Part shown: positions 1 to 64,000 of the stretch, piece after piece | Numbering within the stretch: position 1 is the first letter of the stretch | How the letters are laid out: each line of letters begins with the position of its first letter | Origin: Pyrinomonadaceae bacterium | GTDB taxonomy: Bacteria; Acidobacteriota; Blastocatellia; Pyrinomonadales; Pyrinomonadaceae | Direction: 5' to 3' | NCBI GenBank assembly: GCA_035635855.1 | Contig: DASQAF010000040.1 | Coordinates: forward strand, 153,312-217,311 | Length of the DNA: 64,000 nucleotides | Program-made: the position numbers and the translations under genes | Notes under the pieces: model-generated | The model's input: the letters and a program-made list of their open reading frames with translations, nothing else | Told to the model about the DNA's origin: nothing | Database searches by the model: none

Positions 1-467
1 CCGCGATGCGCTTCTTCCAAAGACAATTCCAGCTCGGCTTCGACATCTCGTCCGCGACTACTGCGTCGAGCGGATCGACCCGGGCGTCCGAACAAGTCTC
101 CAAAGTCAAAGCCTCCGGGGCCGCCAAAGCTACTAAAATCGAAATCGCTGAAGTCGAAACCTCCCGGCGGCGGTCCACCAGCCGTCCGCTGAGCACCTTC
201 CCATCCAGGGGGCGGAACGCCCGCGCCCGCCTTAACAGCGCGCCAGTTTTCACCGTACTGATCGTAAAGCTTGCGATTCTCGGCTTCGGAAAGTACGTCA
301 TAAGCTTCCTGCAACTGCTTGAATTGTTCTTCCGCAGTCTTGTCGCCAGGATTCAGGTCGGGATGAAACTTGCGCGCGAGTTTGCGATAAGCTTTTTTGA
401 TCTCATCGTCAGACGCACCGCGCTTGATGCCGAGCACCTCGTAGTAGTCTTTTGCCTTGCCAGCCAT
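1..467 (-). CDS. J-domain co-chaperone, DnaJ/CbpA family (N-terminal part; gene runs off the window start)
   Basis: Absent from the ORF track because it has no stop inside the window. My minus-strand translation from ATG 467-465 reads [43 protein letters not shown]..., a J domain with the HPD motif, followed by a G/F-rich linker. It lies 127 nt downstream of dnaK on the same strand. Confidence 0.9.
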
Positions 468-594
468 CGAGCATCATTCCCATCACAATTCGAGGACAGG
501 ATTTACAAGATGAACAAGATTGCAGAAAAAGAAGTCACGCTCAGCTCTTTCTCTTGAATGTTCCATCCTGTTAATTCTGTCAATCCTGTCCAAG

Positions 595-2508
595 CTATTT
601 CGGGGTGTACTCAGCATCGATAACTTCGTCATCGGCACTGCCTCCCCCTCCACCGCCTCCGCCGCTCGAACCACTACCACCAGCCCCCGCGCCTGCGGCA
701 CTGGCTTGACTGTAGGCGGCGTTGGCGAGCGAGTGCGAGACCTGCTGCAAGTCGCTGGTCAGTTGACGCAAGCGGTCTATGGTGGTGGATTCATCCTTTA
801 GCGCATTCCGAATGTCACCAATCAGAGACTCCGCCCGCGCCCGCTCATGCGCCGGCACGCGATCACCCATGTCCTTAATTGATCGTTCGACGCTGTACGC
901 AAGAGAGTCAGCCGTGTTGCGCGCTTCCACTAACTCGCGCCGCGCCTTGTCTTCAGACGCATGTTGCTGGGCATCCTGGATCATGCGATCGATCTCGTTC
1001 TTATCGAGCGAAGTAGAACCACTAATCGTGATCCTCTGCTCCTTGCCGGTTGCCGTGTCCTTGGCCGTCACATTCAGAATGCCGTTGGCATCGATGTCGA
1101 AGGTGACCTCGACCTGTGGCAAGCCCCTTGGCGCGGGCGCAATTCCTTCGAGCCGAAACTGTCCCAGGGTACGGTTATCCCGGGCCAGTTCGCGCTCGCC
1201 TTGGAGCACGTGAATGTCGACAGCGGATTGGTTATCCTCCGCAGTTGAAAAGATTTCAGTTTTTCGCGTAGGAATCGTGGAGTTGCGCTCGATCAATTTG
1301 GTCATTACACCGCCGAGTGTTTCCACACCGAGGCTGAGCGGCGTCACATCCAGCAACAGCACGTCCTTCACTTCGCCCGTGAGAACGCCCGCTTGAATCG
1401 CCGCGCCAATCGCCACGACTTCATCGGGATTCACTGATTGGTTAGGCTCTTTGCCACCAGTCAGACGCTTGACCAATGCCTTGACAGCCGGCATGCGGGT
1501 CGCGCCCCCGACGAGAATTACTTCGTCCAGATCCTTCTCGCTGACTTTTGCGTCGGCGATCGCCTGCTTAACGGGATTCATGCAGCGCTCGACCAAATCG
1601 TGTGTCAACTGTTCGAACTTGGCGCGACTCAATTTCATCAACAGATGCTTTGGCCCTGAGGCGTCCGCGGTGATGAACGGCAGATTGACTTCGGTCTCGA
1701 TCGCTGAAGAGAGTTCGATCTTTGCTTTCTCGGCGGCTTCAGTCAGGCGCTGCAAGGCCTGGCGATCCTGGCTTAGATCGATTCCCTGATCGCGTTTGAA
1801 CTCCTCAACCAGCCAATCGACGATTCGCTTATCAAAGTCGTCACCGCCCAGGTGTGTGTCCCCGGCCGTGCTTTTTACTTCAAAGACACCGTCGCCCACT
1901 TCCAGAATCGAAACGTCAAAGGTTCCGCCACCGAGATCGAAAACCAGAATCGTCTCGTGCTTCTTCTTATCCAATCCGTAAGCGAGAGAGGCCGCGGTTG
2001 GCTCGTTAATAATGCGCAGCACGTTGAGACCCGCAATTTGGCCGGCGTCTTTGGTCGCTTGCCTTTGGGCATCGTTAAAGTAGGCGGGCACCGTAATCAC
2101 CGCATCCTTCACCTTCTCTCCGAGAAAGTGTCCGGCGTCGTCGGCAAGCTTGCGGAGAATGAAGGATGAGATCTCTTCGGGCGAATAAAGCTTGCCGCCG
2201 ATATCGACGCGCACCGCGTCGTTCGGACCAGGCACGACCTTGTATGGCACCTGTTTGATTTCCTGGGCCACCTCGGAATATTTGCGGCCCATGAAACGTT
2301 TGATTGAAAAGACCGTGTGCTCCGGATTCAGCGCGGCCTGTCTTTTCGCGACCTGCCCGACCAGTCTTTCGCCCGTCTTGGTAAACGCCACGACGGATGG
2401 TGTGATGCGTCCGCCTTCGCTGTTAACGATCACGGTTGGGCTATCGCCTTCCATGGTCGCTACGGCTGAATTAGTTGTTCCAAGATCGATACCTATAGCT
2501 TTTGCCAT
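595..2508 (-). CDS. dnaK: Molecular chaperone DnaK (Hsp70)
   Basis: ORF 595..2562. The conserved N-terminus [14 protein letters not shown] begins at the internal ATG 2508. DLGGGTFD motif, full-length Hsp70 pattern and a Gly-rich C-terminal tail are present. Confidence 0.97.
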
Positions 2509-2560
2509 GACTCTACTCCTTTTGTTAACACTCGCTTGATCGCAAGGTCTCCCCAATCCC

Positions 2561-2706
2561 ATGGGGACGAAATGTTTATAGCCCTAGTCCCGCAAAGATT
2601 CCTCCAGCTCCGTAGGAGTGAAATATCATCCGTTAACCGAAACATGTCGCTCCTATGGAACTTCGAACGGCCTCGGGACTATAAACATCGCGCTCCTACG
2701 GAGCTC
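2561..2706. repeat. Cluster of four copies (2 reverse + 2 forward) of a short palindromic repeat unit; its translation is the YKHxAPTEL type
   Basis: 13-bp perfect inverted repeat agctccgtaggag (2606-2618) / ctcctacggagct (2693-2705). 10-bp inverted repeat atgtttatag (2572-2581) / ctataaacat (2679-2688). Direct repeat aaacatgtcgctcctatggaac (2640-) versus aaacatcgcgctcctacggagc (2683-). Located between the BON gene stop and the dnaK start. Confidence 0.7.
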
Positions 2707-2720
2707 GCAACCCAAATCGC

Positions 2721-3287
2721 CTACTGCGCCATGTCGCTCGAGACCACCAGTTCATTCTTCACATCGAAGAGACCGGGCACGCCCCGGGCGCGCATGTAAG
2801 CCAACTGGGCGTCGGCCTTCGAGCTAACAATGCCTTTCAACGTCGCGCGTCCATGGTCCACGATGATGTGAATCGATGGTATGGACTGGGTCGCATAGTG
2901 AAACAACGGCGAATCCCAGCCATATAGGGCGCGGTAGAGCGCGATCCGCAGCCGATCGTCCTGCGGCGAAAGCGGCAATACCTGAATCTCGTTGATGACG
3001 CCCCGCACGCCATCAATGTCTTTCACGCGAGCTTGGGCATCTGCTTTGGTTGACGGACGCACTACCTGTCCGCTTAGCACGACTGTCTTGTCGGGCCGCA
3101 CCTCAAACTGGAGCCAATCGAAGACTCCGTAGTAGGGCAACGTGACCAGCTCGTGCCGGATACGCCTGACCAGACGAGCATCAACTTGCGCAGCGCTTTC
3201 TGCCGGGGCTTCTCGCAGGAAGGCCGGCGTAAAGAACGAAAGCGCCATTAGCATCATGACGACGATTCGTAAGTTTCTCTTTCTCAT
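2721..3287 (-). CDS. Secreted BON-domain protein (two BON domains, OsmY-like)
   Basis: ORF 2721..3344. The probable start MRKRNL (3287) gives a signal peptide. Two BON-like segments: VVLSGQV...ADAQARVKDIDGVRGVINEIQV and ATLKGIVSSKADAQLAYMRARGVPGLFDVKNELVV. Confidence 0.75.
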   Translation of the reverse strand: MRKRNLRIVVMMLMALSFFTPAFLREAPAESAAQVDARLVRRIRHELVTLPYYGVFDWLQFEVRPDKTVVLSGQVVRPSTKADAQARVKDIDGVRGVINEIQVLPLSPQDDRLRIALYRALYGWDSPLFHYATQSIPSIHIIVDHGRATLKGIVSSKADAQLAYMRARGVPGLFDVKNELVVSSDMAQ

Positions 3288-3365
3288 GTTTCTCTCTCCT
3301 TCAGGATGAAGATATTGTCTTCTGAGCGAGGCGTCTCGCCACACGAAGAACCCAGAAACCCCTTG

Positions 3366-4496
3366 CTACATCTCCAGCACACCTCGCGTCTGCAGCAGGC
3401 GCAGGACAGTTCCGCGCGTAATAAATCCCTCGATCCGACCGTTGCGCGCCACCGGCAGTTCGTTCGCGTTCTCCCGATCCATAATCTCTATCGCCTCGGT
3501 GATCGGCGTGTCGGGACTGACTGCCGGCAGTTGATCCAAAGGCCGCATTGCCTGTTCGATAGTCGTATACGGCCACCGGGCGCGATCAGTCGCGGCAACC
3601 TCGTAAGGCGTAATAATCCCTTCGATACCGTGGCCGTCGCGGACCAGAAAGCATTGATTGCCGGTGCGCAGCAGATGCTCGTCAACAAAGGTCTGAAGAT
3701 TGTCGTGCGCACTGACAACTTCGCAGTCGCGCTCGATCAGATCGCCCGCGCGCACGCCGCGCAAGTGACTGCTCACTTCAACTTGTCGCCGGCTGGCGCC
3801 AGCCGCATTCAACAGGAACCAGCCAATGAACGAGATCCACAAGCCACCGAATCCGGCCCCCATAAAGAAGCGAACGATTCCGGTGATGATGAAAGCGAAA
3901 GCGACGACCTGACCGACGCGCGCTGCGATCTGCGTCGCGCGCACACCGTCACCAGTCACCCACCAGATGATGCCGCGCAGGACACGTCCCCCATCGAGCG
4001 GAAATCCCGGAACCAGATTGAAGATTGCGAGCGAGATATTGATGTAACCAAGCCACATCAACATTGCCAGGAGCGGAGTCCGCGGCAGCTCGAGCGGAGT
4101 CCAACCCATCGCCCACGCCAACGTCAAACAAATGATTCCAATCAGGGCGCTCATGAGCGGGCCGGCGAGTCCCATGAAGAATTCCGTGCTCGCCTCACCC
4201 GCTTCCTTTTCGATCTGAGCGACACCGCCAAGTGCGAACAAGGTTATCGAGCGCACCGGCAGGTGCCGGGCCTTTGCGACCATCGCGTGCGACAGTTCAT
4301 GGGCAATAATCGCAGCGAAAAATAAGAGACTGGTTCCGATAGCCGTAGACCAAATCACGGCCTCTCCCCAATTCGAGTTGGAGGCGTGAAACTGATCGGC
4401 TAATGACAAAGTAATCAGCAGCGCAATGATGAACCAACTAAGGTGCAGTCCAATCTCAATCCCGAATATTCGTCCCAGTTTGATGTGTGACTTCAT
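3366..4496 (-). CDS. Site-2 protease family (M50) zinc metalloprotease with C-terminal CBS pair
   Basis: HELSH zinc motif within a multi-TM region, [12 protein letters not shown] motif, and a C-terminal ~130 aa with two CBS-like segments. Confidence 0.85.
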
Positions 4497-4962
4497 TGCC
4501 TGCTGTAGCGCCTACGCCTGGTTTCAAAAGTCAAGAAAGAGTTCGATCACGACGCGTCACTCAACTGAACCTGTAGGGGAATTTCGAGAATTGACTGTGC
4601 ATTCGTCATGCCATCCGCGTTTTTGACAGAGCTTTGCTCTCTTGTCGTGCGGGTTAACTGCACTTAACGTGCGGTCTTCGAGTTTAGGCTTTACGCCTGC
4701 GACTTAACTGTGAGTGGACGAAACTTCCCTTGTGGGTGAAATAACCCGCAGGTTGCCGCGTAATCGGAGCTTTGGGTGTAGGAAGTTGTGGATTTTGGGT
4801 CTATCATCGCAGCGCCGTTTAAATTCACCGGACAATTCGTCAGTGACTCAGCAGAGGAGACTCGTATGAGTGACACTGTTGCCCCGTCAATTAGGTTGGC
4901 CGACTCGATGTCTGGCTCTCATTCGCACATCTTCGCCTTTTTTTTTCAATTGATTCAAGAAA

Positions 4963-7044
4963 GTGGCAATGGAGAACTCTCTCCAAGAGATCAAGCTCCT
5001 CCAGAGCTGTATCAATGATTTGTTGAGTGTCCTGACGCTGCCTGCCATCTGGACCGGTGGTGATTCATCGCAAGTCATTATTACTCTGCTCGACGCGCTC
5101 GTAAGCATGCTGCGTCTCGACTTCGCTTATGCTCGGTTTTTAAAAAACGGCAACGGTTCCGAAATCGACATCCTGCGCCTGGCTAAGGGCCAAGCCACAC
5201 GTCTTCTCCCGGAGGACGTAGGTCTGACCCTCAAAGGGCGGCTGACCAAGGCTTCCCCCGCCTTGCCCGCGTCGCTACCCAATCCGGTCGGTGAAGGAGA
5301 AGTCTTTATCGCGCCTCTTCGGCTCGGGCTTAAAGATGAAATTGGATTTCTGGTGGCTGCCTCTAAGCGCCGCGATTTCCCGACCAGGATCGAAACCCTA
5401 CTGCTGCGCGTGGTTGCTAACCAGGCCGTCGTCGGATTGCAAGAGGCCCACCTCTTGAGTGAGCAAAAGCGGGCCGCGGAGGAACTCGAGCGAAGGATTG
5501 CCGACAGGACGCAACAAGTCACAGCCGTCAATGCAGAACTGGTAAGGGAGATAGGTGAACGCGAGCGCGCCGAAGAAGCGTTGCGTTCAAGCGAGGAGCG
5601 TTTCCGGCGCTACTTTGAATTGGGACTGATCGGGATGGCGATCACTTCGCCCGACAAGGGCTGCCTCGAAGTCAACGACGAGCTTTGTCGCATTCTGGGA
5701 TATGAGCGGAGCCAGCTATTGCAAAAGAGTTGGGATGAGTTAACGCATCCTGACGATCTGGCTGCCGATGTCAGCCAGTTCAACCGTGTGTTAGCCGGCG
5801 AAATAGACGGCTACACGCTCGACAAGCGGTGGATTTGCAAAGACGGGCGAGTGATTGACACCATCATGGCAGCCCAGTGCGTGCGGCGCGCCGATGATTC
5901 GGTGGATTACTTTGTAGGATTGGTGCAGGACATCACCGAGCGCAAGCAAGCCGAAGATTCGGTGCGAAAGGCGCGTGAACGAGTTGACATGATCGTCAAC
6001 AGCATATCCGACAACTTCTTTGGCTTGGACCACGAAGGGCGATTCACGTATTTCAACAAGCACGCGGCTGATCAAATGAGAAGCCTCGGAAAGGACCCGG
6101 ATGCTCTGATCGGTAAAGTGGCGTGGGAGGAATTCCCGGACGCGCCTAACGAAGACAGTTTTCACCGTGTCCTGTCTGAACGAGTCGTGGTCGCCGACGA
6201 ACTTTATTATGCCCAATTGGGAGAGTGGATCGAGAATCACATATACCCTAGCAACGACGGCGGATTAGTAACATTTCAAAGGTACATTACCCAGCGCAAG
6301 CGGACGGAAGATGAACTTCACAAAGCCCACGCGGAACTTGCTCATGTCGCACGCGTCACTACTCTGGGCGAGCTAACGGCCTCGATCGCTCATGAAGTCA
6401 ACCAGCCACTTGCCGCTATTGTCACGAATGGGCAGGCCTCCTTACGGTTGCTTTCGCGAAGCAAACCAGATATCGAAGAGGCGCGGGAAGCTGTGCAATC
6501 AATGATCGACGATAGCCTGCGCGCGAGCGAAGTAATTAAGCGCATCAGGGCGTTGCTAAGAAAAACCGGGCCTGCAAAATCCACGCTGAATGTCAACGAT
6601 GTGATTCGGGAAGTGATCGCTTTTACTGCTGAGGAACTAAAAAAGAATCAGGTTTCTCTGCTCACGGAACTGGGGCCCGACCTTCCGGTGGTGATCGGAG
6701 ACCGCGTCCAACTCCAACAGGTAATGCTGAACTTGATTCTCAATGGCAACGAGGCGATGAGGTCGCCTGAATGCGAAACGCGCGAGCTATTGCTCAGGTC
6801 GGAAAGGAGCGGACCCGATAGGGTTTTGATAACCGTGCAAGACACAGGCATTGGTCTGAATTCGAAGGATCAGGAGCGAGTCTTTGACGCCTTTTTTACT
6901 CTTAAGGAAGGCGGCTTGGGGCTCGGACTTTCGATCAGTCGCACCATCATCGAGGGCCATGGCGGCAGGCTTTGGGCGACGCCTAACGAGGGCCCGGGCA
7001 CATCTTTTCAGTTCCTCTTGCCAACCGGCGTCGAAAACCAATGA
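4963..7044 (+). CDS. PAS-domain sensor histidine kinase
   Basis: 693 aa with a GTG start (ATG alternative at 4969). Coiled-coil plus two PAS-like segments, H-box [14 protein letters not shown]-box [12 protein letters not shown]-boxes DTGIGL and [18 protein letters not shown]. Confidence 0.9.
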
Positions 7045-7691
7045 GGAGCAAAATCGATCAAGTGGTATTCGTAATCGATGATGACGCGTCAATGCGCTCG
7101 GCCATCAGCAGACTGCTCGGGGCTGTGGGCCTCGAAGTGCAGGTGTTTCCATCGGGACAGAAATTTCTTGCCAGCAAACTACCGGATCTACCAGGCTGCA
7201 TAGTGTTGGATGTTCGCTTGCCGGGGCTCAGCGGCCTCGATCTGCAGCAGGAGATGTTTGCCAGAGACATTCATTATCCCGTTATTTTCATCACCGGCCA
7301 CGGCGATATCCCGATGTCCGTCCAGGCGATGAAGGCCGGCGCGGCTGAGTTTCTCACCAAGCCTTTTCGCGATCAGGATCTGCTGGACGCCATCACGCTC
7401 GCAATTCGTCGCGATCGCGCCGCTAGAAACGATCGCGCCGCAATTTCGGAGCTGCGCGGCCACCTGGCCTCTCTTACTCCAAGAGAGCGAGAGGTGATGA
7501 CGCTGGTGGTGGCGGGCATGCTTAACAAACAGATTGCTTTCGAACTCCGTATCAGTGAGAAGACTATTAAGGTTCATCGTGGTCAGGTGATGAGCAAAAT
7601 GCGGGCCGGCTCGCTCGCGGAACTGGTGCACATGGCCGACAAACTTGCTAACGAGCTCACCGGTCCGCGCGGCATAGGACCAAAGTCCTAG
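7041..7691 (+). CDS. Response regulator, receiver + LuxR/FixJ-type HTH
   Basis: Receiver motifs [13 protein letters not shown] and LTKPF. C-terminal [36 protein letters not shown]. The start overlaps the kinase stop (ATGA). Confidence 0.92.
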
Positions 7692-7799
7692 GTCATTGCC
7701 CCACCGCCCAATATCCACCACCCTACTCCTGTAGTAATTTGGTTTCGCTAAGGCAACACCCCCTAAAAGCAATTCCCCCGAAACTGAAAGTGAAACTGT

Positions 7800-8306
7800 A
7801 TGCTGGTTCCTAACCAAGCTCCGGCTGGAACAAGTCTGCGATACGCCCTCGCCCTGAGACCGTTGTTTCCGCTTCTAGTCCGCAAGCGAACCGAGCTGGC
7901 GGTCAAAGGCGTGGTGATCTCGATCATTGACGACAACGCATCGATCCGTATGGCGCTCAAGAGGCTGATCGAATCTATCGGCTTACCAGCCGCGGATTTC
8001 GCCTCGGCCGAAGAGTTCCTGGTTTCCTGTCGCTCGCAGGATTCGGCCTGCTTGATTGTGGATTTGCAGCTGCCGGGGATGAACGGACTGGAACTACAAA
8101 ACCAGTTGCATGTTTCCAATCCCGGCGTTCCGATTGTTTTCATTTCGGCAAGGTTCGATGAGTACGCGCGTGCACGGGCACTGACTGCCGGCGCTGTTGA
8201 ATTTCTGCAAAAGCCGTTCAGTGAAGAAGCACTGTTCGAGGCCATCCAAACATCCTTATCGAACCGCGGAAGCATCGTTTCCGCGTATTTCGATCATTTA
8301 AGGTAA
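7800..8306 (+). CDS. Stand-alone receiver (REC-only response regulator)
   Basis: ISIIDDNASIR..., LIVDLQLPGMNG and LQKPF motifs with no output domain. The start is uncertain; an in-frame GTG at 7911 would give a typical short N-terminus. Confidence 0.8.
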   Translation: MLVPNQAPAGTSLRYALALRPLFPLLVRKRTELAVKGVVISIIDDNASIRMALKRLIESIGLPAADFASAEEFLVSCRSQDSACLIVDLQLPGMNGLELQNQLHVSNPGVPIVFISARFDEYARARALTAGAVEFLQKPFSEEALFEAIQTSLSNRGSIVSAYFDHLR

Positions 8307-8372
8307 GGCTCACTGCGCGCCATTAATCACGACCATGTCGAAGCTCCGACTTAGCCCAGGGAGATAAATCTT

Positions 8373-9434
8373 ATGCATACCGAGCAGTTACACACTTTTG
8401 GTTTTGATGAGATCATCGGCAAGTCGCCCGTCATGCGTGGGACGATAAACCTCGCGCGTCGAGTAGCGGAGAGCGAAGTTTCATGTGTGCTGTTGCAGGG
8501 CGAATCAGGGGCGGGAAAAGACTGCATCGCCAAAGCAATTCACTATGGATCAAATCGTGCCCATGCTCCATTTGTAGCGATTAACTGCGCTGCACTTCCA
8601 TCGAACCTGATTGAATCTGAATTGTTTGGCCACGAAAGAGGCGCGTTCACCGACGCGAAGTCGCGCAAAGAGGGTCTGCTGGAGCAGGCCGATGGCGGCA
8701 CGATCCTGCTGGATGAGATCAGCGAGATGCACATTAACCTGCAGGCCAAACTTTTGCGCGTCCTGGAAGACGGGTCACTGCGCCGGGTTGGAGGTTTGAA
8801 GGATGTGCCGTTTACCGCCCGCGTGATTGCCGCGTCCAATCGCGATCTGAGACGAGAAACCAGGGAAGGCCGCTTTCGTCTTGACCTCTATTATCGCCTG
8901 GCGGTGATCAAGATAGAGATTCCTCCGCTGCGGCAACGCGGTGATGATGTGCTGTTGCTGGCTGAGCATTGTCTGAGTTCGTTCGCTGGTCGCATGGGGC
9001 GGCCGAACATTCGCGGGCTGTCTCCGGAGGTAGTGCGGGCTTTCACACTTTACGATTGGCCGGGCAACGTGCGTGAACTCCGCAACGTGATCGAGCGCGC
9101 GATCGTGCTCGAGGACGGTGATGTGATTTCAGCCAGAAGTCTGCCCGAAGGCATCTTGTCCGACACGGGCAAGGTCCCCGGAGATGAACCGTCACGTTTC
9201 GGGCGTTTGAGTCTGATGAACACCGATGCCCTGTTGAATCTGCCGTCCGAAGGAGTTTCGCTGAACGAGTTAGAGACATCGCTGCTGAAGCAGGCTTTGG
9301 CGCGAAGCAATGGGAACCAAACGCGGGCCGCCAAACTTCTAGGGCTGACTCGCGATCAATTTCGTTACCGTTGGAAAAAGTTCAGACAGACGAACCGGCC
9401 GCGTCTGGTGGTCGTGGGCGGATCGCGCGGTTGA
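8373..9434 (+). CDS. Sigma54 enhancer-binding protein without an N-terminal regulatory domain (AAA+ + Fis-type HTH)
   Basis: Walker A GESGAGKD about 40 aa from the N-terminus, [15 protein letters not shown] (a GAFTGA-loop variant), [10 protein letters not shown], and a C-terminal [28 protein letters not shown]. Confidence 0.9.
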
Positions 9435-9459
9435 CGGTGACGTGAAAGTCAGGTGAGGG

Positions 9460-10290
9460 ATGGGCATAGCAGATATCTTTTGGATCTATTTCGTGTTGAT
9501 GTCTCTACAGCCGGTGATCTCGCAGCGGCTGCTGGAGTGGAAGCGCACGGACCTGCTGCGCAGACTTGAAAAACAAACAGGCAGCCGCGTGATTGCGCTG
9601 GTGCACCGCCAGGAGACGATGAGCCTGCTGGGGTTTCCCATCGTGCGCTACATAAACATCGAAGACTCAGAAGAGATTTTGCGCGCCATCAAGCTCACCG
9701 ACAAAACTGTGCCCATCAATTTGATCCTGCACACGCCGGGCGGGCTGGTGCTGGCGGCGCGGCAGATTGCGCATGCGCTGGGACGGCATGAGGCCAAAGT
9801 GACCGTCTTCGTGCCGCATTATGCAATGTCGGGCGGCACTCTGATTTCGCTCGCGGCCGACGAGATCGTCATGGATCCAAATGCGGTGCTCGGCCCGGTT
9901 GATCCGCAACTGAATGAATACCCGGCGGCATCGATCCTAAGAGCGGTGTCGCAAAAGGATAAGAACGAGATCGACGATCGGACTTTAATCCTGGCCGACA
10001 TCTCAGAGAAAGCTATTGTTCAACTCAAGGACGCAGTTCGCAAGATTCTCAAGCAGAAAATGGATGGAGCCAAAGCTGACGTGTTGGCCGAGACTTTGGC
10101 GACTGGTACCTGGACCCACGACTATCCACTCACTTACGACGAATTGAGTGAAATGGGTTTGCCGGTATCGACTGACATGCCGCCGGATGTCTATGAGTTC
10201 ATGGAATTGTTCCCGCAACCTAAAAAGAAAATTCCCTCGGTGCAATACATTCCAGTGCCGACGCGCCAACCTGCTGATCGCGGGCAATGA
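9460..10290 (+). CDS. SDH-family (serine dehydrogenase proteinase-like) ClpP-fold membrane serine protease
   Basis: N-terminal TM segment; LILHTPGGLVLAARQIAHAL and VPHYAMSGGTLISLAADEIVMD are typical of this family as I recall it. Confidence 0.75.
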   Translation: MGIADIFWIYFVLMSLQPVISQRLLEWKRTDLLRRLEKQTGSRVIALVHRQETMSLLGFPIVRYINIEDSEEILRAIKLTDKTVPINLILHTPGGLVLAARQIAHALGRHEAKVTVFVPHYAMSGGTLISLAADEIVMDPNAVLGPVDPQLNEYPAASILRAVSQKDKNEIDDRTLILADISEKAIVQLKDAVRKILKQKMDGAKADVLAETLATGTWTHDYPLTYDELSEMGLPVSTDMPPDVYEFMELFPQPKKKIPSVQYIPVPTRQPADRGQ

Positions 10291-10294
10291 AAAT

Positions 10295-10380
10295 TCCCTC
10301 CCCACTGGGGGAGGGTTAGCGTGAGGGTTTGACGGCGTAACCATCCCTCACCCCCAGCCCCTCTCCAACGGGAGAGGGGA
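10295..10380. repeat. Three consecutive GC-rich hairpins (REP-like / terminator-like)
   Basis: tccctcccc-actg-ggggaggg (10295-10316); gtgaggg...ccctcac (10321-10351); cccctctcc-aacg-ggagagggg (10358-10379). They lie in the 105-nt gap between the protease and uspA-type genes. Confidence 0.7.
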
Positions 10381-10395
10381 GGAGGTCAATTATTA

Positions 10396-10833
10396 GTGCC
10401 ATTCAAACGAGTCCTTTGCGGAATTGATTTCTCGGAAGCGTCGATACGCGCTTTTCAAACAGCGGTTGAGTTTGCGCGACAATCAAAGGCAGCGCTGCAT
10501 GTTCTGCACGTCATCGAGGCGCAGCCAGTTGTCGCCGGCTGGCTCCCGGCAAATGGCCTGAGCGAAGTCACACTCATTATTGAAGAGAAGGCTAACTCGG
10601 CGATGAAAGCTCTCATGAAGTCTTCATCGCGCGAACTCAAGGATCTGAAAGTCACTACTGAAATAAACGATGGCCGAGCATTTGTTGAGATTATTAAACG
10701 CGCCCAGGAATGGAAAGCCGACTTGATTGTGGTGGGCGCAAAAGGAGCCGCGTCAGTTGAAGAGATTGTCGCCGGCGGCACGGCCGAGAATGTCGTGCGA
10801 AAGGCTCAATGCTCCGTCCTGATCGTGCGGTAA
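10396..10833 (+). CDS. Universal stress protein (UspA family)
   Basis: 145 aa with a GTG start: KRVLCGIDFSEAS...LHVLHV...ADLIVVGAKG...GGTAENVVRKAQCSVLIVR. Confidence 0.9.
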   Translation: MPFKRVLCGIDFSEASIRAFQTAVEFARQSKAALHVLHVIEAQPVVAGWLPANGLSEVTLIIEEKANSAMKALMKSSSRELKDLKVTTEINDGRAFVEIIKRAQEWKADLIVVGAKGAASVEEIVAGGTAENVVRKAQCSVLIVR

Positions 10834-11808
10834 CTAATTCGACTGTCGAACGCGAAGGACAATTTTTCCGAGGACGTGCCCTTCTTCGATCCGCTCGTGC
10901 GCCCTGGCGGCACTGGCCAACGAGTAAGTGGCAGCGATTGGGATTTTCTGCCGCGCATCCATCAGCGCGCGATTGAGCCGCTCGAACTCGCGCATACCCA
11001 CGACGGCGTCATACGAGAGCATCTCGATTCCCTTTCGTTTCCTCGGCACAGGCTCGACTCCGTTTGGATACGCTACCCGGCTGCCATCTCGCGTCGCGTC
11101 GAGACACTTCTGAAATCCCGCACCTCCCGCAAGGGCCAGCACGGCATCAATCCCTTTGGGCGCAAACGCTCGCGCGGCCTCGGCGATGTCTTCCATCTTG
11201 CCGTCGACTGCCCTATGCGCGCCGAGTTCCAGTGCGAGCGCGACGCCATCTTCACCTGATGCTGAGGCGAACACGCGCGCATGGCGCAGCCGTGCGAATT
11301 GCACTGCGAGCGTGCCGACGCCTCCCGACGCTCCGTGAATAATTATTTTCTCGTCTCTCTTCAACCCCAGGACATCGTCAATGCCCTGGAGTGCCGTGAG
11401 CCCGGTTGTCGGTATGGCGCCGGCGTGAAAAAGATCCAGCCGCTTGGGAATGGGCGCGACTTTGTCTGCGGGCACCGCGACGTATTCGGCATAGAAGCCG
11501 CCTTTCGGATTGTTCCAAGTGTAAGCATAGACGCGGTCGCCGATGTTGAAGCGGTGAATTCGCGAACCCAGCGAAACGACGGTGCCCGATCCGTCAACGC
11601 CGAGCACGTATGGAAACTTTAGACGGCCCCCGGGAGACCAGCCCCCGCGAATATCGGCATCCCATGAGCCCACGCCCGCGGTATCGACCTCGATCAGAAC
11701 TTCGCTCGGCCCGGGCAGAGGCACCGGCACCGTTTGGATCTTCAAAACTTCGGGACCGCCGAACTGATCGATCGCCGCCGCGCGCATCGTCTTGGGAATC
11801 GTGGGCAT
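10834..11808 (-). CDS. Zinc-type alcohol dehydrogenase / NADPH:quinone oxidoreductase family (MDR)
   Basis: MRAAAIDQFGGPEVLKIQTVPVPLPGPSEVLIEV... and the Rossmann motif IIIHGASGGVGTLAVQFA. Its stop abuts the convergent uspA stop. Confidence 0.85.
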   Translation of the reverse strand: MPTIPKTMRAAAIDQFGGPEVLKIQTVPVPLPGPSEVLIEVDTAGVGSWDADIRGGWSPGGRLKFPYVLGVDGSGTVVSLGSRIHRFNIGDRVYAYTWNNPKGGFYAEYVAVPADKVAPIPKRLDLFHAGAIPTTGLTALQGIDDVLGLKRDEKIIIHGASGGVGTLAVQFARLRHARVFASASGEDGVALALELGAHRAVDGKMEDIAEAARAFAPKGIDAVLALAGGAGFQKCLDATRDGSRVAYPNGVEPVPRKRKGIEMLSYDAVVGMREFERLNRALMDARQKIPIAATYSLASAARAHERIEEGHVLGKIVLRVRQSN

Positions 11809-11895
11809 TCAACCAGCTCCTGCCAAGCCTACTTGGCTCGGCGGTAGGTCACTAGCCCCGTAATGATCAATTCAACGAACTTTAGAAACAACACG

Positions 11896-12576
11896 CTAAG
11901 GACCAATCGTTATGTGGTTTTCAACCTTTGTGACTCCCGGCGCGGACCAGGCAGCTCGCTCGGCTTCTTCTCTCTCGGCCCACGATCGCACGGTGCCATA
12001 GAGTTTGACCAAGGTACCGTCGGTCTCAACCGAAATGCGTCGCGCATCCAGCTCCGCGCTGCGCTTCAAGGCATCTTCGATCTTGCTCTTAACATCTGTC
12101 GGCGAGACAGCGAGCTTAACCTCTATCTTGTTGCTTACGCCGACGACGCCTCTGATTTTCTTTACCGCTGCTTCGGCCAGGACCTTCTGATACTGCCAGT
12201 CGACCCGGCCCTCGAGCGTTACCCATCCGCTTCGTACCGTCGCCTTAATATTCTCCGTGGGTATGCTGATGTGACTCTCGAGTTCGTGCACAATATCTCT
12301 GGCGATTTCCGGATCAGTGCGCGTCGTCAACAACTTCACTTCCAGATCATTCGCTACTGCCTTAACCCCATAGACTCTCTTCGCAGCTTTTTCCGCAGCG
12401 TCTTTCTCCCAGTAACTGGGAACGAATCCCGCCAGGGTTGCGACTCCGTCCTTTACTGCTACTCCGATGTCGCTCGAAGTTATCTTTGGATCCCACCTGA
12501 GCTCCATCAGAACAGAGTTACGAATCTCGTCATCGCTCATTGCTGGCGCCCTTGCTGCCGTAGCATCTGCTGACAT
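11896..12576 (-). CDS. BON-domain protein (three BON domains, OsmY-like)
   Basis: ORF 11896..12636; the likely start is MSADATAA (12576). Three segments of the type GVATLAGFV...[28 protein letters not shown]...[17 protein letters not shown] and LVKLYGTV...[17 protein letters not shown]. Confidence 0.8.
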
Positions 12577-12678
12577 AGGTCCTCTTCCTTTCTGGATTGT
12601 CTTTCCACCACAGCCGAAACGACACTGCCGGTTCAACTAGCTTCTGCGATCCGTTTGTGGTTCGGGAGGACCAACATT

Positions 12679-12694
12679 CGCAACTCATGTGCCG
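12679..12694 (-). promoter_or_regulatory. Candidate sigma54 (-24/-12) promoter for the three-BON gene
   Basis: The minus strand reads cGGCACatgagTTGCg (GG-N10-GC). It lies about 104 nt upstream of ATG 12576. Confidence 0.55.
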
Positions 12695-13041
12695 TCTCGG
12701 AATCGCAAGACCAGCGTCGCTACTCATTCACGGTTACAGGTGTCTGAATTCTGGTTTTTGCCACGCAACTTGTTAGTCTGCGCGTAAGCGGGACTTGCTT
12801 TACGGCAGGCCTGAACACTAACCACGCTTAAGGGTGTTGGCTGAATTCACCCTCGCTCTGCTGGGTGAAAACTCCCAACATTCTGTTGTGCACGTCGAGA
12901 TTTATCCTGGACTGTGGTCTCCTAATTTGAGATTCTTTGCGCCCTTTCTGCGTTCTCGCTGAGACGCGCAGAGAAAACCTGATTAGGACACTATTTTTCC
13001 GGCTATTCGCAAGAGAGGCGAATGACGGCCTTCACTTCGTG

Positions 13042-13056
13042 GGAATGCAATTTGCT
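13042..13056 (+). promoter_or_regulatory. Weaker candidate sigma54 promoter for the ABC ATPase gene
   Basis: GGaatgcaatTTGCt has correct GG-N10-GC spacing and a TTGCT -12 box, but a poor -24 box. It lies 33 nt upstream of ATG 13088. Confidence 0.3.
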
Positions 13057-13087
13057 CGAAGGAGCAGTGTTGAGGTATGGGAAACCG

Positions 13088-13975
13088 ATGACTGAAAACT
13101 ATCAAATCGAGCCGCGCATTGAGTTTCGTGAGGTCTCGCTCGCTTTCGATGATCAGGTGGTGCTGGACCATGTGAGTTTTACGGTCGCGCCGGGCGAGAT
13201 GAAACTCATGCTCGGCGAGTCCGGCGGCGGAAAGTCGATGATTCTCAAACTCGTGCTGGGCCTGGAGAAGCCCGACAGCGGCGAAATCTTTGTCGACGGG
13301 GAAGAAATTACCAGATTTCCGGAAGAGGAGTTGAATCGCCTGCGCGAGAGGATGGGCATCGTTTTCCAGGAGGGCGCGTTGTTTGATTCGCTCACCGTGT
13401 TCGAGAACGTTGCCTACCGCTTACAGGAACGCGGCGAGGACGAGAAGGAGATCGAACGCAAGGTTGAGCAGATCCTTGAATTCGTCGGACTCAGGGGCGT
13501 CGAAGACAAATTGCCGTCTGAGCTTTCAGGCGGTATGAAGCGGCGAGTCGCAATTGCTCGAGCGGTGGTGGACGAACCGGAGATCGTCCTTTTCGACGAG
13601 CCCACGACCGGACTCGATCCGCCAACGGCGGGAACGATTTGTGAACTCGCGCTAAAACTCCGCGATTTGCGTGGGGTCAGTTCCATCTGGGTCACGCACC
13701 GGCTCGAGGACGTACGCTTTCTCACGTCAAAGTACATCGCCGCTGCCTGGCCCGATCAAACCAACGGCGACCAGATCGAAGCCAAGCAATTAAAAATAGA
13801 AGACGAAGGCGATAAACTGCGTTTGGTGAATACGAAGATTGTGATGCTGCATCACGGCCGGATCATTTTCGAAGGCCCGGATGAGGAGTTCTGGCATTCA
13901 GACGATCCATTTATTCGCGAATTCCTCGAGTTTGACACGACAGTTTACGAACACTTCGATGGTCACACAGCGTGA
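13088..13975 (+). CDS. ABC transporter ATP-binding protein, MlaF/Ttg2A-like, with C-terminal extension
   Basis: ORF 13022..13975; the likely start is MTENYQ (13088). Walker A GESGGGKS, signature LSGGMKRRVAIARA, Walker B IVLFDEPTTGLDP. No permease gene is adjacent. Confidence 0.85.
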   Translation: MTENYQIEPRIEFREVSLAFDDQVVLDHVSFTVAPGEMKLMLGESGGGKSMILKLVLGLEKPDSGEIFVDGEEITRFPEEELNRLRERMGIVFQEGALFDSLTVFENVAYRLQERGEDEKEIERKVEQILEFVGLRGVEDKLPSELSGGMKRRVAIARAVVDEPEIVLFDEPTTGLDPPTAGTICELALKLRDLRGVSSIWVTHRLEDVRFLTSKYIAAAWPDQTNGDQIEAKQLKIEDEGDKLRLVNTKIVMLHHGRIIFEGPDEEFWHSDDPFIREFLEFDTTVYEHFDGHTA

Positions 13976-14293
13976 AGTCAGAACCCCGCGCCCGATGAAA
14001 GTAGTCGTCGCGACCACGGCGATGCTTTCTTTTATCTCCTTCGGGCGCGCAGCAGCGATTGTCCTCAATGACCTGGAACGCGAACACTAACCTCTCCACA
14101 ATATAAGCTCCACACTTTGAGATTACGCTCCTGGTGATTATCCTGAATTTCGCCTGGACATGGGTGGCGAATCGTCACCCTCTTAGGAGATTGCGCGGGA
14201 CAATTTGTCACCGAAGAAATACTTTTTCTAAATTGCTTCCGTTTCACCGGGCATGGACAGAGCTTTCAGTCGTCAATCTGAAACATTTCAATG

Positions 14294-14309
14294 CGGCATT
14301 GTCGTTGCC
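14294..14309 (+). promoter_or_regulatory. Candidate sigma54 promoter for the CHASE2 kinase operon
   Basis: cGGCATtgtcgTTGCc (GG 14295-96, GC 14307-08, N10 spacing), 60 nt upstream of ATG 14368. Confidence 0.5.
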
Positions 14310-14367
14310 TAAGCAAATTGATTCCGTCATAGCCTGATCGAGCCAGATCAGTGCCGTCACAGTAACC

Positions 14368-17352
14368 ATGAAAGAACGATCCGTCATGTTGCGTCGTGTC
14401 AGCCGGGCAGCATGGCTCATAGCGATCATCGTCGTATCGACGTTGGTAGCGATGGTTCTTTCGTGGCGCGCACCGGGTCTCAACTTCTATGCGCGCGATA
14501 GGTTGATGCAGGCTCGTGGTCCAGTACCCGCACCTGACGATATTGTCCTCGTGGTGATCGACGAGGCAAGCATTGCGCGCTACGGACGGTTTCCGTGGCA
14601 ACGCAGTTCGACCGCGCGCGCTCTCGATATCATCTCTTCGGCGCAACCAAAGGCAATCGGTCTCGATGTGCTCTATAGCGAACCCACTGTCGCCGCGGAC
14701 GACACTGCCCTGGCCGATTCAATCAAACATGCCGGAAACACCGTCGTCGCTGCCCAACTTGCTGAGATAACTGATCAGTCAGGAGCGCCGTCAATACACT
14801 GGCTTCGCCCTCTGCCTCTAATCGAGGATGCCGCGGCCGGCGTCGGTCATGCGAACGTTTCAACCGAAGCAGATGGAGAAGCGCGAGAATTATCTTTACG
14901 TAAAGCGGATGACCAGGGGCAAGCACTGTGGTCAATTGCAATCGAGACGATCCGAGTTGGCGAGGGCATCCGGGCCACCAGCGTGCGTGATGTGCGCGGT
15001 GGAGTGACTCTCGGAGTACGCACAATTCCCGTCGAGCCGGACGTTTCAGCTCCCCACTTCGCGTCTACAAAACCAACTAACCCCGTTGACACCTTACGGT
15101 CGGACAGAATGGCGATTGATTACGTCGGGCCACCTGGATCATTTTCACATCAGACTTTCAGTTTCGCGGACGTACTTGATGGTCACGTGCCGCCTCAAAG
15201 CTTTCGAAGTAAATACGTACTGATTGGGGCGACTGCCGCCACGCTGGGAGATCACGTCGCAACTCCGTTCGCACATACCAACGGATCAGCAGGCGAACAG
15301 CATGGCGAGTTGATGCCGGGTGTAGAAGTCCTGGCCAATTCCGTGAATACGATCTTGCGGTCGCGTTTCTATCACGAAACTCCGGACTGGCTTGCGGTGT
15401 TGTTAGCCGCACTGGTGGCATCAGCGGTTTTGGGTTTACTCGCCGTCGCGCAAGGACAATTCGAAAGCGTCAAACAAATTCTCGTCCTCTTTGGATTGCT
15501 CGCGATAATCCTCTCCGTTTCTTACTTCATGTTTGTCCGTTGGCTGATTGTGCCGCCCCTGGTCCCCGCACTCCTTTCATTTGCCACCGCGGCGCCGCTC
15601 GCGCTGCTACGGCGTTCACTCCGGACGAGCGCCGATCTGGACGCGCGAATTGCTGAATTGACGAGCGCCAACGAATTGCTTCTCTTGTCAACCGAACGGC
15701 CGGCGAGTAGCCTCGGGTCAAATCCAGCGACGCTCATCGCCCATTTGACGGGAAGTGATGCGGTCGGTGTTTATCTTGATAACGGCCGATATCGCCTGGT
15801 CGCCTCACACGGGCCAAATATTGCGCCTTTGCTTACTGAGGACGAAGTTTCACTGGCTGTTTCCGGCGCCCAAACCGGTCCGCGCCATTCGATCATTGCA
15901 GATCGCGATTTAGGAACAACAGAATCTGCGGCGACTATATCTGCGCAGGACTCTGAGCAAGGCGATTCGAGCCGAATGGGGCAATTAAGTCTGCGACTCG
16001 GAGACGATGGCCGTTTCCGTGGAGCCCTGATTCTGCGGCAACTTCCTCAGGACGTGCGCAGTGAGATATTGCGTCTATCTATTGAGATCGCGACAAGTTA
16101 CATCTCGAACGTCGCAGATGAAACAAGCACTGGCACTTCAGCCTTGGCTTCATCATCTCGCTGGCGGTTTCCGCGCGGAGTCGAGTGGAAGGCCCGCGCC
16201 CTTGGTGTATTGAATCGGCGACTCCTGTCACGGGCTCGCTTTGTCGATCGAGCGCTGCACGCCGTCGAGGATGGTTTGGTGGTCGCTGACATCAACGGCC
16301 GCATTGCTTTCGCCAACCCGCGAGCTGCGGAAATTCTTCGCATTCCCGAGCGAACGCTCGTTGGCAGTGACCTTTTTCGACTACTAGCAGAAACGGAACT
16401 TCAAGGCGCTGCGGATAATCTTGAAGTTTGGCGGATGGCGCGCGAGACGCTGCTACATTTGATTATTGGACGAGCGTCAATCGAGCGTGAAATCGCGGTC
16501 GGCGAAGCTCCGCGGCGCTATTACACGCTGCGCCTTTCTACTGTGACTTCCAGAGATGACGGGGCAGGCGAGATCCTTGGTCTGGTGGCCGCCTTTTCTA
16601 ACGTAACCCAACAGCATGATCTGCAGGAGATGAAGACCGACGTGATGGCTCTGGTGACGCACGAGCTGCTTACACCGCTGACCGCGATCCAGGGGATGAG
16701 CGAAGTGCTGGCGCAGTTTGACGTGCAGGAAGAACGCCGGCGAGAGATGCACCTGGCGATCAATGACGAAGCGAAGCGACTGTCGCGCCTGATCACCGAG
16801 TATATGGACATCACGAAACTCGAATCCGGCGCGCGTCCGGTACGCGTGGCGCCGGTGCGGATGATGCCCTTGATCGAAAGGGTTCTGCTTTTGCTGAGCC
16901 CGCTGGCGGCCAAACGCGATATCAGAATCGTGCGCCGCCTCGCGCCCGACTTGCCCGCGCTATCAGTCGACGCCGATTTGTTAGCCCGGGCCCTCACCAA
17001 CCTCCTCGCTAATGCCATAAAGTACAGCCCTGCCAGGACTGAAATCATCGTCGCGGCCCGCGACGCCGGCGATAGTTTACTTGTCGAAGTGAGCGACCAC
17101 GGCTACGGAATTTCGGCGGACGCCCTTCCACACATCTTCGAGAAATTCTATCGCGTGCCCAGTGTCGAGGACACCGATGTGCCCGGGACCGGCCTTGGAC
17201 TCGCTCTAGTCCGTGAAATCGTTGAATTGCATGGTGGTCGCGTGACGGTTCGCAGTGAGCCGGGGGTCGGTTCAACTTTCTCGATAAGACTGCCGTTGGC
17301 GCCCAAAGAAACCTCCCGAGACAAACCGTCTCAGAGCAAGCCAGCTAATTAA
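14368..17352 (+). CDS. CHASE2-domain sensor histidine kinase (CHASE2-TM-GAF/PAS-HisKA-HATPase)
   Basis: 994 aa. N-terminal TM, then DIVLVVIDEASIARYGRFPWQRS...AIGLDVLYSEPT (CHASE2 pattern) and three TM helices around residues 340-410. PAS-like segment LVVADINGRIAFANPRAAEIL, H-box LVTHELLTPLTAI, NLLANAIKYS, GTGLGLALVREIVELHGG. Confidence 0.85.
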   Translation: MKERSVMLRRVSRAAWLIAIIVVSTLVAMVLSWRAPGLNFYARDRLMQARGPVPAPDDIVLVVIDEASIARYGRFPWQRSSTARALDIISSAQPKAIGLDVLYSEPTVAADDTALADSIKHAGNTVVAAQLAEITDQSGAPSIHWLRPLPLIEDAAAGVGHANVSTEADGEARELSLRKADDQGQALWSIAIETIRVGEGIRATSVRDVRGGVTLGVRTIPVEPDVSAPHFASTKPTNPVDTLRSDRMAIDYVGPPGSFSHQTFSFADVLDGHVPPQSFRSKYVLIGATAATLGDHVATPFAHTNGSAGEQHGELMPGVEVLANSVNTILRSRFYHETPDWLAVLLAALVASAVLGLLAVAQGQFESVKQILVLFGLLAIILSVSYFMFVRWLIVPPLVPALLSFATAAPLALLRRSLRTSADLDARIAELTSANELLLLSTERPASSLGSNPATLIAHLTGSDAVGVYLDNGRYRLVASHGPNIAPLLTEDEVSLAVSGAQTGPRHSIIADRDLGTTESAATISAQDSEQGDSSRMGQLSLRLGDDGRFRGALILRQLPQDVRSEILRLSIEIATSYISNVADETSTGTSALASSSRWRFPRGVEWKARALGVLNRRLLSRARFVDRALHAVEDGLVVADINGRIAFANPRAAEILRIPERTLVGSDLFRLLAETELQGAADNLEVWRMARETLLHLIIGRASIEREIAVGEAPRRYYTLRLSTVTSRDDGAGEILGLVAAFSNVTQQHDLQEMKTDVMALVTHELLTPLTAIQGMSEVLAQFDVQEERRREMHLAINDEAKRLSRLITEYMDITKLESGARPVRVAPVRMMPLIERVLLLLSPLAAKRDIRIVRRLAPDLPALSVDADLLARALTNLLANAIKYSPARTEIIVAARDAGDSLLVEVSDHGYGISADALPHIFEKFYRVPSVEDTDVPGTGLGLALVREIVELHGGRVTVRSEPGVGSTFSIRLPLAPKETSRDKPSQSKPAN

Positions 17353-17440
17353 TTCCGTATTAACCTTTCAAGTGATACGCTTTAACTACTTGAGTACCCT
17401 TTGAGATCAGGTGGGCTGGCAACGATAATGTAGCGCGAAG

Positions 17441-18877
17441 ATGTCCAGACACTCTCCACACATTCTCGTAGCGGATGACGAACGGTCAATCCGGCTAACG
17501 TTGGAGACTGGCCTCACGCTTAATGGCTTTCGTGTGACGTGCGCGCGCACTGGCCGCGAAGCGCTGCAAGCCGCGCGTGCCTCCAGCTTCGACGCCGTCG
17601 TCAGCGATATCTTTATGCCGGACGGTGACGGATTGGATGTCGTGCGGGAATTGCGCGCGATCTCGCCGGCAACGCCAATCATCTTGATCACGGCACAGGG
17701 TTCACTTGAATTGGCGGTGCGCGCCGTTTCAGAAGGAGCCAGCGACTTCATAGCCAAGCCCTTCGAGGTCGCCGCTTTGGCGGCCCTGGTTCGTCGTCAC
17801 CTGGATTCGCGCCTCGAGGCCGACGCGGACACGTCGCCCATTGACGTCTCTTTTATCGACGAGTTTTCCAACTCAGGATTAGTCGGGCGCAGCGCGGCAA
17901 TGGTCAACGTTTATAAGTTGATTGCCCACGCCGCACGAGCGGATGCGACGGTCCTGGTTCTGGGAGAATCCGGCACGGGGAAAGAGTTGGTAGCGCGCGC
18001 CATCCATGACTTCAGTCCGCGAGCGGGCAAACCTTTCATCGCGGTCAACTGTTCGGGATTGACGGATACCTTGTTGGAAGCGGAACTGTTTGGTCACACG
18101 CGGGGCGCGTTTACCGGGGCAACCACAGAGCGGACCGGACTTTTCGAGGCAGCTGATGGGGGAACACTCTTTCTTGATGAATTGGCTTCGACGAGTGCTG
18201 CCTTTCAGGCAAGTTTGTTGCGCGTGCTCCAGTTGGGTGAAGTGCGTCGCGTGGGTTCGACCCAGGCGCACCGAGTAAGTGTTCGAGTCATCGGCGCGAG
18301 CAATGCCCCTTTACCCGAACTGGTAGAGGCAGGAACTTTCCGGCCTGATCTGTTTTATCGTTTGAGCGTCCTGACTATCCAACTCCCACCCTTGAGGGAG
18401 CGGACCGGTGACGTCGAATTGTTGGCGCGACATTTCCTGCGCCGGATGAGCGCCAAAGGCGAAGCGGAGCTGCGACTTTCAAATGAAGCGGCTGAAGCTC
18501 TCAACGCGTATGCTTTCGCCGGTAATGTACGCGAGTTGGAAAACGCAATGACACGCGCCGTTGCGCTCTGCTCGGGAGGAATAGTTACCCTCGATTGTTT
18601 ACCGCCGGACATCTCAGCCCGGTATGGCGAGTCATCATCGAGCGCTGACGCTGCTTCTTCAATTGTTGCAGATCGGCCGACAATAGAAGAACTTGAGCGC
18701 CGTTACCTTAAACTCACACTGACCGAAGTGAACGGTAATAGACGCCGTGCCGCTGCGGTTCTGGGCGTCAATCGACGCACTATTCAGCGGCTTATCGCCC
18801 GCTATGACCTTTTGGCGCTGACCGAGAAGGAAATCAGGCCAGAGGCTGAAGACAATCCTGACTCTGAGAACGGTTAG
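17441..18877 (+). CDS. NtrC-family sigma54-dependent response regulator (REC-AAA+-HTH)
   Basis: ILVADDERSIR, DIFMPDGDG, Walker A GESGTGKE, GAFTGA, and HTH NGNRRRAAAVLGVNRRTIQRLI. Confidence 0.93.
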   Translation: MSRHSPHILVADDERSIRLTLETGLTLNGFRVTCARTGREALQAARASSFDAVVSDIFMPDGDGLDVVRELRAISPATPIILITAQGSLELAVRAVSEGASDFIAKPFEVAALAALVRRHLDSRLEADADTSPIDVSFIDEFSNSGLVGRSAAMVNVYKLIAHAARADATVLVLGESGTGKELVARAIHDFSPRAGKPFIAVNCSGLTDTLLEAELFGHTRGAFTGATTERTGLFEAADGGTLFLDELASTSAAFQASLLRVLQLGEVRRVGSTQAHRVSVRVIGASNAPLPELVEAGTFRPDLFYRLSVLTIQLPPLRERTGDVELLARHFLRRMSAKGEAELRLSNEAAEALNAYAFAGNVRELENAMTRAVALCSGGIVTLDCLPPDISARYGESSSSADAASSIVADRPTIEELERRYLKLTLTEVNGNRRRAAAVLGVNRRTIQRLIARYDLLALTEKEIRPEAEDNPDSENG

Positions 18878-18899
18878 GCTGAATAAGACGAATTTCAAG

Positions 18900-21035
18900 G
18901 TGAATCCAGTCGCTCACATTGAAGCCGAAAGCATACGAGCGCGTGTGTTGCCCATCGCTCTGTTGATGCGGGGGTTGCTTTTGGTAGCGGCTTTTCAGGG
19001 CATGCACAATATCGCGAGCGCGCAGGGTGGTTTGATCGAAGCTCGGGTAACCAGCGTGCGCGGTCGGGCACTTATCTCCAGCCAGGCGAGTAGGCCATCC
19101 GGGATTGCGCAAGGACTTATCATACTTCCCGGTGATGAAATCGACACCCGCGCCGGGGGTCGCGTTGCAATTGAACTGGGCGACGGTAGTCTGGTCATCG
19201 TACAGCCAGGTTCGCTGGTAGTGATGCAGGACTATCGTAATGCGGGTTCTCTGCGCGAGCTTTTGCAGATCACCGTTGGGCGTGTGCGTATTCGTATAAA
19301 TCATTTTGGCGGCCGACCCAACCCCTACCGCATCAATAGCCCAACGGCTTCGATTGCTGTGCGCGGCACAGAATTCAGCGTAGCGGTTGAGCCACGCGGG
19401 GACACTCAGGTTGTCGTCTATGAAGGAACCGTGGAGGTATCCAGTTTCGCGAATCCTCGTCACCCGGTCCTGGTCCAACCCGGACATGGAGTCATCGTTC
19501 GACCAAATGAGGATATTCAGTTCTTTGTGCCCGGTCCCAATACCGAGATAGGAGCCCGGAGCAAAGGAAAGGGCGCTTCCGCGGGAGACGATGGCGATGC
19601 CACCGGTGAGGAAGTCACCAGTTCCGGAGGGTCTTTACGCGGCGCCGCTGGTGTTCATGAACGATACCTTCAAAGCATCGTTGAGAGTGGCGAGCTGCCA
19701 CTGCCGTCTCGGTTCACAGCTTTTCCGGATTCTTACTTTGACAGTGTGGAAAATCCATCTTACGCGACTGAGTTCACGACTACGCAGGGACGATTGTTCT
19801 TAGTTCCCTCTATCGGCGGGACTCAGGAGAAGGAAGGGGCGCGCGAACTCCTGGGGTTTGGCGATTCGCGTCTGGTCGATTACAGCTTTTCTCCGCAGGC
19901 TTCGGTATTCGTTGCCCTGCCAAAGTATCGGTCTGTAGTTGGAGGGCGTGTCGCTTTCTCGCGCGACGGGCTCCAGTCGTTCACGGTGGATGAAAACGTC
20001 AGGTTAACGAGCGGGATCTTTCCAGGCGGAACGACCGGCGCGCGCTCAATCGACGGCTCAACAAAAAATAAGCTCTCCACGATATCGCTTATCGCAGCGC
20101 GACGATTCGGCAGCGACGGTCGTACAAGTCTCGGCGTCGGTTTTGAGTATTTGAAAACCGCTGGCTCCCTTCTCAACACGACGACCCAAACCGACACGAC
20201 GGGACTTACCTCCCGCGAAGTTGTCGACACAGGCTCTTCTGCCAGACGCACGCGATTCACACTCGGAGTGACCCGCGAGTTACGTAACGGGAAGAAGCTC
20301 GGGCTCTTTTATCGCTATGGATTCGTGACCGCTGAAGATCGCGACCGTTCACGGACACTCAATGGAGCAAATCGATTACTTAACCGCACGAGTATCACCG
20401 GCCGTTCGTCGGAGATCGGGCTGCGCTTTAGGGGGGCGATTACTCGTCGGCTCTTCTATGGTGTCGAAGGCTCGTACCTGTTCGCGAATAATGATGGCCG
20501 GACGCGGCGCGCCCGTGTCGTCGATTCGGATTTACTTGCGGGCTCGACGCGCGCAACCATTGGTTTTGGTTTAGGCTATGTCCCCTGGCGCGGTACCGTT
20601 CTTAGCTTTGATGTGGCCGGAGGAATCACACGCATCAATGACCGCAGGCTTGAGCGCTCGACCGGCAATCTCCTGGAAACCGAGAAAGAGAGAGCACGCT
20701 TTGTTTCATTTCATGGAGCTGTGCAGGCCGACGTTTGGCGACGCTCGTTCCTAAGTGCGTCCGTACTTTCGGTTACTCAAACACAAGTCACGGACATGGC
20801 CCTTTTCCCGGACCGTTTTGGTCGGCGGGTGATGAGGGACGGAATGTTCATGCCGAATGGGCGCACTCGCGACCACTTCACGGACTACTTCGGTAACTTT
20901 GGCGCCGGCTGGCGATTCAACCGTAACTTTCTCGCCGAATATATTTTTTCTACCGATTTCGGTCAGACTTCTCCAAGACATACTCTCTTGCTGCGCTATA
21001 CATTTAGTCGCGGCGAAGAGAACTCCTGGAAATAA
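18900..21035 (+). CDS. Secreted FecR-domain protein with large C-terminal beta-rich (barrel-like) domain
   Basis: GTG start 22 nt after the ntrC-type gene, with a signal peptide. FecR-like segment ILPGDEIDTRAGGRVAIELGDGSLVIVQPGS...SIAVRGTEFSV...VYEGTVEV, a G/S/D-rich linker, then about 450 aa of alternating-pattern sequence. Confidence 0.65.
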   Translation: MNPVAHIEAESIRARVLPIALLMRGLLLVAAFQGMHNIASAQGGLIEARVTSVRGRALISSQASRPSGIAQGLIILPGDEIDTRAGGRVAIELGDGSLVIVQPGSLVVMQDYRNAGSLRELLQITVGRVRIRINHFGGRPNPYRINSPTASIAVRGTEFSVAVEPRGDTQVVVYEGTVEVSSFANPRHPVLVQPGHGVIVRPNEDIQFFVPGPNTEIGARSKGKGASAGDDGDATGEEVTSSGGSLRGAAGVHERYLQSIVESGELPLPSRFTAFPDSYFDSVENPSYATEFTTTQGRLFLVPSIGGTQEKEGARELLGFGDSRLVDYSFSPQASVFVALPKYRSVVGGRVAFSRDGLQSFTVDENVRLTSGIFPGGTTGARSIDGSTKNKLSTISLIAARRFGSDGRTSLGVGFEYLKTAGSLLNTTTQTDTTGLTSREVVDTGSSARRTRFTLGVTRELRNGKKLGLFYRYGFVTAEDRDRSRTLNGANRLLNRTSITGRSSEIGLRFRGAITRRLFYGVEGSYLFANNDGRTRRARVVDSDLLAGSTRATIGFGLGYVPWRGTVLSFDVAGGITRINDRRLERSTGNLLETEKERARFVSFHGAVQADVWRRSFLSASVLSVTQTQVTDMALFPDRFGRRVMRDGMFMPNGRTRDHFTDYFGNFGAGWRFNRNFLAEYIFSTDFGQTSPRHTLLLRYTFSRGEENSWK

Positions 21036-21527
21036 GCATCCACGAATGGGGCAGTCGCCCGACTGCTAAGGAGGGCTTTGCTTTCCTAACGATCAATCCG
21101 CCGATCGCAGAGCTTCCCTAATGGGCGGGCTACAACCTTCCGACGAAATAATTCCGAGTGACGTATTGCCACCTTCGCCACGTCCCGGGGGCGTCACTAT
21201 GTCCCCACCTCTCTGCCAGCGAGCTTGATCGTCAACCTTTGAGGCAGGAATGGTTATTGCACCAGTTAGCCGGTGTTTCCCGTTTGGACATTCAGACAAT
21301 CACACTGAAAGGGTATCCATGCTTACTACAAAGCGGTTTCTTCTGCCTTGCGGATTACTCGGCTTGACGGCGCCTTCAATGATGCTTCGCGCACAACAGC
21401 CACTTTTTCACCTTCGGAGTAAGCTATGACAACAATCATGCGGTCTTGCTCAGGCCAGGCCTGACGTTCTATCTTAATCGTCCCGGACGAACACATACGC
21501 AGTAGGTTTCTGACTTGGGATTAGATT

Positions 21528-24101
21528 GTGTCTAGATTTATTAGTAGACGCGCCATGGCTGTTGTGGGGTGCTCTATTTCCGCGTTTCTTATGGCGGCTA
21601 TATGTCCTCATGCCGCCATGGCTTTCGCCGCGACTGGCAGTATTAAAGGGGTTGTCACTGCAACGACACAGGCTTCCGGAACGCGTGCAATTCTACTTTC
21701 CAACGCGCGTATCACGCTCGTCAATCGCGATTTGCGAAGCCAGGTGATGGTAACCGTCACCGACGACGCGGGCGCTTTTGTGTTTAGCAACCTTCCTGCG
21801 GCGCGTTACCTGTTGACGGCTGAGGCCGTCGGATTGCCGACCGCGACCCGCGAGATTGATTTGGCGGATGGCGCAAACCTCACGGTAGAAATTGAGTTGA
21901 CAACTTCGGTTTCGGAATCGGTCACCGTGCGCGACGAGGAAGGCCTACTCAGCACCGCAGAGACCAGCACCTCCAACACTGTTCGTGAGCAAACATTGAA
22001 GACCGCGCCGTTACGCGCGGAGAACTACCAGAGCGCGCTACCGCTGACGCCGGGTGTGGTGCGCGGACCAGGCGGCGAAGACCATTTGAAGGGGGCCCAT
22101 GCCGGGCAAAGCGCATACACGGTCAATGGGGCGGATGTCACTGATCCGGTTACCGGCCGTCTGGCTTTTGACATCCCCATTGAGGCCGCGGCCAGTGTTC
22201 AGGTTGAAGAAAACCCATACTCGGCTGAGTTCGGACGCCTGACTGGCGGGGCCACAAATCTGGAAACCAAGGGTGGAGACAACAAATTCAAGGTCGCTGC
22301 CGCCCGCATATTTCCGACGTTTCGCTACATCCTCACGGGCCCGATCGATTCGTTCAGACCACGCGTGACCTTAAGCGGCCCCATCATTCGTGACCGAATG
22401 TTTTTCCTGCAATCCTTTGAATATCGTTTCTCCCGCCTGCGCGTCCCGAGTCTTTCGGCTCCGCGTAATGATTCGACGTCAGAGGCGCTTAATTCTTTTT
22501 CGCAGATCGATCTCACCCTAAACAAGAACAATCGCGCGAAGTTCGTGGCGGCTTTTTTCCCAGAGAAGTTTCGCCATGTAGGGCTCGACACCTTCAATCC
22601 ACAAGAGACTACGCCGAACATCAAACAGCGTGGCTCGTTATTCTCGATCTCGGAGCAAGTCATCTTTGGCGATTTGTCTTTTCTGTCATCGGCATTGAGT
22701 TACAAGACCTTTGACGTTGACGTCTTCGCGAAAGGGGTGCAACCCCTTACACTTTCGCCAGAGGCAAACAGCGGGAACTATTTCGCCGACACTCGCCGGC
22801 GTTCGCGCCGGTGGCAGTGGCAGGAGACGTACTACGCGCGCTCTTTCAACCTGGCCGGTCAGCACTCACTGAAAATGGGCGCTGAGGTAGATCGCACGAG
22901 TATTTCCGGCAGATTTAATTACGACTCAATTTTTGTTCGTCGCTACAGTGGGACCCTGGCCCAACGCATCGATTTCACCGGTCCGAGTGCAATTGCATTG
23001 CAAGTCAGCGAGCTTGCAGGCTTTTTGCAAGACCGTTGGATTGCAAACCGAAAGCTGACAATTGATGCCGGCCTGCGTTTAGACCGCGATGGAATCGCGC
23101 GGCACAATAATTTTGCGCCGCGTCTTTCATTCATGCTCCTTCCGGTCAAAGGCAATCGCACGATTATTCGCGGCGGGATCGGCCTCTTCTCTGATCGAAT
23201 GCCGCTGTCTGTCGGATATTTTGGCGCGATCAGCCAGGGCCTTGACGATGAAGAGAACGATCGCGTAAGTCAGGTTGCTACCTTGACGAGCTTTTCAGAC
23301 TTGCCGGGGCGCATCGTCACGCGATACGCTCCTGACGGAATTACGGCCATCGACGGCCCTCGCCCCTTTAGCAACGTAGCTAGGGGACCCTTGCGCAATC
23401 TACGCAGCGTTCGCTGGAATGTTCAGCTTGATCAAGGCTTAACCAAGCGGCTGACGCTGCGTATCGGCTATCTTCAGCGCGCCACACGGAATGATCTGAT
23501 TCTCAAGCCGATCACAGTTCAGCCTGATGCGGGCATGGTAATTCTCAGCAGCAGAGGGAGATCGCGCTACCGCGAGTTGCAAGTCCTCGGGATCTATCGC
23601 CACACTCACTTGGGCTACTGGAACGCCTCGTACGTTTGGTCAAGTGCGCGAGGCGATCTGAACACGGCGGATAACTTCCTAAGCGATCGTCCGGCGTTCG
23701 TCATCCGACGAAATCAGTACGGCCCTTTGCCATTTGACGCACCGCATAGGTTTCTCCTTTACGGCGAGTTGAAGTTACCTTATGACATTAATTTTTCGCC
23801 GCTGGCAGAAATACGCTCGGGATTTCCGTTTTCAGCGGTTAATGAGCAACTCGATTTCGTGGGTCGGCGTAATCAAGCGGGACGCTTCCCCACATTCTTC
23901 TCGCTCGACGCTCAGGTTACCAAAGGCTTTCGCATCCCAATGTTCGAGAAACACAAGATGCGCATCGGTGTCGCCGTCTTTAACATTACTAATCACTTTA
24001 ACCCGCGTGACGTGCAGAATAATCTCGGCAGCCCGCGCTTCGGGCAGTTCTTCAATAGCCTGGGGACATCCGTTCGAGGTAAGTTCGAGATTGAGTTCTA
24101 G
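21528..24101 (+). CDS. Outer-membrane TonB-dependent-receptor-like protein with N-terminal carboxypeptidase-regulatory-like domain (paralogue 1)
   Basis: Signal peptide; GSIKGVVT...DDAGAFVFSNLPAARYLL (CarboxypepD_reg-like); plug-like LPLTPGVVRG...VNGADVTDP...NPYSAEFGRLTGG. Ends in KFEIEF (aromatic terminus). Confidence 0.8.
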   Translation: MSRFISRRAMAVVGCSISAFLMAAICPHAAMAFAATGSIKGVVTATTQASGTRAILLSNARITLVNRDLRSQVMVTVTDDAGAFVFSNLPAARYLLTAEAVGLPTATREIDLADGANLTVEIELTTSVSESVTVRDEEGLLSTAETSTSNTVREQTLKTAPLRAENYQSALPLTPGVVRGPGGEDHLKGAHAGQSAYTVNGADVTDPVTGRLAFDIPIEAAASVQVEENPYSAEFGRLTGGATNLETKGGDNKFKVAAARIFPTFRYILTGPIDSFRPRVTLSGPIIRDRMFFLQSFEYRFSRLRVPSLSAPRNDSTSEALNSFSQIDLTLNKNNRAKFVAAFFPEKFRHVGLDTFNPQETTPNIKQRGSLFSISEQVIFGDLSFLSSALSYKTFDVDVFAKGVQPLTLSPEANSGNYFADTRRRSRRWQWQETYYARSFNLAGQHSLKMGAEVDRTSISGRFNYDSIFVRRYSGTLAQRIDFTGPSAIALQVSELAGFLQDRWIANRKLTIDAGLRLDRDGIARHNNFAPRLSFMLLPVKGNRTIIRGGIGLFSDRMPLSVGYFGAISQGLDDEENDRVSQVATLTSFSDLPGRIVTRYAPDGITAIDGPRPFSNVARGPLRNLRSVRWNVQLDQGLTKRLTLRIGYLQRATRNDLILKPITVQPDAGMVILSSRGRSRYRELQVLGIYRHTHLGYWNASYVWSSARGDLNTADNFLSDRPAFVIRRNQYGPLPFDAPHRFLLYGELKLPYDINFSPLAEIRSGFPFSAVNEQLDFVGRRNQAGRFPTFFSLDAQVTKGFRIPMFEKHKMRIGVAVFNITNHFNPRDVQNNLGSPRFGQFFNSLGTSVRGKFEIEF

Positions 24102-24149
24102 GAGGATGCTGAAAAAAGCAAATTCGCCACTCTCTTTGTTCTCATCTTT

Positions 24150-24182
24150 CTCCGTGCCTTTGTGCCTCTGGGTCTTTGTGGC
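24150..24182. repeat. GT-rich motif ctccgtgcctttgtgcctctgggtctttgtggc, related to the repeat at 58629-58648
   Basis: It shares the gtctttgtgg core (24172-24181 versus 58639-58648). Located between the twin OMP genes. Confidence 0.4.
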
Positions 24183-24240
24183 TAAGCTTAGTTTGCATTT
24201 TCGAAAACCCGGTCTTCCGAGCGGTTGATGGTGCTGTACG

Positions 24241-26880
24241 GTGAAGAGGAAAACAAGCATACCTGGAAACTTCGATTCGGGGCGCAACTTACTGCGCGGG
24301 GCCGCGCTTATCGGCGTAGTTTTTTTCGGTGCTAACGGCTTGGCGCAACCTCAGCCGGTCGCGGCTCGGGACATTTCAATTCCCGCTTCGCAGGCGAATC
24401 CTTCGCCAACCCCACAAGCGCAACAACCAGAACCGCGTGCGCGCAGACTGCGAGTAGCAGTAACCGACGCGCGACAACATTCGCTAGCCGGCGCGACGTG
24501 CGCGCTAATTGATTCGCGCAGGCCCGGAGCAATCGTAGCGACCGCTGTGACCAATGAAGAGGGCGTCGCAACTTTCACCGCGCTGCCCTCAGGCTCATTC
24601 ACCCTGCGCGTTGAAAATAAAGGGTTTGAGACGTTCACAAAAAATGACGTCATGGTGAAAGATGGATCACCAACGGACATCAATGTGAGCCTGGCAGTCG
24701 CGTCTTTGGCAGCGAGTGTAACGATTCAATCGCCTAACGAAGAGGTTACTAGTGTAGAAGCTGGAGCGTCGACTGCATCGGGCAATATACACCGCAAGTC
24801 GCTGCAGAGACTTCCTCTGGCCACCGCTCGAGTTGACGAAGCGTTGCCTCTTATTCCCGGTGTCGTTCGTTCCCCCACCGGAGAAATCAGCATCAAAGGG
24901 GCGAGTGAACAGCAGAGCGCTTTGCTGGTCAATGGGCTCAACGCCGCCGACCCGGCGAGCGGAAACTTTCGCTTGAATCTGCCCGTCGATTCCGTCGAGG
25001 CCGTGCAGGTTTTTCAACATCCTTACATTGCCGAGTATGGACAGTTCACTGGAGGTTTGACGCGAGTTGAAACCAGGAGAGGCGGCGATCGCTGGCACTT
25101 AGAATTCAATGACTTTCTTCCTGACTTCAGATTCAAAGGCGGACACCTCGTCGGTGTCGCCGAAGACACCCCGCGCCTGAACTTCAACGGCCCACTCATC
25201 AAAGATCGCCTTTATCTTTCACAATCGCTTGCGTACACCATCGCCAAAACTCCAGTTCGCGGTCTGGCCTTTCCGGTAAACGAAACGAAAACTGAAAGCC
25301 AGAGCTACTTCTCTCAATTCGATCTCCTCTTGAACAAGCATCATACGGTGGCGCTTACCCTGGGATATTTTCCCGAACGCAACCAGTTTGTCGGTCTGGA
25401 CTTCTTTCGACCTCAACCGGTCACGCCAAACTACAAGCAGCGCGATTTCGTGTGGACTGTGCGCGATAATTACGAACTGGGAGGAGGTCTTTTGCAGTCC
25501 TCAGTTTCGTTCAAACGCTTCGACGCAAATGTCTGGGGACAGGGCACGCTGGATCAAACGTTAACTCCGACGGCCGAACTGGGTAACTACTTCGCAACTC
25601 AGGATCGCCGCTCACACCGCATTGAACTGCTGGAAGTTTATCAATTACCCATCCAACACTTTTGGCGCGGCTCGCATGAGATCAAAACCGGCTTTGACTT
25701 TAACAGCGTTAGTAATCGCCTGAATTACGGCGCGCGTCCGGTCAACATACTCCGTACAGACGGAACGCTGGCTGAGCGAATCGTGTTCGAACAAGAGCCC
25801 GTGATTCTGGCAAGCAATCGCGAATACGTCGGCTTCGCTCAAGATCGCTGGCTCGTGCGTCCGAACTTGAGTTTCGATCTGGGCCTGCGTTATGAAAACC
25901 AGCGGATCGCCGACGAACAGAACCTGGCTCCGCGTGCAGGCTTTGCGTGGTCGCCTTTCGGAAGCGATCGGACGGTTGTTCGCGGAGGCATCGGACTGTT
26001 TTACGATAAAGTGCCGCTCAATATTCGCAGCTTTAGCCGTTATCCTGGACGCACCGTAACGCGCTATGGCACGGACGGTCTCACCGTCACCGAACGTCAC
26101 CGCTTCAGAAATGTTTTAGTCGACACGGCGCCGATTCTTCCGCTTGATTTCAGACATTCAAATATTGAAGCGGGCTTCGTGCCGAGAAATCTGACCTGGA
26201 ACGTTCAACTGGATCAAATCATTAACAGCCGGCTCAGTTTTCGCGCGAATCTCATTGGCAGCCAGACCGACCACATCTACGTTATCAACCCGGAACTCGA
26301 CTATCGCGGCCGTAGCGCGATTGTGTTGCGGTCGGCAGGACACGCCACCTATCGCGCGCTGGAGTTGACGTCGCGTGTTGTCCTCCCCAGGAAGAATGCT
26401 TTCTATTTCTCATATGTTCGTTCGCGGGCGCGCGGCGACCTTAACGATTTCAACAGCTACTTCGGGGATTTTGGTGAACCTGTGGTGCGCCAGAATCAGT
26501 ACTCAAATCTGCCCTATGACGTTCCCAACCGTTTTATCGGCTGGGGAACTCTGGCGCTCCCCCATCGCGTTACGATCGCGCCCATCATTGAAGCGCGCAG
26601 CGGCTTTCCCTTTTCCGTCCGTGACGCAGAGCAGAGCTTCGTCGGGGTGCGAAACTCTGACCAGACGCGCTTCCCTTCTTTCTTCGCCCTGGACGTAGAG
26701 TTCGCCAAAGAGTTTCAGGTCACAAAGAAGTATGGCGTGCGTCTTTCGTTGCGTGGCTTCAACCTGACTGAACACTTCAATCCGCGCGACGTCCGGTCGA
26801 ATATCGCCGACCCTCATTTCCGCGAGTTCTTCGCCTCGTACCGACGTTACTTCACCGGGGGCTTCGACATTCTCTTCTAA
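24241..26880 (+). CDS. Outer-membrane TonB-dependent-receptor-like protein with carboxypeptidase-regulatory-like domain (paralogue 2)
   Basis: GTG start. Clear paralogy to 21528..24101 (LPLIPGVVRS...VNGLNAADP...HPYIAEYGQFTGG). Ends in GGFDILF. Confidence 0.8.
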   Translation: MKRKTSIPGNFDSGRNLLRGAALIGVVFFGANGLAQPQPVAARDISIPASQANPSPTPQAQQPEPRARRLRVAVTDARQHSLAGATCALIDSRRPGAIVATAVTNEEGVATFTALPSGSFTLRVENKGFETFTKNDVMVKDGSPTDINVSLAVASLAASVTIQSPNEEVTSVEAGASTASGNIHRKSLQRLPLATARVDEALPLIPGVVRSPTGEISIKGASEQQSALLVNGLNAADPASGNFRLNLPVDSVEAVQVFQHPYIAEYGQFTGGLTRVETRRGGDRWHLEFNDFLPDFRFKGGHLVGVAEDTPRLNFNGPLIKDRLYLSQSLAYTIAKTPVRGLAFPVNETKTESQSYFSQFDLLLNKHHTVALTLGYFPERNQFVGLDFFRPQPVTPNYKQRDFVWTVRDNYELGGGLLQSSVSFKRFDANVWGQGTLDQTLTPTAELGNYFATQDRRSHRIELLEVYQLPIQHFWRGSHEIKTGFDFNSVSNRLNYGARPVNILRTDGTLAERIVFEQEPVILASNREYVGFAQDRWLVRPNLSFDLGLRYENQRIADEQNLAPRAGFAWSPFGSDRTVVRGGIGLFYDKVPLNIRSFSRYPGRTVTRYGTDGLTVTERHRFRNVLVDTAPILPLDFRHSNIEAGFVPRNLTWNVQLDQIINSRLSFRANLIGSQTDHIYVINPELDYRGRSAIVLRSAGHATYRALELTSRVVLPRKNAFYFSYVRSRARGDLNDFNSYFGDFGEPVVRQNQYSNLPYDVPNRFIGWGTLALPHRVTIAPIIEARSGFPFSVRDAEQSFVGVRNSDQTRFPSFFALDVEFAKEFQVTKKYGVRLSLRGFNLTEHFNPRDVRSNIADPHFREFFASYRRYFTGGFDILF

Positions 26881-26883
26881 TTC

Positions 26884-26904
26884 GGGGCGACAAAGTGTCG
26901 CCCC
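26884..26904 (+). terminator. Hairpin terminator after OMP paralogue 2
   Basis: ggggcgaca-aag-tgtcgcccc begins 3 nt after the stop; the following T tract is weak (tgccaaagtttt). Confidence 0.5.
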
Positions 26905-27027
26905 TGCCAAAGTTTTACGGCGACATTGCGCCGCTGCCTCACTCGTTTAGGGCCTGAGATATGAGTCTTAAGTACGAATCTGCTACTGTCCGAGCGCCCT
27001 CCGAGTTCAACTTTAAATCAAGTTGCG

Positions 27028-27043
27028 CGGCACATTCGTTGCT
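27028..27043 (+). promoter_or_regulatory. Near-consensus sigma54 promoter for the 27.1-36.8 kb operon
   Basis: cGGCACattcgTTGCt (GG 27029-30, GC 27041-42, N10 spacing), 61 nt upstream of GTG 27103. Confidence 0.6.
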
Positions 27044-27102
27044 CTTCTTTCGCTGATCCCTTCACTAAAGTTCAGGGCTCCGGTTTCGACAAAGACGCTG
27101 CC

Positions 27103-28122
27103 GTGAAAAAGAGATTGATGCTCAGTAACGCGATCCGGCAGTTACGGCACGGCTTTAACCGGCCGTTCATGGTGATGTTCGAAACCACCCTGCACTGCAA
27201 CATGAAATGCGGCTATTGCGCTATCTGGCAAAACCAGCAACCTGAAGATCGTGCTGTGCGCGAGCGAGTTTTCTCGCGCATGGACGAAGCGGCCGCGTTC
27301 GGTGTTTTTGCCTGGAGCTTTTCCGGCGGCGAGCCCTTGATGAATCCCCACATGCCGGATTATATCGAGTATGCCGCCCGCAAAGGCTTCTACACTTCAA
27401 TGCCGACCAACGGGCTGGCGTTGAAACGTTACGCCGAAGATTGCGTCAAGTTGGATCAACTGGAAGTTTCGATTGACACGCTTGATCGTGAGAAGTTCGC
27501 TCAGCGCCGCGGCATTGACGGATTGCCGGCGATCCTTTCCGCACTCGACTTCATTAAGGGCAATCTCACTTACAACACAATTCAAATTAACGCCGCAGTC
27601 GATCTGGAAAATCTCGAAGACCTTCCGGCCCTGGCCCTCTACTGTCAGGAACGCGGCTTTCTGTTGCATACCGAAGCGGTGCACAACGTCGTGCGCACGA
27701 CTTGGAAAACCGAAGACGTCGAGATGGAAAACGAAGCGCTTGATAAGATCGCTCGGTACGTGCTGAAGCTGAGGAAAGGATTCAGCTGCGTGCGCTTCTA
27801 CCAGGGTTATTTTGATTTTTATCGCAACGATGGCTTCTCGAAAAAGTTCCCTTGCCGCTCGGCTTCGCACTTAATTAACATGCGGCCCGACGGCTCGATC
27901 CAGTTTCCCTGTGCGTTTGTTTCGCTCCATCGTGGTGCTCCGGAAATGTCTCTGCGCGAAATCTATGAATCACCCGAAGTGAGAAAGATAATCATGCAAT
28001 CGCCGAACATGTGGGACTTCTGCAAGGGCTGCAAGATCGGCTGCCCGTATGAAGTTTCGGCCTACCGCAACAGCCCGCTGACCGCATTTCGCTCAGCGTT
28101 GGATTTTCTCCAGTTCTCTTAG
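27103..28122 (+). CDS. Radical SAM enzyme with C-terminal Cys-rich (SPASM/twitch-like) region
   Basis: CNMKCGYC (CX3CX2C) near the N-terminus, FSGGEPL, and a C-terminal CRSAS...FPCAF...FCKGCKIGCPYE. The start is GTG 27103 or ATG 27118. Confidence 0.85.
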   Translation: MKKRLMLSNAIRQLRHGFNRPFMVMFETTLHCNMKCGYCAIWQNQQPEDRAVRERVFSRMDEAAAFGVFAWSFSGGEPLMNPHMPDYIEYAARKGFYTSMPTNGLALKRYAEDCVKLDQLEVSIDTLDREKFAQRRGIDGLPAILSALDFIKGNLTYNTIQINAAVDLENLEDLPALALYCQERGFLLHTEAVHNVVRTTWKTEDVEMENEALDKIARYVLKLRKGFSCVRFYQGYFDFYRNDGFSKKFPCRSASHLINMRPDGSIQFPCAFVSLHRGAPEMSLREIYESPEVRKIIMQSPNMWDFCKGCKIGCPYEVSAYRNSPLTAFRSALDFLQFS

Positions 28123-28149
28123 AACGAGGACGCGGGCGCAACTTCGCTG

Positions 28150-29097
28150 ATGATTACTGAAGAATCATTGCAGATACGAGAAGCGCGAGGAGAGGCGAAG
28201 TCGCACACATTCTCAGCGCCGGCAGTGCGAGCGCGTGGTCTTTTCAAGCGTTACAAAGACGGCACCGAGGCTAATCGCGGAATCGATCTGGACGTTCAGC
28301 CGGGAGAATTGATTTCGATTCTTGGCCCGAACGGCGCCGGCAAAACCACCTTCTTACGTCAGGTCACAACGGAGTTGCGACCTACTTCCGGAAGCGTGGA
28401 AATTTTCGGCGTGGATGCGATCGCTGAACCGCAGCGCGCGAAAGGGATGATGGGCATCACGCCTCAGGAAGCCGGTCTCTTTGATTCACTGACTGTGCAA
28501 GAACACTTTGAACTATTCGCTCGCCTGAAGGACCTCTCAAGAGCGGATGCCAGAGCAGAAGCCGCTGAGGTAATCAGCGCTTTGGACCTGAGCGCGGAAA
28601 GGATGAAGCGCGTTGGGACGCTTTCGGGTGGACAGCGAAGACGCATCCTGATCGGGCTGGCGCTGCTTGGCCGCCCGCCACTGCTCGTGCTTGACGAGCC
28701 CACGACCGGACTCGATCCCTCATCACGGCGTGCGGTGTGGGGAGTCATACGCCGTGCAGTGACAGACGGCGCCGCCGTGATTCTTTCAACGCACTACATT
28801 GAAGAGGCTGAGCGCTTGGGCGACCGTATCGGAATCATTGCCCAGGGGCGTCTGATCGCTTTCGGCACACTCGACGAACTTCTGGGGCGGCTGGAACGGA
28901 GTTATCGCTTGAGTTACCGCGACCGGCTCGATCCGTTTGGCAACTTCTGCATGTGCTACTTCGCAAGCTTCAGCGACGCTCGAGCCCACGCTGCGCGCGA
29001 ACAACTTTCCGAATACTCAATCGCCCGGGCGTCGCTCGAGGACGTTTACTTCACGCTGACTGGCGAGTGCTTTGCGGAGGGAGAAACCAAAGGATGA
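28150..29097 (+). CDS. ABC transporter ATP-binding protein (ABC-2/DrrA-NodI type)
   Basis: Walker A GPNGAGKTT, signature LSGGQRRRILIG, Walker B LLVLDEPTTGLDP. Confidence 0.9.
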   Translation: MITEESLQIREARGEAKSHTFSAPAVRARGLFKRYKDGTEANRGIDLDVQPGELISILGPNGAGKTTFLRQVTTELRPTSGSVEIFGVDAIAEPQRAKGMMGITPQEAGLFDSLTVQEHFELFARLKDLSRADARAEAAEVISALDLSAERMKRVGTLSGGQRRRILIGLALLGRPPLLVLDEPTTGLDPSSRRAVWGVIRRAVTDGAAVILSTHYIEEAERLGDRIGIIAQGRLIAFGTLDELLGRLERSYRLSYRDRLDPFGNFCMCYFASFSDARAHAAREQLSEYSIARASLEDVYFTLTGECFAEGETKG

Positions 29098-29834
29098 AGC
29101 GTCTGACCGACATCATCTGCGTCTTCCGCATTCAACTCATGAGCATGCGCGCTGAGGCCGGACCATTTTTTCTGGCTGCGCTTGTTTTTCCGACGGCAAT
29201 GTATTTGTTCACGCGGGCAGTCAGTGGCACAGAGGCGGCGCCGGATCAAAACCGCCTACGCTTTCTCGCGGGTTCGATCGTGTTTTCACTTTCGCTAACT
29301 TCGATTAGCTGGCTTGGCTATCTGCTCCTGGAAAATCGGTTCACGGGGCGACTGAAATTGTTTGCCACGATGCCGCTCGCACCTTCTTCGTACATACTCG
29401 GCATCCTTCTCTTCGCATTCGCGCAAGCGGCGCTCGGCACCACCGCGCTGATTCTTATCGGACGCACTTTCGGTGTTCGCATGCGGCCAAGCATCCTCAT
29501 GTTGGGTTCCGTGGTTATGCTGACAGTGCTGTGCCTCTGCGGACTCGGGGCCATTATCGCCGCGCGCGCGCGCAGCTTTACCCAGGGCTCTATTTTGACC
29601 GATGCGTTGGGAGCGGGACTGGTCCTTCTCGCGCCGATCTACTACACGCCGGAAACCATGCCGCATAGTCTCCGGGCAGTTTCACAATTGTTGCCGACCG
29701 CGTTTGCCGCGCGAGCTGTCCAGACGACGCTCGCGGGAGGGCATCAAATCGGCGGTGAGATGATGGCACTTGGGTTCATGGCAATCGTGAGTCTCACACT
29801 CGGATTCAGACTCACGAAATGGAGGGAAGACTGA
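29094..29834 (+). CDS. ABC-2 type transporter permease
   Basis: The track ORF is 28953..29834. The probable start is MKRLTD at 29094, overlapping the ATPase stop (ATGA). About 6 predicted TM helices. Confidence 0.75.
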   Translation: MKRLTDIICVFRIQLMSMRAEAGPFFLAALVFPTAMYLFTRAVSGTEAAPDQNRLRFLAGSIVFSLSLTSISWLGYLLLENRFTGRLKLFATMPLAPSSYILGILLFAFAQAALGTTALILIGRTFGVRMRPSILMLGSVVMLTVLCLCGLGAIIAARARSFTQGSILTDALGAGLVLLAPIYYTPETMPHSLRAVSQLLPTAFAARAVQTTLAGGHQIGGEMMALGFMAIVSLTLGFRLTKWRED

Positions 29835-30976
29835 AAGTTCTGGTGCTTACATTGTCGTTTGGGTCCGGCCATGTGCAAGCCGCGCACACCGTCGCACTCG
29901 AAGTGAAGAGGCAGGCGCCGGATGCAGAGGTGCTCGTTCTCGATGCGCTCGATGACTGTCACTTTCTGTTTCGCGCCGGATACGTTTGGCCTTACTGGGC
30001 GATGGTGCGCTATGCGCCGGCGTTGTGGGATCGCTTTTTCGCCCGGCGGACGAAGCGCATGGCCCGACACACAGCGCCGCAGTGGGCATTTCAACACGGC
30101 TGTCCGCGGGTCTTCAAGACGATTGTGGACTTCAGACCCGACACGATCGTGGCGAGTGAAGTTGCCGCGTGCGAGATGGCCGCGATTGCCAAACGCAAGG
30201 GACTAACGAGGGCGCGACTCGTCAACGTCATCACCGATTTTGAAGCTGAACCCGTGTGGGTCAAGCCGGAAGTGGATGCTTATGCCGTCCCCGATCAGCA
30301 CGTCCGCGATCAGTTGTGCGCGTGGGGCGCGCTGGCGGAGAGTGTGGCCATATGCGGAATACCGACCGATGCTTCTTTCTATGCACGACATGATGAGAAA
30401 GCAACGCGAGTGCGCTATGGCATCAACGGGAACGTGCCGATTGTACTCATCATGGGCGGCGGGGTGGGGCCGACGCGCATGGATGAGGTGGCGGCGAGAC
30501 TGTGCCGGGAAGGTAAAGCTGTGCACGTTATCGCCGCCACAGCACATGACAAGCGAGTGCGCCGCCGGCTTGCTCGTTTTCGTCCACCACCGTCCGCCTC
30601 CCTGCGCGTGCTTTCATGGACGGATGATATTCCGGCCCTTATGCAGGCGGCGTCGGTGCTGGTCACTAAGCCAGGCGGTCTCACCACGGCCGAAGCAGCC
30701 ATGTGCGCATTGCCGGTTGTGATGTTCGACGCCATACCAGGGCCAGAGCGACGCAACGCTGCGCGCTTCGTGGAGAGCAGCGCCGGCGTTTTGACGAAAG
30801 GCCCGCGAGAAGCGGCCTCGACTGTGCTCAATCTCTTGCGCGAAGCGAGCGCGCTCCACCGAATGTCGTCGTGCGCAAAGCGGTTGGCCCGTCCGGATGC
30901 GGCAGCAGCCATTGCGCAGCTTGCGCTTGACGACAACGTGCCCGCACAAGAGCTGGCAAGGAGAATGACAGCGTGA
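29819..30976 (+). CDS. GT28 glycosyltransferase, MGDG-synthase/UgtP-like (paralogue 1)
   Basis: N-terminal VLVLTLSFGSGHVQAA (MGDG_synth-type) and C-terminal LVTKPGGLTTAEAAMCALPVVMFDAIPGPERRNARF (Glyco_tran_28_C-type). 16-nt overlap with the permease gene. Confidence 0.8.
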   Translation: MEGRLKVLVLTLSFGSGHVQAAHTVALEVKRQAPDAEVLVLDALDDCHFLFRAGYVWPYWAMVRYAPALWDRFFARRTKRMARHTAPQWAFQHGCPRVFKTIVDFRPDTIVASEVAACEMAAIAKRKGLTRARLVNVITDFEAEPVWVKPEVDAYAVPDQHVRDQLCAWGALAESVAICGIPTDASFYARHDEKATRVRYGINGNVPIVLIMGGGVGPTRMDEVAARLCREGKAVHVIAATAHDKRVRRRLARFRPPPSASLRVLSWTDDIPALMQAASVLVTKPGGLTTAEAAMCALPVVMFDAIPGPERRNAARFVESSAGVLTKGPREAASTVLNLLREASALHRMSSCAKRLARPDAAAAIAQLALDDNVPAQELARRMTA

Positions 30977-32229
30977 GCGACCGACTTCAACAGAGTTTTG
31001 GGCAAGACAGGCCAGTGGTGATCGTGACGATTGCCAACGGGGCCGGACACATACGCGTAGCTGAAGGGCTTGCTTCAGCAATCCGCGCAGTTCGACCCGA
31101 CCTCCCGGTGATGGTTGTTGACGTTGCAGATTACATGACTCGAATAACTCGCTTCACGCACGTGACGACTTATCTTTGGCTCGTCAAACACGCTCCCGCG
31201 GTCTGGGATAAGATCGATCGCTATCAGAAGAAGCAAACCCACACCAGTCCCGAGTGGTATTACCGTCGTGGTTGCAATCGTCTGTTCGAATTAGCAAGGC
31301 GCTTGAACCCGCGGGCTCTCATCGTCGCAGAGGTCGGCTGTTGCGAAATTGGCGCGCTTATCAAACGGGACCTCGAACTGGATATTCCGCTGGTGGCGGT
31401 CAACAATGAATACGACGCCGATCGCGCGTGGGTACAGCCGGAAGTCGACCTCTACTGTTTCTTGACTAAGCAACTCGGCGAAGAGTTGATCTCGCACGGC
31501 GCGCCGCCCGAACGCATCGCAATTTGGGGAGCGTCTTTATCAGAGGGCTTTGAGATCCCGCGCCGGCGCGAGCAGGAGCGGGAAAAGGTTTGCAACTGGC
31601 TCCGACTCGATCCGAATTTGCCTCTACTTCTGATCGCGGGCGGTGGCGAAGGGATGGGACGGATCGAAGAGATGACCAGACATTTGTTACGCCTGAAGCA
31701 ATTGGCCCCGCAAATCGTCGTACTAACGGGACATAATGAGCGGCTTAAGTCACGCTGCGAGCGCCTCGCGCAAAATGGGACGAGCGAAAGACTGCGCGTC
31801 CTCGGCTGGACTGGACCGGACCGGATGCCCGAGCTAATGTGCGCGGCTGATCTGATGGTTTCGAAACTTGGCAGTATGTTCAATGAAGCCATTGCCTCGG
31901 AACTTCCCATCATCGCGCTCGAGCCTCCGCCGGGCGCCGAGCGGGTGCAGTATCGGCTGCTCGAAGAATGGAATGTCGGATGTGCGGTTCGCACGCTGGA
32001 TGAAGTGGTGGAACGCGTCGAGTCTTTGCTGTCTCATCCTAAGTTGATTCTTGAGATGCGTGAGCGGGCGCGCGAACACCGAAAGCCAGATGTTGCCAGG
32101 CGTATTGCGCGCTGGCTTCAGAATGCGCTTGGCGGGCAAGGTCCCGATCTTAACTGTCCGGATCGCGAAAGAAAACTCTATGCACTCGGCGCTGCTTCAG
32201 CCGCTTACCGGGACGCTTTCATCGACTGA
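30973..32229 (+). CDS. GT28 glycosyltransferase, MGDG-synthase/UgtP-like (divergent paralogue 2)
   Basis: The GTG start overlaps the upstream stop (GTGA). VVIVTIANGAGHIRVAEGL..., with a divergent C-terminal MVSKLGSMFNEAIASELPIIALEPPPGAERVQ. Confidence 0.7.
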   Translation: MSDRLQQSFGQDRPVVIVTIANGAGHIRVAEGLASAIRAVRPDLPVMVVDVADYMTRITRFTHVTTYLWLVKHAPAVWDKIDRYQKKQTHTSPEWYYRRGCNRLFELARRLNPRALIVAEVGCCEIGALIKRDLELDIPLVAVNNEYDADRAWVQPEVDLYCFLTKQLGEELISHGAPPERIAIWGASLSEGFEIPRRREQEREKVCNWLRLDPNLPLLLIAGGGEGMGRIEEMTRHLLRLKQLAPQIVVLTGHNERLKSRCERLAQNGTSERLRVLGWTGPDRMPELMCAADLMVSKLGSMFNEAIASELPIIALEPPPGAERVQYRLLEEWNVGCAVRTLDEVVERVESLLSHPKLILEMRERAREHRKPDVARRIARWLQNALGGQGPDLNCPDRERKLYALGAASAAYRDAFID

Positions 32230-32251
32230 CAGAGGGGCAAAAGGAAGATTT

Positions 32252-32485
32252 ATGAATCTCAGAATTCCACACGCCAAAGTTTATTTTCCCGAAGAGGATC
32301 GTGAGGCCATTCTTCGTCAAATAGACGACGCCCTGGCATCCGGCCAACTCACGCTCGGTAAGAAGGTCACGTCCTTCGAACAATGCTTTGCGGAAAACTT
32401 TGTCGAAACCGGAATGATGAAGACCGTCGAGTGGTTCAAGCGGAAGTATCAGAACGGAAAGGCAGCGCTGGCGGCGGCAAGCTAA
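32252..32485 (+). pseudogene. 77-codon chimeric remnant: DegT/DnrJ-type aminotransferase N-terminus fused to an epimerase/dehydratase-like C-terminus
   Basis: MNLRIPHAKVYFPEEDREAILRQIDDALASGQLTLGKKVTSFEQCFAE resembles DegT-family N-termini; ...GMMKTVEWFKRKYQNG resembles the end of NAD-dependent sugar epimerases/dehydratases. Far too short to be either enzyme. An SD-like aaaggaag lies upstream. Confidence 0.5.
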
Positions 32486-32490
32486 CTTTT

Positions 32491-33225
32491 ATGCAAATTG
32501 CTCTCGTATGGCCGTTGGTTGGGATCGCGCTGGCGCTACTCGCGGTAGCCGGCGTTTATTATGCGACCTACGCTGTGCGGTCACAATGGCTTGGGCCCAC
32601 GACTTGGCGTGGCCGCAGAGAGACAGGAGCGGTGGCTCTGACCTTTGATGACGGGCCGTCCGCAGATACCGAGCGCATTCTGGACATCCTGGATGAACAC
32701 AAGCTTCGCGCCACCTTCTTTATGATTGGCCGGCACGTCGAGCGCTTACCACAGACTGCGCGACGTGGTGCCGCTGCCGGCCATGAGATCGGAAATCATT
32801 CTTATTCACATCCGATCCTTCTTTATCGAGGCTTGAATGAAACGCGCCGGCAATTGGAACGCGCGCAGGCCGTTATCACGGGTGCGACGGGTGTGAGGCC
32901 GACGGTCGCGCGGCCGCCCTGCGGCGTGCGCACACCTGGCTACTTCGCTGCGACCAGGGCGCTCGGCCTACGCACCGTGCAATGGGATGTGGCTGGATTC
33001 GATTGGAAGCAGCGAACCGCAAAACAAATTGCGCATGATGTTCTAATCCGTGCGCGGGCCGGCTCGATCATCCTGCTGCACGACGGCGATAGTGAGGGAA
33101 AACGGGACCGCAGTGAAACGGTCCTGGCGCTGCCGATGATTATTGAAGGATTGAGCGCGCGCGGTTTGCGCATTGTGCCGCTCACGCAGTTGCTGGGAGA
33201 AGAGGAAGTGAAACTTGCCGCTTGA
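32491..33225 (+). CDS. Membrane-anchored polysaccharide deacetylase (NodB homology domain)
   Basis: The track ORF is 32383..33225; the likely start is MQIALVWPL (32491), giving an N-terminal TM helix. Motifs: TFDDGP, HEIGNHSYSHP, RPPCG, ILLHDG. Confidence 0.88.
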   Translation: MQIALVWPLVGIALALLAVAGVYYATYAVRSQWLGPTTWRGRRETGAVALTFDDGPSADTERILDILDEHKLRATFFMIGRHVERLPQTARRGAAAGHEIGNHSYSHPILLYRGLNETRRQLERAQAVITGATGVRPTVARPPCGVRTPGYFAATRALGLRTVQWDVAGFDWKQRTAKQIAHDVLIRARAGSIILLHDGDSEGKRDRSETVLALPMIIEGLSARGLRIVPLTQLLGEEEVKLAA

Positions 33226-33238
33226 GGAAAACCAATAA

Positions 33239-33964
33239 ATGACCGAACTTCAAACACCCAAAGCGATTCTCTTTTTGGATTTTGATGGCACGATCACCCG
33301 CCGCGACGCAGTTGATGTGATCCTGGAAACGTATGCGGATCCAAAATGGCTTGCCTTCGAAGCCGAGTGGCGCGCCGGCCGAATTGGATCGCGAGACTGT
33401 CTGCAAGCCCAGATGTCGCTGGTGCGGGCGACACGCAAGCAGCTCGACGCTTTACTTGATCAGATAGAAATCGACGAAGGCCTGGTGACGCTGCTGGAAA
33501 TGTGTGCCGCGCACGATATCCCGGCGCATATCGTCAGTGATGGTTTCGATTATTGCATCCGTCGCGTTCTCTCCGGAGCCGGCAAGAGAGTCGCCGCCCT
33601 GCTGCGAGGCGGGCGCGTTTGCGCGGGCCACCTTGAAGGTCGGGGTCATCGGTGGAGGACTGAGTTTCCCTTCTTCCATCAAACGTGCGGGCATGGCTGC
33701 GCGACATGCAAACCCGCGTTAATGCGGCTTCTCAATAGAACGAACGCTCCGGCTATTTTCGTCGGCGACGGGTTATCCGATCGCTATGCGGTGGAGAGCG
33801 CCGATCTCGTCTTCGCGAAAGATGGGCTCGCCTCACATTGCATCGACCATTCAATCGAACACATTTCATTCCAGAATCTTGGAGAAGTAGCTGCCCGTCT
33901 CGATCGCTGGCTGGCGGGACGAGTGTTCTTAAGGGAAGAAACATCGGCCAGAGTCAGCGCCTGA
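33239..33964 (+). CDS. HAD-IB family phosphatase (MtnX/phosphoserine-phosphatase-like)
   Basis: DFDGTIT motif I, SDGFDYCIR, Cys cluster CGHGCATCKP, and GDGLSDRYA motif IV. Confidence 0.75.
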   Translation: MTELQTPKAILFLDFDGTITRRDAVDVILETYADPKWLAFEAEWRAGRIGSRDCLQAQMSLVRATRKQLDALLDQIEIDEGLVTLLEMCAAHDIPAHIVSDGFDYCIRRVLSGAGKRVAALLRGGRVCAGHLEGRGHRWRTEFPFFHQTCGHGCATCKPALMRLLNRTNAPAIFVGDGLSDRYAVESADLVFAKDGLASHCIDHSIEHISFQNLGEVAARLDRWLAGRVFLREETSARVSA

Positions 33965-33994
33965 GAAGTCTGCAGAATAGAAAGCGTCATAATC

Positions 33995-35413
33995 ATGAGC
34001 ACAGCTATTAGCGAGTTTGAATCAATCACGCCGGCGATGGACGAACAGGAACTACTCGAACTCGAGCGTAAGTATTGCTCGTGGGGAGACACGGTTCACT
34101 ATCTCGATCCACCCAAATTCTTCGAGCGGGCCGAGGGCCACTACCTTTACGATCGTGAAGGCACTCCTTATCTCGACTTGCAGATGTGGTACTCGGCGGC
34201 GAGTTTTGGCTATGGGAATCAGCGCCTGAATGCCGCCTTGAAGGATCAGATAGACAAGTTGCCACAGCTTGCCTGTCAATATCTCCACTCAGAAAAGGTC
34301 GAATTGGCGGCAGCAATCGGGCGACTGAATGAGTCAAAGTTCGGCTTGGAGGGTCGCGTGCATTTCAATGTGGGCGGCGCGCAGGCGATTGAAGATTCGC
34401 TTAAGATCGTACGCAACTCGACCGGCAAGAATTTAGTTTTCGCTTTCATGGGCGGCTATCACGGTCGCACGCTCGGCGCTTCAGCGATCACTTCGAGTTA
34501 CCGCTATCGTCGTCGCTTCGGCCACTTTGCGGACCGCGCTCACTTCGTTCCGTTCCCCTATTGCTTTCGCTGCCCATATGGGAAGAAACGTGAGACATGC
34601 GAGCTTTACTGTGTCGACCAGTTCGCGAAGAATTTCGACACCGAATACAACTCTTTCTGGGATCCGAAAGCGGGCGAATCTGAGTTTGCGGCGTTCTACG
34701 CTGAGCCGATTCAGGCGACAGGCGGTTACGTCATTCCGCCGCGCGAATACTTTCCGGCGCTCAAGAAGATCCTCGATGAACGTAATATCCTGCTCGTTGA
34801 TGACGAGATTCAAATGGGTTTCTATCGGGCCGGAAAGTTTTGGGCCATGGAAAACTTTGACGTCGAACCGGACATCATTGTGTTCGGTAAGGCGCTGACA
34901 AATGGCTTGAATCCGCTCTCCGGCCTCTGGGCGCGCGAAGAGCTGATCTCGCCGGAAGTATTTCCGCCAGGCTCGACCCACTCTACCTTCTCTTCAAATC
35001 CGCTGGGCACGGCCGTAGGTCTGGAAACAGTGCGGATGATGGAAGAAGAAGACTACGAAGAGATTACGCAACGCAAGGGTGCTTACTTTCTGGAGCAGAT
35101 CAAAGAACTCCAGCGACGTTATCCGAGAGTGATTGGCGATGCGGACGGCATGGGCATGGCGCTGCGCATTGAGATTTGCCAGGCGGATGGCTTCGAGCCG
35201 GACCGCGACTTAACCGATAAGATGTTTGCCGAGGGCATGAAAGGCGAGCTCGATGCTCGCGGGCGCAGGACCGGTCTGGTCCTGGATATCGGCGGTTACT
35301 ATAAGAACGTTTTTACGCTGGCCCCCTGCTTTGACATGACGGACGAAGAAATTGACATTGCCGTCGAACTATTTGAGCAACTAATTCACCGCTGCGCCCC
35401 GGAAAGAATTTAA
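33995..35413 (+). CDS. Class-III PLP-dependent aminotransferase
   Basis: GGAQAIEDSLKI, GGYHGRTLGA, DEIQMGFYRAGKFW, and FGKALTNG (PLP lysine context). Confidence 0.85.
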   Translation: MSTAISEFESITPAMDEQELLELERKYCSWGDTVHYLDPPKFFERAEGHYLYDREGTPYLDLQMWYSAASFGYGNQRLNAALKDQIDKLPQLACQYLHSEKVELAAAIGRLNESKFGLEGRVHFNVGGAQAIEDSLKIVRNSTGKNLVFAFMGGYHGRTLGASAITSSYRYRRRFGHFADRAHFVPFPYCFRCPYGKKRETCELYCVDQFAKNFDTEYNSFWDPKAGESEFAAFYAEPIQATGGYVIPPREYFPALKKILDERNILLVDDEIQMGFYRAGKFWAMENFDVEPDIIVFGKALTNGLNPLSGLWAREELISPEVFPPGSTHSTFSSNPLGTAVGLETVRMMEEEDYEEITQRKGAYFLEQIKELQRRYPRVIGDADGMGMALRIEICQADGFEPDRDLTDKMFAEGMKGELDARGRRTGLVLDIGGYYKNVFTLAPCFDMTDEEIDIAVELFEQLIHRCAPERI

Positions 35414-35428
35414 GGAAATTGGATTCAT

Positions 35429-36814
35429 TTGTTCATTGAACCATTGGATCAATGGATCAATGGATCAATTCTTGAGATGCTGACGAACATTATCGAGCAG
35501 ATCGAGCGCATGGTGCTGCACATGGAGCCGCGCCACGCTGTGCGTTTCTTAAATGTGTCTCCGCCGTGGGCAGTCGAGGCGATGCGGCGAGCGCGCTTCC
35601 GGCGGACACTGCGGCTCGCCGCGGAGCGCTCTACATTTTATCGGGAGCAGTTTCGCCAGCGTGGCATTGACGTGCGCCGCATCGAACATCCATCTGAACT
35701 GGGGGACTTCTACACTACCGGCGAAGACCTGAGCACGCATGGCGCTGAAGCTTTTCTAACTGGCCGCGCGAGTACGGCCTATGAAACGACCGGCACGACC
35801 TCACCGATTCCCAAGCGAGTCTTCTTTTCACAACGCGAGCTCAGCGAGATGGGCCGCGCCTCCGCGATTGGTCTTTATCATTTGGGAATTCGCGCCGAAG
35901 ATCGGGTCTTGAGTGCTTACGATTGTTCGTTCTGGGTCTCGCCCGCTGTGTTGCGCATGGCACTGCAATACTTGGACTGCTTCCACGTCGAAGCGGGCAA
36001 GATTGCGCCTCAGGAGTTTTACGAACGGGCTCGGGTATACAAGCCCAATGTAATATTTGGCGAGCCTTCATGGCTCGTGCGTCTGTCGGAGTTGGCGCGC
36101 GAAGCTGGCGCGTGGCCCCTCAAGCTGCTCTTCGGCGGCGGCGAGAATATCACCGAAGAAGCGCGGCAGGTCGTCGAGAGCGCGTGGGGCGCGCCGCTCT
36201 ACCTCAGCTATGGTCAGACCGAATCGTTCGGCACGCTCGGCGCGGAGTGTGAGTGCCAGGACGGCTATCACCGCAACGATCTCTTCTTCTTCTTCGAGAC
36301 TCCCGAGACGGACGACGAGGGATATGGTGAGCTTGTCTATACGACACTCGTGCGGGATGTAATGCCACTAATCCGTTATCGATCAACCGATTTGACGTCT
36401 TTGGTTGACGAGCCATGTTCCTGCGGTTTTTTTGCGAAACGGATCGCGAAGGTACGATCGCGCATTGATGAGATGGTTGTGTGCGGCATGGGTAACGTCG
36501 GCCCCTGGATTTTCGCGGAAGTCCTGCGCAACGTGAACGGCCACGGCGCGGACTGGCAGGCCGTGATCAAACACGACGGTCGGCGAGACGTTGTTGAGTT
36601 GCGCCTTGAGCTCGAACACTTCGATCATCAACCAGCCGTGGAACGGGCTGTACTCGACAACCTGCGCGCGGGTTTTGCGGACTTTTGGAAGAACTATGAA
36701 ATGGAGCTTTATGAGTTTCGGGTTGTCCCGTGCGAGCCCGGGAGCTTACGAAATGGCCGGAAGTTGAGAAGGGTTTTGGACCAGAGACAAATGGATTTGA
36801 CTCGCGCGCCGTGA
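35429..36814 (+). CDS. Adenylate-forming enzyme, phenylacetate-CoA ligase / F390 synthetase (CapK) family
   Basis: STFYREQFRQRGIDVRRI..., YETTGTTSPIPKRVFFSQRE (P-loop-like AMP motif), SYGQTE. TTG start at 35429; in-frame ATGs follow at 35477 and within ~45 nt downstream (MVLHMEP), so the start is uncertain. Confidence 0.75.
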   Translation: MFIEPLDQWINGSILEMLTNIIEQIERMVLHMEPRHAVRFLNVSPPWAVEAMRRARFRRTLRLAAERSTFYREQFRQRGIDVRRIEHPSELGDFYTTGEDLSTHGAEAFLTGRASTAYETTGTTSPIPKRVFFSQRELSEMGRASAIGLYHLGIRAEDRVLSAYDCSFWVSPAVLRMALQYLDCFHVEAGKIAPQEFYERARVYKPNVIFGEPSWLVRLSELAREAGAWPLKLLFGGGENITEEARQVVESAWGAPLYLSYGQTESFGTLGAECECQDGYHRNDLFFFFETPETDDEGYGELVYTTLVRDVMPLIRYRSTDLTSLVDEPCSCGFFAKRIAKVRSRIDEMVVCGMGNVGPWIFAEVLRNVNGHGADWQAVIKHDGRRDVVELRLELEHFDHQPAVERAVLDNLRAGFADFWKNYEMELYEFRVVPCEPGSLRNGRKLRRVLDQRQMDLTRAP

Positions 36815-36822
36815 TTCGGAGT

Positions 36823-36899
36823 TGGTAGCGGGGGGCGGGATCGAACCGCCGACCTTGGGGTTATGAATCCCACGCTCTAACCATCTGAGCTACCCCGCC
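36823..36899 (-). tRNA. tRNA-Met (anticodon CAT), elongator-like; Ile2 (lysidine) not formally excluded
   Basis: The reverse complement folds as a cloverleaf: GGCGGGG-TA-GCTC-AGATGGTTA-GAGC-G-TGGGA-TTCATAA-CCCCA-AGGTC-GGCGG-TTCGATC-CCGCC-CCCCGCT-A-CCA. 77 nt, encoded CCA, paired 1:72 (G-U). Confidence 0.92.
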
Positions 36900-36909
36900 A
36901 CGAAAACCA

Positions 36910-36937
36910 ATTATAGATATAGATTGTCGGAGCGCAA
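36910..36937 (-). promoter_or_regulatory. Candidate sigma70 promoter of the tRNA gene
   Basis: The minus strand has TTGCGC (36937-36932), a 16-nt spacer, then TATAAT (36915-36910). The -10 box ends 10 nt before the tRNA 5' end. Confidence 0.4.
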
Positions 36938-37067
36938 ATCGCAGCCCGCGTTTCGTTGCGGTCCTTATTTGAGACCTTCCGACCGTGCTGTGATGAGTCT
37001 TGCCTAAGGTTATTCACCATCAGAGACGCAGAGCACGCGGAGGATGCACAGAGAGATGAAAACCAGG

Positions 37068-37865
37068 TCAGCTGCTCGGTCGGCCGCTTTCCAGGGCTTT
37101 AAGAAGCTGATCGACTAACTCGATCTCTTCATCGCCGGGCTCGAGCTCCTTATACTTGTGTAGCGCCTGCGTCGCCGCGGCGACATTAGTCAGCCGGTGA
37201 TAGACCAGCGCGAGATTGTAGTAGACCAGCGAGAAGTTAGGTTCGATTTGCGCCGCCGCTTCGTAATGAAGACGCGCCAGCGGAAAGTCTCCGGCGTCAT
37301 AGTAAAGATTCGCCAGGTTGTAGTGGGCTTCGACGTGGCGCGGATCGTGTTTCAAAGACTGGGTAAAGTTATCGAGAGCCCCAATCGAGTTCCCTCCATC
37401 CAGTTCGATGATCCCCAGGTTACAGTAGGCTTCGGCGACATTGTCGCCTTCGGTGATGGCTTCGGCGTAAAACTCCACCGCTTTCATGTCGCCCTGCTCA
37501 TGCAGCAGGAGCGCTTCCTCGAACGGCGTCAGCAGCCGCGCAACCTGTCCCCCCGCAGGTCGAAATAAACTCAACTGTCCCTGAAGTTCGGCCTCGATCT
37601 GCTTGATGGTCAGACCCTGCGCGCGCATTTCTCGCACGCGCCGGAAAAGTGTGAGCGCCTGAAAATCGTAGGTAAAGTCGCCACCCTCGGCGCCGGGCGT
37701 GGCCTGAATAATTCCCACTTCAGTCCAGCGGCGAACGGTGCGTTCACCCAAACCAAAGAGTTGTTTGATTTCGCGGACTGAGTAACTGGATTTGACGCGT
37801 TGATAGTCCGCCTTGGCGGGGACTGGCGATGGAAACGAGAGGACCTTGCGAATCTTTTCGGTCAT
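37068..37865 (-). CDS. MerR-type HTH protein fused to TPR repeats
   Basis: The N-terminal YSVREIKQLFGLGERTVRRWTEVGII is a MerR/HTH_17-like helix-turn-helix. The C-terminal half has TPR-like repeats (AEAYCNLGIIE..., AHYNLANLYYDAGD..., VYYNLALVYHRL). Confidence 0.75.
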   Translation of the reverse strand: MTEKIRKVLSFPSPVPAKADYQRVKSSYSVREIKQLFGLGERTVRRWTEVGIIQATPGAEGGDFTYDFQALTLFRRVREMRAQGLTIKQIEAELQGQLSLFRPAGGQVARLLTPFEEALLLHEQGDMKAVEFYAEAITEGDNVAEAYCNLGIIELDGGNSIGALDNFTQSLKHDPRHVEAHYNLANLYYDAGDFPLARLHYEAAAQIEPNFSLVYYNLALVYHRLTNVAAATQALHKYKELEPGDEEIELVDQLLKALESGRPSS

Positions 37866-38034
37866 GCGCGGGTTATAAGCCTACACGAAAACCCCGCGTC
37901 GTGTGAACTAAATTTTCAAAAAACCTTCGTGGTGGGGCAGTATGAAGCCTGCGCGTCAGCGAGGGCAACCTTGTCATACGCAGAGGCAAGGTGGTTGACA
38001 TGCCCTCCCTCACAGTCGGGCTTTTGACACGTTA

Positions 38035-38157
38035 TCAGCATTTCACATGACCTAGCAGCAAATAGACGATGATGAAAATGATGATGGTTGAAAGACAGCC
38101 ACCGCCCCACTTCCAGGCGGCTGCGCCCGCCAGGCATCCACGTAAAGGTCCTTCCAT
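38035..38157 (-). CDS. Possible 40-aa small membrane protein
   Basis: My own translation: MEGPLRGCLAGAAAWKWGGGCLSTIIIFIIVYLLLGHVKC. One hydrophobic helix, with a G-rich SD-like ggggg 10-16 nt upstream. It competes with the 91-aa track ORF 37916..38191 in another frame. No homology recognised. Confidence 0.25.
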   Translation of the reverse strand: MEGPLRGCLAGAAAWKWGGGCLSTIIIFIIVYLLLGHVKC

Positions 38158-38202
38158 GATCCAACGCCCCCCAGTTTATTAAGAAACTCAATCTGAGCGT
38201 GT

Positions 38203-38258
38203 CTCGGAGTTGCGCAGGCGTGCTTCACCTTTCGCCTAAAGGCGGTACTCCGAACTCG
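38203..38258. repeat. REP/MITE-like palindromic element, copy A (CTAAAG..GGTACTC family)
   Basis: ctcggagttgcgc...cgcctaaaggcggtactccgaactcg. The termini cggagttgcgc / gcggtactccg are inverted (9/11). Related copies lie at 42057-42126 and 52131-52197. Confidence 0.6.
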
Positions 38259-38442
38259 TCAAACTGAAATCATTCACTACAGCGCGCTTACCAAAGTTCG
38301 TTCGCCTGCATTCTTACCGAACAATTTGTTTACGTTCCGTACGCGTAGTCGCAATCCCGATGCCAAGTGTGAACTGTGCTTCGGGCCCCATTTGCCCTTT
38401 AGTCGCCGACGAATTTCTGGGCGCAGTCGCATGACCGGATTT

Positions 38443-38458
38443 CGGAGCGCGATTTGCA
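38443..38458 (+). promoter_or_regulatory. Candidate sigma54 promoter for the small Lys-rich protein gene
   Basis: cGGAGCgcgatTTGCA (GG 38444-45, GC 38456-57, N10 spacing), 46 nt upstream of ATG 38503. The -12 region is part of a tandem 13-nt duplication, atttgcagcactc / atttgcagcattc (38452-38477). Confidence 0.4.
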
Positions 38459-38502
38459 GCACTCATTTGCAGCATTCATGAACAGAGCAGGAGGGTTTGA
38501 TT

Positions 38503-38757
38503 ATGCCAAGGGGAGACAAGGGAAAATACACCGACAAGCAAAAGCGTAAGGCTGAACACATCGAAGAGGGTTACGAGGATCGCGGCGTGTCCAAGAAAGA
38601 AGCGAAGGCGCGCGCGTGGGCCACGGTGAATAAGGAATCCGGAGGCGGAAAGAAGAGCGGTTCCGGTCGCGGCAAAAAAGAGAGCCGTGCATCTTCGCGC
38701 AAAGGCGGAAAGAAGGGTGGTAAGAAGGGCGGCAAGAAAAGCAGTAAGAAACGCTAA
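38503..38757 (+). CDS. Small lysine/glycine-rich basic protein (conserved N-terminal PRGDKGKYTDKQKRKAEHIEEGY module), function unknown
   Basis: ATG 38503 is preceded by gcaggaggg (SD); the track lists TTG 38497. The C-terminus has KKGG repeats. I recall similar proteins annotated as plasmid-stabilization-like, but this is unverified. Confidence 0.7.
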   Translation: MPRGDKGKYTDKQKRKAEHIEEGYEDRGVSKKEAKARAWATVNKESGGGKKSGSGRGKKESRASSRKGGKKGGKKGGKKSSKKR

Positions 38758-38942
38758 CCTGAACGCCCCGGCATATCGAACTGAGGAGAGTATGACGAAA
38801 CAAAAGAGACGCGATGTCCCGCGTAGGTTAGTAATTCGTCTCCGCCAACAAAGTCTAGATCATTGATGAGATCGATGAGCAGCAATGCCACGCTCGCATT
38901 GTCTGGGGCGTTACCCGGGAGATCCGGACTCTTCTTAGTCAT
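38754..38942 (-). pseudogene. Truncated isochorismatase/cysteine-hydrolase family remnant
   Basis: The first ~38 aa (VALLLIDLINDLDFVGGDELL) match isochorismatase-family N-termini. The rest is unrelated, and the ORF ends after 62 aa, overlapping the 3' end of the convergent small basic protein gene. Confidence 0.5.
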
Positions 38943-38967
38943 TGGTCACGCTACGGTAAGCTCAAGT

Positions 38968-39000
38968 AAAAGAGCGGCCAAAACAGTGGCCGCTCTTTTT
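38968..39000 (-). terminator. Rho-independent terminator (bidirectional shape) after the BON lipoprotein gene
   Basis: aaaagagcggcc-aaaacagt-ggccgctctttt: a 12-bp stem flanked by A and T runs, 22 nt downstream of the stop at 39022. Confidence 0.8.
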
Positions 39001-39021
39001 CGCAGGGACCCAACGCTTTGA

Positions 39022-39498
39022 TTACTTCGTCTTGGCCGCTGGCGTGTTGCTGTTCTTTGGTTTGGCTGGGGCCACTACCTTAAGTTGATTAGTAACTTTT
39101 GTCACGCCTTCGGTTTCTTTGGCGATTCGCTCGGCCTCAGCCTTCTCTTCCGCGCTGTCAACCGTGCCGCGTAAAGTCACCGCATTGTTAACGACGTCGA
39201 CATTGATTTTTCTTTCAGGCGTTTTCGAATTGGCGATCAGCTTAGCCACAATCTTGGTGTGAATCCAGGCGTCTTCAAGCGTGTCGCCAATTGTCTCCTT
39301 ATTCTGTTTGGCGCGGGCCCGCTCTTCTTTCGCCTGTTCCTCAGTGTATTTCGGTGTCGCCGTCGGCGTTGCCGCAGCCACCGGCGAACTCATGTTGGCG
39401 TTGGCGTTAGCGTTAGCACCCGGGCCTGTGTTATCGCACGCTGCCGCACTTAAACCTAAGGCCGCAACAGCGGTTAGGACCATCAATCTACTTTTCAT
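39022..39498 (-). CDS. BON-domain lipoprotein
   Basis: ORF 39022..39528; the likely start is MKSRLMVL (39498). Lipobox-like LSAAAC, an (AN)n low-complexity linker, and one BON domain (VVNNAVTLRGTVDSAEEKAEAERIAKETEGVTKVTNQLKV). Confidence 0.8.
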   Translation of the reverse strand: MKSRLMVLTAVAALGLSAAACDNTGPGANANANANMSSPVAAATPTATPKYTEEQAKEERARAKQNKETIGDTLEDAWIHTKIVAKLIANSKTPERKINVDVVNNAVTLRGTVDSAEEKAEAERIAKETEGVTKVTNQLKVVAPAKPKNSNTPAAKTK

Positions 39499-39530
39499 CT
39501 TTTGGTTCTTCCCTTTCCTCTCAGACACTC

Positions 39531-39570
39531 AAAAAAAGAATCGCCAGCTTCACCGTTAGCTGGCGATTCT
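39531..39570 (-). terminator. Rho-independent terminator of the CsbD-like gene (the stop codon lies in the loop)
   Basis: agaatcgccagc (39537-39548) pairs with gctggcgattct (39559-39570), a 12-bp stem. On the minus strand it is followed by a T7 run (39537-39531). Confidence 0.75.
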
Positions 39571-39762
39571 CTCTCCGAGGTCTTCAACAGCCTCGCCGAC
39601 TGTCCTTCGGGCTTTTCCTACTTTCTCTTGTACCTTTCCTTCGAAGCGCTGTTGACTGCCGCGCTCCTGCAGGTCGCGGTCGCCAGCCAACTTACCAAGT
39701 TTTTCCTTGGCCGTACCTTTGACCTGCTTCCCTTTGCCCTTTAGTTCGTCTTCGTACCGCAT
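39556..39762 (-). CDS. CsbD-family stress-response protein
   Basis: ORF 39556..39816; the likely start is MRYEDELKGKGKQVKGTAKEKLGKLAGDRDLQ...GKVQEKVGKA (39762). This is the typical CsbD pattern. Confidence 0.85.
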   Translation of the reverse strand: MRYEDELKGKGKQVKGTAKEKLGKLAGDRDLQERGSQQRFEGKVQEKVGKARRTVGEAVEDLGERIAS

Positions 39763-39826
39763 AACTCCCCCCTTGTTCACCCCTTCGTAATTTCGTAACG
39801 CGCTCCATCGAAACAACCGGCGGATC

Positions 39827-39973
39827 TTAGACCGCGGCTCGTCGACCGGTAATCAGTTGCAGGATCAAAACGACCAGCGCTACGACCAACAGCAGATGTA
39901 TCAAGCTGCCACCTACGCCACCGATCAAACCCAACAACCACAGAATCATCAGCACAACCAAAATTGTCCACAA
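39827..39973 (-). CDS. lmo0937-family small membrane protein
   Basis: ORF 39827..40042. The conserved family pattern MLWTILVVLMILWLLGLIGGVGGSLIHLLLVVALVVLILQLITGRR begins at ATG 39973. The longer start would overlap the promoter motif. Confidence 0.75.
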   Translation of the reverse strand: MWTILVVLMILWLLGLIGGVGGSLIHLLLVVALVVLILQLITGRRAAV

Positions 39974-40030
39974 CATGCTTTTTGCACCGTCCTTTCTTGG
40001 AACACTGTAATCCGAATGCAGAAATGAGGG

Positions 40031-40047
40031 AGCAAAGCCCATGCCAA
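40031..40047 (-). promoter_or_regulatory. Near-consensus sigma54 promoter for the lmo0937-like / CsbD / BON-lipoprotein gene string
   Basis: The minus strand reads tTGGCATgggctTTGCt (GG-N10-GC), 59 nt upstream of ATG 39973. Confidence 0.6.
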
Positions 40048-40092
40048 CAGATGATTAGCAGGTAATGACGAATTCGCACGTGCTCTTGAATC

Positions 40093-40121
40093 AAAAGAGA
40101 ACGAGCGGCTGCATCGTTCTC
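40093..40121 (-). terminator. Rho-independent terminator after the yihY-like gene
   Basis: gagaacga (40097-40104) pairs with tcgttctc (40114-40121). On the minus strand it is followed by ttttgatt. Confidence 0.7.
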
Positions 40122-40192
40122 GAACCTTATTAGTGCAAGCTGAATGACTGAGGTGGCAAACGGTAGAGGTTTGATTTGCGCGAGGCCGGTTC

Positions 40193-41086
40193 TCAGGCTG
40201 AGGATTCGTCTCGGCTTTCCAGCTCGCAATTAACTTCGCCTCCCAGCAGGATGGCCGCTCCGGTGAGATAGAACCACAACATCAAAATTATCAGCGCGCC
40301 CAGCGATCCATAGGTCGCGCTGTACGAATTGAAGAAGTGCAGATACAGGCGAAATCCGAGCGAGACCAGCAACCACAACAGGACTGCGACCAAAACTCCC
40401 GGTGACAACCAACGCCGGCGGTAATCAGATTTCTGCAAACGACCGCCGCGCCGCCGCGCCGAAAGGTTGGGAGCAAATTGATAAATAAGTCCAAAAGCCA
40501 GGAAGACGAAAGCCAGGGCGATCGGCCATTGCATTATTTTCCAGGCAATTTTAAAAGGATGTCCTTCGTGAAAGGAGGCAAAAAGAAAATGACCGAGCCG
40601 GCCTCCGTAGAGCACAATCAGCAGGGCGGAGATTATCAGAACCGCCAGCGTCACGGTTAGCGCAACGGAGATCAAACGCACTTTCCACCAGGGGCGTGTT
40701 TCAGGCACATCATAAGCGGCATTCAACGCCTGGCCCAGCGCGTTAATGCCACTGGACGCCGCCCATAATGCGGCCAATATTCCGAACGAAAGTTTGCCGG
40801 TTCCGCGCGCCGCGATCACTTCATCGATCGTCGCGGTCACCAGACGAAACGCCGACGCAGGGATCACTGATCCGAGATAGGTCATTAACTTACGTTGCAG
40901 GTGAGAGCCGGTGCCGGCGAAATAGCCAAACAGCGTGGTCAGAAAAAAGAGGAGCGGAAATAACGAGAGCAGAAAATAATAAGATAGTTGGGCACAGCGG
41001 TCGAAAATTCTATCTTCATTAACCCGCACCCAAACGCGCGCGAGAAAGTCCTTTGAGAGCAGGCGTCGGAGCACGCGCGGCATCAA
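40193..41086 (-). CDS. YihY/BrkB-family inner-membrane protein
   Basis: RCAQLSYYFLLSLFPLLFFL..., six TM helices, and GSLGALIILMLWFYLTGAILLLGGEVN-type C-terminal motif. Confidence 0.85.
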   Translation of the reverse strand: MMPRVLRRLLSKDFLARVWVRVNEDRIFDRCAQLSYYFLLSLFPLLFFLTTLFGYFAGTGSHLQRKLMTYLGSVIPASAFRLVTATIDEVIAARGTGKLSFGILAALWAASSGINALGQALNAAYDVPETRPWWKVRLISVALTVTLAVLIISALLIVLYGGRLGHFLFASFHEGHPFKIAWKIMQWPIALAFVFLAFGLIYQFAPNLSARRRGGRLQKSDYRRRWLSPGVLVAVLLWLLVSLGFRLYLHFFNSYSATYGSLGALIILMLWFYLTGAAILLGGEVNCELESRDESSA

Positions 41087-41089
41087 ATG

Positions 41090-42007
41090 CTATTTCACCA
41101 TCGTGCCCGTTCGAGACCAGCGCGTGTTGGTGAAGAAATCGATGGGACTGTTGAAGGGCTGGGTTTCGTCATACGACCAATAGACGAACATGGCCCGGCC
41201 GATGATCAGATCGCGCGGAACAAAGCCCCAGGCCCGGCTATCCAGGCTGTTGTCGCGATCGTCGCCCATCACGAAATAAGAATTCTCGGGGACCTTTGCG
41301 GGCTTGCCGTTGACTGCGAAATGAAAGTCAGCGCTGGCCCCGGGTTCCTGACCCTGGCGCGCCGCCGCCACCGTGCGAGGAAAATAGTAAACGTCGTATG
41401 CTTCGTTACCCTGACGCGGAGGGTCCTCAATGATTTTGAGCGGCGCCTTGTCATTGATGTTCTCTGCGACGATGATGTGTTCGGGTAGCACCTGGCCATT
41501 GATGTAAACGTGCAGGCCCTTTACCTCCACATTGTCGCCGGGCAGACCGATCACCCGCTTAACGTAATTAACTTTATAAGGAATGTTGTCATCCTGCTTG
41601 TCGCGTTCCGGGTCGAACGGATTGCCGGGATACTTGAATACTATGATGTCACCGCGTTTGATATCGCGCTGCGGCAGGATAGGCAAGCGCGGCCCGGGGG
41701 CGAAAATGAATTTGTTGACCAGCAGGTGATCGCCGACAGTAATTGTGTTTTGCATCGAGCCGGTCGGAACCTTAACCGCCTGCACGATGAAGGTCATTCC
41801 GAACAAGGCCATAATCACGGTAACGACGGCGGACTCGAAGTACTCGCGAATGACGGACTTTGGCGGGCCGGCCGGTTCCGTCTCAACTTTGATCTTTGGC
41901 TCACGCTCGCGGCCATTGGGGCTTGGCGAGCGGCGACTGAAAACGCCGGGCTTTTCTTCTGCGGTCCTTTTTTCCGTCGTGACTACTGATTCGTTCATTG
42001 TGGACAT
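41090..42007 (-). CDS. lepB: Signal peptidase I
   Basis: VPTGSMQNTI (catalytic Ser box), YVKRVIGLPGD (Lys box), GDDRDNSLDSRAWGFVP. Its stop lies 3 nt from the yihY-like start. Confidence 0.93.
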   Translation of the reverse strand: MSTMNESVVTTEKRTAEEKPGVFSRRSPSPNGREREPKIKVETEPAGPPKSVIREYFESAVVTVIMALFGMTFIVQAVKVPTGSMQNTITVGDHLLVNKFIFAPGPRLPILPQRDIKRGDIIVFKYPGNPFDPERDKQDDNIPYKVNYVKRVIGLPGDNVEVKGLHVYINGQVLPEHIIVAENINDKAPLKIIEDPPRQGNEAYDVYYFPRTVAAARQGQEPGASADFHFAVNGKPAKVPENSYFVMGDDRDNSLDSRAWGFVPRDLIIGRAMFVYWSYDETQPFNSPIDFFTNTRWSRTGTMVK

Positions 42008-42056
42008 CGTAGATGTTAGTAAGTATCGTGGTCAAGCAACGTTTCAATAACGGCGT

Positions 42057-42126
42057 ACGGAGTACCGACTTTAGTCGGGCTTTAGGTTAGGGAAAGAGCT
42101 CAACTAAAGTTGGTACTCTAAACTCG
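42057..42126. repeat. REP/MITE-like palindromic element, copy C
   Basis: gagtaccgactttag (42060-42074) versus ctaaagttggtactc (42104-42118) is a 14/15 inverted repeat. Located between rnc and lepB. Confidence 0.7.
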
Positions 42127-42131
42127 CTGGT

Positions 42132-42908
42132 TCACTCGCCTTCCATTTGTTTCAAAGCGGCTTGCGCTGCCGCAGCTTCCGCGGCTTTGATAGTCGGACC
42201 TTCTCCGCGAGCCGCGCCGCCGTTCCATTTCAACTCGACATGAAACATACGACGATGCGGTGGACCCAGTGTCTCGATCACTGTGTACTGCGGCGTGGGT
42301 TGGCGCGTCGCCTGGAGCTTTTCCTGCAGCGTCGTCTTCGGATCGGCGGCGGCTGCGGCCACCGGATCCGCCGTGCGCAGTTCTTCGCTAAGCGCGGCTG
42401 TGACAAAGCCGGTGGCGGCCTCTAATCCACCATCCAAAAAAATCGCACCGGTCACGGCTTCGAAGATATCAGCCAGCAAAGCGTGCTTGTGACGGCCGCC
42501 GCTCTTCTCTTCGCCACGGCCGAGACGCACGAATTCGCCGAGGCCGAGGTGCGTCGAAGCTTCGGCCAGCGTCGGCGCGCTCACCAGGCGATGCTTCATA
42601 CGGGAAAGCTCGCCTTCGCTGGCGCCCGGATAGGCCTTTAACAAATAGTCGGCAACCACCAGACCCAGGATGGAGTCGCCCAGAAATTCGAGCGCCTCGT
42701 TGTGCAGATTCCGCGCATCACGTTGCGAGTGCGGAGCGACCTGCTCGTGCGCCCAGGAACGGTGCGTCATGGCCTGCGTCAGCAGCGCCTGGTCGCGGAA
42801 TTGATAGCCTAAGATCCCCTGAAGCTGGTCGGAGTTTTGAAGTTCTGAGGTTTTCACGAAACCTGATAATAGCAAAACGCCGAACGCGGCGTCGAAGTGA
42901 CATCGCAT
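42132..42908 (-). CDS. rnc: Ribonuclease III
   Basis: LGYQFRDQALLTQAMTHRSWAHE, signature NEALEFLGDSILG, and a C-terminal dsRBD (GPPHRRMFHVELKWNG...GPTIKAAEAAAAQAAL). The start is uncertain (long N-terminus). Confidence 0.92.
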   Translation of the reverse strand: MRCHFDAAFGVLLLSGFVKTSELQNSDQLQGILGYQFRDQALLTQAMTHRSWAHEQVAPHSQRDARNLHNEALEFLGDSILGLVVADYLLKAYPGASEGELSRMKHRLVSAPTLAEASTHLGLGEFVRLGRGEEKSGGRHKHALLADIFEAVTGAIFLDGGLEAATGFVTAALSEELRTADPVAAAAADPKTTLQEKLQATRQPTPQYTVIETLGPPHRRMFHVELKWNGGAARGEGPTIKAAEAAAAQAALKQMEGE

Positions 42909-42949
42909 TCGGCGTTGGTATTCAAGTACTCAACAGCAGCGCGGGGTAA

Positions 42950-44098
42950 CTATCCTCGACGGTGTTGAGCGCGCGGTTTTTTCCCAGGCGTCGGAGTTGC
43001 GGTCGGCTTTGCGGTTCCGCCGGTTTTGTTGGCCGTGCTTCCAGTGCCGCCTCCACCTGCGGCTCCGGATCCAGTGTTACCCACCTTCGTGGTCCCGGTC
43101 GCGGTGGTTGTTGATCCGGTACTGGACTGTGAGCCGGGATTGGTTGGAGTTGTCGGCGTCGGCAGTGAAGTGATCGGCGTCGGCACGTCCGGCAATGGCT
43201 TGGACAAGACACTGGCGACCAGCTCGTTTACACCGGCCTCCGAATTGTTCCGATATTTATACAGCTTGGTCAGTTCATCCATGAAGGTCTTCTTGTTCGC
43301 GGCATCCGCGAGAGCTGTGGCTCGCGCGAGCGCGTCAATCTGCCGATCGATTACCTGATTGAGGTTGGCCAGCACCAATTTGCTTTCCGGGGTTTCGGTC
43401 TTATCCGGACCAACCTTGGCATTGTACTCCTCAGTGAGTTTAGCCTGTGGACCCTCGGCATAAGCGTTCGCCAATTCCAGATAGAGCTGCGGGTTCTTTT
43501 TCAGATCGCTTTCCAACCTGGCGGCTTTCAAGAAGTAGGGAATCGCATCAGTCGGACTGCTCTTAAGAGTTGATTTTGCGAGTACGTAATTCAGATAAGC
43601 CAGTGCCTGATCTTTCGAGGTAAGCGGGGCGAATGGCTTTCCCGCCTCGATTAGTTGAATTGCTTTCTTCGCGTACTGAGCCGATTCGTTAAGCAGATTC
43701 GGATCACCCAGGCCGGCTAGACCCATAATAATGTTGACCGCCGCATTGTCCGGCTCAGTCGCCAGGATGACTTTGCCGAGCCTGATCTGGTCGGCGTAGT
43801 TCTTCTTTTGAAAAGCCTCCTCAAACTGCTTTTTGTTGTTTACGTCAGCAGTTGCGGCTTCATAAAGGGTCACAAATTTCTTCAGCGCCGTTGAATATTG
43901 GTCTTCGGCCGTACACGTCGCCAAGTACTCCTTAGCCGCCTGATATGCTACAGCCTGATCCTTAGTTCGGTTGTCGTACCACTTCGAGTAAGTAGCTGAC
44001 TTAAACTCGTCGTTGCACTCCTTCGTCTGGGCCAGCGCCGGCACAGCGAAGACTGCGAAGATGGCAGCGAGTGCCATTAAATTAATCATTCGTCTCAT
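42950..44098 (-). CDS. Secreted alpha-helical protein with T/P/G-rich low-complexity C-terminal tail, function unknown
   Basis: Signal peptide MRRMINLMALAAIFAVFAVPALAQ, about 300 aa of helical repeat-like sequence, then PTPTTPTNPGSQSSTGSTTTATG... Confidence 0.6.
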   Translation of the reverse strand: MRRMINLMALAAIFAVFAVPALAQTKECNDEFKSATYSKWYDNRTKDQAVAYQAAKEYLATCTAEDQYSTALKKFVTLYEAATADVNNKKQFEEAFQKKNYADQIRLGKVILATEPDNAAVNIIMGLAGLGDPNLLNESAQYAKKAIQLIEAGKPFAPLTSKDQALAYLNYVLAKSTLKSSPTDAIPYFLKAARLESDLKKNPQLYLELANAYAEGPQAKLTEEYNAKVGPDKTETPESKLVLANLNQVIDRQIDALARATALADAANKKTFMDELTKLYKYRNNSEAGVNELVASVLSKPLPDVPTPITSLPTPTTPTNPGSQSSTGSTTTATGTTKVGNTGSGAAGGGGTGSTANKTGGTAKPTATPTPGKKPRAQHRRG

Positions 44099-44375
44099 TT
44101 GGTTTGCTAAAGCCTCCGATCAATTCCTTCTAATAACTTAACTGCCAACTGACGGGCGTGACTGAACTCCTACTGCACTGGCACTAAGATGCTCCTTTCG
44201 AGCCCCTCGTTGTAATGTGAACAGCAACTGCAGTGCCAGTAAGCTTTGATCAGCTTTTGAAGATAAAGCCAGGAGAACAAAGTTCGCAAGAGCGAAGCGG
44301 CAATAATCGTGCAACAACACCAGTACTGTCAAGACCTGAATATGCCCCGACCGGCTACGGTCGCAGGATCGCATG

Positions 44376-44418
44376 AAAAATGCCGAACTCTCGCAAACTT
44401 GTTGCGCGAGTTCGGCAT
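44376..44418 (-). terminator. Rho-independent terminator after the PBP-like gene
   Basis: atgccgaactctcgcaa (44380-44396) pairs with ttgcgcgagttcggcat (44402-44418): a 17-bp stem with one mismatch, followed by a T run on the minus strand. Confidence 0.8.
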
Positions 44419-44467
44419 GTCTAAGTCGTCGCGAAAACGTCCGGTGAAACCCAGACAATCGAGCGGT

Positions 44468-46171
44468 TTACGGTTGCTGATCAGGCTGAATGCGACGAGC
44501 ACGGCCATCGTTGGTTTCATTCGCCTTGGGCTTCGCCGGAGCCACAGTCTTTGCGGGCAACTTTGGCTTGTTTTCAATTGGCATCGAGGTAGCCTTGACC
44601 TTGCTCTTGATCTCCGTTCCCTTGGCGGCGTTGCCATTGGGATTGGCGCTCGAGTTTGAGTTGTCGGCTGCTTCGTTGCCATTTTCTTCAGCTTCAGTTT
44701 GCGCTTTGGTTTCGGCCGCCTCTTCATTCAAGGCCGCGGCCTTCTTGTCTCGCGGGTTTGCCTCTTCGTCGTCGTCAGCACCCTGGGCGACCTGGAAGTT
44801 AATCTGGGTGCCGAAACGCGGACTTAGCGTGCGATAGATGTTACCGGCAATAGCCGCCGGCAAGTGACCGTGCGCGTCGGTGCCGCGCGTAATCACCACC
44901 ACCGCCAGGCGCGGATTGACCACCGGAGCGTACGACGTAAACAATCCCAACCAGGCTCCCTGGCCAATGCACGTACCGGTCTTTCCGGCAACAGTCTGTT
45001 CCGGACGATAAGCTTTTCGGCCCGAACCATAGTTGACGGCGCCGATCATTCCCGGCAGCATGCGTTTCCAGGCCTCGCCTTCGATGTTTATCTTGCGCCG
45101 CACTTCAGTTTTGAATTGCGAATTCTCTTCTACGGTCCGCGGCACGTGCGGCACGAGCAATTTCCCGCCGTTCGACATGGCGGAAACCAAGGTCGCCAAC
45201 TGGACCGCGGTAACTTCAAAGTCGTCGCCGTGCGAACTCATGTGGTTCACTGCATAGCCTGATTTGAAAAGCGGAACACGGCCGGCAGACTCGTTGACAT
45301 AGTTGATGCCGGTCTTTTCACCGAGGCCCATTTCGTGCGCGTAGGACACCATCTTGTCGAAACCGACCTGGCCGCCCACCCGCTGAAAGTAAGTATTGTT
45401 CGAGTGAGCCAGCGCATCCGTTAGATTAAGATTACCCGCGCCAACATTGACCGTTTCAACGGGCTGAATAACCTTCTCGCACAAACCTGCCACCCCGGTG
45501 ACCAGCTTGATTGTCGAGCAGGGTTTGAATCCGCGGCGGAGCGCCCAGTCCTGGTTGACGACCGTATAGATGCGTCCCGTCTTTGGATCCATCACGACCA
45601 CGGTGCCGGCGTGGTTGCCGAGCGCGGCGATCGCGGCACTCCGAACCTCCAGGTCTTCACCAAGGGTGTTGTCCTTGGAGATGTTGGCCTGCACTTCGTT
45701 ACGCAACCCCTCGTCGATTGCTCGCTGCCGGGCAATCGCTGCCTGGCGTATTGCCTCGGCGCGACGGCGTGCCTCTTCCATTTCGCGACGGCGCTTGGAT
45801 CCAAACCGGCGCATCTCTGCGGCGCGCTCACGTTTGCTAAGTTTATGACCGGCGCGCTTTTCGAGTTTGGCAATGTACGCCGCCTGTTCACGAGCGTCGC
45901 GCTGGCGCTGGGCGCGCATTTCCTTCTTTGAAAGATGTACCCGACCGCCACGCCGGCTGGAGCGCGCCAATTGACGCCGCTCATGCCTGGATAATTTTCC
46001 GCCACGCGCATGCTTGCGCGAGGACCCGCCTCGCGGATGCTTACCGCGAGCGCTGGCTTCAATTGTAAGTGAACCGATTAAGGCTAAGAGGAATAGGAGG
46101 CAAAATACAGTGCGTGGTACCCTTGGGGAACGTTTTAGGTTCATCGGCAACTCCCTCGTCAAATTTCGCAA
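44468..46171 (-). CDS. Penicillin-binding transpeptidase-domain protein with atypical Arg/Lys-rich N-terminal region and disordered C-terminal tail
   Basis: SXXK = STIK, SXN = SNN, KTG = KTGT. Residues ~45-170 are extremely basic (RKHARGGKLSRHERRQLARSSRRGG...RRREMEEARRRAEAIRQ). The last ~110 aa are D/E/N/K-rich. Confidence 0.8.
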   Translation of the reverse strand: MRNLTRELPMNLKRSPRVPRTVFCLLFLLALIGSLTIEASARGKHPRGGSSRKHARGGKLSRHERRQLARSSRRGGRVHLSKKEMRAQRQRDAREQAAYIAKLEKRAGHKLSKRERAAEMRRFGSKRRREMEEARRRAEAIRQAAIARQRAIDEGLRNEVQANISKDNTLGEDLEVRSAAIAALGNHAGTVVVMDPKTGRIYTVVNQDWALRRGFKPCSTIKLVTGVAGLCEKVIQPVETVNVGAGNLNLTDALAHSNNTYFQRVGGQVGFDKMVSYAHEMGLGEKTGINYVNESAGRVPLFKSGYAVNHMSSHGDDFEVTAVQLATLVSAMSNGGKLLVPHVPRTVEENSQFKTEVRRKINIEGEAWKRMLPGMIGAVNYGSGRKAYRPEQTVAGKTGTCIGQGAWLGLFTSYAPVVNPRLAVVVITRGTDAHGHLPAAIAGNIYRTLSPRFGTQINFQVAQGADDDEEANPRDKKAAALNEEAAETKAQTEAEENGNEAADNSNSSANPNGNAAKGTEIKSKVKATSMPIENKPKLPAKTVAPAKPKANETNDGRARRIQPDQQP

Positions 46172-46476
46172 GTCTAGAGTCGAGACGGAAATTCGGGTAA
46201 AACTCTCGCTGCTTTGATTTCGCGCCGAGGGGCGACGCGCGTGCTCGTCCTTGTAAGCTGTAGAAACCGTTAAGGCAGCCTAATTTCCTGCGATCAAAAC
46301 TTCCAAAGTTCTCTTCCGCCGTTTAGCCTAAAAAGTGAGGCGGGATCGACTCCCGCGGGCAGCCTCTGGGGGGAGTTGCTTTGAGGCCGGGCCAACTATA
46401 ACATCGGCACAACGAAACGGCAATACCAAATCGAGCTACTTTGGGGCCGGCCCTGGCTCGGGTCTTGCTGCATCCA

Positions 46477-48000
46477 ATGGCCTTGTCGAGATTGCTAAAC
46501 AGCTTTCGCGTTCGTCTGCTGCTGCTGCTGGCGGCCCTGCTGGTGCTGACCGTCAGTGTCCAGTACTACGTCAATCTGCAATCAGTTCGCACCAACACGC
46601 AATTTATCGTCGAGCAGCAGCGGGCCATCATGGCCGGGGTAGCGCTGGGTGTAAACAGCCTGTCGAGCGGGCTGTATCTCGATCAAATGCGCGAGCAGGC
46701 TAAGCAGCCCTTGCTAGGCGAACAAGCCGAGCGAGTTAAGAACGTGCTGATCGTCGACGATCAGGGAAACATTAAGGATAGTCTGGACAAGAATCAGATC
46801 CCTCAGATGAACCCGGACAAGTCGATCACTTATGTAAAGGTGAAAGACGTCGCGCTGCCGCCACTGCGAAGCGCAGTAGAGCTTCCGGCTGAGAACGTGG
46901 CACTGCCGGAAGGCATGACGGTCGTACGTCAGGGGACCGCAGGCGAGTCGAGCGCGTTCTATTTTCCGGTAGAAACCACGAACGGGCGGCGCTATGTAAT
47001 CGTCGTCCTGGGTTCCGACAACAGCCTGGCAACAATTTTCAGACGCCAGGCGCGCCAGTCACTTCTGTATACATTGGCTGTGTTGCTGGTCACCACCTGT
47101 TTGACCGCGATCGTGGTCTGGCGATTCACTCGTCCGATCAAGTCGCTGTCGATCGGCGCGCGTCGGATCGCGACCGGAGACTTTTCCTTTCGTGTTCAGA
47201 CCAGCGGACGACGAGACGAAATGGGGGAACTCACCGAACTTTTCAATGACATGATCGTCAAGCTCGACCGTACGCGCGAACTCGAGACTCAGCTCTATAA
47301 CGCCGAAAAGGCAGTGGTGGTCAGCCGGCTGGCATCGGCTATCGCTCACGAGATTCGAAACCCGCTCAATTACATCAACCTGACGCTCGATCACTTGCGC
47401 GCCACCTTTGCTCCTGACGACCCGAAAAAACAGGAGAAGTTCAGTAGCCTGACCACCCAACTAAAATCTGAGGTCGCACGCATCAACACCCGAATCACGG
47501 AGTTTCTGAACTATTCGCGGCCGGCGGCCCTCGAGCCTAAGTCACTCGATCTCGTGGCGACCGCGCGTGATGCAATGCGTATCTTTGAACCGCAGGCTTC
47601 CGAATGTAACGTTAAAACGCGGATCGACGAACACGGCCCTGTTCCCCGGGTTACGGCCGACTCTGAGTCTTTGCGCTCAGCGCTGACCAACCTCATTATC
47701 AATGGCTTGCAGGCAATGGACGGCAGTGGGGGCAGTTTGTCGATAGTTTTGGCGAGCGAAGACGAGGGCCGCCGCGCCCGCATCGAGGTTACGGACACCG
47801 GTCGTGGTATTGCGCCGGAAGACATTTCGAAAGTATTCGAGCCATACTATTCAACGAAAGAGACGGGAACGGGATTGGGTCTGGCCATTGTCCGAAAAGC
47901 CGTGGACGATCATCACGGCTCGATATCGGTAAAATCGAAAGTGGGCGCGGGCACTACATTCACGATCACTCTGCCGGCGGAACAGCCGCCGCGAGCTTAG
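46477..48000 (+). CDS. HAMP-type sensor histidine kinase (NtrB/AtoS-like)
   Basis: The track ORF starts at TTG 46441; ATG 46477 gives MALSRLLNSF + TM. Second TM + HAMP (RPIKSLSIGARRIATGDFS), H-box IAHEIRNPLNYI, NLIINGLQAM, GTGLGLAIVRKAVDDHHG. Confidence 0.9.
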   Translation: MALSRLLNSFRVRLLLLLAALLVLTVSVQYYVNLQSVRTNTQFIVEQQRAIMAGVALGVNSLSSGLYLDQMREQAKQPLLGEQAERVKNVLIVDDQGNIKDSLDKNQIPQMNPDKSITYVKVKDVALPPLRSAVELPAENVALPEGMTVVRQGTAGESSAFYFPVETTNGRRYVIVVLGSDNSLATIFRRQARQSLLYTLAVLLVTTCLTAIVVWRFTRPIKSLSIGARRIATGDFSFRVQTSGRRDEMGELTELFNDMIVKLDRTRELETQLYNAEKAVVVSRLASAIAHEIRNPLNYINLTLDHLRATFAPDDPKKQEKFSSLTTQLKSEVARINTRITEFLNYSRPAALEPKSLDLVATARDAMRIFEPQASECNVKTRIDEHGPVPRVTADSESLRSALTNLIINGLQAMDGSGGSLSIVLASEDEGRRARIEVTDTGRGIAPEDISKVFEPYYSTKETGTGLGLAIVRKAVDDHHGSISVKSKVGAGTTFTITLPAEQPPRA

Positions 48001-48038
48001 CGGCGGGCCACCACCCGCCATAGCAATTCGAAAAAACG

Positions 48039-49391
48039 ATGCCAAGAAAAAGCATACTCGTAGTTGACGACGAAAAACCGCAACGAGACATTCTGCAGGA
48101 AATATTGACAAGCGCCGGATACGATGTCACCTCTGCGGCTTCGGGCGAGGCCGCACTGAAATTTGCCAAAGACCGCAGCTTCGATCTCGCGCTGACTGAT
48201 TTGAAGATGACCGGCATGGACGGCATCGAGCTGCTCCAGCAACTACTGGCCCTCGATTCTTCGATCATTGTCATCCTGCTGACGGCGCATGGCACGATCG
48301 ATTCGGCCAAGGACGCATTGCGGCGCGGCGCCTTCGATTACCTGCAGAAGCCATTCGACCGCGACCGTCTGCTGGACACAATCAAGCGCGCGCTGGGCAA
48401 CCTCGATCAAATTGATGTCGAGATCATTTCCGCCTCTCCGAAAATGGAAGCCGTCAAGAAGATGATCCTGAAGGTTGCCCGATCGAATTCGACGGTGCTG
48501 ATTCGGGGAGAATCGGGCACCGGCAAGGAACTGATCGCCCGGGCAGTGCACAATCAATCGCCGCGTTCGTCAGAGATGTTTCAGGCGGTCAACTGCGCCG
48601 CGATCAATGAAAACCTGCTCGAATCTGAATTGTTCGGCCACGAGAAGGGCTCGTTTACCGGCGCGCATGCGGAAAAGAAGGGACTATTCGAAGTCGCCGA
48701 TTCCGGCACGCTCTTCCTGGACGAAATCGCCGAACTGGACGTCGGCATGCAAGCTAAACTGCTGCGAGCTTTGCAGGAGCGCAAGATTCGCCGTGTGGGC
48801 GGCACGCATGAAATTCCGATCGACGTCCGCGTCATCGCCGCCACGAATCGGGATCTGCGCGCGATGGTTGCCGATGGACGTTTTCGCGACGATCTTTACT
48901 ATCGCATCAATGTGTTATCGGTTGACGTGCCGCCGCTGCGCGAACGCCGCGAAGATATTCCGGTGCTGATTGATTACTTTCTGAAGAAGCACACGCGCAA
49001 CACCTCGCGCCTCGTCAAAGGGCTGACCACCGAAACAAGGCGCATGCTGAACGACTATGGGTGGCCGGGCAATGTGCGCCAGCTCGAGTCGGCAATTGAG
49101 CGCGCGATCCTTTTGTGCGAAGGCGACCTGATTACTCCGGATGATCTGCCTTCCGAAGTCCGGCAGGAATCGCGAACGGCAGCGACCGGTGGATTCAAGC
49201 TGCCGCCCGAAGGAATATCGTTCGAAGACGTCGAGAAGAATCTGATCCTGCAGGCAATGGATCAGACCGACTACAACATAACCAAAGCAGCGAAACTCCT
49301 CGGTCTCACCTTTCGCACGTTGCAATATCGCCTGGAAAAGTTTGGCATCCGCAAACCTGACGATAAAGAAAAGGAACCAGCCGAAGGATAG
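48039..49391 (+). CDS. NtrC-family sigma54-dependent response regulator
   Basis: ILVVDDEKPQRD, DLKMTGMDG, Walker A GESGTGKE, GSFTGA loop variant, and [25 protein letters not shown]. Confidence 0.93.
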   Translation: MPRKSILVVDDEKPQRDILQEILTSAGYDVTSAASGEAALKFAKDRSFDLALTDLKMTGMDGIELLQQLLALDSSIIVILLTAHGTIDSAKDALRRGAFDYLQKPFDRDRLLDTIKRALGNLDQIDVEIISASPKMEAVKKMILKVARSNSTVLIRGESGTGKELIARAVHNQSPRSSEMFQAVNCAAINENLLESELFGHEKGSFTGAHAEKKGLFEVADSGTLFLDEIAELDVGMQAKLLRALQERKIRRVGGTHEIPIDVRVIAATNRDLRAMVADGRFRDDLYYRINVLSVDVPPLRERREDIPVLIDYFLKKHTRNTSRLVKGLTTETRRMLNDYGWPGNVRQLESAIERAILLCEGDLITPDDLPSEVRQESRTAATGGFKLPPEGISFEDVEKNLILQAMDQTDYNITKAAKLLGLTFRTLQYRLEKFGIRKPDDKEKEPAEG

Positions 49392-49574
49392 ACGGTGTCT
49401 ATGAACGCAAGCTGTAACGCGGCCGTCGTTCATGAGTATAGAGAGCCTGGCAGAGTCGCGAGATTCCGAAAGTGTGGATATCCACGTTCTAGCTACGTGG
49501 TTTGAGTCGTTCACACGTGCCTGGCAATCATCTATACGGTACACCGTTAGAAAACTGATCCATCGGAGGTAATC

Positions 49575-50519
49575 ATGCGATTCACAGCTCTCCTGCTTCT
49601 GAATGTCGCTCTGTTGGGCCTTTCAGGTTGCGATAGCACGCGTTCGCTGGGAGACCGGTCCGCTGCTATAGACCCAGCCCAATCCGAAAAATCACAAACA
49701 GAACTTCCCAACCAGAAATCCAAGGTGGCGTCGAACCTGCAACCGGTTTCATTAAAGGATGCTGACGCCGCCAATATTGCATCTCAAGCGCTCGAGCGAA
49801 AGATCATTCGCAACGCCAACCTGACTGTCGAAGTTGCCTCGCCGGTTGAAACCCAGCGCAAGATCGTTTCCATCGCTGAATCACATCAGGGGTTCGTCGT
49901 AACCTCTGAATCGACCCAGCGCACCGCGGAAGACAAGACAAAGCCTGAGGTAACCATTAATCTCGTGATTCGGGTTCCAGCCGTCCAGTTCAACCAGATC
50001 ATGGAAGAAATTCGCGCGGTCGGGACCCGCGTTCCGCAGGAGAAAACTACCGGACAGGATGTGACCGAAGAATTCATCGACCTCGAAGCGCGAATCAAAA
50101 ACCAGAAAGCGTTGGAAGCTCAGTTTATCGAGATCATGAAGCGAGCCGGCAAGGTCGAGGATGCGCTCGAAGTCCAAAGAGAACTCGCTGACGTTCGGAC
50201 TGAGATTGAAAAACTAGAGGGCCGGCGGCGTTTTCTTGAAAATCAGGCCAGCCTTTCCACGATCAACGTAACCTTGCAAACACCGACTCAGATCATCAAC
50301 GCGACCGGGTTTTGGTATAGCGTCAGGTCGGCTTTCGCGGACGGAGTCGATGTGGCTGCGGCTATTGTGGTATTTCTAATCCGGGCGATTGTGGCCTTGC
50401 TGCCTATACTCGCTTTGATTGTTTTGCCGATTGCATTAATCACAAGGTTCGTCGTTAGGCGCTTCGGTCGTAGACACACGCTCGTACAGGACGCGGATAA
50501 AGCTGGGGCGACAGGATGA
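49575..50519 (+). CDS. DUF4349-like lipoprotein with C-terminal TM helices
   Basis: Lipobox LLGLSGC, IIRNANLTVEV...VIRVPAVQFNQIMEEI..., a coiled-coil segment, and two C-terminal TM helices. Confidence 0.65.
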   Translation: MRFTALLLLNVALLGLSGCDSTRSLGDRSAAIDPAQSEKSQTELPNQKSKVASNLQPVSLKDADAANIASQALERKIIRNANLTVEVASPVETQRKIVSIAESHQGFVVTSESTQRTAEDKTKPEVTINLVIRVPAVQFNQIMEEIRAVGTRVPQEKTTGQDVTEEFIDLEARIKNQKALEAQFIEIMKRAGKVEDALEVQRELADVRTEIEKLEGRRRFLENQASLSTINVTLQTPTQIINATGFWYSVRSAFADGVDVAAAIVVFLIRAIVALLPILALIVLPIALITRFVVRRFGRRHTLVQDADKAGATG

Positions 50520-50582
50520 GACAATTGCTTTGCTGTCAAATCCACGGTTGATGCCCAGGCGAGCGGATCCCGTGGCTATGCG

Positions 50583-51122
50583 ATGAAAATGAACAAGACG
50601 TGGCTATTTTTTCTTAGCGCAATTTCCTTTGCGCTGTTTCTCTATTCCGGTTGCTCCAAACTACCAGCGAATACTTCCAAACCAGATGACAAACCGACCG
50701 GTCAGGATATCCGGTCATCCGCCGATATCGTGAAGGTGCAACCATCATCGGTCGCCCTTTCCGCCGGTAACACCGTTGATGCGACGGTGACTCTCTCGAT
50801 CTCTGCCGGGTTTCATGTCAATGCTAATCCGGCAACTTTTTCGTACCTGATTCCGACTGAGGTAACCACCGGCACAATCGAAGGAGTAAGTGCGGGCAAA
50901 CCTGTCTATCCTCTGGCTGTGAAACGCAAGTTTCAGTTTGCGAACGAGCCGCTGGCCGTTTATGAGGGCGATGCGCAGATCAGGTTACCGTTGCGTGGGG
51001 AAAAAAATGCTGCCAAAGGTGCGCGCTCATTGCCGGTCTACGTCAGAGTTCAGGCTTGTGACCACGAGCAGTGTTTCCCGCCGGCGACGCTCACCACCAC
51101 GATGGCCGTCGAAGTGAAGTGA
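50583..51122 (+). CDS. Lipoprotein with DsbD-N-terminal (DsbD-alpha)-like domain
   Basis: Lipobox-like LYSGC; SISAGFHVNANP...YEGDAQIRLPL...VRVQACDHEQCFPP matches the DsbD_N family layout as I recall it. Confidence 0.55.
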   Translation: MKMNKTWLFFLSAISFALFLYSGCSKLPANTSKPDDKPTGQDIRSSADIVKVQPSSVALSAGNTVDATVTLSISAGFHVNANPATFSYLIPTEVTTGTIEGVSAGKPVYPLAVKRKFQFANEPLAVYEGDAQIRLPLRGEKNAAKGARSLPVYVRVQACDHEQCFPPATLTTTMAVEVK

Positions 51123-51128
51123 CACGCA

Positions 51129-51344
51129 ATGGCTGAGCGCCTCTGGATTATCCTTTCTGCTTTGCTCGCCGTGGCCGCGGGCGTCTATCTGTGGCGGAAC
51201 AACCTGTCGGCTGCATTCGTTACAGGTGCACTGGGAGCGTGCGCATGGTTCTTGAGTTATCGCGCTCAGTTGCGCGCCAAAATTGTCGCTGCTGAGCAGA
51301 ATTTAGAGGAAGAGCAAACTACTGATGAATCTGATGAAAACTAA
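51129..51344 (+). CDS. Small two-TM membrane protein, unknown function
   Basis: 71 aa with two hydrophobic helices and an acidic tail. Tightly packed between neighbouring genes. Confidence 0.45.
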   Translation: MAERLWIILSALLAVAAGVYLWRNNLSAAFVTGALGACAWFLSYRAQLRAKIVAAEQNLEEEQTTDESDEN

Positions 51345-51882
51345 GCGAGCAATTCTTTGGCTAATTCTCCTGGCCGGCGGTTTGGGCTTTCTTACCACTG
51401 CTTCGCGAACGTTTGCCGCAATGCCTTCCGATGAATCGGAGGTTCGTTCAGCCGTGCAACACATCTTCGATCAACTGAAGGCAGGTCAATACGAAGCCCT
51501 CTATGATTCCCTGCCTTCATCGTCACGGGCTCGGATCTCACGTGAGCGTCTGGTTAACGGGCTTCAGGGGACGCGTAATCTGTATCAACTTGAACGGATG
51601 GAAATCGGCGCCGTTCGCGTTTCCGGAAATTTGGCTGTAGTCGATACGGTGATGTACGCGCACGTTGCCAAGCCTTTCGACGCCGATGGAAAACTGGTCG
51701 TGCAGCAATATCTGGTGCGCGAAGAGGGAAGCTGGCGGGTGGCCACCGGCGACACGGCGACGATCAATCGTTTCCTGAAAAGCAATCCGGCCTTCGCGCG
51801 TAAGTTTCCGATCAAGCGTGGGCGGGCTTATATAAATCAGAATGGTCAGTGGGTCGAGGTGCCGCTGGGCCGGCGAAGCTAA
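51325..51882 (+). CDS. Secreted protein of unknown function (NTF2/DUF4878-like size and pattern)
   Basis: Signal peptide ILWLILLAGGLGFLTTASRTFA. No motif recognised with confidence. Confidence 0.5.
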   Translation: MNLMKTKRAILWLILLAGGLGFLTTASRTFAAMPSDESEVRSAVQHIFDQLKAGQYEALYDSLPSSSRARISRERLVNGLQGTRNLYQLERMEIGAVRVSGNLAVVDTVMYAHVAKPFDADGKLVVQQYLVREEGSWRVATGDTATINRFLKSNPAFARKFPIKRGRAYINQNGQWVEVPLGRRS

Positions 51883-52121
51883 CTCGAAAGCAAATCCTCA
51901 AACGACAATTGCGCGTCGTCGGTTTGCAGATGATGGGGACTGGATGCTCGCGGCACGTCGAGCGCCTCGCGCACGGCGTCCAGATGAAATCGAATGATGC
52001 GGGGAGTCAGGCGCACGGAAGGTATCCGGCGTTTGGCGGCCAAACGTCGCACAGTCGATTCGCTCACCTGAAGAATCTCGGCGAGTTGTCGCGCGGTCAG
52101 AAACTCTTCCCTCTCAGACAT
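51879..52121 (-). CDS. Excisionase-family/MerR-superfamily HTH DNA-binding protein
   Basis: FLTARQLAEILQVSESTVRRLAAKRRIPSVRL is the HTH_17 pattern. Its stop overlaps the convergent upstream gene stop. Confidence 0.7.
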   Translation of the reverse strand: MSEREEFLTARQLAEILQVSESTVRRLAAKRRIPSVRLTPRIIRFHLDAVREALDVPRASSPHHLQTDDAQLSFEDLLSS

Positions 52122-52130
52122 AACCTGTGA

Positions 52131-52197
52131 CTCGGAGTTCCGCGTCCAGGCGGGCGTCTCGTCCTGGTAATGCCGCGCTAAAGGCGGAACTCTAACG
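52131..52197. repeat. REP/MITE-like palindromic element, copy B
   Basis: ctcggagttccgc...ccgcgctaaaggcggaactctaacgg. Perfect 9-bp termini gagttccgc (52135-52143) / gcggaactc (52184-52192). Confidence 0.65.
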
Positions 52198-52280
52198 GCT
52201 TCCTCGATGCGCTATCGTAGCGCAAAGGTTTTGCCACTCCAACAAAGACGCTGTTTTTTCTGAGACTTGGGACTCGGGAC

Positions 52281-52910
52281 CTACTTCGGCACTGGCTTGA
52301 AAGTGAGCGCTACCCGGTAAACCGCGGGCCCATCTACTGAAACATCCTTTGAATCAACCTGTGCTCCGGTGGCTTTCATGGTTAGGCGATACTTAGCCGC
52401 ATCGGGAGGAAGCCGGAACACAAACTCTCCGGTCTCGCCAGTCACACGCGAGTCGAGTTTCTCTGTCGATTGCTCGTCGATAATCCTGGCCAGGTCGACT
52501 CGCACACCGGGCACGCTGCGGCCGCCTTCGTCAAAAACGCTGCCGCGAATAAACACAATCGACCCTTCGTCAACTGAAAGCGTGAGGCGATCTCCAAGCG
52601 AGCGGGTCTTTCCCGCTTTCACCTCGACGCTCTCGATCGAACCAACTGCCAGCCCGGGCTTGCGAACGGTGAGGCCATAGACGCCTGGCGTGATGCGCGC
52701 AATCTGAAAGTCGCCCTTCTTGTCGGTTGTAGTGCGAGTAACCTCGCGGTCGCCCTGGCGCAAAATGACGGCCGCGCCTGCGGGCGAGCCTTTCTCAACG
52801 CGCACTTTGCCCTTGATGGCGCCGGTCGTCTTGTCCTGAGCCACACACACAAACGAAAGGAGCAGCAGCAGAGTGGCCGCCGAGATCAATTTGGTAGAGT
52901 TCATTTTCAT
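52281..52910 (-). CDS. Secreted protein with two carboxypeptidase-regulatory-like domains
   Basis: ORF 52281..52952; the likely start is MKMNSTKLISAATLLLLLSFVCVAQ (52910). GAIKGKVRV...DKKGDFQIARITPGVYGLTV, followed by a second similar module. Confidence 0.75.
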   Translation of the reverse strand: MKMNSTKLISAATLLLLLSFVCVAQDKTTGAIKGKVRVEKGSPAGAAVILRQGDREVTRTTTDKKGDFQIARITPGVYGLTVRKPGLAVGSIESVEVKAGKTRSLGDRLTLSVDEGSIVFIRGSVFDEGGRSVPGVRVDLARIIDEQSTEKLDSRVTGETGEFVFRLPPDAAKYRLTMKATGAQVDSKDVSVDGPAVYRVALTFKPVPK

Positions 52911-53078
52911 TTTCCTTAAGCTGAAGTTATCACGAAAGAGGGCCTCAACCAACGACGAGCCAGAGACAACTGTCAGCCCCCGGAATTCTTTTGGACGGCG
53001 AACATTTCGTATGGACGATGCTTTGAAGGCTCATCTGGCGCGCCGCGTTGTCTCCCGCGTATAATCTCCCCAGGCGTT

Positions 53079-54149
53079 ATGTCATTTTGGTCAAGCTCAC
53101 AACCCCGTGGCTCAGAAGTCCACTTGTCTACCTTTTTGAGAAGTATCCTGCTCATGCTTCTGGTGATGAGCACAATCGTCTTGTCTCTAACTCAAGCTTT
53201 CGCTCAGGATCCTGCCAACAAGGAGCGGCCGCGCAGGGTCTTACCGGCCGAAGCCGAGCCACAGGATGTGATCAAAATCGATACCGATCTTGTTCCCATC
53301 GATGTCACGGTAACGGATGCCCGGGGCCGGCTGGTTCGCAATCTGAAGAAGGAAGACTTCAAACTCTTCGACGATGGGATTGAGCGCGAGATTGCTTCCT
53401 TCAGTGTTGAGAAGATCGAAGGCGCACCGCGTCCGGTGGCCATTGTCTTCGCGTTGGATCTATCGGGCAGCATGACCCCCGAAGAGATTAGTCGCGTAAG
53501 CGACGCCATGCGCGAGTTTTCACGACGCCTGGCAGAGCATCCGGCAGTTTTCGCGGTCATGACTTTCGGCATGCGCGTAAAGACCTTGCAAGGCTTCACC
53601 AACGATCGCGAGAAACTTGATCGAGCATTCGACCGGTTAGAGCACGAGCCGAACGGAATGTCCACACACACCTACGACGCAGTGGACGACGCAGTGCGCA
53701 TGCTGGTCCGACATGCGCCGCTAACCCGCCAGCATCAATTGGTCAAGCGCGCCGTCGTGGTAATCACTGACGGCTTTCCGGTCGGCGACACGGTTTCGCC
53801 TGACACCGTGATCGAACGCGCCAACGCTGCCGACACCAGCGTCTATGTAGTAACCATGCCGTCCTACACGCGCATGCTGGCGTCGGCGCAGGTGACGCCG
53901 CTGCCGACACCGCTGGACGTTAGCGGATTGGTCGAGAAGACCGGCGGACGAAGCATCTATGCCAATGAAAAGGATCTGGGTCCGCTGTTTCGGGCTATCG
54001 CCGAAGAAGTTGCGGCGGCTTATGTGCTCGCGTTCTATCCGCCAAAAGAAAAGCGCCACGATGGCGCGTTTCACACAATTCGAATCGAAGGTCCGCGGGA
54101 AATGACGCTGCGGCAAAGCCGGCCGGGATATAAGGCCAGTAGGCAGTAG
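53079..54149 (+). CDS. VWA-domain protein with VWFA-related acidobacterial-type N-terminal domain
   Basis: Signal peptide; IKIDTDLVPIDVTVTDARGRLVRNLKKEDFKLFDDGIEREIASF (pattern of TIGR03436 as I recall it); MIDAS-like ALDLSGSM. Confidence 0.8.
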   Translation: MSFWSSSQPRGSEVHLSTFLRSILLMLLVMSTIVLSLTQAFAQDPANKERPRRVLPAEAEPQDVIKIDTDLVPIDVTVTDARGRLVRNLKKEDFKLFDDGIEREIASFSVEKIEGAPRPVAIVFALDLSGSMTPEEISRVSDAMREFSRRLAEHPAVFAVMTFGMRVKTLQGFTNDREKLDRAFDRLEHEPNGMSTHTYDAVDDAVRMLVRHAPLTRQHQLVKRAVVVITDGFPVGDTVSPDTVIERANAADTSVYVVTMPSYTRMLASAQVTPLPTPLDVSGLVEKTGGRSIYANEKDLGPLFRAIAEEVAAAYVLAFYPPKEKRHDGAFHTIRIEGPREMTLRQSRPGYKASRQ

Positions 54150-54158
54150 GCAGAAGGC

Positions 54159-54217
54159 AGAAGGCAGCGAACAGTAGCCGTGGATCGTTCCGGGTTTTCT
54201 GCTCACTGCCTTCTTTT
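54159..54217 (+). terminator. Hairpin built from (aggcagWa)n repeats; likely terminator of the VWA gene
   Basis: agaaggcagcgaacag (54159-54174) pairs with ctgctcactgccttct (54198-54213), 14/16, followed by ttttct. The repeat run agtaggcagtaggcagaaggcagaaggcag (54139-54167) straddles the stop codon. Confidence 0.55.
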
Positions 54218-54218
54218 C

Positions 54219-54404
54219 TCAGAACTCATCTTCATCATCGTCATCGTCGAGTGAATCTTCCTCGACAAGGTCCAGCTCGACAGGATCCAGGCCAACAACT
54301 TCCAGTTGGACTCCACACTCTTCGCAATCAACTACTTCGCCCTTATCCACGTCGGTATCCACGTGAACGTCGGCATCACATTCTGGGCACGTTCCGGTCG
54401 GCAC
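54219..54404 (-). CDS. LysW-like zinc-ribbon amino-group-carrier homologue with non-canonical acidic tail
   Basis: MPTGTCPECDADVHVDTDVDKGEVVDCEECGVQLEVVGLDPVELDLVEEDSLDDDDDEDEF. It has CPxC...CxxCG...LEVVGLDP as in LysW/ArgW, but ends in ...DEDEF rather than ...EDWGE. Confidence 0.65.
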   Translation of the reverse strand: MPTGTCPECDADVHVDTDVDKGEVVDCEECGVQLEVVGLDPVELDLVEEDSLDDDDDEDEF

Positions 54405-54643
54405 TTCTGCTACCTCCAGGGAAGATTTCTATTTGTCTGCCTTAATGCTTTGATTATGAAGCAATCAATCTAACCGCAGGGCGACAGATTTTGCAATACT
54501 ATTTGTAAGGCCAAATCAAAACACGCAATCTTTCAATCGAAAAGAGAGAGGTTTCGCGAATAATGCGCCGGTGGCGCGATTTTTAGGCCACCGTCAATGT
54601 CATTGTATTAGTCGTTCTTGAGAACGTCGACTCGCGTGGCCAC

Positions 54644-57600
54644 TCATCTTCGCCGTAAACGACTGTAACCTACGATCCCAACGAGAATTCCCAGAAGCAA
54701 ACTCACCAACGCCTGTGCGGAGGATACCCTCCCGCCAATGAAGTTGTGCGGCTCGGTCGCCGGCTCATCCGTCACTCTAAAAAACTCTCCTTGTCCTGAG
54801 CCGGTCCGCAACATGCGCTGCATTTCCTCAAACGTGAAGGTCCGCGCGCCGCGTCGCCCAAACACAGCAATCTGATTTCCACTTTCATCGACTGCACGAT
54901 CGCGATCGAGCGCCTTGGAAACAGCGAGCGCCTCGCCTTTCGTTTTGAAGGTAGCGATTAGTTGCGGCTCCGGCCTGGGACTAAACCCTGCATAAGTCGG
55001 CATCGTCTCAGGTGAAGTCAGTTGCAGAATCCGCAAACCGTTTCGGCCATCTGCGACATAGCCAAACAGACTAGCGTTCGTCATCGCAATCTTAACTTGT
55101 CGTGTGTCGTTCAATTTTCCTTCCGCATTGTAAATCTGATCGAGCCGGGGTGTTTCCGGTTGCTTCACATCGATAATCGCCACGCCTTCCCTGCCGTCGG
55201 CAACATAGGCATAAGTGCGAGCGACGTACACATCGCGCGCATCGGTTAGCCGCACAAACGCCCCTTCCATTAAGCGCGCCCGTCCGGGTTCCGTCAGATC
55301 AATCACCTTCAAGCCGTCATCGTCAACCACAAAGCCGTAACGAAACTGAATGGCGATTGCCCGTGGATGTTTTAGCGCCGGCGCGCCGATGCGACTGACT
55401 ATTTTCGGGTCCAGCGGATTATCTATACTCACGATCACAAGTTCGCTATCGGTCGTGATACAAGCCTGTGTTCCCGCAATGGCGATATTGTTCGCGCCAG
55501 TCAGCGCACCGTCAGGATTGAACGCACCGTTCGCATACTTCGTCCTGTCGAGTTGGCGTTTGAGATAGTTATTCAGGGGATCTCCATCCAGAAGAGTTGC
55601 CGCGTTGACAACGATCAAGCCTTCGAACTTATCAACCACATATAGGTAGGCATAGAGCGGATGAATCGCCTGCTCTTCATTGACCAGCTTTTCCGGGGGC
55701 AATTGCCGCGCGCGATCCGGATCGATCATCTGGCCATCTGTGGTCATGCGCCAGCGCGCCGGATCAACTGCCAACGTCGAGGGCGCGGCCACGGCGGTTG
55801 CATACTTTGTCTTTAAGTAAAACTTTTGACCGAAGGGCGAGACTGGCGCGGTAGTGATACGTTCTGAGAATCCTTTCTGATCGATTTGCGCGACATCGTA
55901 AACTCGCAAGCCACCTTCGCCGGCGGCGACATACGCGTATTCGCCCCGCAGTTGCACCTGCAGGACACGCGGGTTGCCGGTGTGTTCATAAGCTGTCCGC
56001 AGTTCGCGCCCGGCCTTCACAAACTTCTGATAATCATCGGGGTACGCAACCTTCTGCAGCGTGCTGCCAAAGACCGCCTGCGGTTCGGTGTGCTCGGTGA
56101 CCACCACCGCTTCCAACGCCTCATCGGATGCGACGTAAACATAGCGGCCCATGAAATTCACAAAGTTCGTTCCTTGCAAAAGCAGTTGCGCCATCCAGGC
56201 GTTGTTATCGTTGTTCCTGGAGACGTGACAGTCGCTGCATGTTTTTGTTTCGGTGGCGCGTACCGTGTGCGGCACGTGCGTATTGAAAGTTTGTCCGGAA
56301 AAACCTTCGGCGGAGACGGTCTGCTGCTGCGAGTAGATCCATTCCCGATTTTGAGTCTGCGAACTCACCAGCACCGCGCTCGAAGAGCGCACGGGCGCGA
56401 TCCGATTCCCCGTCACGGTGCCGTCACGCCCGAGCATAAACACGTCGTCGCGCAGGACTTGATAGTTATAGGTGGTGAAGTTGCGGGTGTCGCCGCCTTC
56501 GTTGTGACGGTTGGGCATTTTCCGATTCGCCTGCATCGAAAGATGACAACCAAAGCAGCTCGTCATCCACGACGAGTGGCAGGCAAAGCAGGTCATGTTC
56601 GCATCGCGATGAGCAAGTTGTTTGTCGTCAGCCGGCACGTCGCCCCAGGTCGCGTTGTCGGTTCGCATCGTCTTCGCATAGCGCGACTTCAAACTGTAGT
56701 CTTCCGGATGCGAAGCGCCTGGATTGATCGTATCGATAGTCTGCTTGACTCGCCACCACCGCCCGGGCACCACCATTGAATTTTGGATTATGTCGCCGGC
56801 CTTGAGTGCGATTTCATTCCCGTACTCATCCTTTCGCTTTGTATCGCTTCTGATCCGCTGGAACAGAAACACTCGACCGCCGTCGGGATCGCGGAATCGT
56901 GTAGTGGCAAGATTGCGGCCTTTGCCCTGCTCAAACTTGGCGTCTTTTATGCCGAACCCCGCCGCGAATCCTGACGTCACCAGCGTCGCTCGCTCGCGAA
57001 TCGTGCCATGACAATCGATGCAACCAATCTCAATCGCGGCGCGTGGTTCGTTGTAGAGGATTCCGTTGCCGTGCGCGTCCTGCCGGAAATGACAATCGAC
57101 GCAATGCATCCCCTTCTCGAGATGGATGTCGTTAAGGTGAACCGCTTTCTTGAATCGATCCGGATCTTCAGGCGAGACAATCGCGTTCTTTGCATCAAGC
57201 AAGTTCCCTTCCCGATCGCGTTTGAAGACCTGCCGAAAGATCCAGCCATGCCCGTGAGAGTCCGCAAACTGCGTGCGCTTGAGCCGGCTGTTGAATTCAG
57301 CCGTGCCGGTTTGATCGAGGAACTCCGGTTCAGACCAGAGTCCGCGCAGGCTCGCCGCTTCTGGATTACGGTTGAGCTTTCGCTGTTCTTCTTCTTGCGA
57401 GGGACTGTGCTGCGTGGCCGGATACATCTTGTCGCCGTCGGTTTCGTTGTCCCACCAGATCAGACCCTGGTAAGACGCCACCATGTTTTCACCCGGATGC
57501 ATGTGACAAATCATGCACTGCGAAGTGGGAATGCGACTGGTCAACTGATGCTTGATCGGATGGCCCGATTCGTTTTTCGGAACGCTGGTATCGCCCGATT

Positions 57601-58663
57601 GCGACATCCCGCGGTTTCCGGCCGCGCTGTAAAAGGCCGAATGCCGCGGATCGCGATCGTTAGCATAGATGACATGACATGCCGTGCATCCCGACGAACG
57701 ATAGTCGCCAGGGTGATCGTTGGTGCCGAGAAAGTTCAACGTGGGATCGAGTAGCCGCGTCTTCTGCAAACCGAGGTAAACCGGATCGGTGCGCTGTGCG
57801 GTGCCAAAGCCGCGCGCGCTTAGTCCCTTGTCAGGTTTGCCCGGATCTTCATCTCTGTCCGGCAGACCTGTTTCCAAACGTCGCTTGCCTCCGCGTTCGA
57901 ACACACGCAGAATATTTCCTGGCTGTGATATTTCCCAACGCGGAATTGGATCGAGGAACGGGAGGATTCCCTTTAGACGTTTTTGCTCGGCGGTAGGCTG
58001 CGGAACTTGAATCAGACGTTGCGGCGCACCCGTTTCACGGTAACTCTCGCCAAAGTTTGCGTCCTTGATCGGAAAGCCTCCGTTGTTATAAAGCGCCGCG
58101 CCCCAAAGCATCGCGCCGTGCGTCATCATGCTCTTACCCACGGCATTAGTCTGCGTGTTGTGACAATCCGAACTGCCGCACGTTTTGGCCGCCACGCGCA
58201 AATCGCCCGGATTGAGAAAGCGCACGAAGTCCAGACTCTCTTTCTCGAGTAGTGGACCTGACCGTTCAGGAATTCGGAATTTCCCGTCACGATTCCATTC
58301 GCGCGGAAAACGCGGCCGCACGTGTGCCATTTCTTTTTCGGTCGCGACCGGATTGCCGCCGTGACAGGCAGTGCAGGTCAAGCCCAAAGCGTCCTTGCCA
58401 TTGTCGAGCCTATCCAATGTGGCTGTCGGCCCGAACTTGTGCATGGGCTCGATCTGGTTATGACAGTTGAGACAGCCTTCGAGAGTTTCAGCGGGCGGAA
58501 CGCGCGGAGGGATGTCTGAGTTCGGAACATTCTCAGCACGAGCGCGAATAATAATTCCGACCACCAAGACACAAAGACACAAACAGAAAGCCGGCAGACA
58601 ATTACGCGCTCCCGTTTTTTCGATCTTCGTGTCTTTGTGTCTTTGTGGTTTCACTCTTCTCAA
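54644..58663 (-). CDS. Multihaem c-type cytochrome (9 CXXCH + 1 CX4CH) fused to an LVIVD-repeat beta-propeller, with C-terminal sorting-signal-like TM tail
   Basis: CLNCH, CTACH, CGSSDCH, CTACH, CMICH, CVDCH, CIDCH, CFACH, CFGCH, CSDCH. LVIVD-like repeats include [62 protein letters not shown] and [15 protein letters not shown]. The tail is [30 protein letters not shown]. The TTG start overlaps the upstream stop. Confidence 0.85.
58566..58643. repeat. 15-bp perfect inverted repeat inside the 5' end of the cytochrome gene
   Basis: aagacacaaagacac (58566-58580) and gtgtctttgtgtctt (58629-58643) are separated by 48 nt. They encode ...QRHKDTK... and ...CLCLCVLV... of the signal sequence. Confidence 0.8.
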
Positions 58664-60837
58664 AAAACAAACTTCACCTGCGCGAACAATGAAAACAGCG
58701 GCTTGCTGGGATTGATGACTGTATTGTCAGCCGTGCAAAAGTCACTCAGATTCGGAGGACAATTACTGGCAGCGTTCGTAAAAATGTCGCGAAAGCCGCG
58801 CCCCGGCTTCAACGTCGCAGCTCCGAAGGTCATCGTCACATTGTTGATGAGAAACGGCCGGTACGCTACGCCCAGGCTGTAGTCCCAACCGATTTCATGC
58901 CGAATGTGCGGCTGAAACAAAATGTATTCCAATGACTCGGTCCGGTGAAAGCGGAGATAGTTCGCGTTGAAGATGGCTTTCAACCTCTGCGTGACTTCCA
59001 CATCGACGCCGGCGTTGTAAATAAGGATACCGGGATTTACAAAATTGGCCTGGCCTTCGATCTTACTACTGCGCAGTGAAGGTAGAATGCTGTTCGGTTG
59101 CACCAGGCCGACGCCGGTTTGCGTCAGGCGTATGCCGTTACGATTCCAAAACGAGAACTGACCGCCCACGAAATTCGGATCGTCAAAGATCGCATCAAAG
59201 CCGCTCGCCTTTCCATCGGTCGGATTCTTATCGCCCTGGGCCCAGAAGAACGAGCCGCGGAATCGAAAATAATCCTTATCAATCGAGCCCTCAACTGCGG
59301 CCATGTGCGAGCTGACGTGCACCGGCCGGCCGGCAATCGGATTATGGTCGTCGCGTCCGAACACGTAGTAGTACGAGTTCGTCAGGTTCAGACGGCCAAT
59401 GTGCCCGTCACCGTTGACGCCGACGTAGCCAACCTTGATTGCGTGTGGCCGAACGTCGCCAATCAAAGCCGGCCGCACCAGAAAACCATTGCGATCAAAC
59501 TTACGACTGCGCCGATCGTCGTTGTAGAGCGCAGTGGCCTGGATTGTATAACCCTTGCGGATAAAATCCTGCCGAAAGACATTCGCGATGTACACATTCT
59601 GATGACGGAGATCGAAACGATTCAGACCGCTGTTGGTGTCTTTCTCAAGCTGAGCAAAGTAAACGAAGTTGTACTGGTAACGATTATTATCAAAACTCCC
59701 GAAAACCCGCGCGCCCAAATTGTTATCCGAGTAAATGAAGCCCCGAAAATCCGAGACGAACGGCTGAATGCCGATGCGCGCCGAAATGAAATCAAAGTTT
59801 TGGTTAACGTCTTCGAACTTTACTTCCGCAAAAGCTTCTTCCAGCGAAAACTGCGTGTCAGTCCGGTTTGTGCCCCGCCGCACGTCGATATTCACCACGC
59901 CGTTTTCGCGCGCGTTCAGATAGTTCGGCAGACTGAACGTCGGCGAAATTTTGATCGCCCAGTCACGTGGCTTGTACGTCGAATCTCCATGAAACATCTC
60001 GAAGGTGAATTGGAAAATCTGATTCAGGGAGAGCGCTTCCGGCTTACCAAAAAATTCGGCGCTGCCAGGTCGAGCGCTGCTGACACCCGATGGCTTCGGT
60101 GTGCGGCTCAAGTCAACTGAGGTGGAACTCACCGCCGAAAGAATCATAAACACTTTGTTGCCGATGATTGGATAGTCGCCTTTCAGCCAGTTCTGATGGT
60201 AAGGGTCGTACCAACGGCCTTTCTTAAAGGGAATGTCGCGACCGCGCGCGCCTTTGTCGCCATAACGATCGTATTCAGGGAAACCGATCCGCCAGCGATC
60301 GCGCACGGCCCGTCGATCAGTTTGAGTCTGCGGTTCTGAGTCGACGCTTGTCTGCCCGGCAGCACCGGGCGGTTTGCGTTCGGGGACTGTGACGATTTGC
60401 TGTTCTGTTCGCTTCTCGACCGTGAAGTCGACTTTGGTCTGCTTATCTGCACTGACGATCACGTTCTCGAGCGTATCGCCACGGACCAGCGCATGCTCGC
60501 CATAAGTTTTCTCGGCGGCAAACTTTGCCGTGAAGGGAGGTTCGACAGTTATGCGGTACGCACCGACGGGGAGTTTTAGCTCATAGTGTCCGGCGGCATC
60601 CATGCGGGCCCTGGTAATCCTGCTGGTCACTTGATTCGTCGCCACCACAATGACGTCCGTTGAGGCAGGTTCGATGGTGCCGGTAATGGTTCCGCGTTTT
60701 TCTCCGAGGGCAGATTCCGCTGAGGCCAGAATCAAAGCGGCTGAAACCAAGGCCAGCACACAGGGTCTACGTAATTTAACTTGTGACGGAAACAAGGTGA
60801 GCGACTTGTAGCACACGCAGCGTCGACCATCAATCAA
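58660..60837 (-). CDS. Outer-membrane beta-barrel protein with N-terminal carboxypeptidase-regulatory-like domain
   Basis: The maximal ORF runs to 61047. A plausible start is TTG 60837 (SD AGGA 8 nt upstream) or TTG 60795, either giving the signal peptide ...[29 protein letters not shown]...[18 protein letters not shown], about 550 aa of barrel-like sequence, ending in FAQVKFVF. Confidence 0.7.
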
Positions 60838-60954
60838 AATCTCGTTCCTTAGATCAACTTGAGAAAAACGTTTTCGCCTGCCAGCGATTAGTGATAGATT
60901 GCCAAATACTCCCGAAAGATTTCGGCACGCAACTTCGCGGTATTGGCACGCTCG

Positions 60955-63117
60955 ATGACAGCCAGCTTCTCTGACCAACGCGCACGCTTTCTGCTGCTGA
61001 TGTCTGTCTGCGTACTCTTGCTCCTGGGAACCCCGCTCTCTTTTCAAAACTCGCGCGCGCAGACCACCAAACTCACCCTGGTCAGCGAGGAAACCTCGAC
61101 TCGCGGGATCGTGGTTGAATCAATTACTCAAAAACATGAACCGTTCGCCCTGACTTCGCCGATCACTTGGGGTTCGGACAATCGCACTCGGATCATGCTG
61201 TTTGCGATGGGCCTGAGTCTGGAATCGAATGAAACGCCGGCGGCGGTCACGGCGAGCGCGGAGGACGGCGCGCATCGGACTTATTCGCTGACCGTAGAAT
61301 GCGTGGCACCGGTGCCCAACCAGGAGTGGATGACTTCGATCGTCGTCCGATTGAATGAGGAGATGGCCGATGTCGGCGACGTGCTGGTGCAAATCACATA
61401 TCACGGCACCGGGAGTAATCGCGTGCGCGTCGGAGTCGGTCACGTTGGAGATGGACCGCCAGACGACAATGGCGCAGTTCCGACGCCGGGAACAATTGCT
61501 CCGCCGGTGCAGCTTTCAGCGACCGCGGGCACATTAACAACGTCGGAGGTCCAAACGATCATCGCCCAGGCCGTCTCCGTAGCGGCGCAGTTGGGCCGTC
61601 CGGTCACCGTAGCGGTAACTGATCGCGAGGGAAACGTCCTCGGCGTCTTCACGATGACCGGCGCGCCGGCCACAACCCAACTTCGCGGCGGCGGCCCGGG
61701 TCCAGGGCAGACTCCGGACCCGCTCAGCGGTTTTGTTCCCGTCGGTCTGGACGGGACGCGTGTGCCGGCAAAGCTGGCGGCGATCTCAAAGGCGGGCACG
61801 GCGTCTTTGTTCAGCACGCGCGGGAACGCGTTCACCAGCCGGACCGCCGGGTTCATTATTCAGGAACATTTTCCGCCCAACGTGGATTTCAAACCTGGCG
61901 GCCCACTCTATGGCGTGCAGTTTTCTTCTTTGCCATGTTCGGACATCAAGATTCCGGGCTTGCCGCTGGGCTTGAGCGGCGATCCCGGGAGTGTGCCGAT
62001 TTACAAAAACGGCGAAGCAGTCGGTGGCGTCGGCATCGAAGGAGACGGCGTCTACACGGTCGATCGCGATCCGGCGGATTTCGATCAGCCGTTCGAAGAG
62101 GTGATCGCAGTTTCAGCCGCCCGCGGGTTCGAAGCGCCTTCTGTAATCCGCGGCGACAACATTTTGGTTGATGGAATCCGGCTCGCCTATCTCAACGTCG
62201 CGAACGCGCCCGCTCCGACCACGACTCCTTTTGGCAGTTTGCCCGGTGCGGTCGATCCCATGTTTCCAATCCGTGGCGCGCAATCCTCCCAATTCACGCC
62301 AACGGTCGTGGGCGGCATAGCCGGCGAAGTCGACACACGTTTCTTTCCCTTCATTGCCAGCCCGACGGTCACGGCAAATTCACTGACAGCTTCCGATGTC
62401 GGCACGATCATCGCGCACGGAGCGCAACAAGCGAACATTACACGGGCGGCGATTCGGCAACCACTGGGCAGCAACGCGCGCGTGACGATCGCCGTAGTGG
62501 ATACGAACGGTGTCGTGCTCGGTGTGTTTCGTCAAACCGATGCGCCAGTGTTCGGATTTGACGTGGCTGTGCAGAAGGCGCGGACGGTGGCTTTCTATTC
62601 AGCAACCGGTGCGGCGGCCTCGCTGCGGACTGTGGGTTTCGGCTCTTACGTCGATCGCGCTGCGGCTGATGGTTTGAAGTTGGATGGGTCCGTGGCTTTC
62701 ACGGATCGTGCGGTTGGTTTTCTGCATCGCCCGTTCTTCCCCGACGGCATCAATAACGCCGCGGCCGGCCCGTTCAGCCGTCAACCAGGCGAATGGAGTG
62801 TCTTCAACGTCGGCCTGCAACTTGATCTAATCAAGACGAACCTGCAAACGATACTGAGCGGCGGCGCGGCGCCATGTACTTCGATTCCCAGCTTGCCAAA
62901 CGGTATTCAGATATTTCCCGGCAGCGCGCCTTTGTATAAAAACGGCGTGCTGGTCGGCGCGATTGGCATCAGCGGCGACGGCGTGGATCAGGATGATCTC
63001 ATCGCCGGCGCGGGCAGCAACGGATACGCTCCGCCAGTCGCTATTCGTTCGGATCAGGTTTTTGTGCGCGGGGTGCGCCTGCCTTACCTGAAGTTTCCGC
63101 GCAGCCCGAATCTTTGA
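60955..63117 (+). CDS. Secreted protein with an N-terminal Ig-like module and two GlcG/HbpS-like (DUF336) domains
   Basis: Signal peptide FLLLMSVCVLLLLGTPLSF. Repeats: LTTSEVQTIIAQAVSVAAQLGRPVTVAVTDREGNVLGVF...PIYKNGEAVGGVGIEGDG and LTASDVGTIIAHGAQQA...VTIAVVDTNGVVLGVF...PLYKNGVLVGAIGISGDGVDQDD. The start is ATG 60955 or TTG 60943. Confidence 0.7.
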   Translation: MTASFSDQRARFLLLMSVCVLLLLGTPLSFQNSRAQTTKLTLVSEETSTRGIVVESITQKHEPFALTSPITWGSDNRTRIMLFAMGLSLESNETPAAVTASAEDGAHRTYSLTVECVAPVPNQEWMTSIVVRLNEEMADVGDVLVQITYHGTGSNRVRVGVGHVGDGPPDDNGAVPTPGTIAPPVQLSATAGTLTTSEVQTIIAQAVSVAAQLGRPVTVAVTDREGNVLGVFTMTGAPATTQLRGGGPGPGQTPDPLSGFVPVGLDGTRVPAKLAAISKAGTASLFSTRGNAFTSRTAGFIIQEHFPPNVDFKPGGPLYGVQFSSLPCSDIKIPGLPLGLSGDPGSVPIYKNGEAVGGVGIEGDGVYTVDRDPADFDQPFEEVIAVSAARGFEAPSVIRGDNILVDGIRLAYLNVANAPAPTTTPFGSLPGAVDPMFPIRGAQSSQFTPTVVGGIAGEVDTRFFPFIASPTVTANSLTASDVGTIIAHGAQQANITRAAIRQPLGSNARVTIAVVDTNGVVLGVFRQTDAPVFGFDVAVQKARTVAFYSATGAAASLRTVGFGSYVDRAAADGLKLDGSVAFTDRAVGFLHRPFFPDGINNAAAGPFSRQPGEWSVFNVGLQLDLIKTNLQTILSGGAAPCTSIPSLPNGIQIFPGSAPLYKNGVLVGAIGISGDGVDQDDLIAGAGSNGYAPPVAIRSDQVFVRGVRLPYLKFPRSPNL

Positions 63118-63272
63118 TCAAGGAAAAAGTAAAAAGGCAAAAGGCAAAAAATGAAGAAGGATCTCTTCAGTTCAAGTGTTGTCCCTCCTCACAAAGCCAG
63201 CCTCAAACCCATGCTCGCGGGCGCGATCGTTCTTTTTTCCTTTTTACCTTTTACTTTTACCTTTTTCCTTGA
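63118..63272. repeat. A/T-rich palindromic element spanning the intergenic spacer, RBS, start codon and first ~40 codons of the next gene
   Basis: 12-bp perfect termini tcaaggaaaaag (63118-63129) / ctttttccttga (63261-63272). The arms extend imperfectly: (aaaaggc/aaaaggt)n versus (accttt/tacttt)n. Confidence 0.65.
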
Positions 63273-64000
63273 GACCGCTCACACCCAGACCCCACAGGCA
63301 ACCCGCGGTGTCATTCGTCTAAAAGTAAAATACAAATCGGGTGAGGCCACGAAAGAGCTGCCGCGCAAACGCTTCTTTCTGATTAAGGGCAGTCTGGAAG
63401 AAAATAAAGGCCTGATTGAAAAGATCAAACAGCCCGCGACGCTATCGCGCGAGTGTTATTACCGTAACAAGAGAGCGAGCGCGGCTTTGATCAAATGGCT
63501 GAATGAAAATGATTGCGAGTCCGTCTATTGCCGCGAGATAGAAGAGAAATATCTGGGTGGTAATGAAGCAGTGCCGGAGTTTAAGGCGGCCTACGACGTA
63601 GCGTTGCGAGAGTTCAAGAACCCGGAGCTGGCCCGACGCTGGCTGACGGTAAACTTACCGGCTGAGTTTCGTGACGGCTTTTACAAACAGAAGCAGGAAC
63701 TCATTAACGCCCTGCTGAAGCAGGCGGAAGAAACCACCAGGACAAAGGTGATGTCGGTAATGACCGATCGGAAAGGCACTGCATACCTTACCGAAATCGA
63801 GCCCGGTCTCTATACAATCTCGAATCTGGTCGCCAGCGAAACCGAAAAGACGAGTATTCTATGGGCGTGTGAGAAAGAAGTGAAGGCGGTTGATCTGGCG
63901 ATTGCGATGCGCCGACCTTTCACTCTGTCGAACGAAAAGGATCCAAAGGTCAAATGCGAGATTGTTGAGCGGCCTCTGCCGGTTTGTGAGCAGACTGCGA
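63151..64000 (+). CDS. Secreted/membrane-anchored protein of unknown function (5' part; continues past the window end)
   Basis: Absent from the ORF track (no stop). My own translation: MKKDLFSSSVVPPHKASLKPMLAGAIVLFSFLPFTFTFFLETAHTQTPQATRGVIRLKVKYKSGEATKELPRKRFFLIKG... is open to position 64000. Alternative start ATG 63211. Confidence 0.6.
   Translation, partial: MKKDLFSSSVVPPHKASLKPMLAGAIVLFSFLPFTFTFFLETAHTQTPQATRGVIRLKVKYKSGEATKELPRKRFFLIKGSLEENKGLIEKIKQPATLSRECYYRNKRASAALIKWLNENDCESVYCREIEEKYLGGNEAVPEFKAAYDVALREFKNPELARRWLTVNLPAEFRDGFYKQKQELINALLKQAEETTRTKVMSVMTDRKGTAYLTEIEPGLYTISNLVASETEKTSILWACEKEVKAVDLAIAMRRPFTLSNEKDPKVKCEIVERPLPVCEQTA

What the first reader, a model, noticed from the sequence alone, without database searches (positions are those of the whole stretch)
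54644..60837. Translationally coupled outer-membrane barrel and ten-haem cytochrome / LVIVD beta-propeller fusion with a sorting-signal-like C-terminus: candidate porin-cytochrome type surface redox module
Seen: a 1339-aa ORF carries 9 CXXCH motifs and one CX4CH (CGSSDCH) in its first ~850 aa. These are followed by at least five LVIVD-type repeats. The tail is Gly-Gly, a 16-residue hydrophobic helix, then SRLRRR, which is the tripartite layout of exosortase/rhombosortase-type sorting signals (no clear PEP motif). Its TTG start overlaps the TGA of the upstream ~710-aa barrel-type OMP (TTGA at 58660-58663). That OMP has a carboxypeptidase-regulatory-like N-domain and an aromatic C-terminus (FVF). 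Established: porin-cytochrome pairs (MtrAB, Geobacter Pcc, Cyc2) carry electrons across the outer membrane, and LVIVD repeats form beta-propellers. Inference: this is an OMP-assisted, surface-sorted multihaem/propeller protein that could act in extracellular electron transfer or as an extracytoplasmic redox enzyme. I do not recognise a characterised cytochrome + LVIVD fusion.
Basis: partly seen in the sequence, partly recalled or inferred. Interest (0 to 1): 0.75.

Follow-up and report, generated by a model that had tools for sequence, protein, structure and literature searches.

The report
Outer-membrane barrel plus decahaem–propeller cytochrome module
A soil acidobacterium (Pyrinomonadaceae) has a two-gene unit, an 18-strand outer-membrane barrel and a ten-haem cytochrome fused to a beta-propeller. 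The pair is conserved in hundreds of species, sits inside a 39-haem gene cluster, and is most likely the outer end of an uncharacterised envelope electron-transfer chain. It is not a Shewanella-type porin sheath, and nothing supports sorting to the cell surface.

Summary
ORF 54644-58663(-) has 9 CXXCH motifs plus CGSSDCH, LVIVD repeats and a C-terminal helix followed by SRLRRR. Its TTG start overlaps the TGA of a 725-aa outer-membrane protein (OMP) gene, 58660-60837(-).

- **Pairing:** the OMP lies directly upstream, on the same strand, in 69 of 69 informative loci. These span Acidobacteriota and a few Planctomycetota and Methylomirabilota bins.
- **Wider cluster:** the pair is one arm of a multihaem cluster. 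In this genome two nonahaem, one tetrahaem and one FHA-heptahaem cytochrome lie just beyond the window end.
- **Fusion evidence:** four lineages fuse a tetrahaem c3 domain to the barrel.
- **Barrel size:** the modelled barrel has about 18 strands. Its best structural matches are AlgE, OprD and LamB, not MtrB, so it is too small to sheathe a decahaem.
- **C-terminus:** the helix occurs in only 15 of 76 loci, has no conserved signature and matches no sorting-signal model. It looks like a plain inner-membrane anchor.
- **Haem domain:** it has no convincing relative in Pfam, NCBIfam or PDB. All homologues are annotated "hypothetical".

Best reading: a periplasmic decahaem wire with a propeller docking module, working with a dedicated outer-membrane barrel. 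It is a new variant of the porin-cytochrome theme. The redox partner and direction of electron flow are unknown.

The parts
54644..58663 (-). Gene for the 1339-aa decahaem c-type cytochrome / LVIVD beta-propeller fusion. It may instead start at the GTG at 58654, giving 1336 aa.
   Evidence: ORF; translation; 100% identical NCBI protein of 1336 aa, 'hypothetical protein [Pyrinomonadaceae bacterium]'
58532..58663 (-). N-terminal Sec-type signal peptide (aa 1-44: basic n-region, hydrophobic core [17 protein letters not shown], then RARA/EN)
   Evidence: Hydropathy. Homologues have variable N-termini with the same layout. The cleavage site is inferred.
56174..58531 (-). Haem domain (aa 45-830) with ten haem-binding motifs and about 13 conserved non-motif His residues. 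It contains a small beta-rich insert at about aa 570-640.
   Evidence: The only family hits are weak (Cytochrome_C7; NCBIfam ExtM at 70 bits against a cut-off of 800).
58160..58180 (-). CX4CH haem motif CGSSDCH (haem 3, aa 162-168)
   Evidence: The position is invariant; the motif is CX4CH or CXXCH depending on lineage.
54809..56161 (-). LVIVD-repeat beta-propeller domain (aa ~835-1285, an estimated 7-8 blades). It ends in the invariant [12 protein letters not shown]...FGRRG motif. It has no invariant His or Cys but many invariant Asp/Asn/Glu.
   Evidence: Pfam PF08309; own repeat HMM; conservation. No structure was predicted for this part.
54647..54730 (-). C-terminal hydrophobic helix (aa 1312-1333) and basic tail SRLRRR (aa 1334-1339): a lineage-specific membrane anchor
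   Evidence: Not conserved in sequence. Present in 15 of 76 loci. No sorting-signal family hit.
58660..60837 (-). Gene for the 725-aa outer-membrane protein: signal peptide, N-terminal beta-sandwich, conserved linker, about 18-strand beta-barrel, C-terminal ...VKFVF
   Evidence: The public gene call is also 725 aa.
60412..60696 (-). OMP N-terminal carboxypeptidase-regulatory-like beta-sandwich (aa 48-142). In other lineages it is missing or replaced by a tetrahaem c3-type domain.
   Evidence: Pfam PF13620 E 2.4e-5; AF2 pLDDT 85-90; variants
60193..60312 (-). Strongly conserved linker motif [34 protein letters not shown] (aa 176-215), which AF2 does not model
   Evidence: Invariant columns; pLDDT < 50
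58663..60171 (-). Beta-barrel (aa 223-725), 18 long strands in the model. It includes a very conserved, poorly modelled loop at aa 538-602 (59032-59226).
   Evidence: AF2 DSSP. Foldseek best hits are AlgE 3rbh (E 7e-11, TM 0.49) and other 18-strand porins.
60838..60963 (.). 126-bp divergent intergenic region between the OMP gene and the HbpS-like gene. A shared control region is presumed.
   Evidence: The consensus scan found no convincing sigma-70 site.
60964..63117 (+). Divergent gene for a 717-aa secreted protein with three matched HbpS-like/DUF336 stretches. It is a conserved partner of the pair.
   Evidence: Pfam PF03928 E 3.6e-21. Closest solved proteins are EfgA and the PduO C-domain. 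Found in 54 loci, 46 of them upstream on the opposite strand.
63151..64000 (+). Gene for a secreted ~284-aa Cys-containing protein of unknown family. It runs off the window end.
   Evidence: L082 shows it is followed by genes for 9-, 9- and 4-haem cytochromes and a divergent FHA-heptahaem cytochrome.

Best explanation
The two genes encode the conserved core of an extracytoplasmic electron-transfer module of Acidobacteriota.

**The cytochrome.** It is exported by Sec and receives ten c-type haems. Enough conserved His residues exist for all ten to be bis-His, which would make the domain a wire rather than a catalytic site. It stays on the periplasmic side. In this lineage a C-terminal stop-transfer helix tethers it to the inner membrane. 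Some other lineages use an N-terminal lipid anchor, and most have no anchor.

**The propeller.** The fused LVIVD propeller has no redox-metal ligands but many invariant acidic and Asn residues. It probably serves as a docking or binding module.

**The barrel.** The co-translated 18-strand barrel is the dedicated outer-membrane partner. It gives the haem chain access to an outside redox partner. The likeliest route is passage of a small or soluble donor, acceptor or shuttle. A less likely route is a short haem-bearing segment or loop seated in the barrel.

**Electron supply.** Electrons would reach or leave the module through the neighbouring c3/c7-type nonahaem, tetrahaem and membrane-anchored heptahaem cytochromes.

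**Shown:** the sequence anatomy, the conservation of the gene pair, the cluster context and the barrel size class.
**Inferred:** cellular location, physical docking, direction of electron flow and the substrate.
For: - Ten invariant haem motifs and about 13 conserved extra His residues.
- LVIVD propeller.
- The OMP is directly upstream on the same strand in 69 of 69 loci with enough DNA. Identities co-vary with r = 0.94. The loci span Blastocatellia, Terriglobia, Bryobacterales, Vicinamibacterales, Planctomycetia, Phycisphaerales and Methylomirabilia bins.
- Start/stop overlap with a Shine-Dalgarno sequence.
- In the same genome the divergent arm carries 9-, 9-, 4- and 7-haem cytochromes. Related loci show the same, plus in Terriglobia a membrane-anchored decahaem, a polytopic His-rich membrane protein and an FeS protein.
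- Four OMP homologues carry an N-terminal tetrahaem class III cytochrome domain.
- The barrel has 18 strands and is AlgE/OprD-like.
- The C-terminal helix is variable, optional and followed by a basic tail. Some homologues have lipoboxes instead.
Against: - There is no experimental datum for any homologue.
- Both AF2 models are mediocre (pLDDT 62 and 58). The haem-domain model matched nothing in PDB, so the fold and haem geometry are unknown.
- The propeller was not modelled.
- Nothing shows that the cytochrome and the barrel touch.
- An 18-strand barrel with AlgE-like top hits could serve a non-redox transport role.
- The organism's family is known as aerobic heterotrophs (own knowledge), so a respiratory role for 39 haems is not obvious.
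- One locus (L038) lacks the OMP upstream.
Confidence: 0.55

Rival explanations
1. It is a true trans-outer-membrane conduit. Part of the cytochrome (for example the compact N-terminal dihaem unit, aa 60-115), or in some lineages the fused tetrahaem domain, sits inside the barrel in the manner of Cyc2. Electrons pass directly to or from insoluble Fe/Mn minerals or humic particles.
For: - The gene pair is strictly conserved.
- Cytochrome-barrel fusions exist in four lineages.
- The most conserved barrel segments are unmodelled loops that could hold a partner.
- Analogous porin + propeller + cytochrome clusters in Terriglobia are proposed to mediate extracellular electron transfer (10.64898/2026.05.27.727921).
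Against: - The barrel is of the 18-strand class, far smaller than the MtrB-type sheath (MtrB strand number from own knowledge).
- The window's barrel has no haem motif.
- The haem domain has about 80 residues per haem, so it is bulky.
- No outer-surface cytochrome is evident in the cluster.
Confidence: 0.2
2. One reading: an MtrAB/Pcc-like porin sheathes or assists a multihaem/propeller protein, which an exosortase- or rhombosortase-type C-terminal signal sorts to the cell surface.
For: The tripartite tail is present in this protein. The genes are adjacent and overlapping.
Against: - The GG is not conserved. The tail is absent from 61 of 76 loci and varies in length and sequence.
- No PEP-CTERM, GlyGly-CTERM or other sorting model matches.
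- No MtrB_PioB or DmsE/MtrA family hit for either protein.
- 18 strands, and MtrB is not among the listed structural hits.
Confidence: 0.06
3. It is a periplasmic terminal oxidoreductase for a specific soluble compound, such as a metal(loid) oxyanion or an N or S species. One haem or the propeller would form the active site, and the barrel would be the substrate-specific uptake channel, in the way the porin-like ExtI is linked to selenite/tellurite reduction in Geobacter.
For: - Low haem density, like enzyme-type multihaem proteins.
- Weak profile hits to octahaem nitrite reductase (E 7e-5) and NrfA, and to ExtM/N/O of the Geobacter ext cluster (PMC5877670).
- The barrel falls in the substrate-specific channel size class.
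Against: - Every hit is far below family cut-offs and is confined to haem-motif segments.
- Enough conserved His residues exist for all haems to be bis-His.
- The propeller has no invariant His or Cys.
- No accessory catalytic subunit lies in the cluster.
Confidence: 0.14
4. It has a non-respiratory role: redox-stress sensing or detoxification, or reductive iron/haem acquisition. The HbpS-like protein would act as haem binder or sensor, and the barrel as a haem or iron channel.
For: The HbpS-like/DUF336 protein is a conserved divergent neighbour. Relatives of that domain bind haem or small molecules (and own knowledge). An FHA-domain cytochrome lies in the cluster.
Against: Thirty-nine haem motifs and c3/c7-type carriers are typical of bulk electron transfer. 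No TonB box or plug is present. No transporter or regulator is consistently linked.
Confidence: 0.05

Closest known systems
MtrCAB / PioAB / MtoAB porin-cytochrome complexes (Shewanella, Rhodopseudomonas, Sideroxydans)
   Same: An adjacent, co-directional gene pair for an outer-membrane barrel and a decahaem cytochrome, set within a larger cytochrome cluster. The proposed task is electron exchange across the envelope.
   Different: No sequence membership: no MtrB_PioB or DmsE/MtrA hit for either protein. The barrel has about 18 strands, against 26 in MtrB (own knowledge). The cytochrome is 1339 aa with a fused propeller, against about 330 aa. No MtrC-type surface cytochrome is present.
Geobacter Pcc (OmbB-OmaB-OmcB) and Ext clusters, including the porin-like ExtI (PMC5877670, PMC6148476)
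   Same: A porin-like protein without a Pfam family, encoded beside multihaem cytochromes. The best curated hits of the haem domain are ExtM, ExtN and ExtO.
   Different: The hits are far below cut-offs (70 bits against 800; 24 against 200). There is no octahaem OmaB-type partner, no lipoprotein surface cytochrome and no rhodanese-like ExtH.
Porin + NHL beta-propeller 'scaffold' + cytochrome clusters (Acidobacteriota EET1 of Fiorito et al. 2026, bioRxiv 10.64898/2026.05.27.727921; Tenderiales uet cluster, bioRxiv 10.1101/2022.05.06.490989)
   Same: The same three ingredients: an outer-membrane barrel, a beta-propeller and a multihaem cytochrome, in a conserved syntenic cluster. EET1 is in the same phylum.
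   Different: Here the propeller is LVIVD-type and covalently fused to the cytochrome, rather than a separate six-bladed NHL protein. The barrel is AlgE/OprD-like rather than MtrB-like. The protein families differ.
Cyc2 fused cytochrome-porin (Fe(II) oxidisers)
   Same: A small-to-medium barrel. In four homologous loci a cytochrome domain is fused to the barrel N-terminus.
   Different: Cyc2 has one haem and a 16-strand barrel (own knowledge). The window's barrel has no haem motif and carries a beta-sandwich instead. There is no sequence relation.
AlgE and OprD/Occ, LamB/ScrY 18-strand channels
   Same: Best structural matches of the barrel model (Foldseek E 7e-11 to 1e-5, TM about 0.45-0.5).
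   Different: About 10% identity, no Pfam Alginate_exp or OprD hit, no polysaccharide or sugar genes nearby, an extra N-terminal domain and unusually conserved loops.

Membership tests
LVIVD-repeat beta-propeller (Pfam PF08309) | Repeated LVIVD-type units scoring above the Pfam gathering threshold | tested here: met
   E 1.7e-16, 59.7 bits against a cut-off of 20.2. The own repeat HMM finds five repeats.
Multihaem c-type cytochrome | Several CXXCH (or CXnCH) motifs in a Sec-exported protein, conserved among homologues | tested here: met
   9 CXXCH + 1 CX4CH, all invariant down to 40% identity; signal peptide present
Multihaem c-type cytochrome | Covalent haem attachment | not testable with these tools
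   Needs haem staining or mass spectrometry
MtrB/PioB decahaem-associated porin | Sequence match to the MtrB_PioB family (PF11854 / TIGR03509) | tested here: not met
   No hit at E <= 0.1 in Pfam or NCBIfam
MtrB/PioB decahaem-associated porin | Large barrel (26-28 strands) able to sheathe a decahaem | tested here: not met
   18 long strands in the AF2 model (pLDDT 62). The top 50 Foldseek hits are porins such as AlgE, MOMP, OprD/Occ and LamB/ScrY (mostly the 18-strand class); MtrB is not listed.
MtrA/DmsE periplasmic decahaem | Compact ~300-350-aa decahaem matching TIGR03508 | tested here: not met
   1339 aa, about 80 aa per haem. No DmsE-family hit for this protein.
Geobacter Ext cytochromes (ExtM/N/O, NCBIfam NF040943/NF040967/NF040968) | Score above the curated cut-off | tested here: not met
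   69.9 bits against 800; 23.9 against 200; 23.3 against 200
Cyc2 fused cytochrome-porin | N-terminal CXXCH domain on the same polypeptide as the barrel | tested here: not met
   The window's OMP has no CXXCH. Only 4 of 73 homologues carry an N-terminal 4xCXXCH domain.
Exosortase/rhombosortase-type C-terminal sorting signals (PEP-CTERM, GlyGly-CTERM and relatives) | Conserved signature motif immediately before the helix | tested here: not met
   The GG is present only in the closest relatives. The preceding sequence varies among 73-94% identical homologues. No model hit.
Exosortase/rhombosortase-type C-terminal sorting signals (PEP-CTERM, GlyGly-CTERM and relatives) | Cognate sortase gene in the genome | not testable with these tools
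   Only 64 kb plus 4.6 kb of the genome could be read, and not every ORF in it was screened. None of the ORFs screened is a sortase.
TonB-dependent receptor with CarboxypepD_reg N-extension (common in Acidobacteriota) | Plug domain plus a 22-strand barrel family hit | tested here: not met
   No Plug or PF25183 hit for this OMP. Two genuine examples in the same window do hit both families.
AlgE-type alginate export barrel (PF13372) | Sequence family membership | tested here: not met
   Fold-level similarity only (E 7e-11, about 10% identity). No Pfam hit.

The most novel reading that the evidence does not exclude
This is a previously unrecognised class of envelope-spanning electron conduit. A decahaem-propeller protein reaches from the inner membrane (or the periplasm) to a dedicated 18-strand outer-membrane barrel. 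Together with the DUF336/HbpS-like protein, it lets the most abundant soil phylum exchange electrons with minerals, humics or metals. That would make it a major unannotated route of extracellular redox chemistry in aerobic and anoxic soils.
Probability: 0.3. Interest if true: 0.85.

Novelty: new variant of a known kind. Interest (0 to 1): 0.6.

Why it matters
Acidobacteriota dominate many soils, yet their large multihaem proteins are annotated as hypothetical. This module occurs in at least 597 species-level genomes and in thousands of metagenome proteins. It is strictly syntenic, and neither the barrel nor the haem domain belongs to a described family. If it carries electrons across the envelope, it would give a concrete genetic marker and a testable mechanism for extracellular redox activity (Fe, Mn, humics) in soil and peat. 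Existing marker sets built on Mtr, Pcc, Cyc2 and Omc would miss it. It would also show that a barrel of the ordinary substrate-channel size can partner a multihaem wire. Even if the substrate is soluble, the fused cytochrome-LVIVD architecture is a new type of extracytoplasmic redox protein.

Tried and rejected
1. **PDB sequence searches.** Searches with the single cytochrome, the OMP profile and the diverse cytochrome profile gave nothing usable. The only results were short haem-motif hits to octahaem nitrite reductase and NrfA.
2. **Haem-domain structure.** The AF2 model of aa 40-900 had pLDDT 58, and Foldseek against PDB gave a best E of 2.3. I cannot say whether the fold is new or the model is poor.
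3. **Sorting-signal search.** NCBIfam on five C-terminal tails at E <= 10 gave no sorting family.
4. **Promoter/terminator scan** of 54000-61300 showed nothing above shuffles that helps.
5. **Literature.** LVIVD + multihaem or cytochrome, Pyrinomonadaceae + multihaem, and porin-cytochrome + Acidobacteriota found no description of this family. The nearest is the analogous but different EET1 cluster.
6. **Unusual conservation, rejected as evidence.** Neighbouring genes in the syntenic relative L002 are about equally conserved (72-85%).
7. **A frame error of mine.** In one search the query for the gene after the HbpS-like gene was in the wrong frame. I corrected it.
8. **Not possible.** Model coordinates are not exposed, so pore size and domain placement could not be measured.

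Full report
**Observation**

The window carries ORF 54644-58663(-) of 1339 aa, and directly upstream ORF 58660-61047(-). The cytochrome has CXXCH starting at aa 64, 97, 326, 383, 521, 548, 692, 703 and 809, and CGSSDCH at aa 162. All but one Cys of the mature protein lie in these motifs. Shuffles of the protein give 0.0135 CXXCH on average.

Pfam finds LVIVD (E 1.7e-16). A repeat HMM I built finds five repeats, and more are visible by eye, so I estimate 7-8 blades.

The tail [32 protein letters not shown] is present. The TTG start overlaps the OMP's TGA (TTGA at 58663-58660), and an AGGTGA lies 9 nt upstream. NCBI's identical record is 1336 aa, which fits the GTG three codons later.

With a TTG start at 60837 the OMP is 725 aa, the length the public gene call also gives. 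It has a signal peptide, a weak CarboxypepD_reg hit and an invariant C-terminal Phe.

**Source and spread**

The cytochrome is 100% identical to a hypothetical protein of a Pyrinomonadaceae MAG (Acidobacteriota, Blastocatellia).
- Among 8000 candidates, 7784 proteins scored E <= 1e-5. The best 120 are 73-94% identical, about 1300-1360 aa long, and all unnamed.
- An exhaustive search of 50%-identity representatives with the haem domain found 2385 hits, 558 of them below 1e-30. These include full-length proteins at 40-59% identity that keep both the haem domain and the propeller.
The best 80 loci are MAGs of Blastocatellia, Terriglobia, Bryobacterales, Acidoferrales and Vicinamibacterales. A few bins are labelled Planctomycetia, Phycisphaerales, Methylomirabilia or Dormiibacterota.

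**The pair is a unit**

tblastn of the window's OMP against the loci shows a homologue directly upstream, on the same strand, in 69 of 69 loci with a full-length hit. OMP and cytochrome identities to the window correlate with r = 0.94. Only L038 lacks the OMP upstream.

In L001 an IS200-type transposase sits between the two genes. In four loci, including L006 and L010, a small ORF lies between them. The overlap itself is therefore not universal, but adjacency is.

**Wider cluster**

An HbpS-like/DUF336 secreted protein (Pfam E 3.6e-21) is detected in 54 loci. In 46 of them it is upstream on the opposite strand, as in the window (60964-63117). Its closest solved relatives are EfgA and the PduO C-domain.

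Locus L082 overlaps the window for 19,357 nt with one mismatch and extends 4.6 kb past its end. After the HbpS-like gene and a secreted 284-aa protein (window 63151 onward; 76% identical to the L002 copy) come a nonahaem of 398 aa, a nonahaem of 272 aa and a tetrahaem of 236 aa. A divergent FHA-heptahaem cytochrome of 487 aa follows. The cluster therefore holds 39 haem motifs.

These neighbours are c3/c7-type cytochromes. Terriglobia loci add a membrane-anchored decahaem, a polytopic His-rich membrane protein without a family and a NuoG/HoxU/HydN-like FeS protein. That set looks like a candidate inner-membrane entry point.

**The barrel**

I assembled a diverse alignment of 62 sequences at 42-88% identity. 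AF2 gave a moderate model, with mean pLDDT 61.9 and pTM 0.53.
- aa 48-142 form a confident beta-sandwich.
- aa 145-214 are unmodelled.
- aa 229-723 contain 18 long strands, with a poorly modelled loop at 538-602.

Foldseek against PDB gives AlgE as best hit (E 7e-11, TM about 0.49). Then come MOMP, OccAB/OprD-family porins, ScrY/LamB and chitoporin. MtrB is not among the 50 hits listed.

The OMP has no Pfam or NCBIfam barrel family. Two TonB-type receptors in the same window do hit PF25183 and Plug, so this is a separate family. The two most conserved stretches (aa 176-215 and 538-602) are the ones AF2 cannot place, which fits plug loops or partner-binding surfaces.

The N-terminal domain varies between lineages. 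It is a beta-sandwich in most, absent in some (L042, L046, L072, L077), and a tetrahaem class III cytochrome domain in L073, L075, L078 and L079 (Pfam PF02085 E 3e-8 for L075). That fusion is the strongest single sign that the barrel works in electron transfer.

**The cytochrome**

All ten haem positions are conserved. Haem 3 is CX4CH or CXXCH depending on lineage. Non-motif His at 372, 389, 509, 514, 531, 685, 720 and 799 are invariant. His at 75, 114, 470, 472 and 520 are nearly so. That is enough for ten bis-His haems, so no open catalytic site is needed, although one cannot be excluded.

The propeller has no invariant His or Cys but many invariant Asp, Asn and Glu. It is more likely a docking or cation-binding module than a redox centre.

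Family hits are weak. ExtM scores 70 bits against a cut-off of 800, ExtN and ExtO about 24 bits, and Cytochrome_C7 is marginal. The diverse profile hits only short segments of octahaem nitrite reductase (E 7e-5) and NrfA (E 0.2) in PDB. The AF2 model of aa 40-900 is poor (pLDDT 58) and matches nothing.

**The C-terminus**

Among 73-94% identical homologues the linker, the helix and the basic tail vary in sequence and length, and the GG is not conserved. Only 15 of 76 species loci have a C-terminal hydrophobic helix. About 9 have a lipobox-like N-terminus instead, and the rest have no anchor. No sorting-signal model matches.

A cleavable signal peptide, one C-terminal helix and a basic tail make up the textbook stop-transfer layout. 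In this organism the protein is therefore most simply a periplasm-facing, inner-membrane-tethered protein. This is an inference.

**Mechanism**

The best-supported reading is an extracytoplasmic electron-transfer module. A periplasmic decahaem wire with a propeller docking module works with a dedicated 18-strand outer-membrane barrel. Neighbouring c3/c7-type cytochromes feed or drain it.

How charge crosses the outer membrane is open. The barrel's size class argues for passage of a small donor, acceptor or shuttle. The four cytochrome-barrel fusions and the conserved unmodelled loops keep a Cyc2-like inserted-haem conduit alive. Direction of flow and substrate cannot be inferred.

**Comparison with known systems**

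The genetic logic is that of porin-cytochrome systems such as Mtr, Pcc/Ext and Cyc2, but every family-defining feature tested fails. The nearest analogy is the porin + NHL-propeller + cytochrome clusters recently proposed for Terriglobia (EET1, bioRxiv 10.64898/2026.05.27.727921) and for Tenderiales. In those clusters the propeller is a separate NHL protein, and the EET1 porin is MtrB-like.

I found no paper describing a cytochrome-LVIVD fusion.

**Verdict**

This is a real, widespread and uncharacterised module, a new variant of the porin-cytochrome theme.

Noticed in passing
L082:211-4653 (same genome, just beyond window position 64000): Two nonahaem (398 and 272 aa) cytochromes, one tetrahaem (236 aa) cytochrome and a divergent FHA-heptahaem cytochrome (487 aa) continue the cluster. 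With the decahaem this makes 39 haem motifs.
   Followed up: yes
L082:211-1674; also L002, L009, L010, L075: A cytoplasmic FHA (phosphothreonine-binding) domain appears joined through a membrane helix to a periplasmic heptahaem cytochrome. The fusion is conserved in 11 loci and hints at control of this chain by Ser/Thr kinases.
   Followed up: partly
window 63151-64000 (+): A secreted ~284-aa protein with conserved Cys pairs and no Pfam or NCBIfam family. It lies after the HbpS-like gene in the Pyrinomonadaceae-type loci examined (12 loci).
   Followed up: partly
window 60964-63117 (+): A 717-aa secreted protein with three matched HbpS-like/DUF336 stretches and an extra N-terminal domain. It is divergently paired with the OMP gene in 46 loci. 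Its role is unknown (haem or small-molecule binding?).
   Followed up: partly
L001:9321-9926: An IS200/IS605-type Y1 transposase is inserted between the OMP and cytochrome genes of a 73% identical homologue.
   Followed up: no
L061:19076-23537 and L036, L050: Terriglobia loci carry a membrane-anchored decahaem, a polytopic His-rich membrane protein without a family, and a 678-aa NuoG/HoxU-like FeS + cNMP-binding + HydN-like protein. Together they look like a candidate inner-membrane electron entry module.
   Followed up: partly
window 14368-26880 (+): A CHASE2 histidine kinase, a sigma-54 response regulator, a FecR-like 711-aa protein and two TonB-type receptors with CarboxypepD_reg N-domains. 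This looks like an unrelated uptake/regulation cluster.
   Followed up: no
window 46441-49391 (+): A HAMP histidine kinase and a second sigma-54 response regulator lie about 5 kb from the cytochrome gene and are syntenic in L002 and L082. A regulatory link was not tested.
   Followed up: no
L006:9392-9781, L010:9579-9956: A small 125-129-aa ORF lies between the OMP and cytochrome genes in four loci. It is absent from the window.
   Followed up: no
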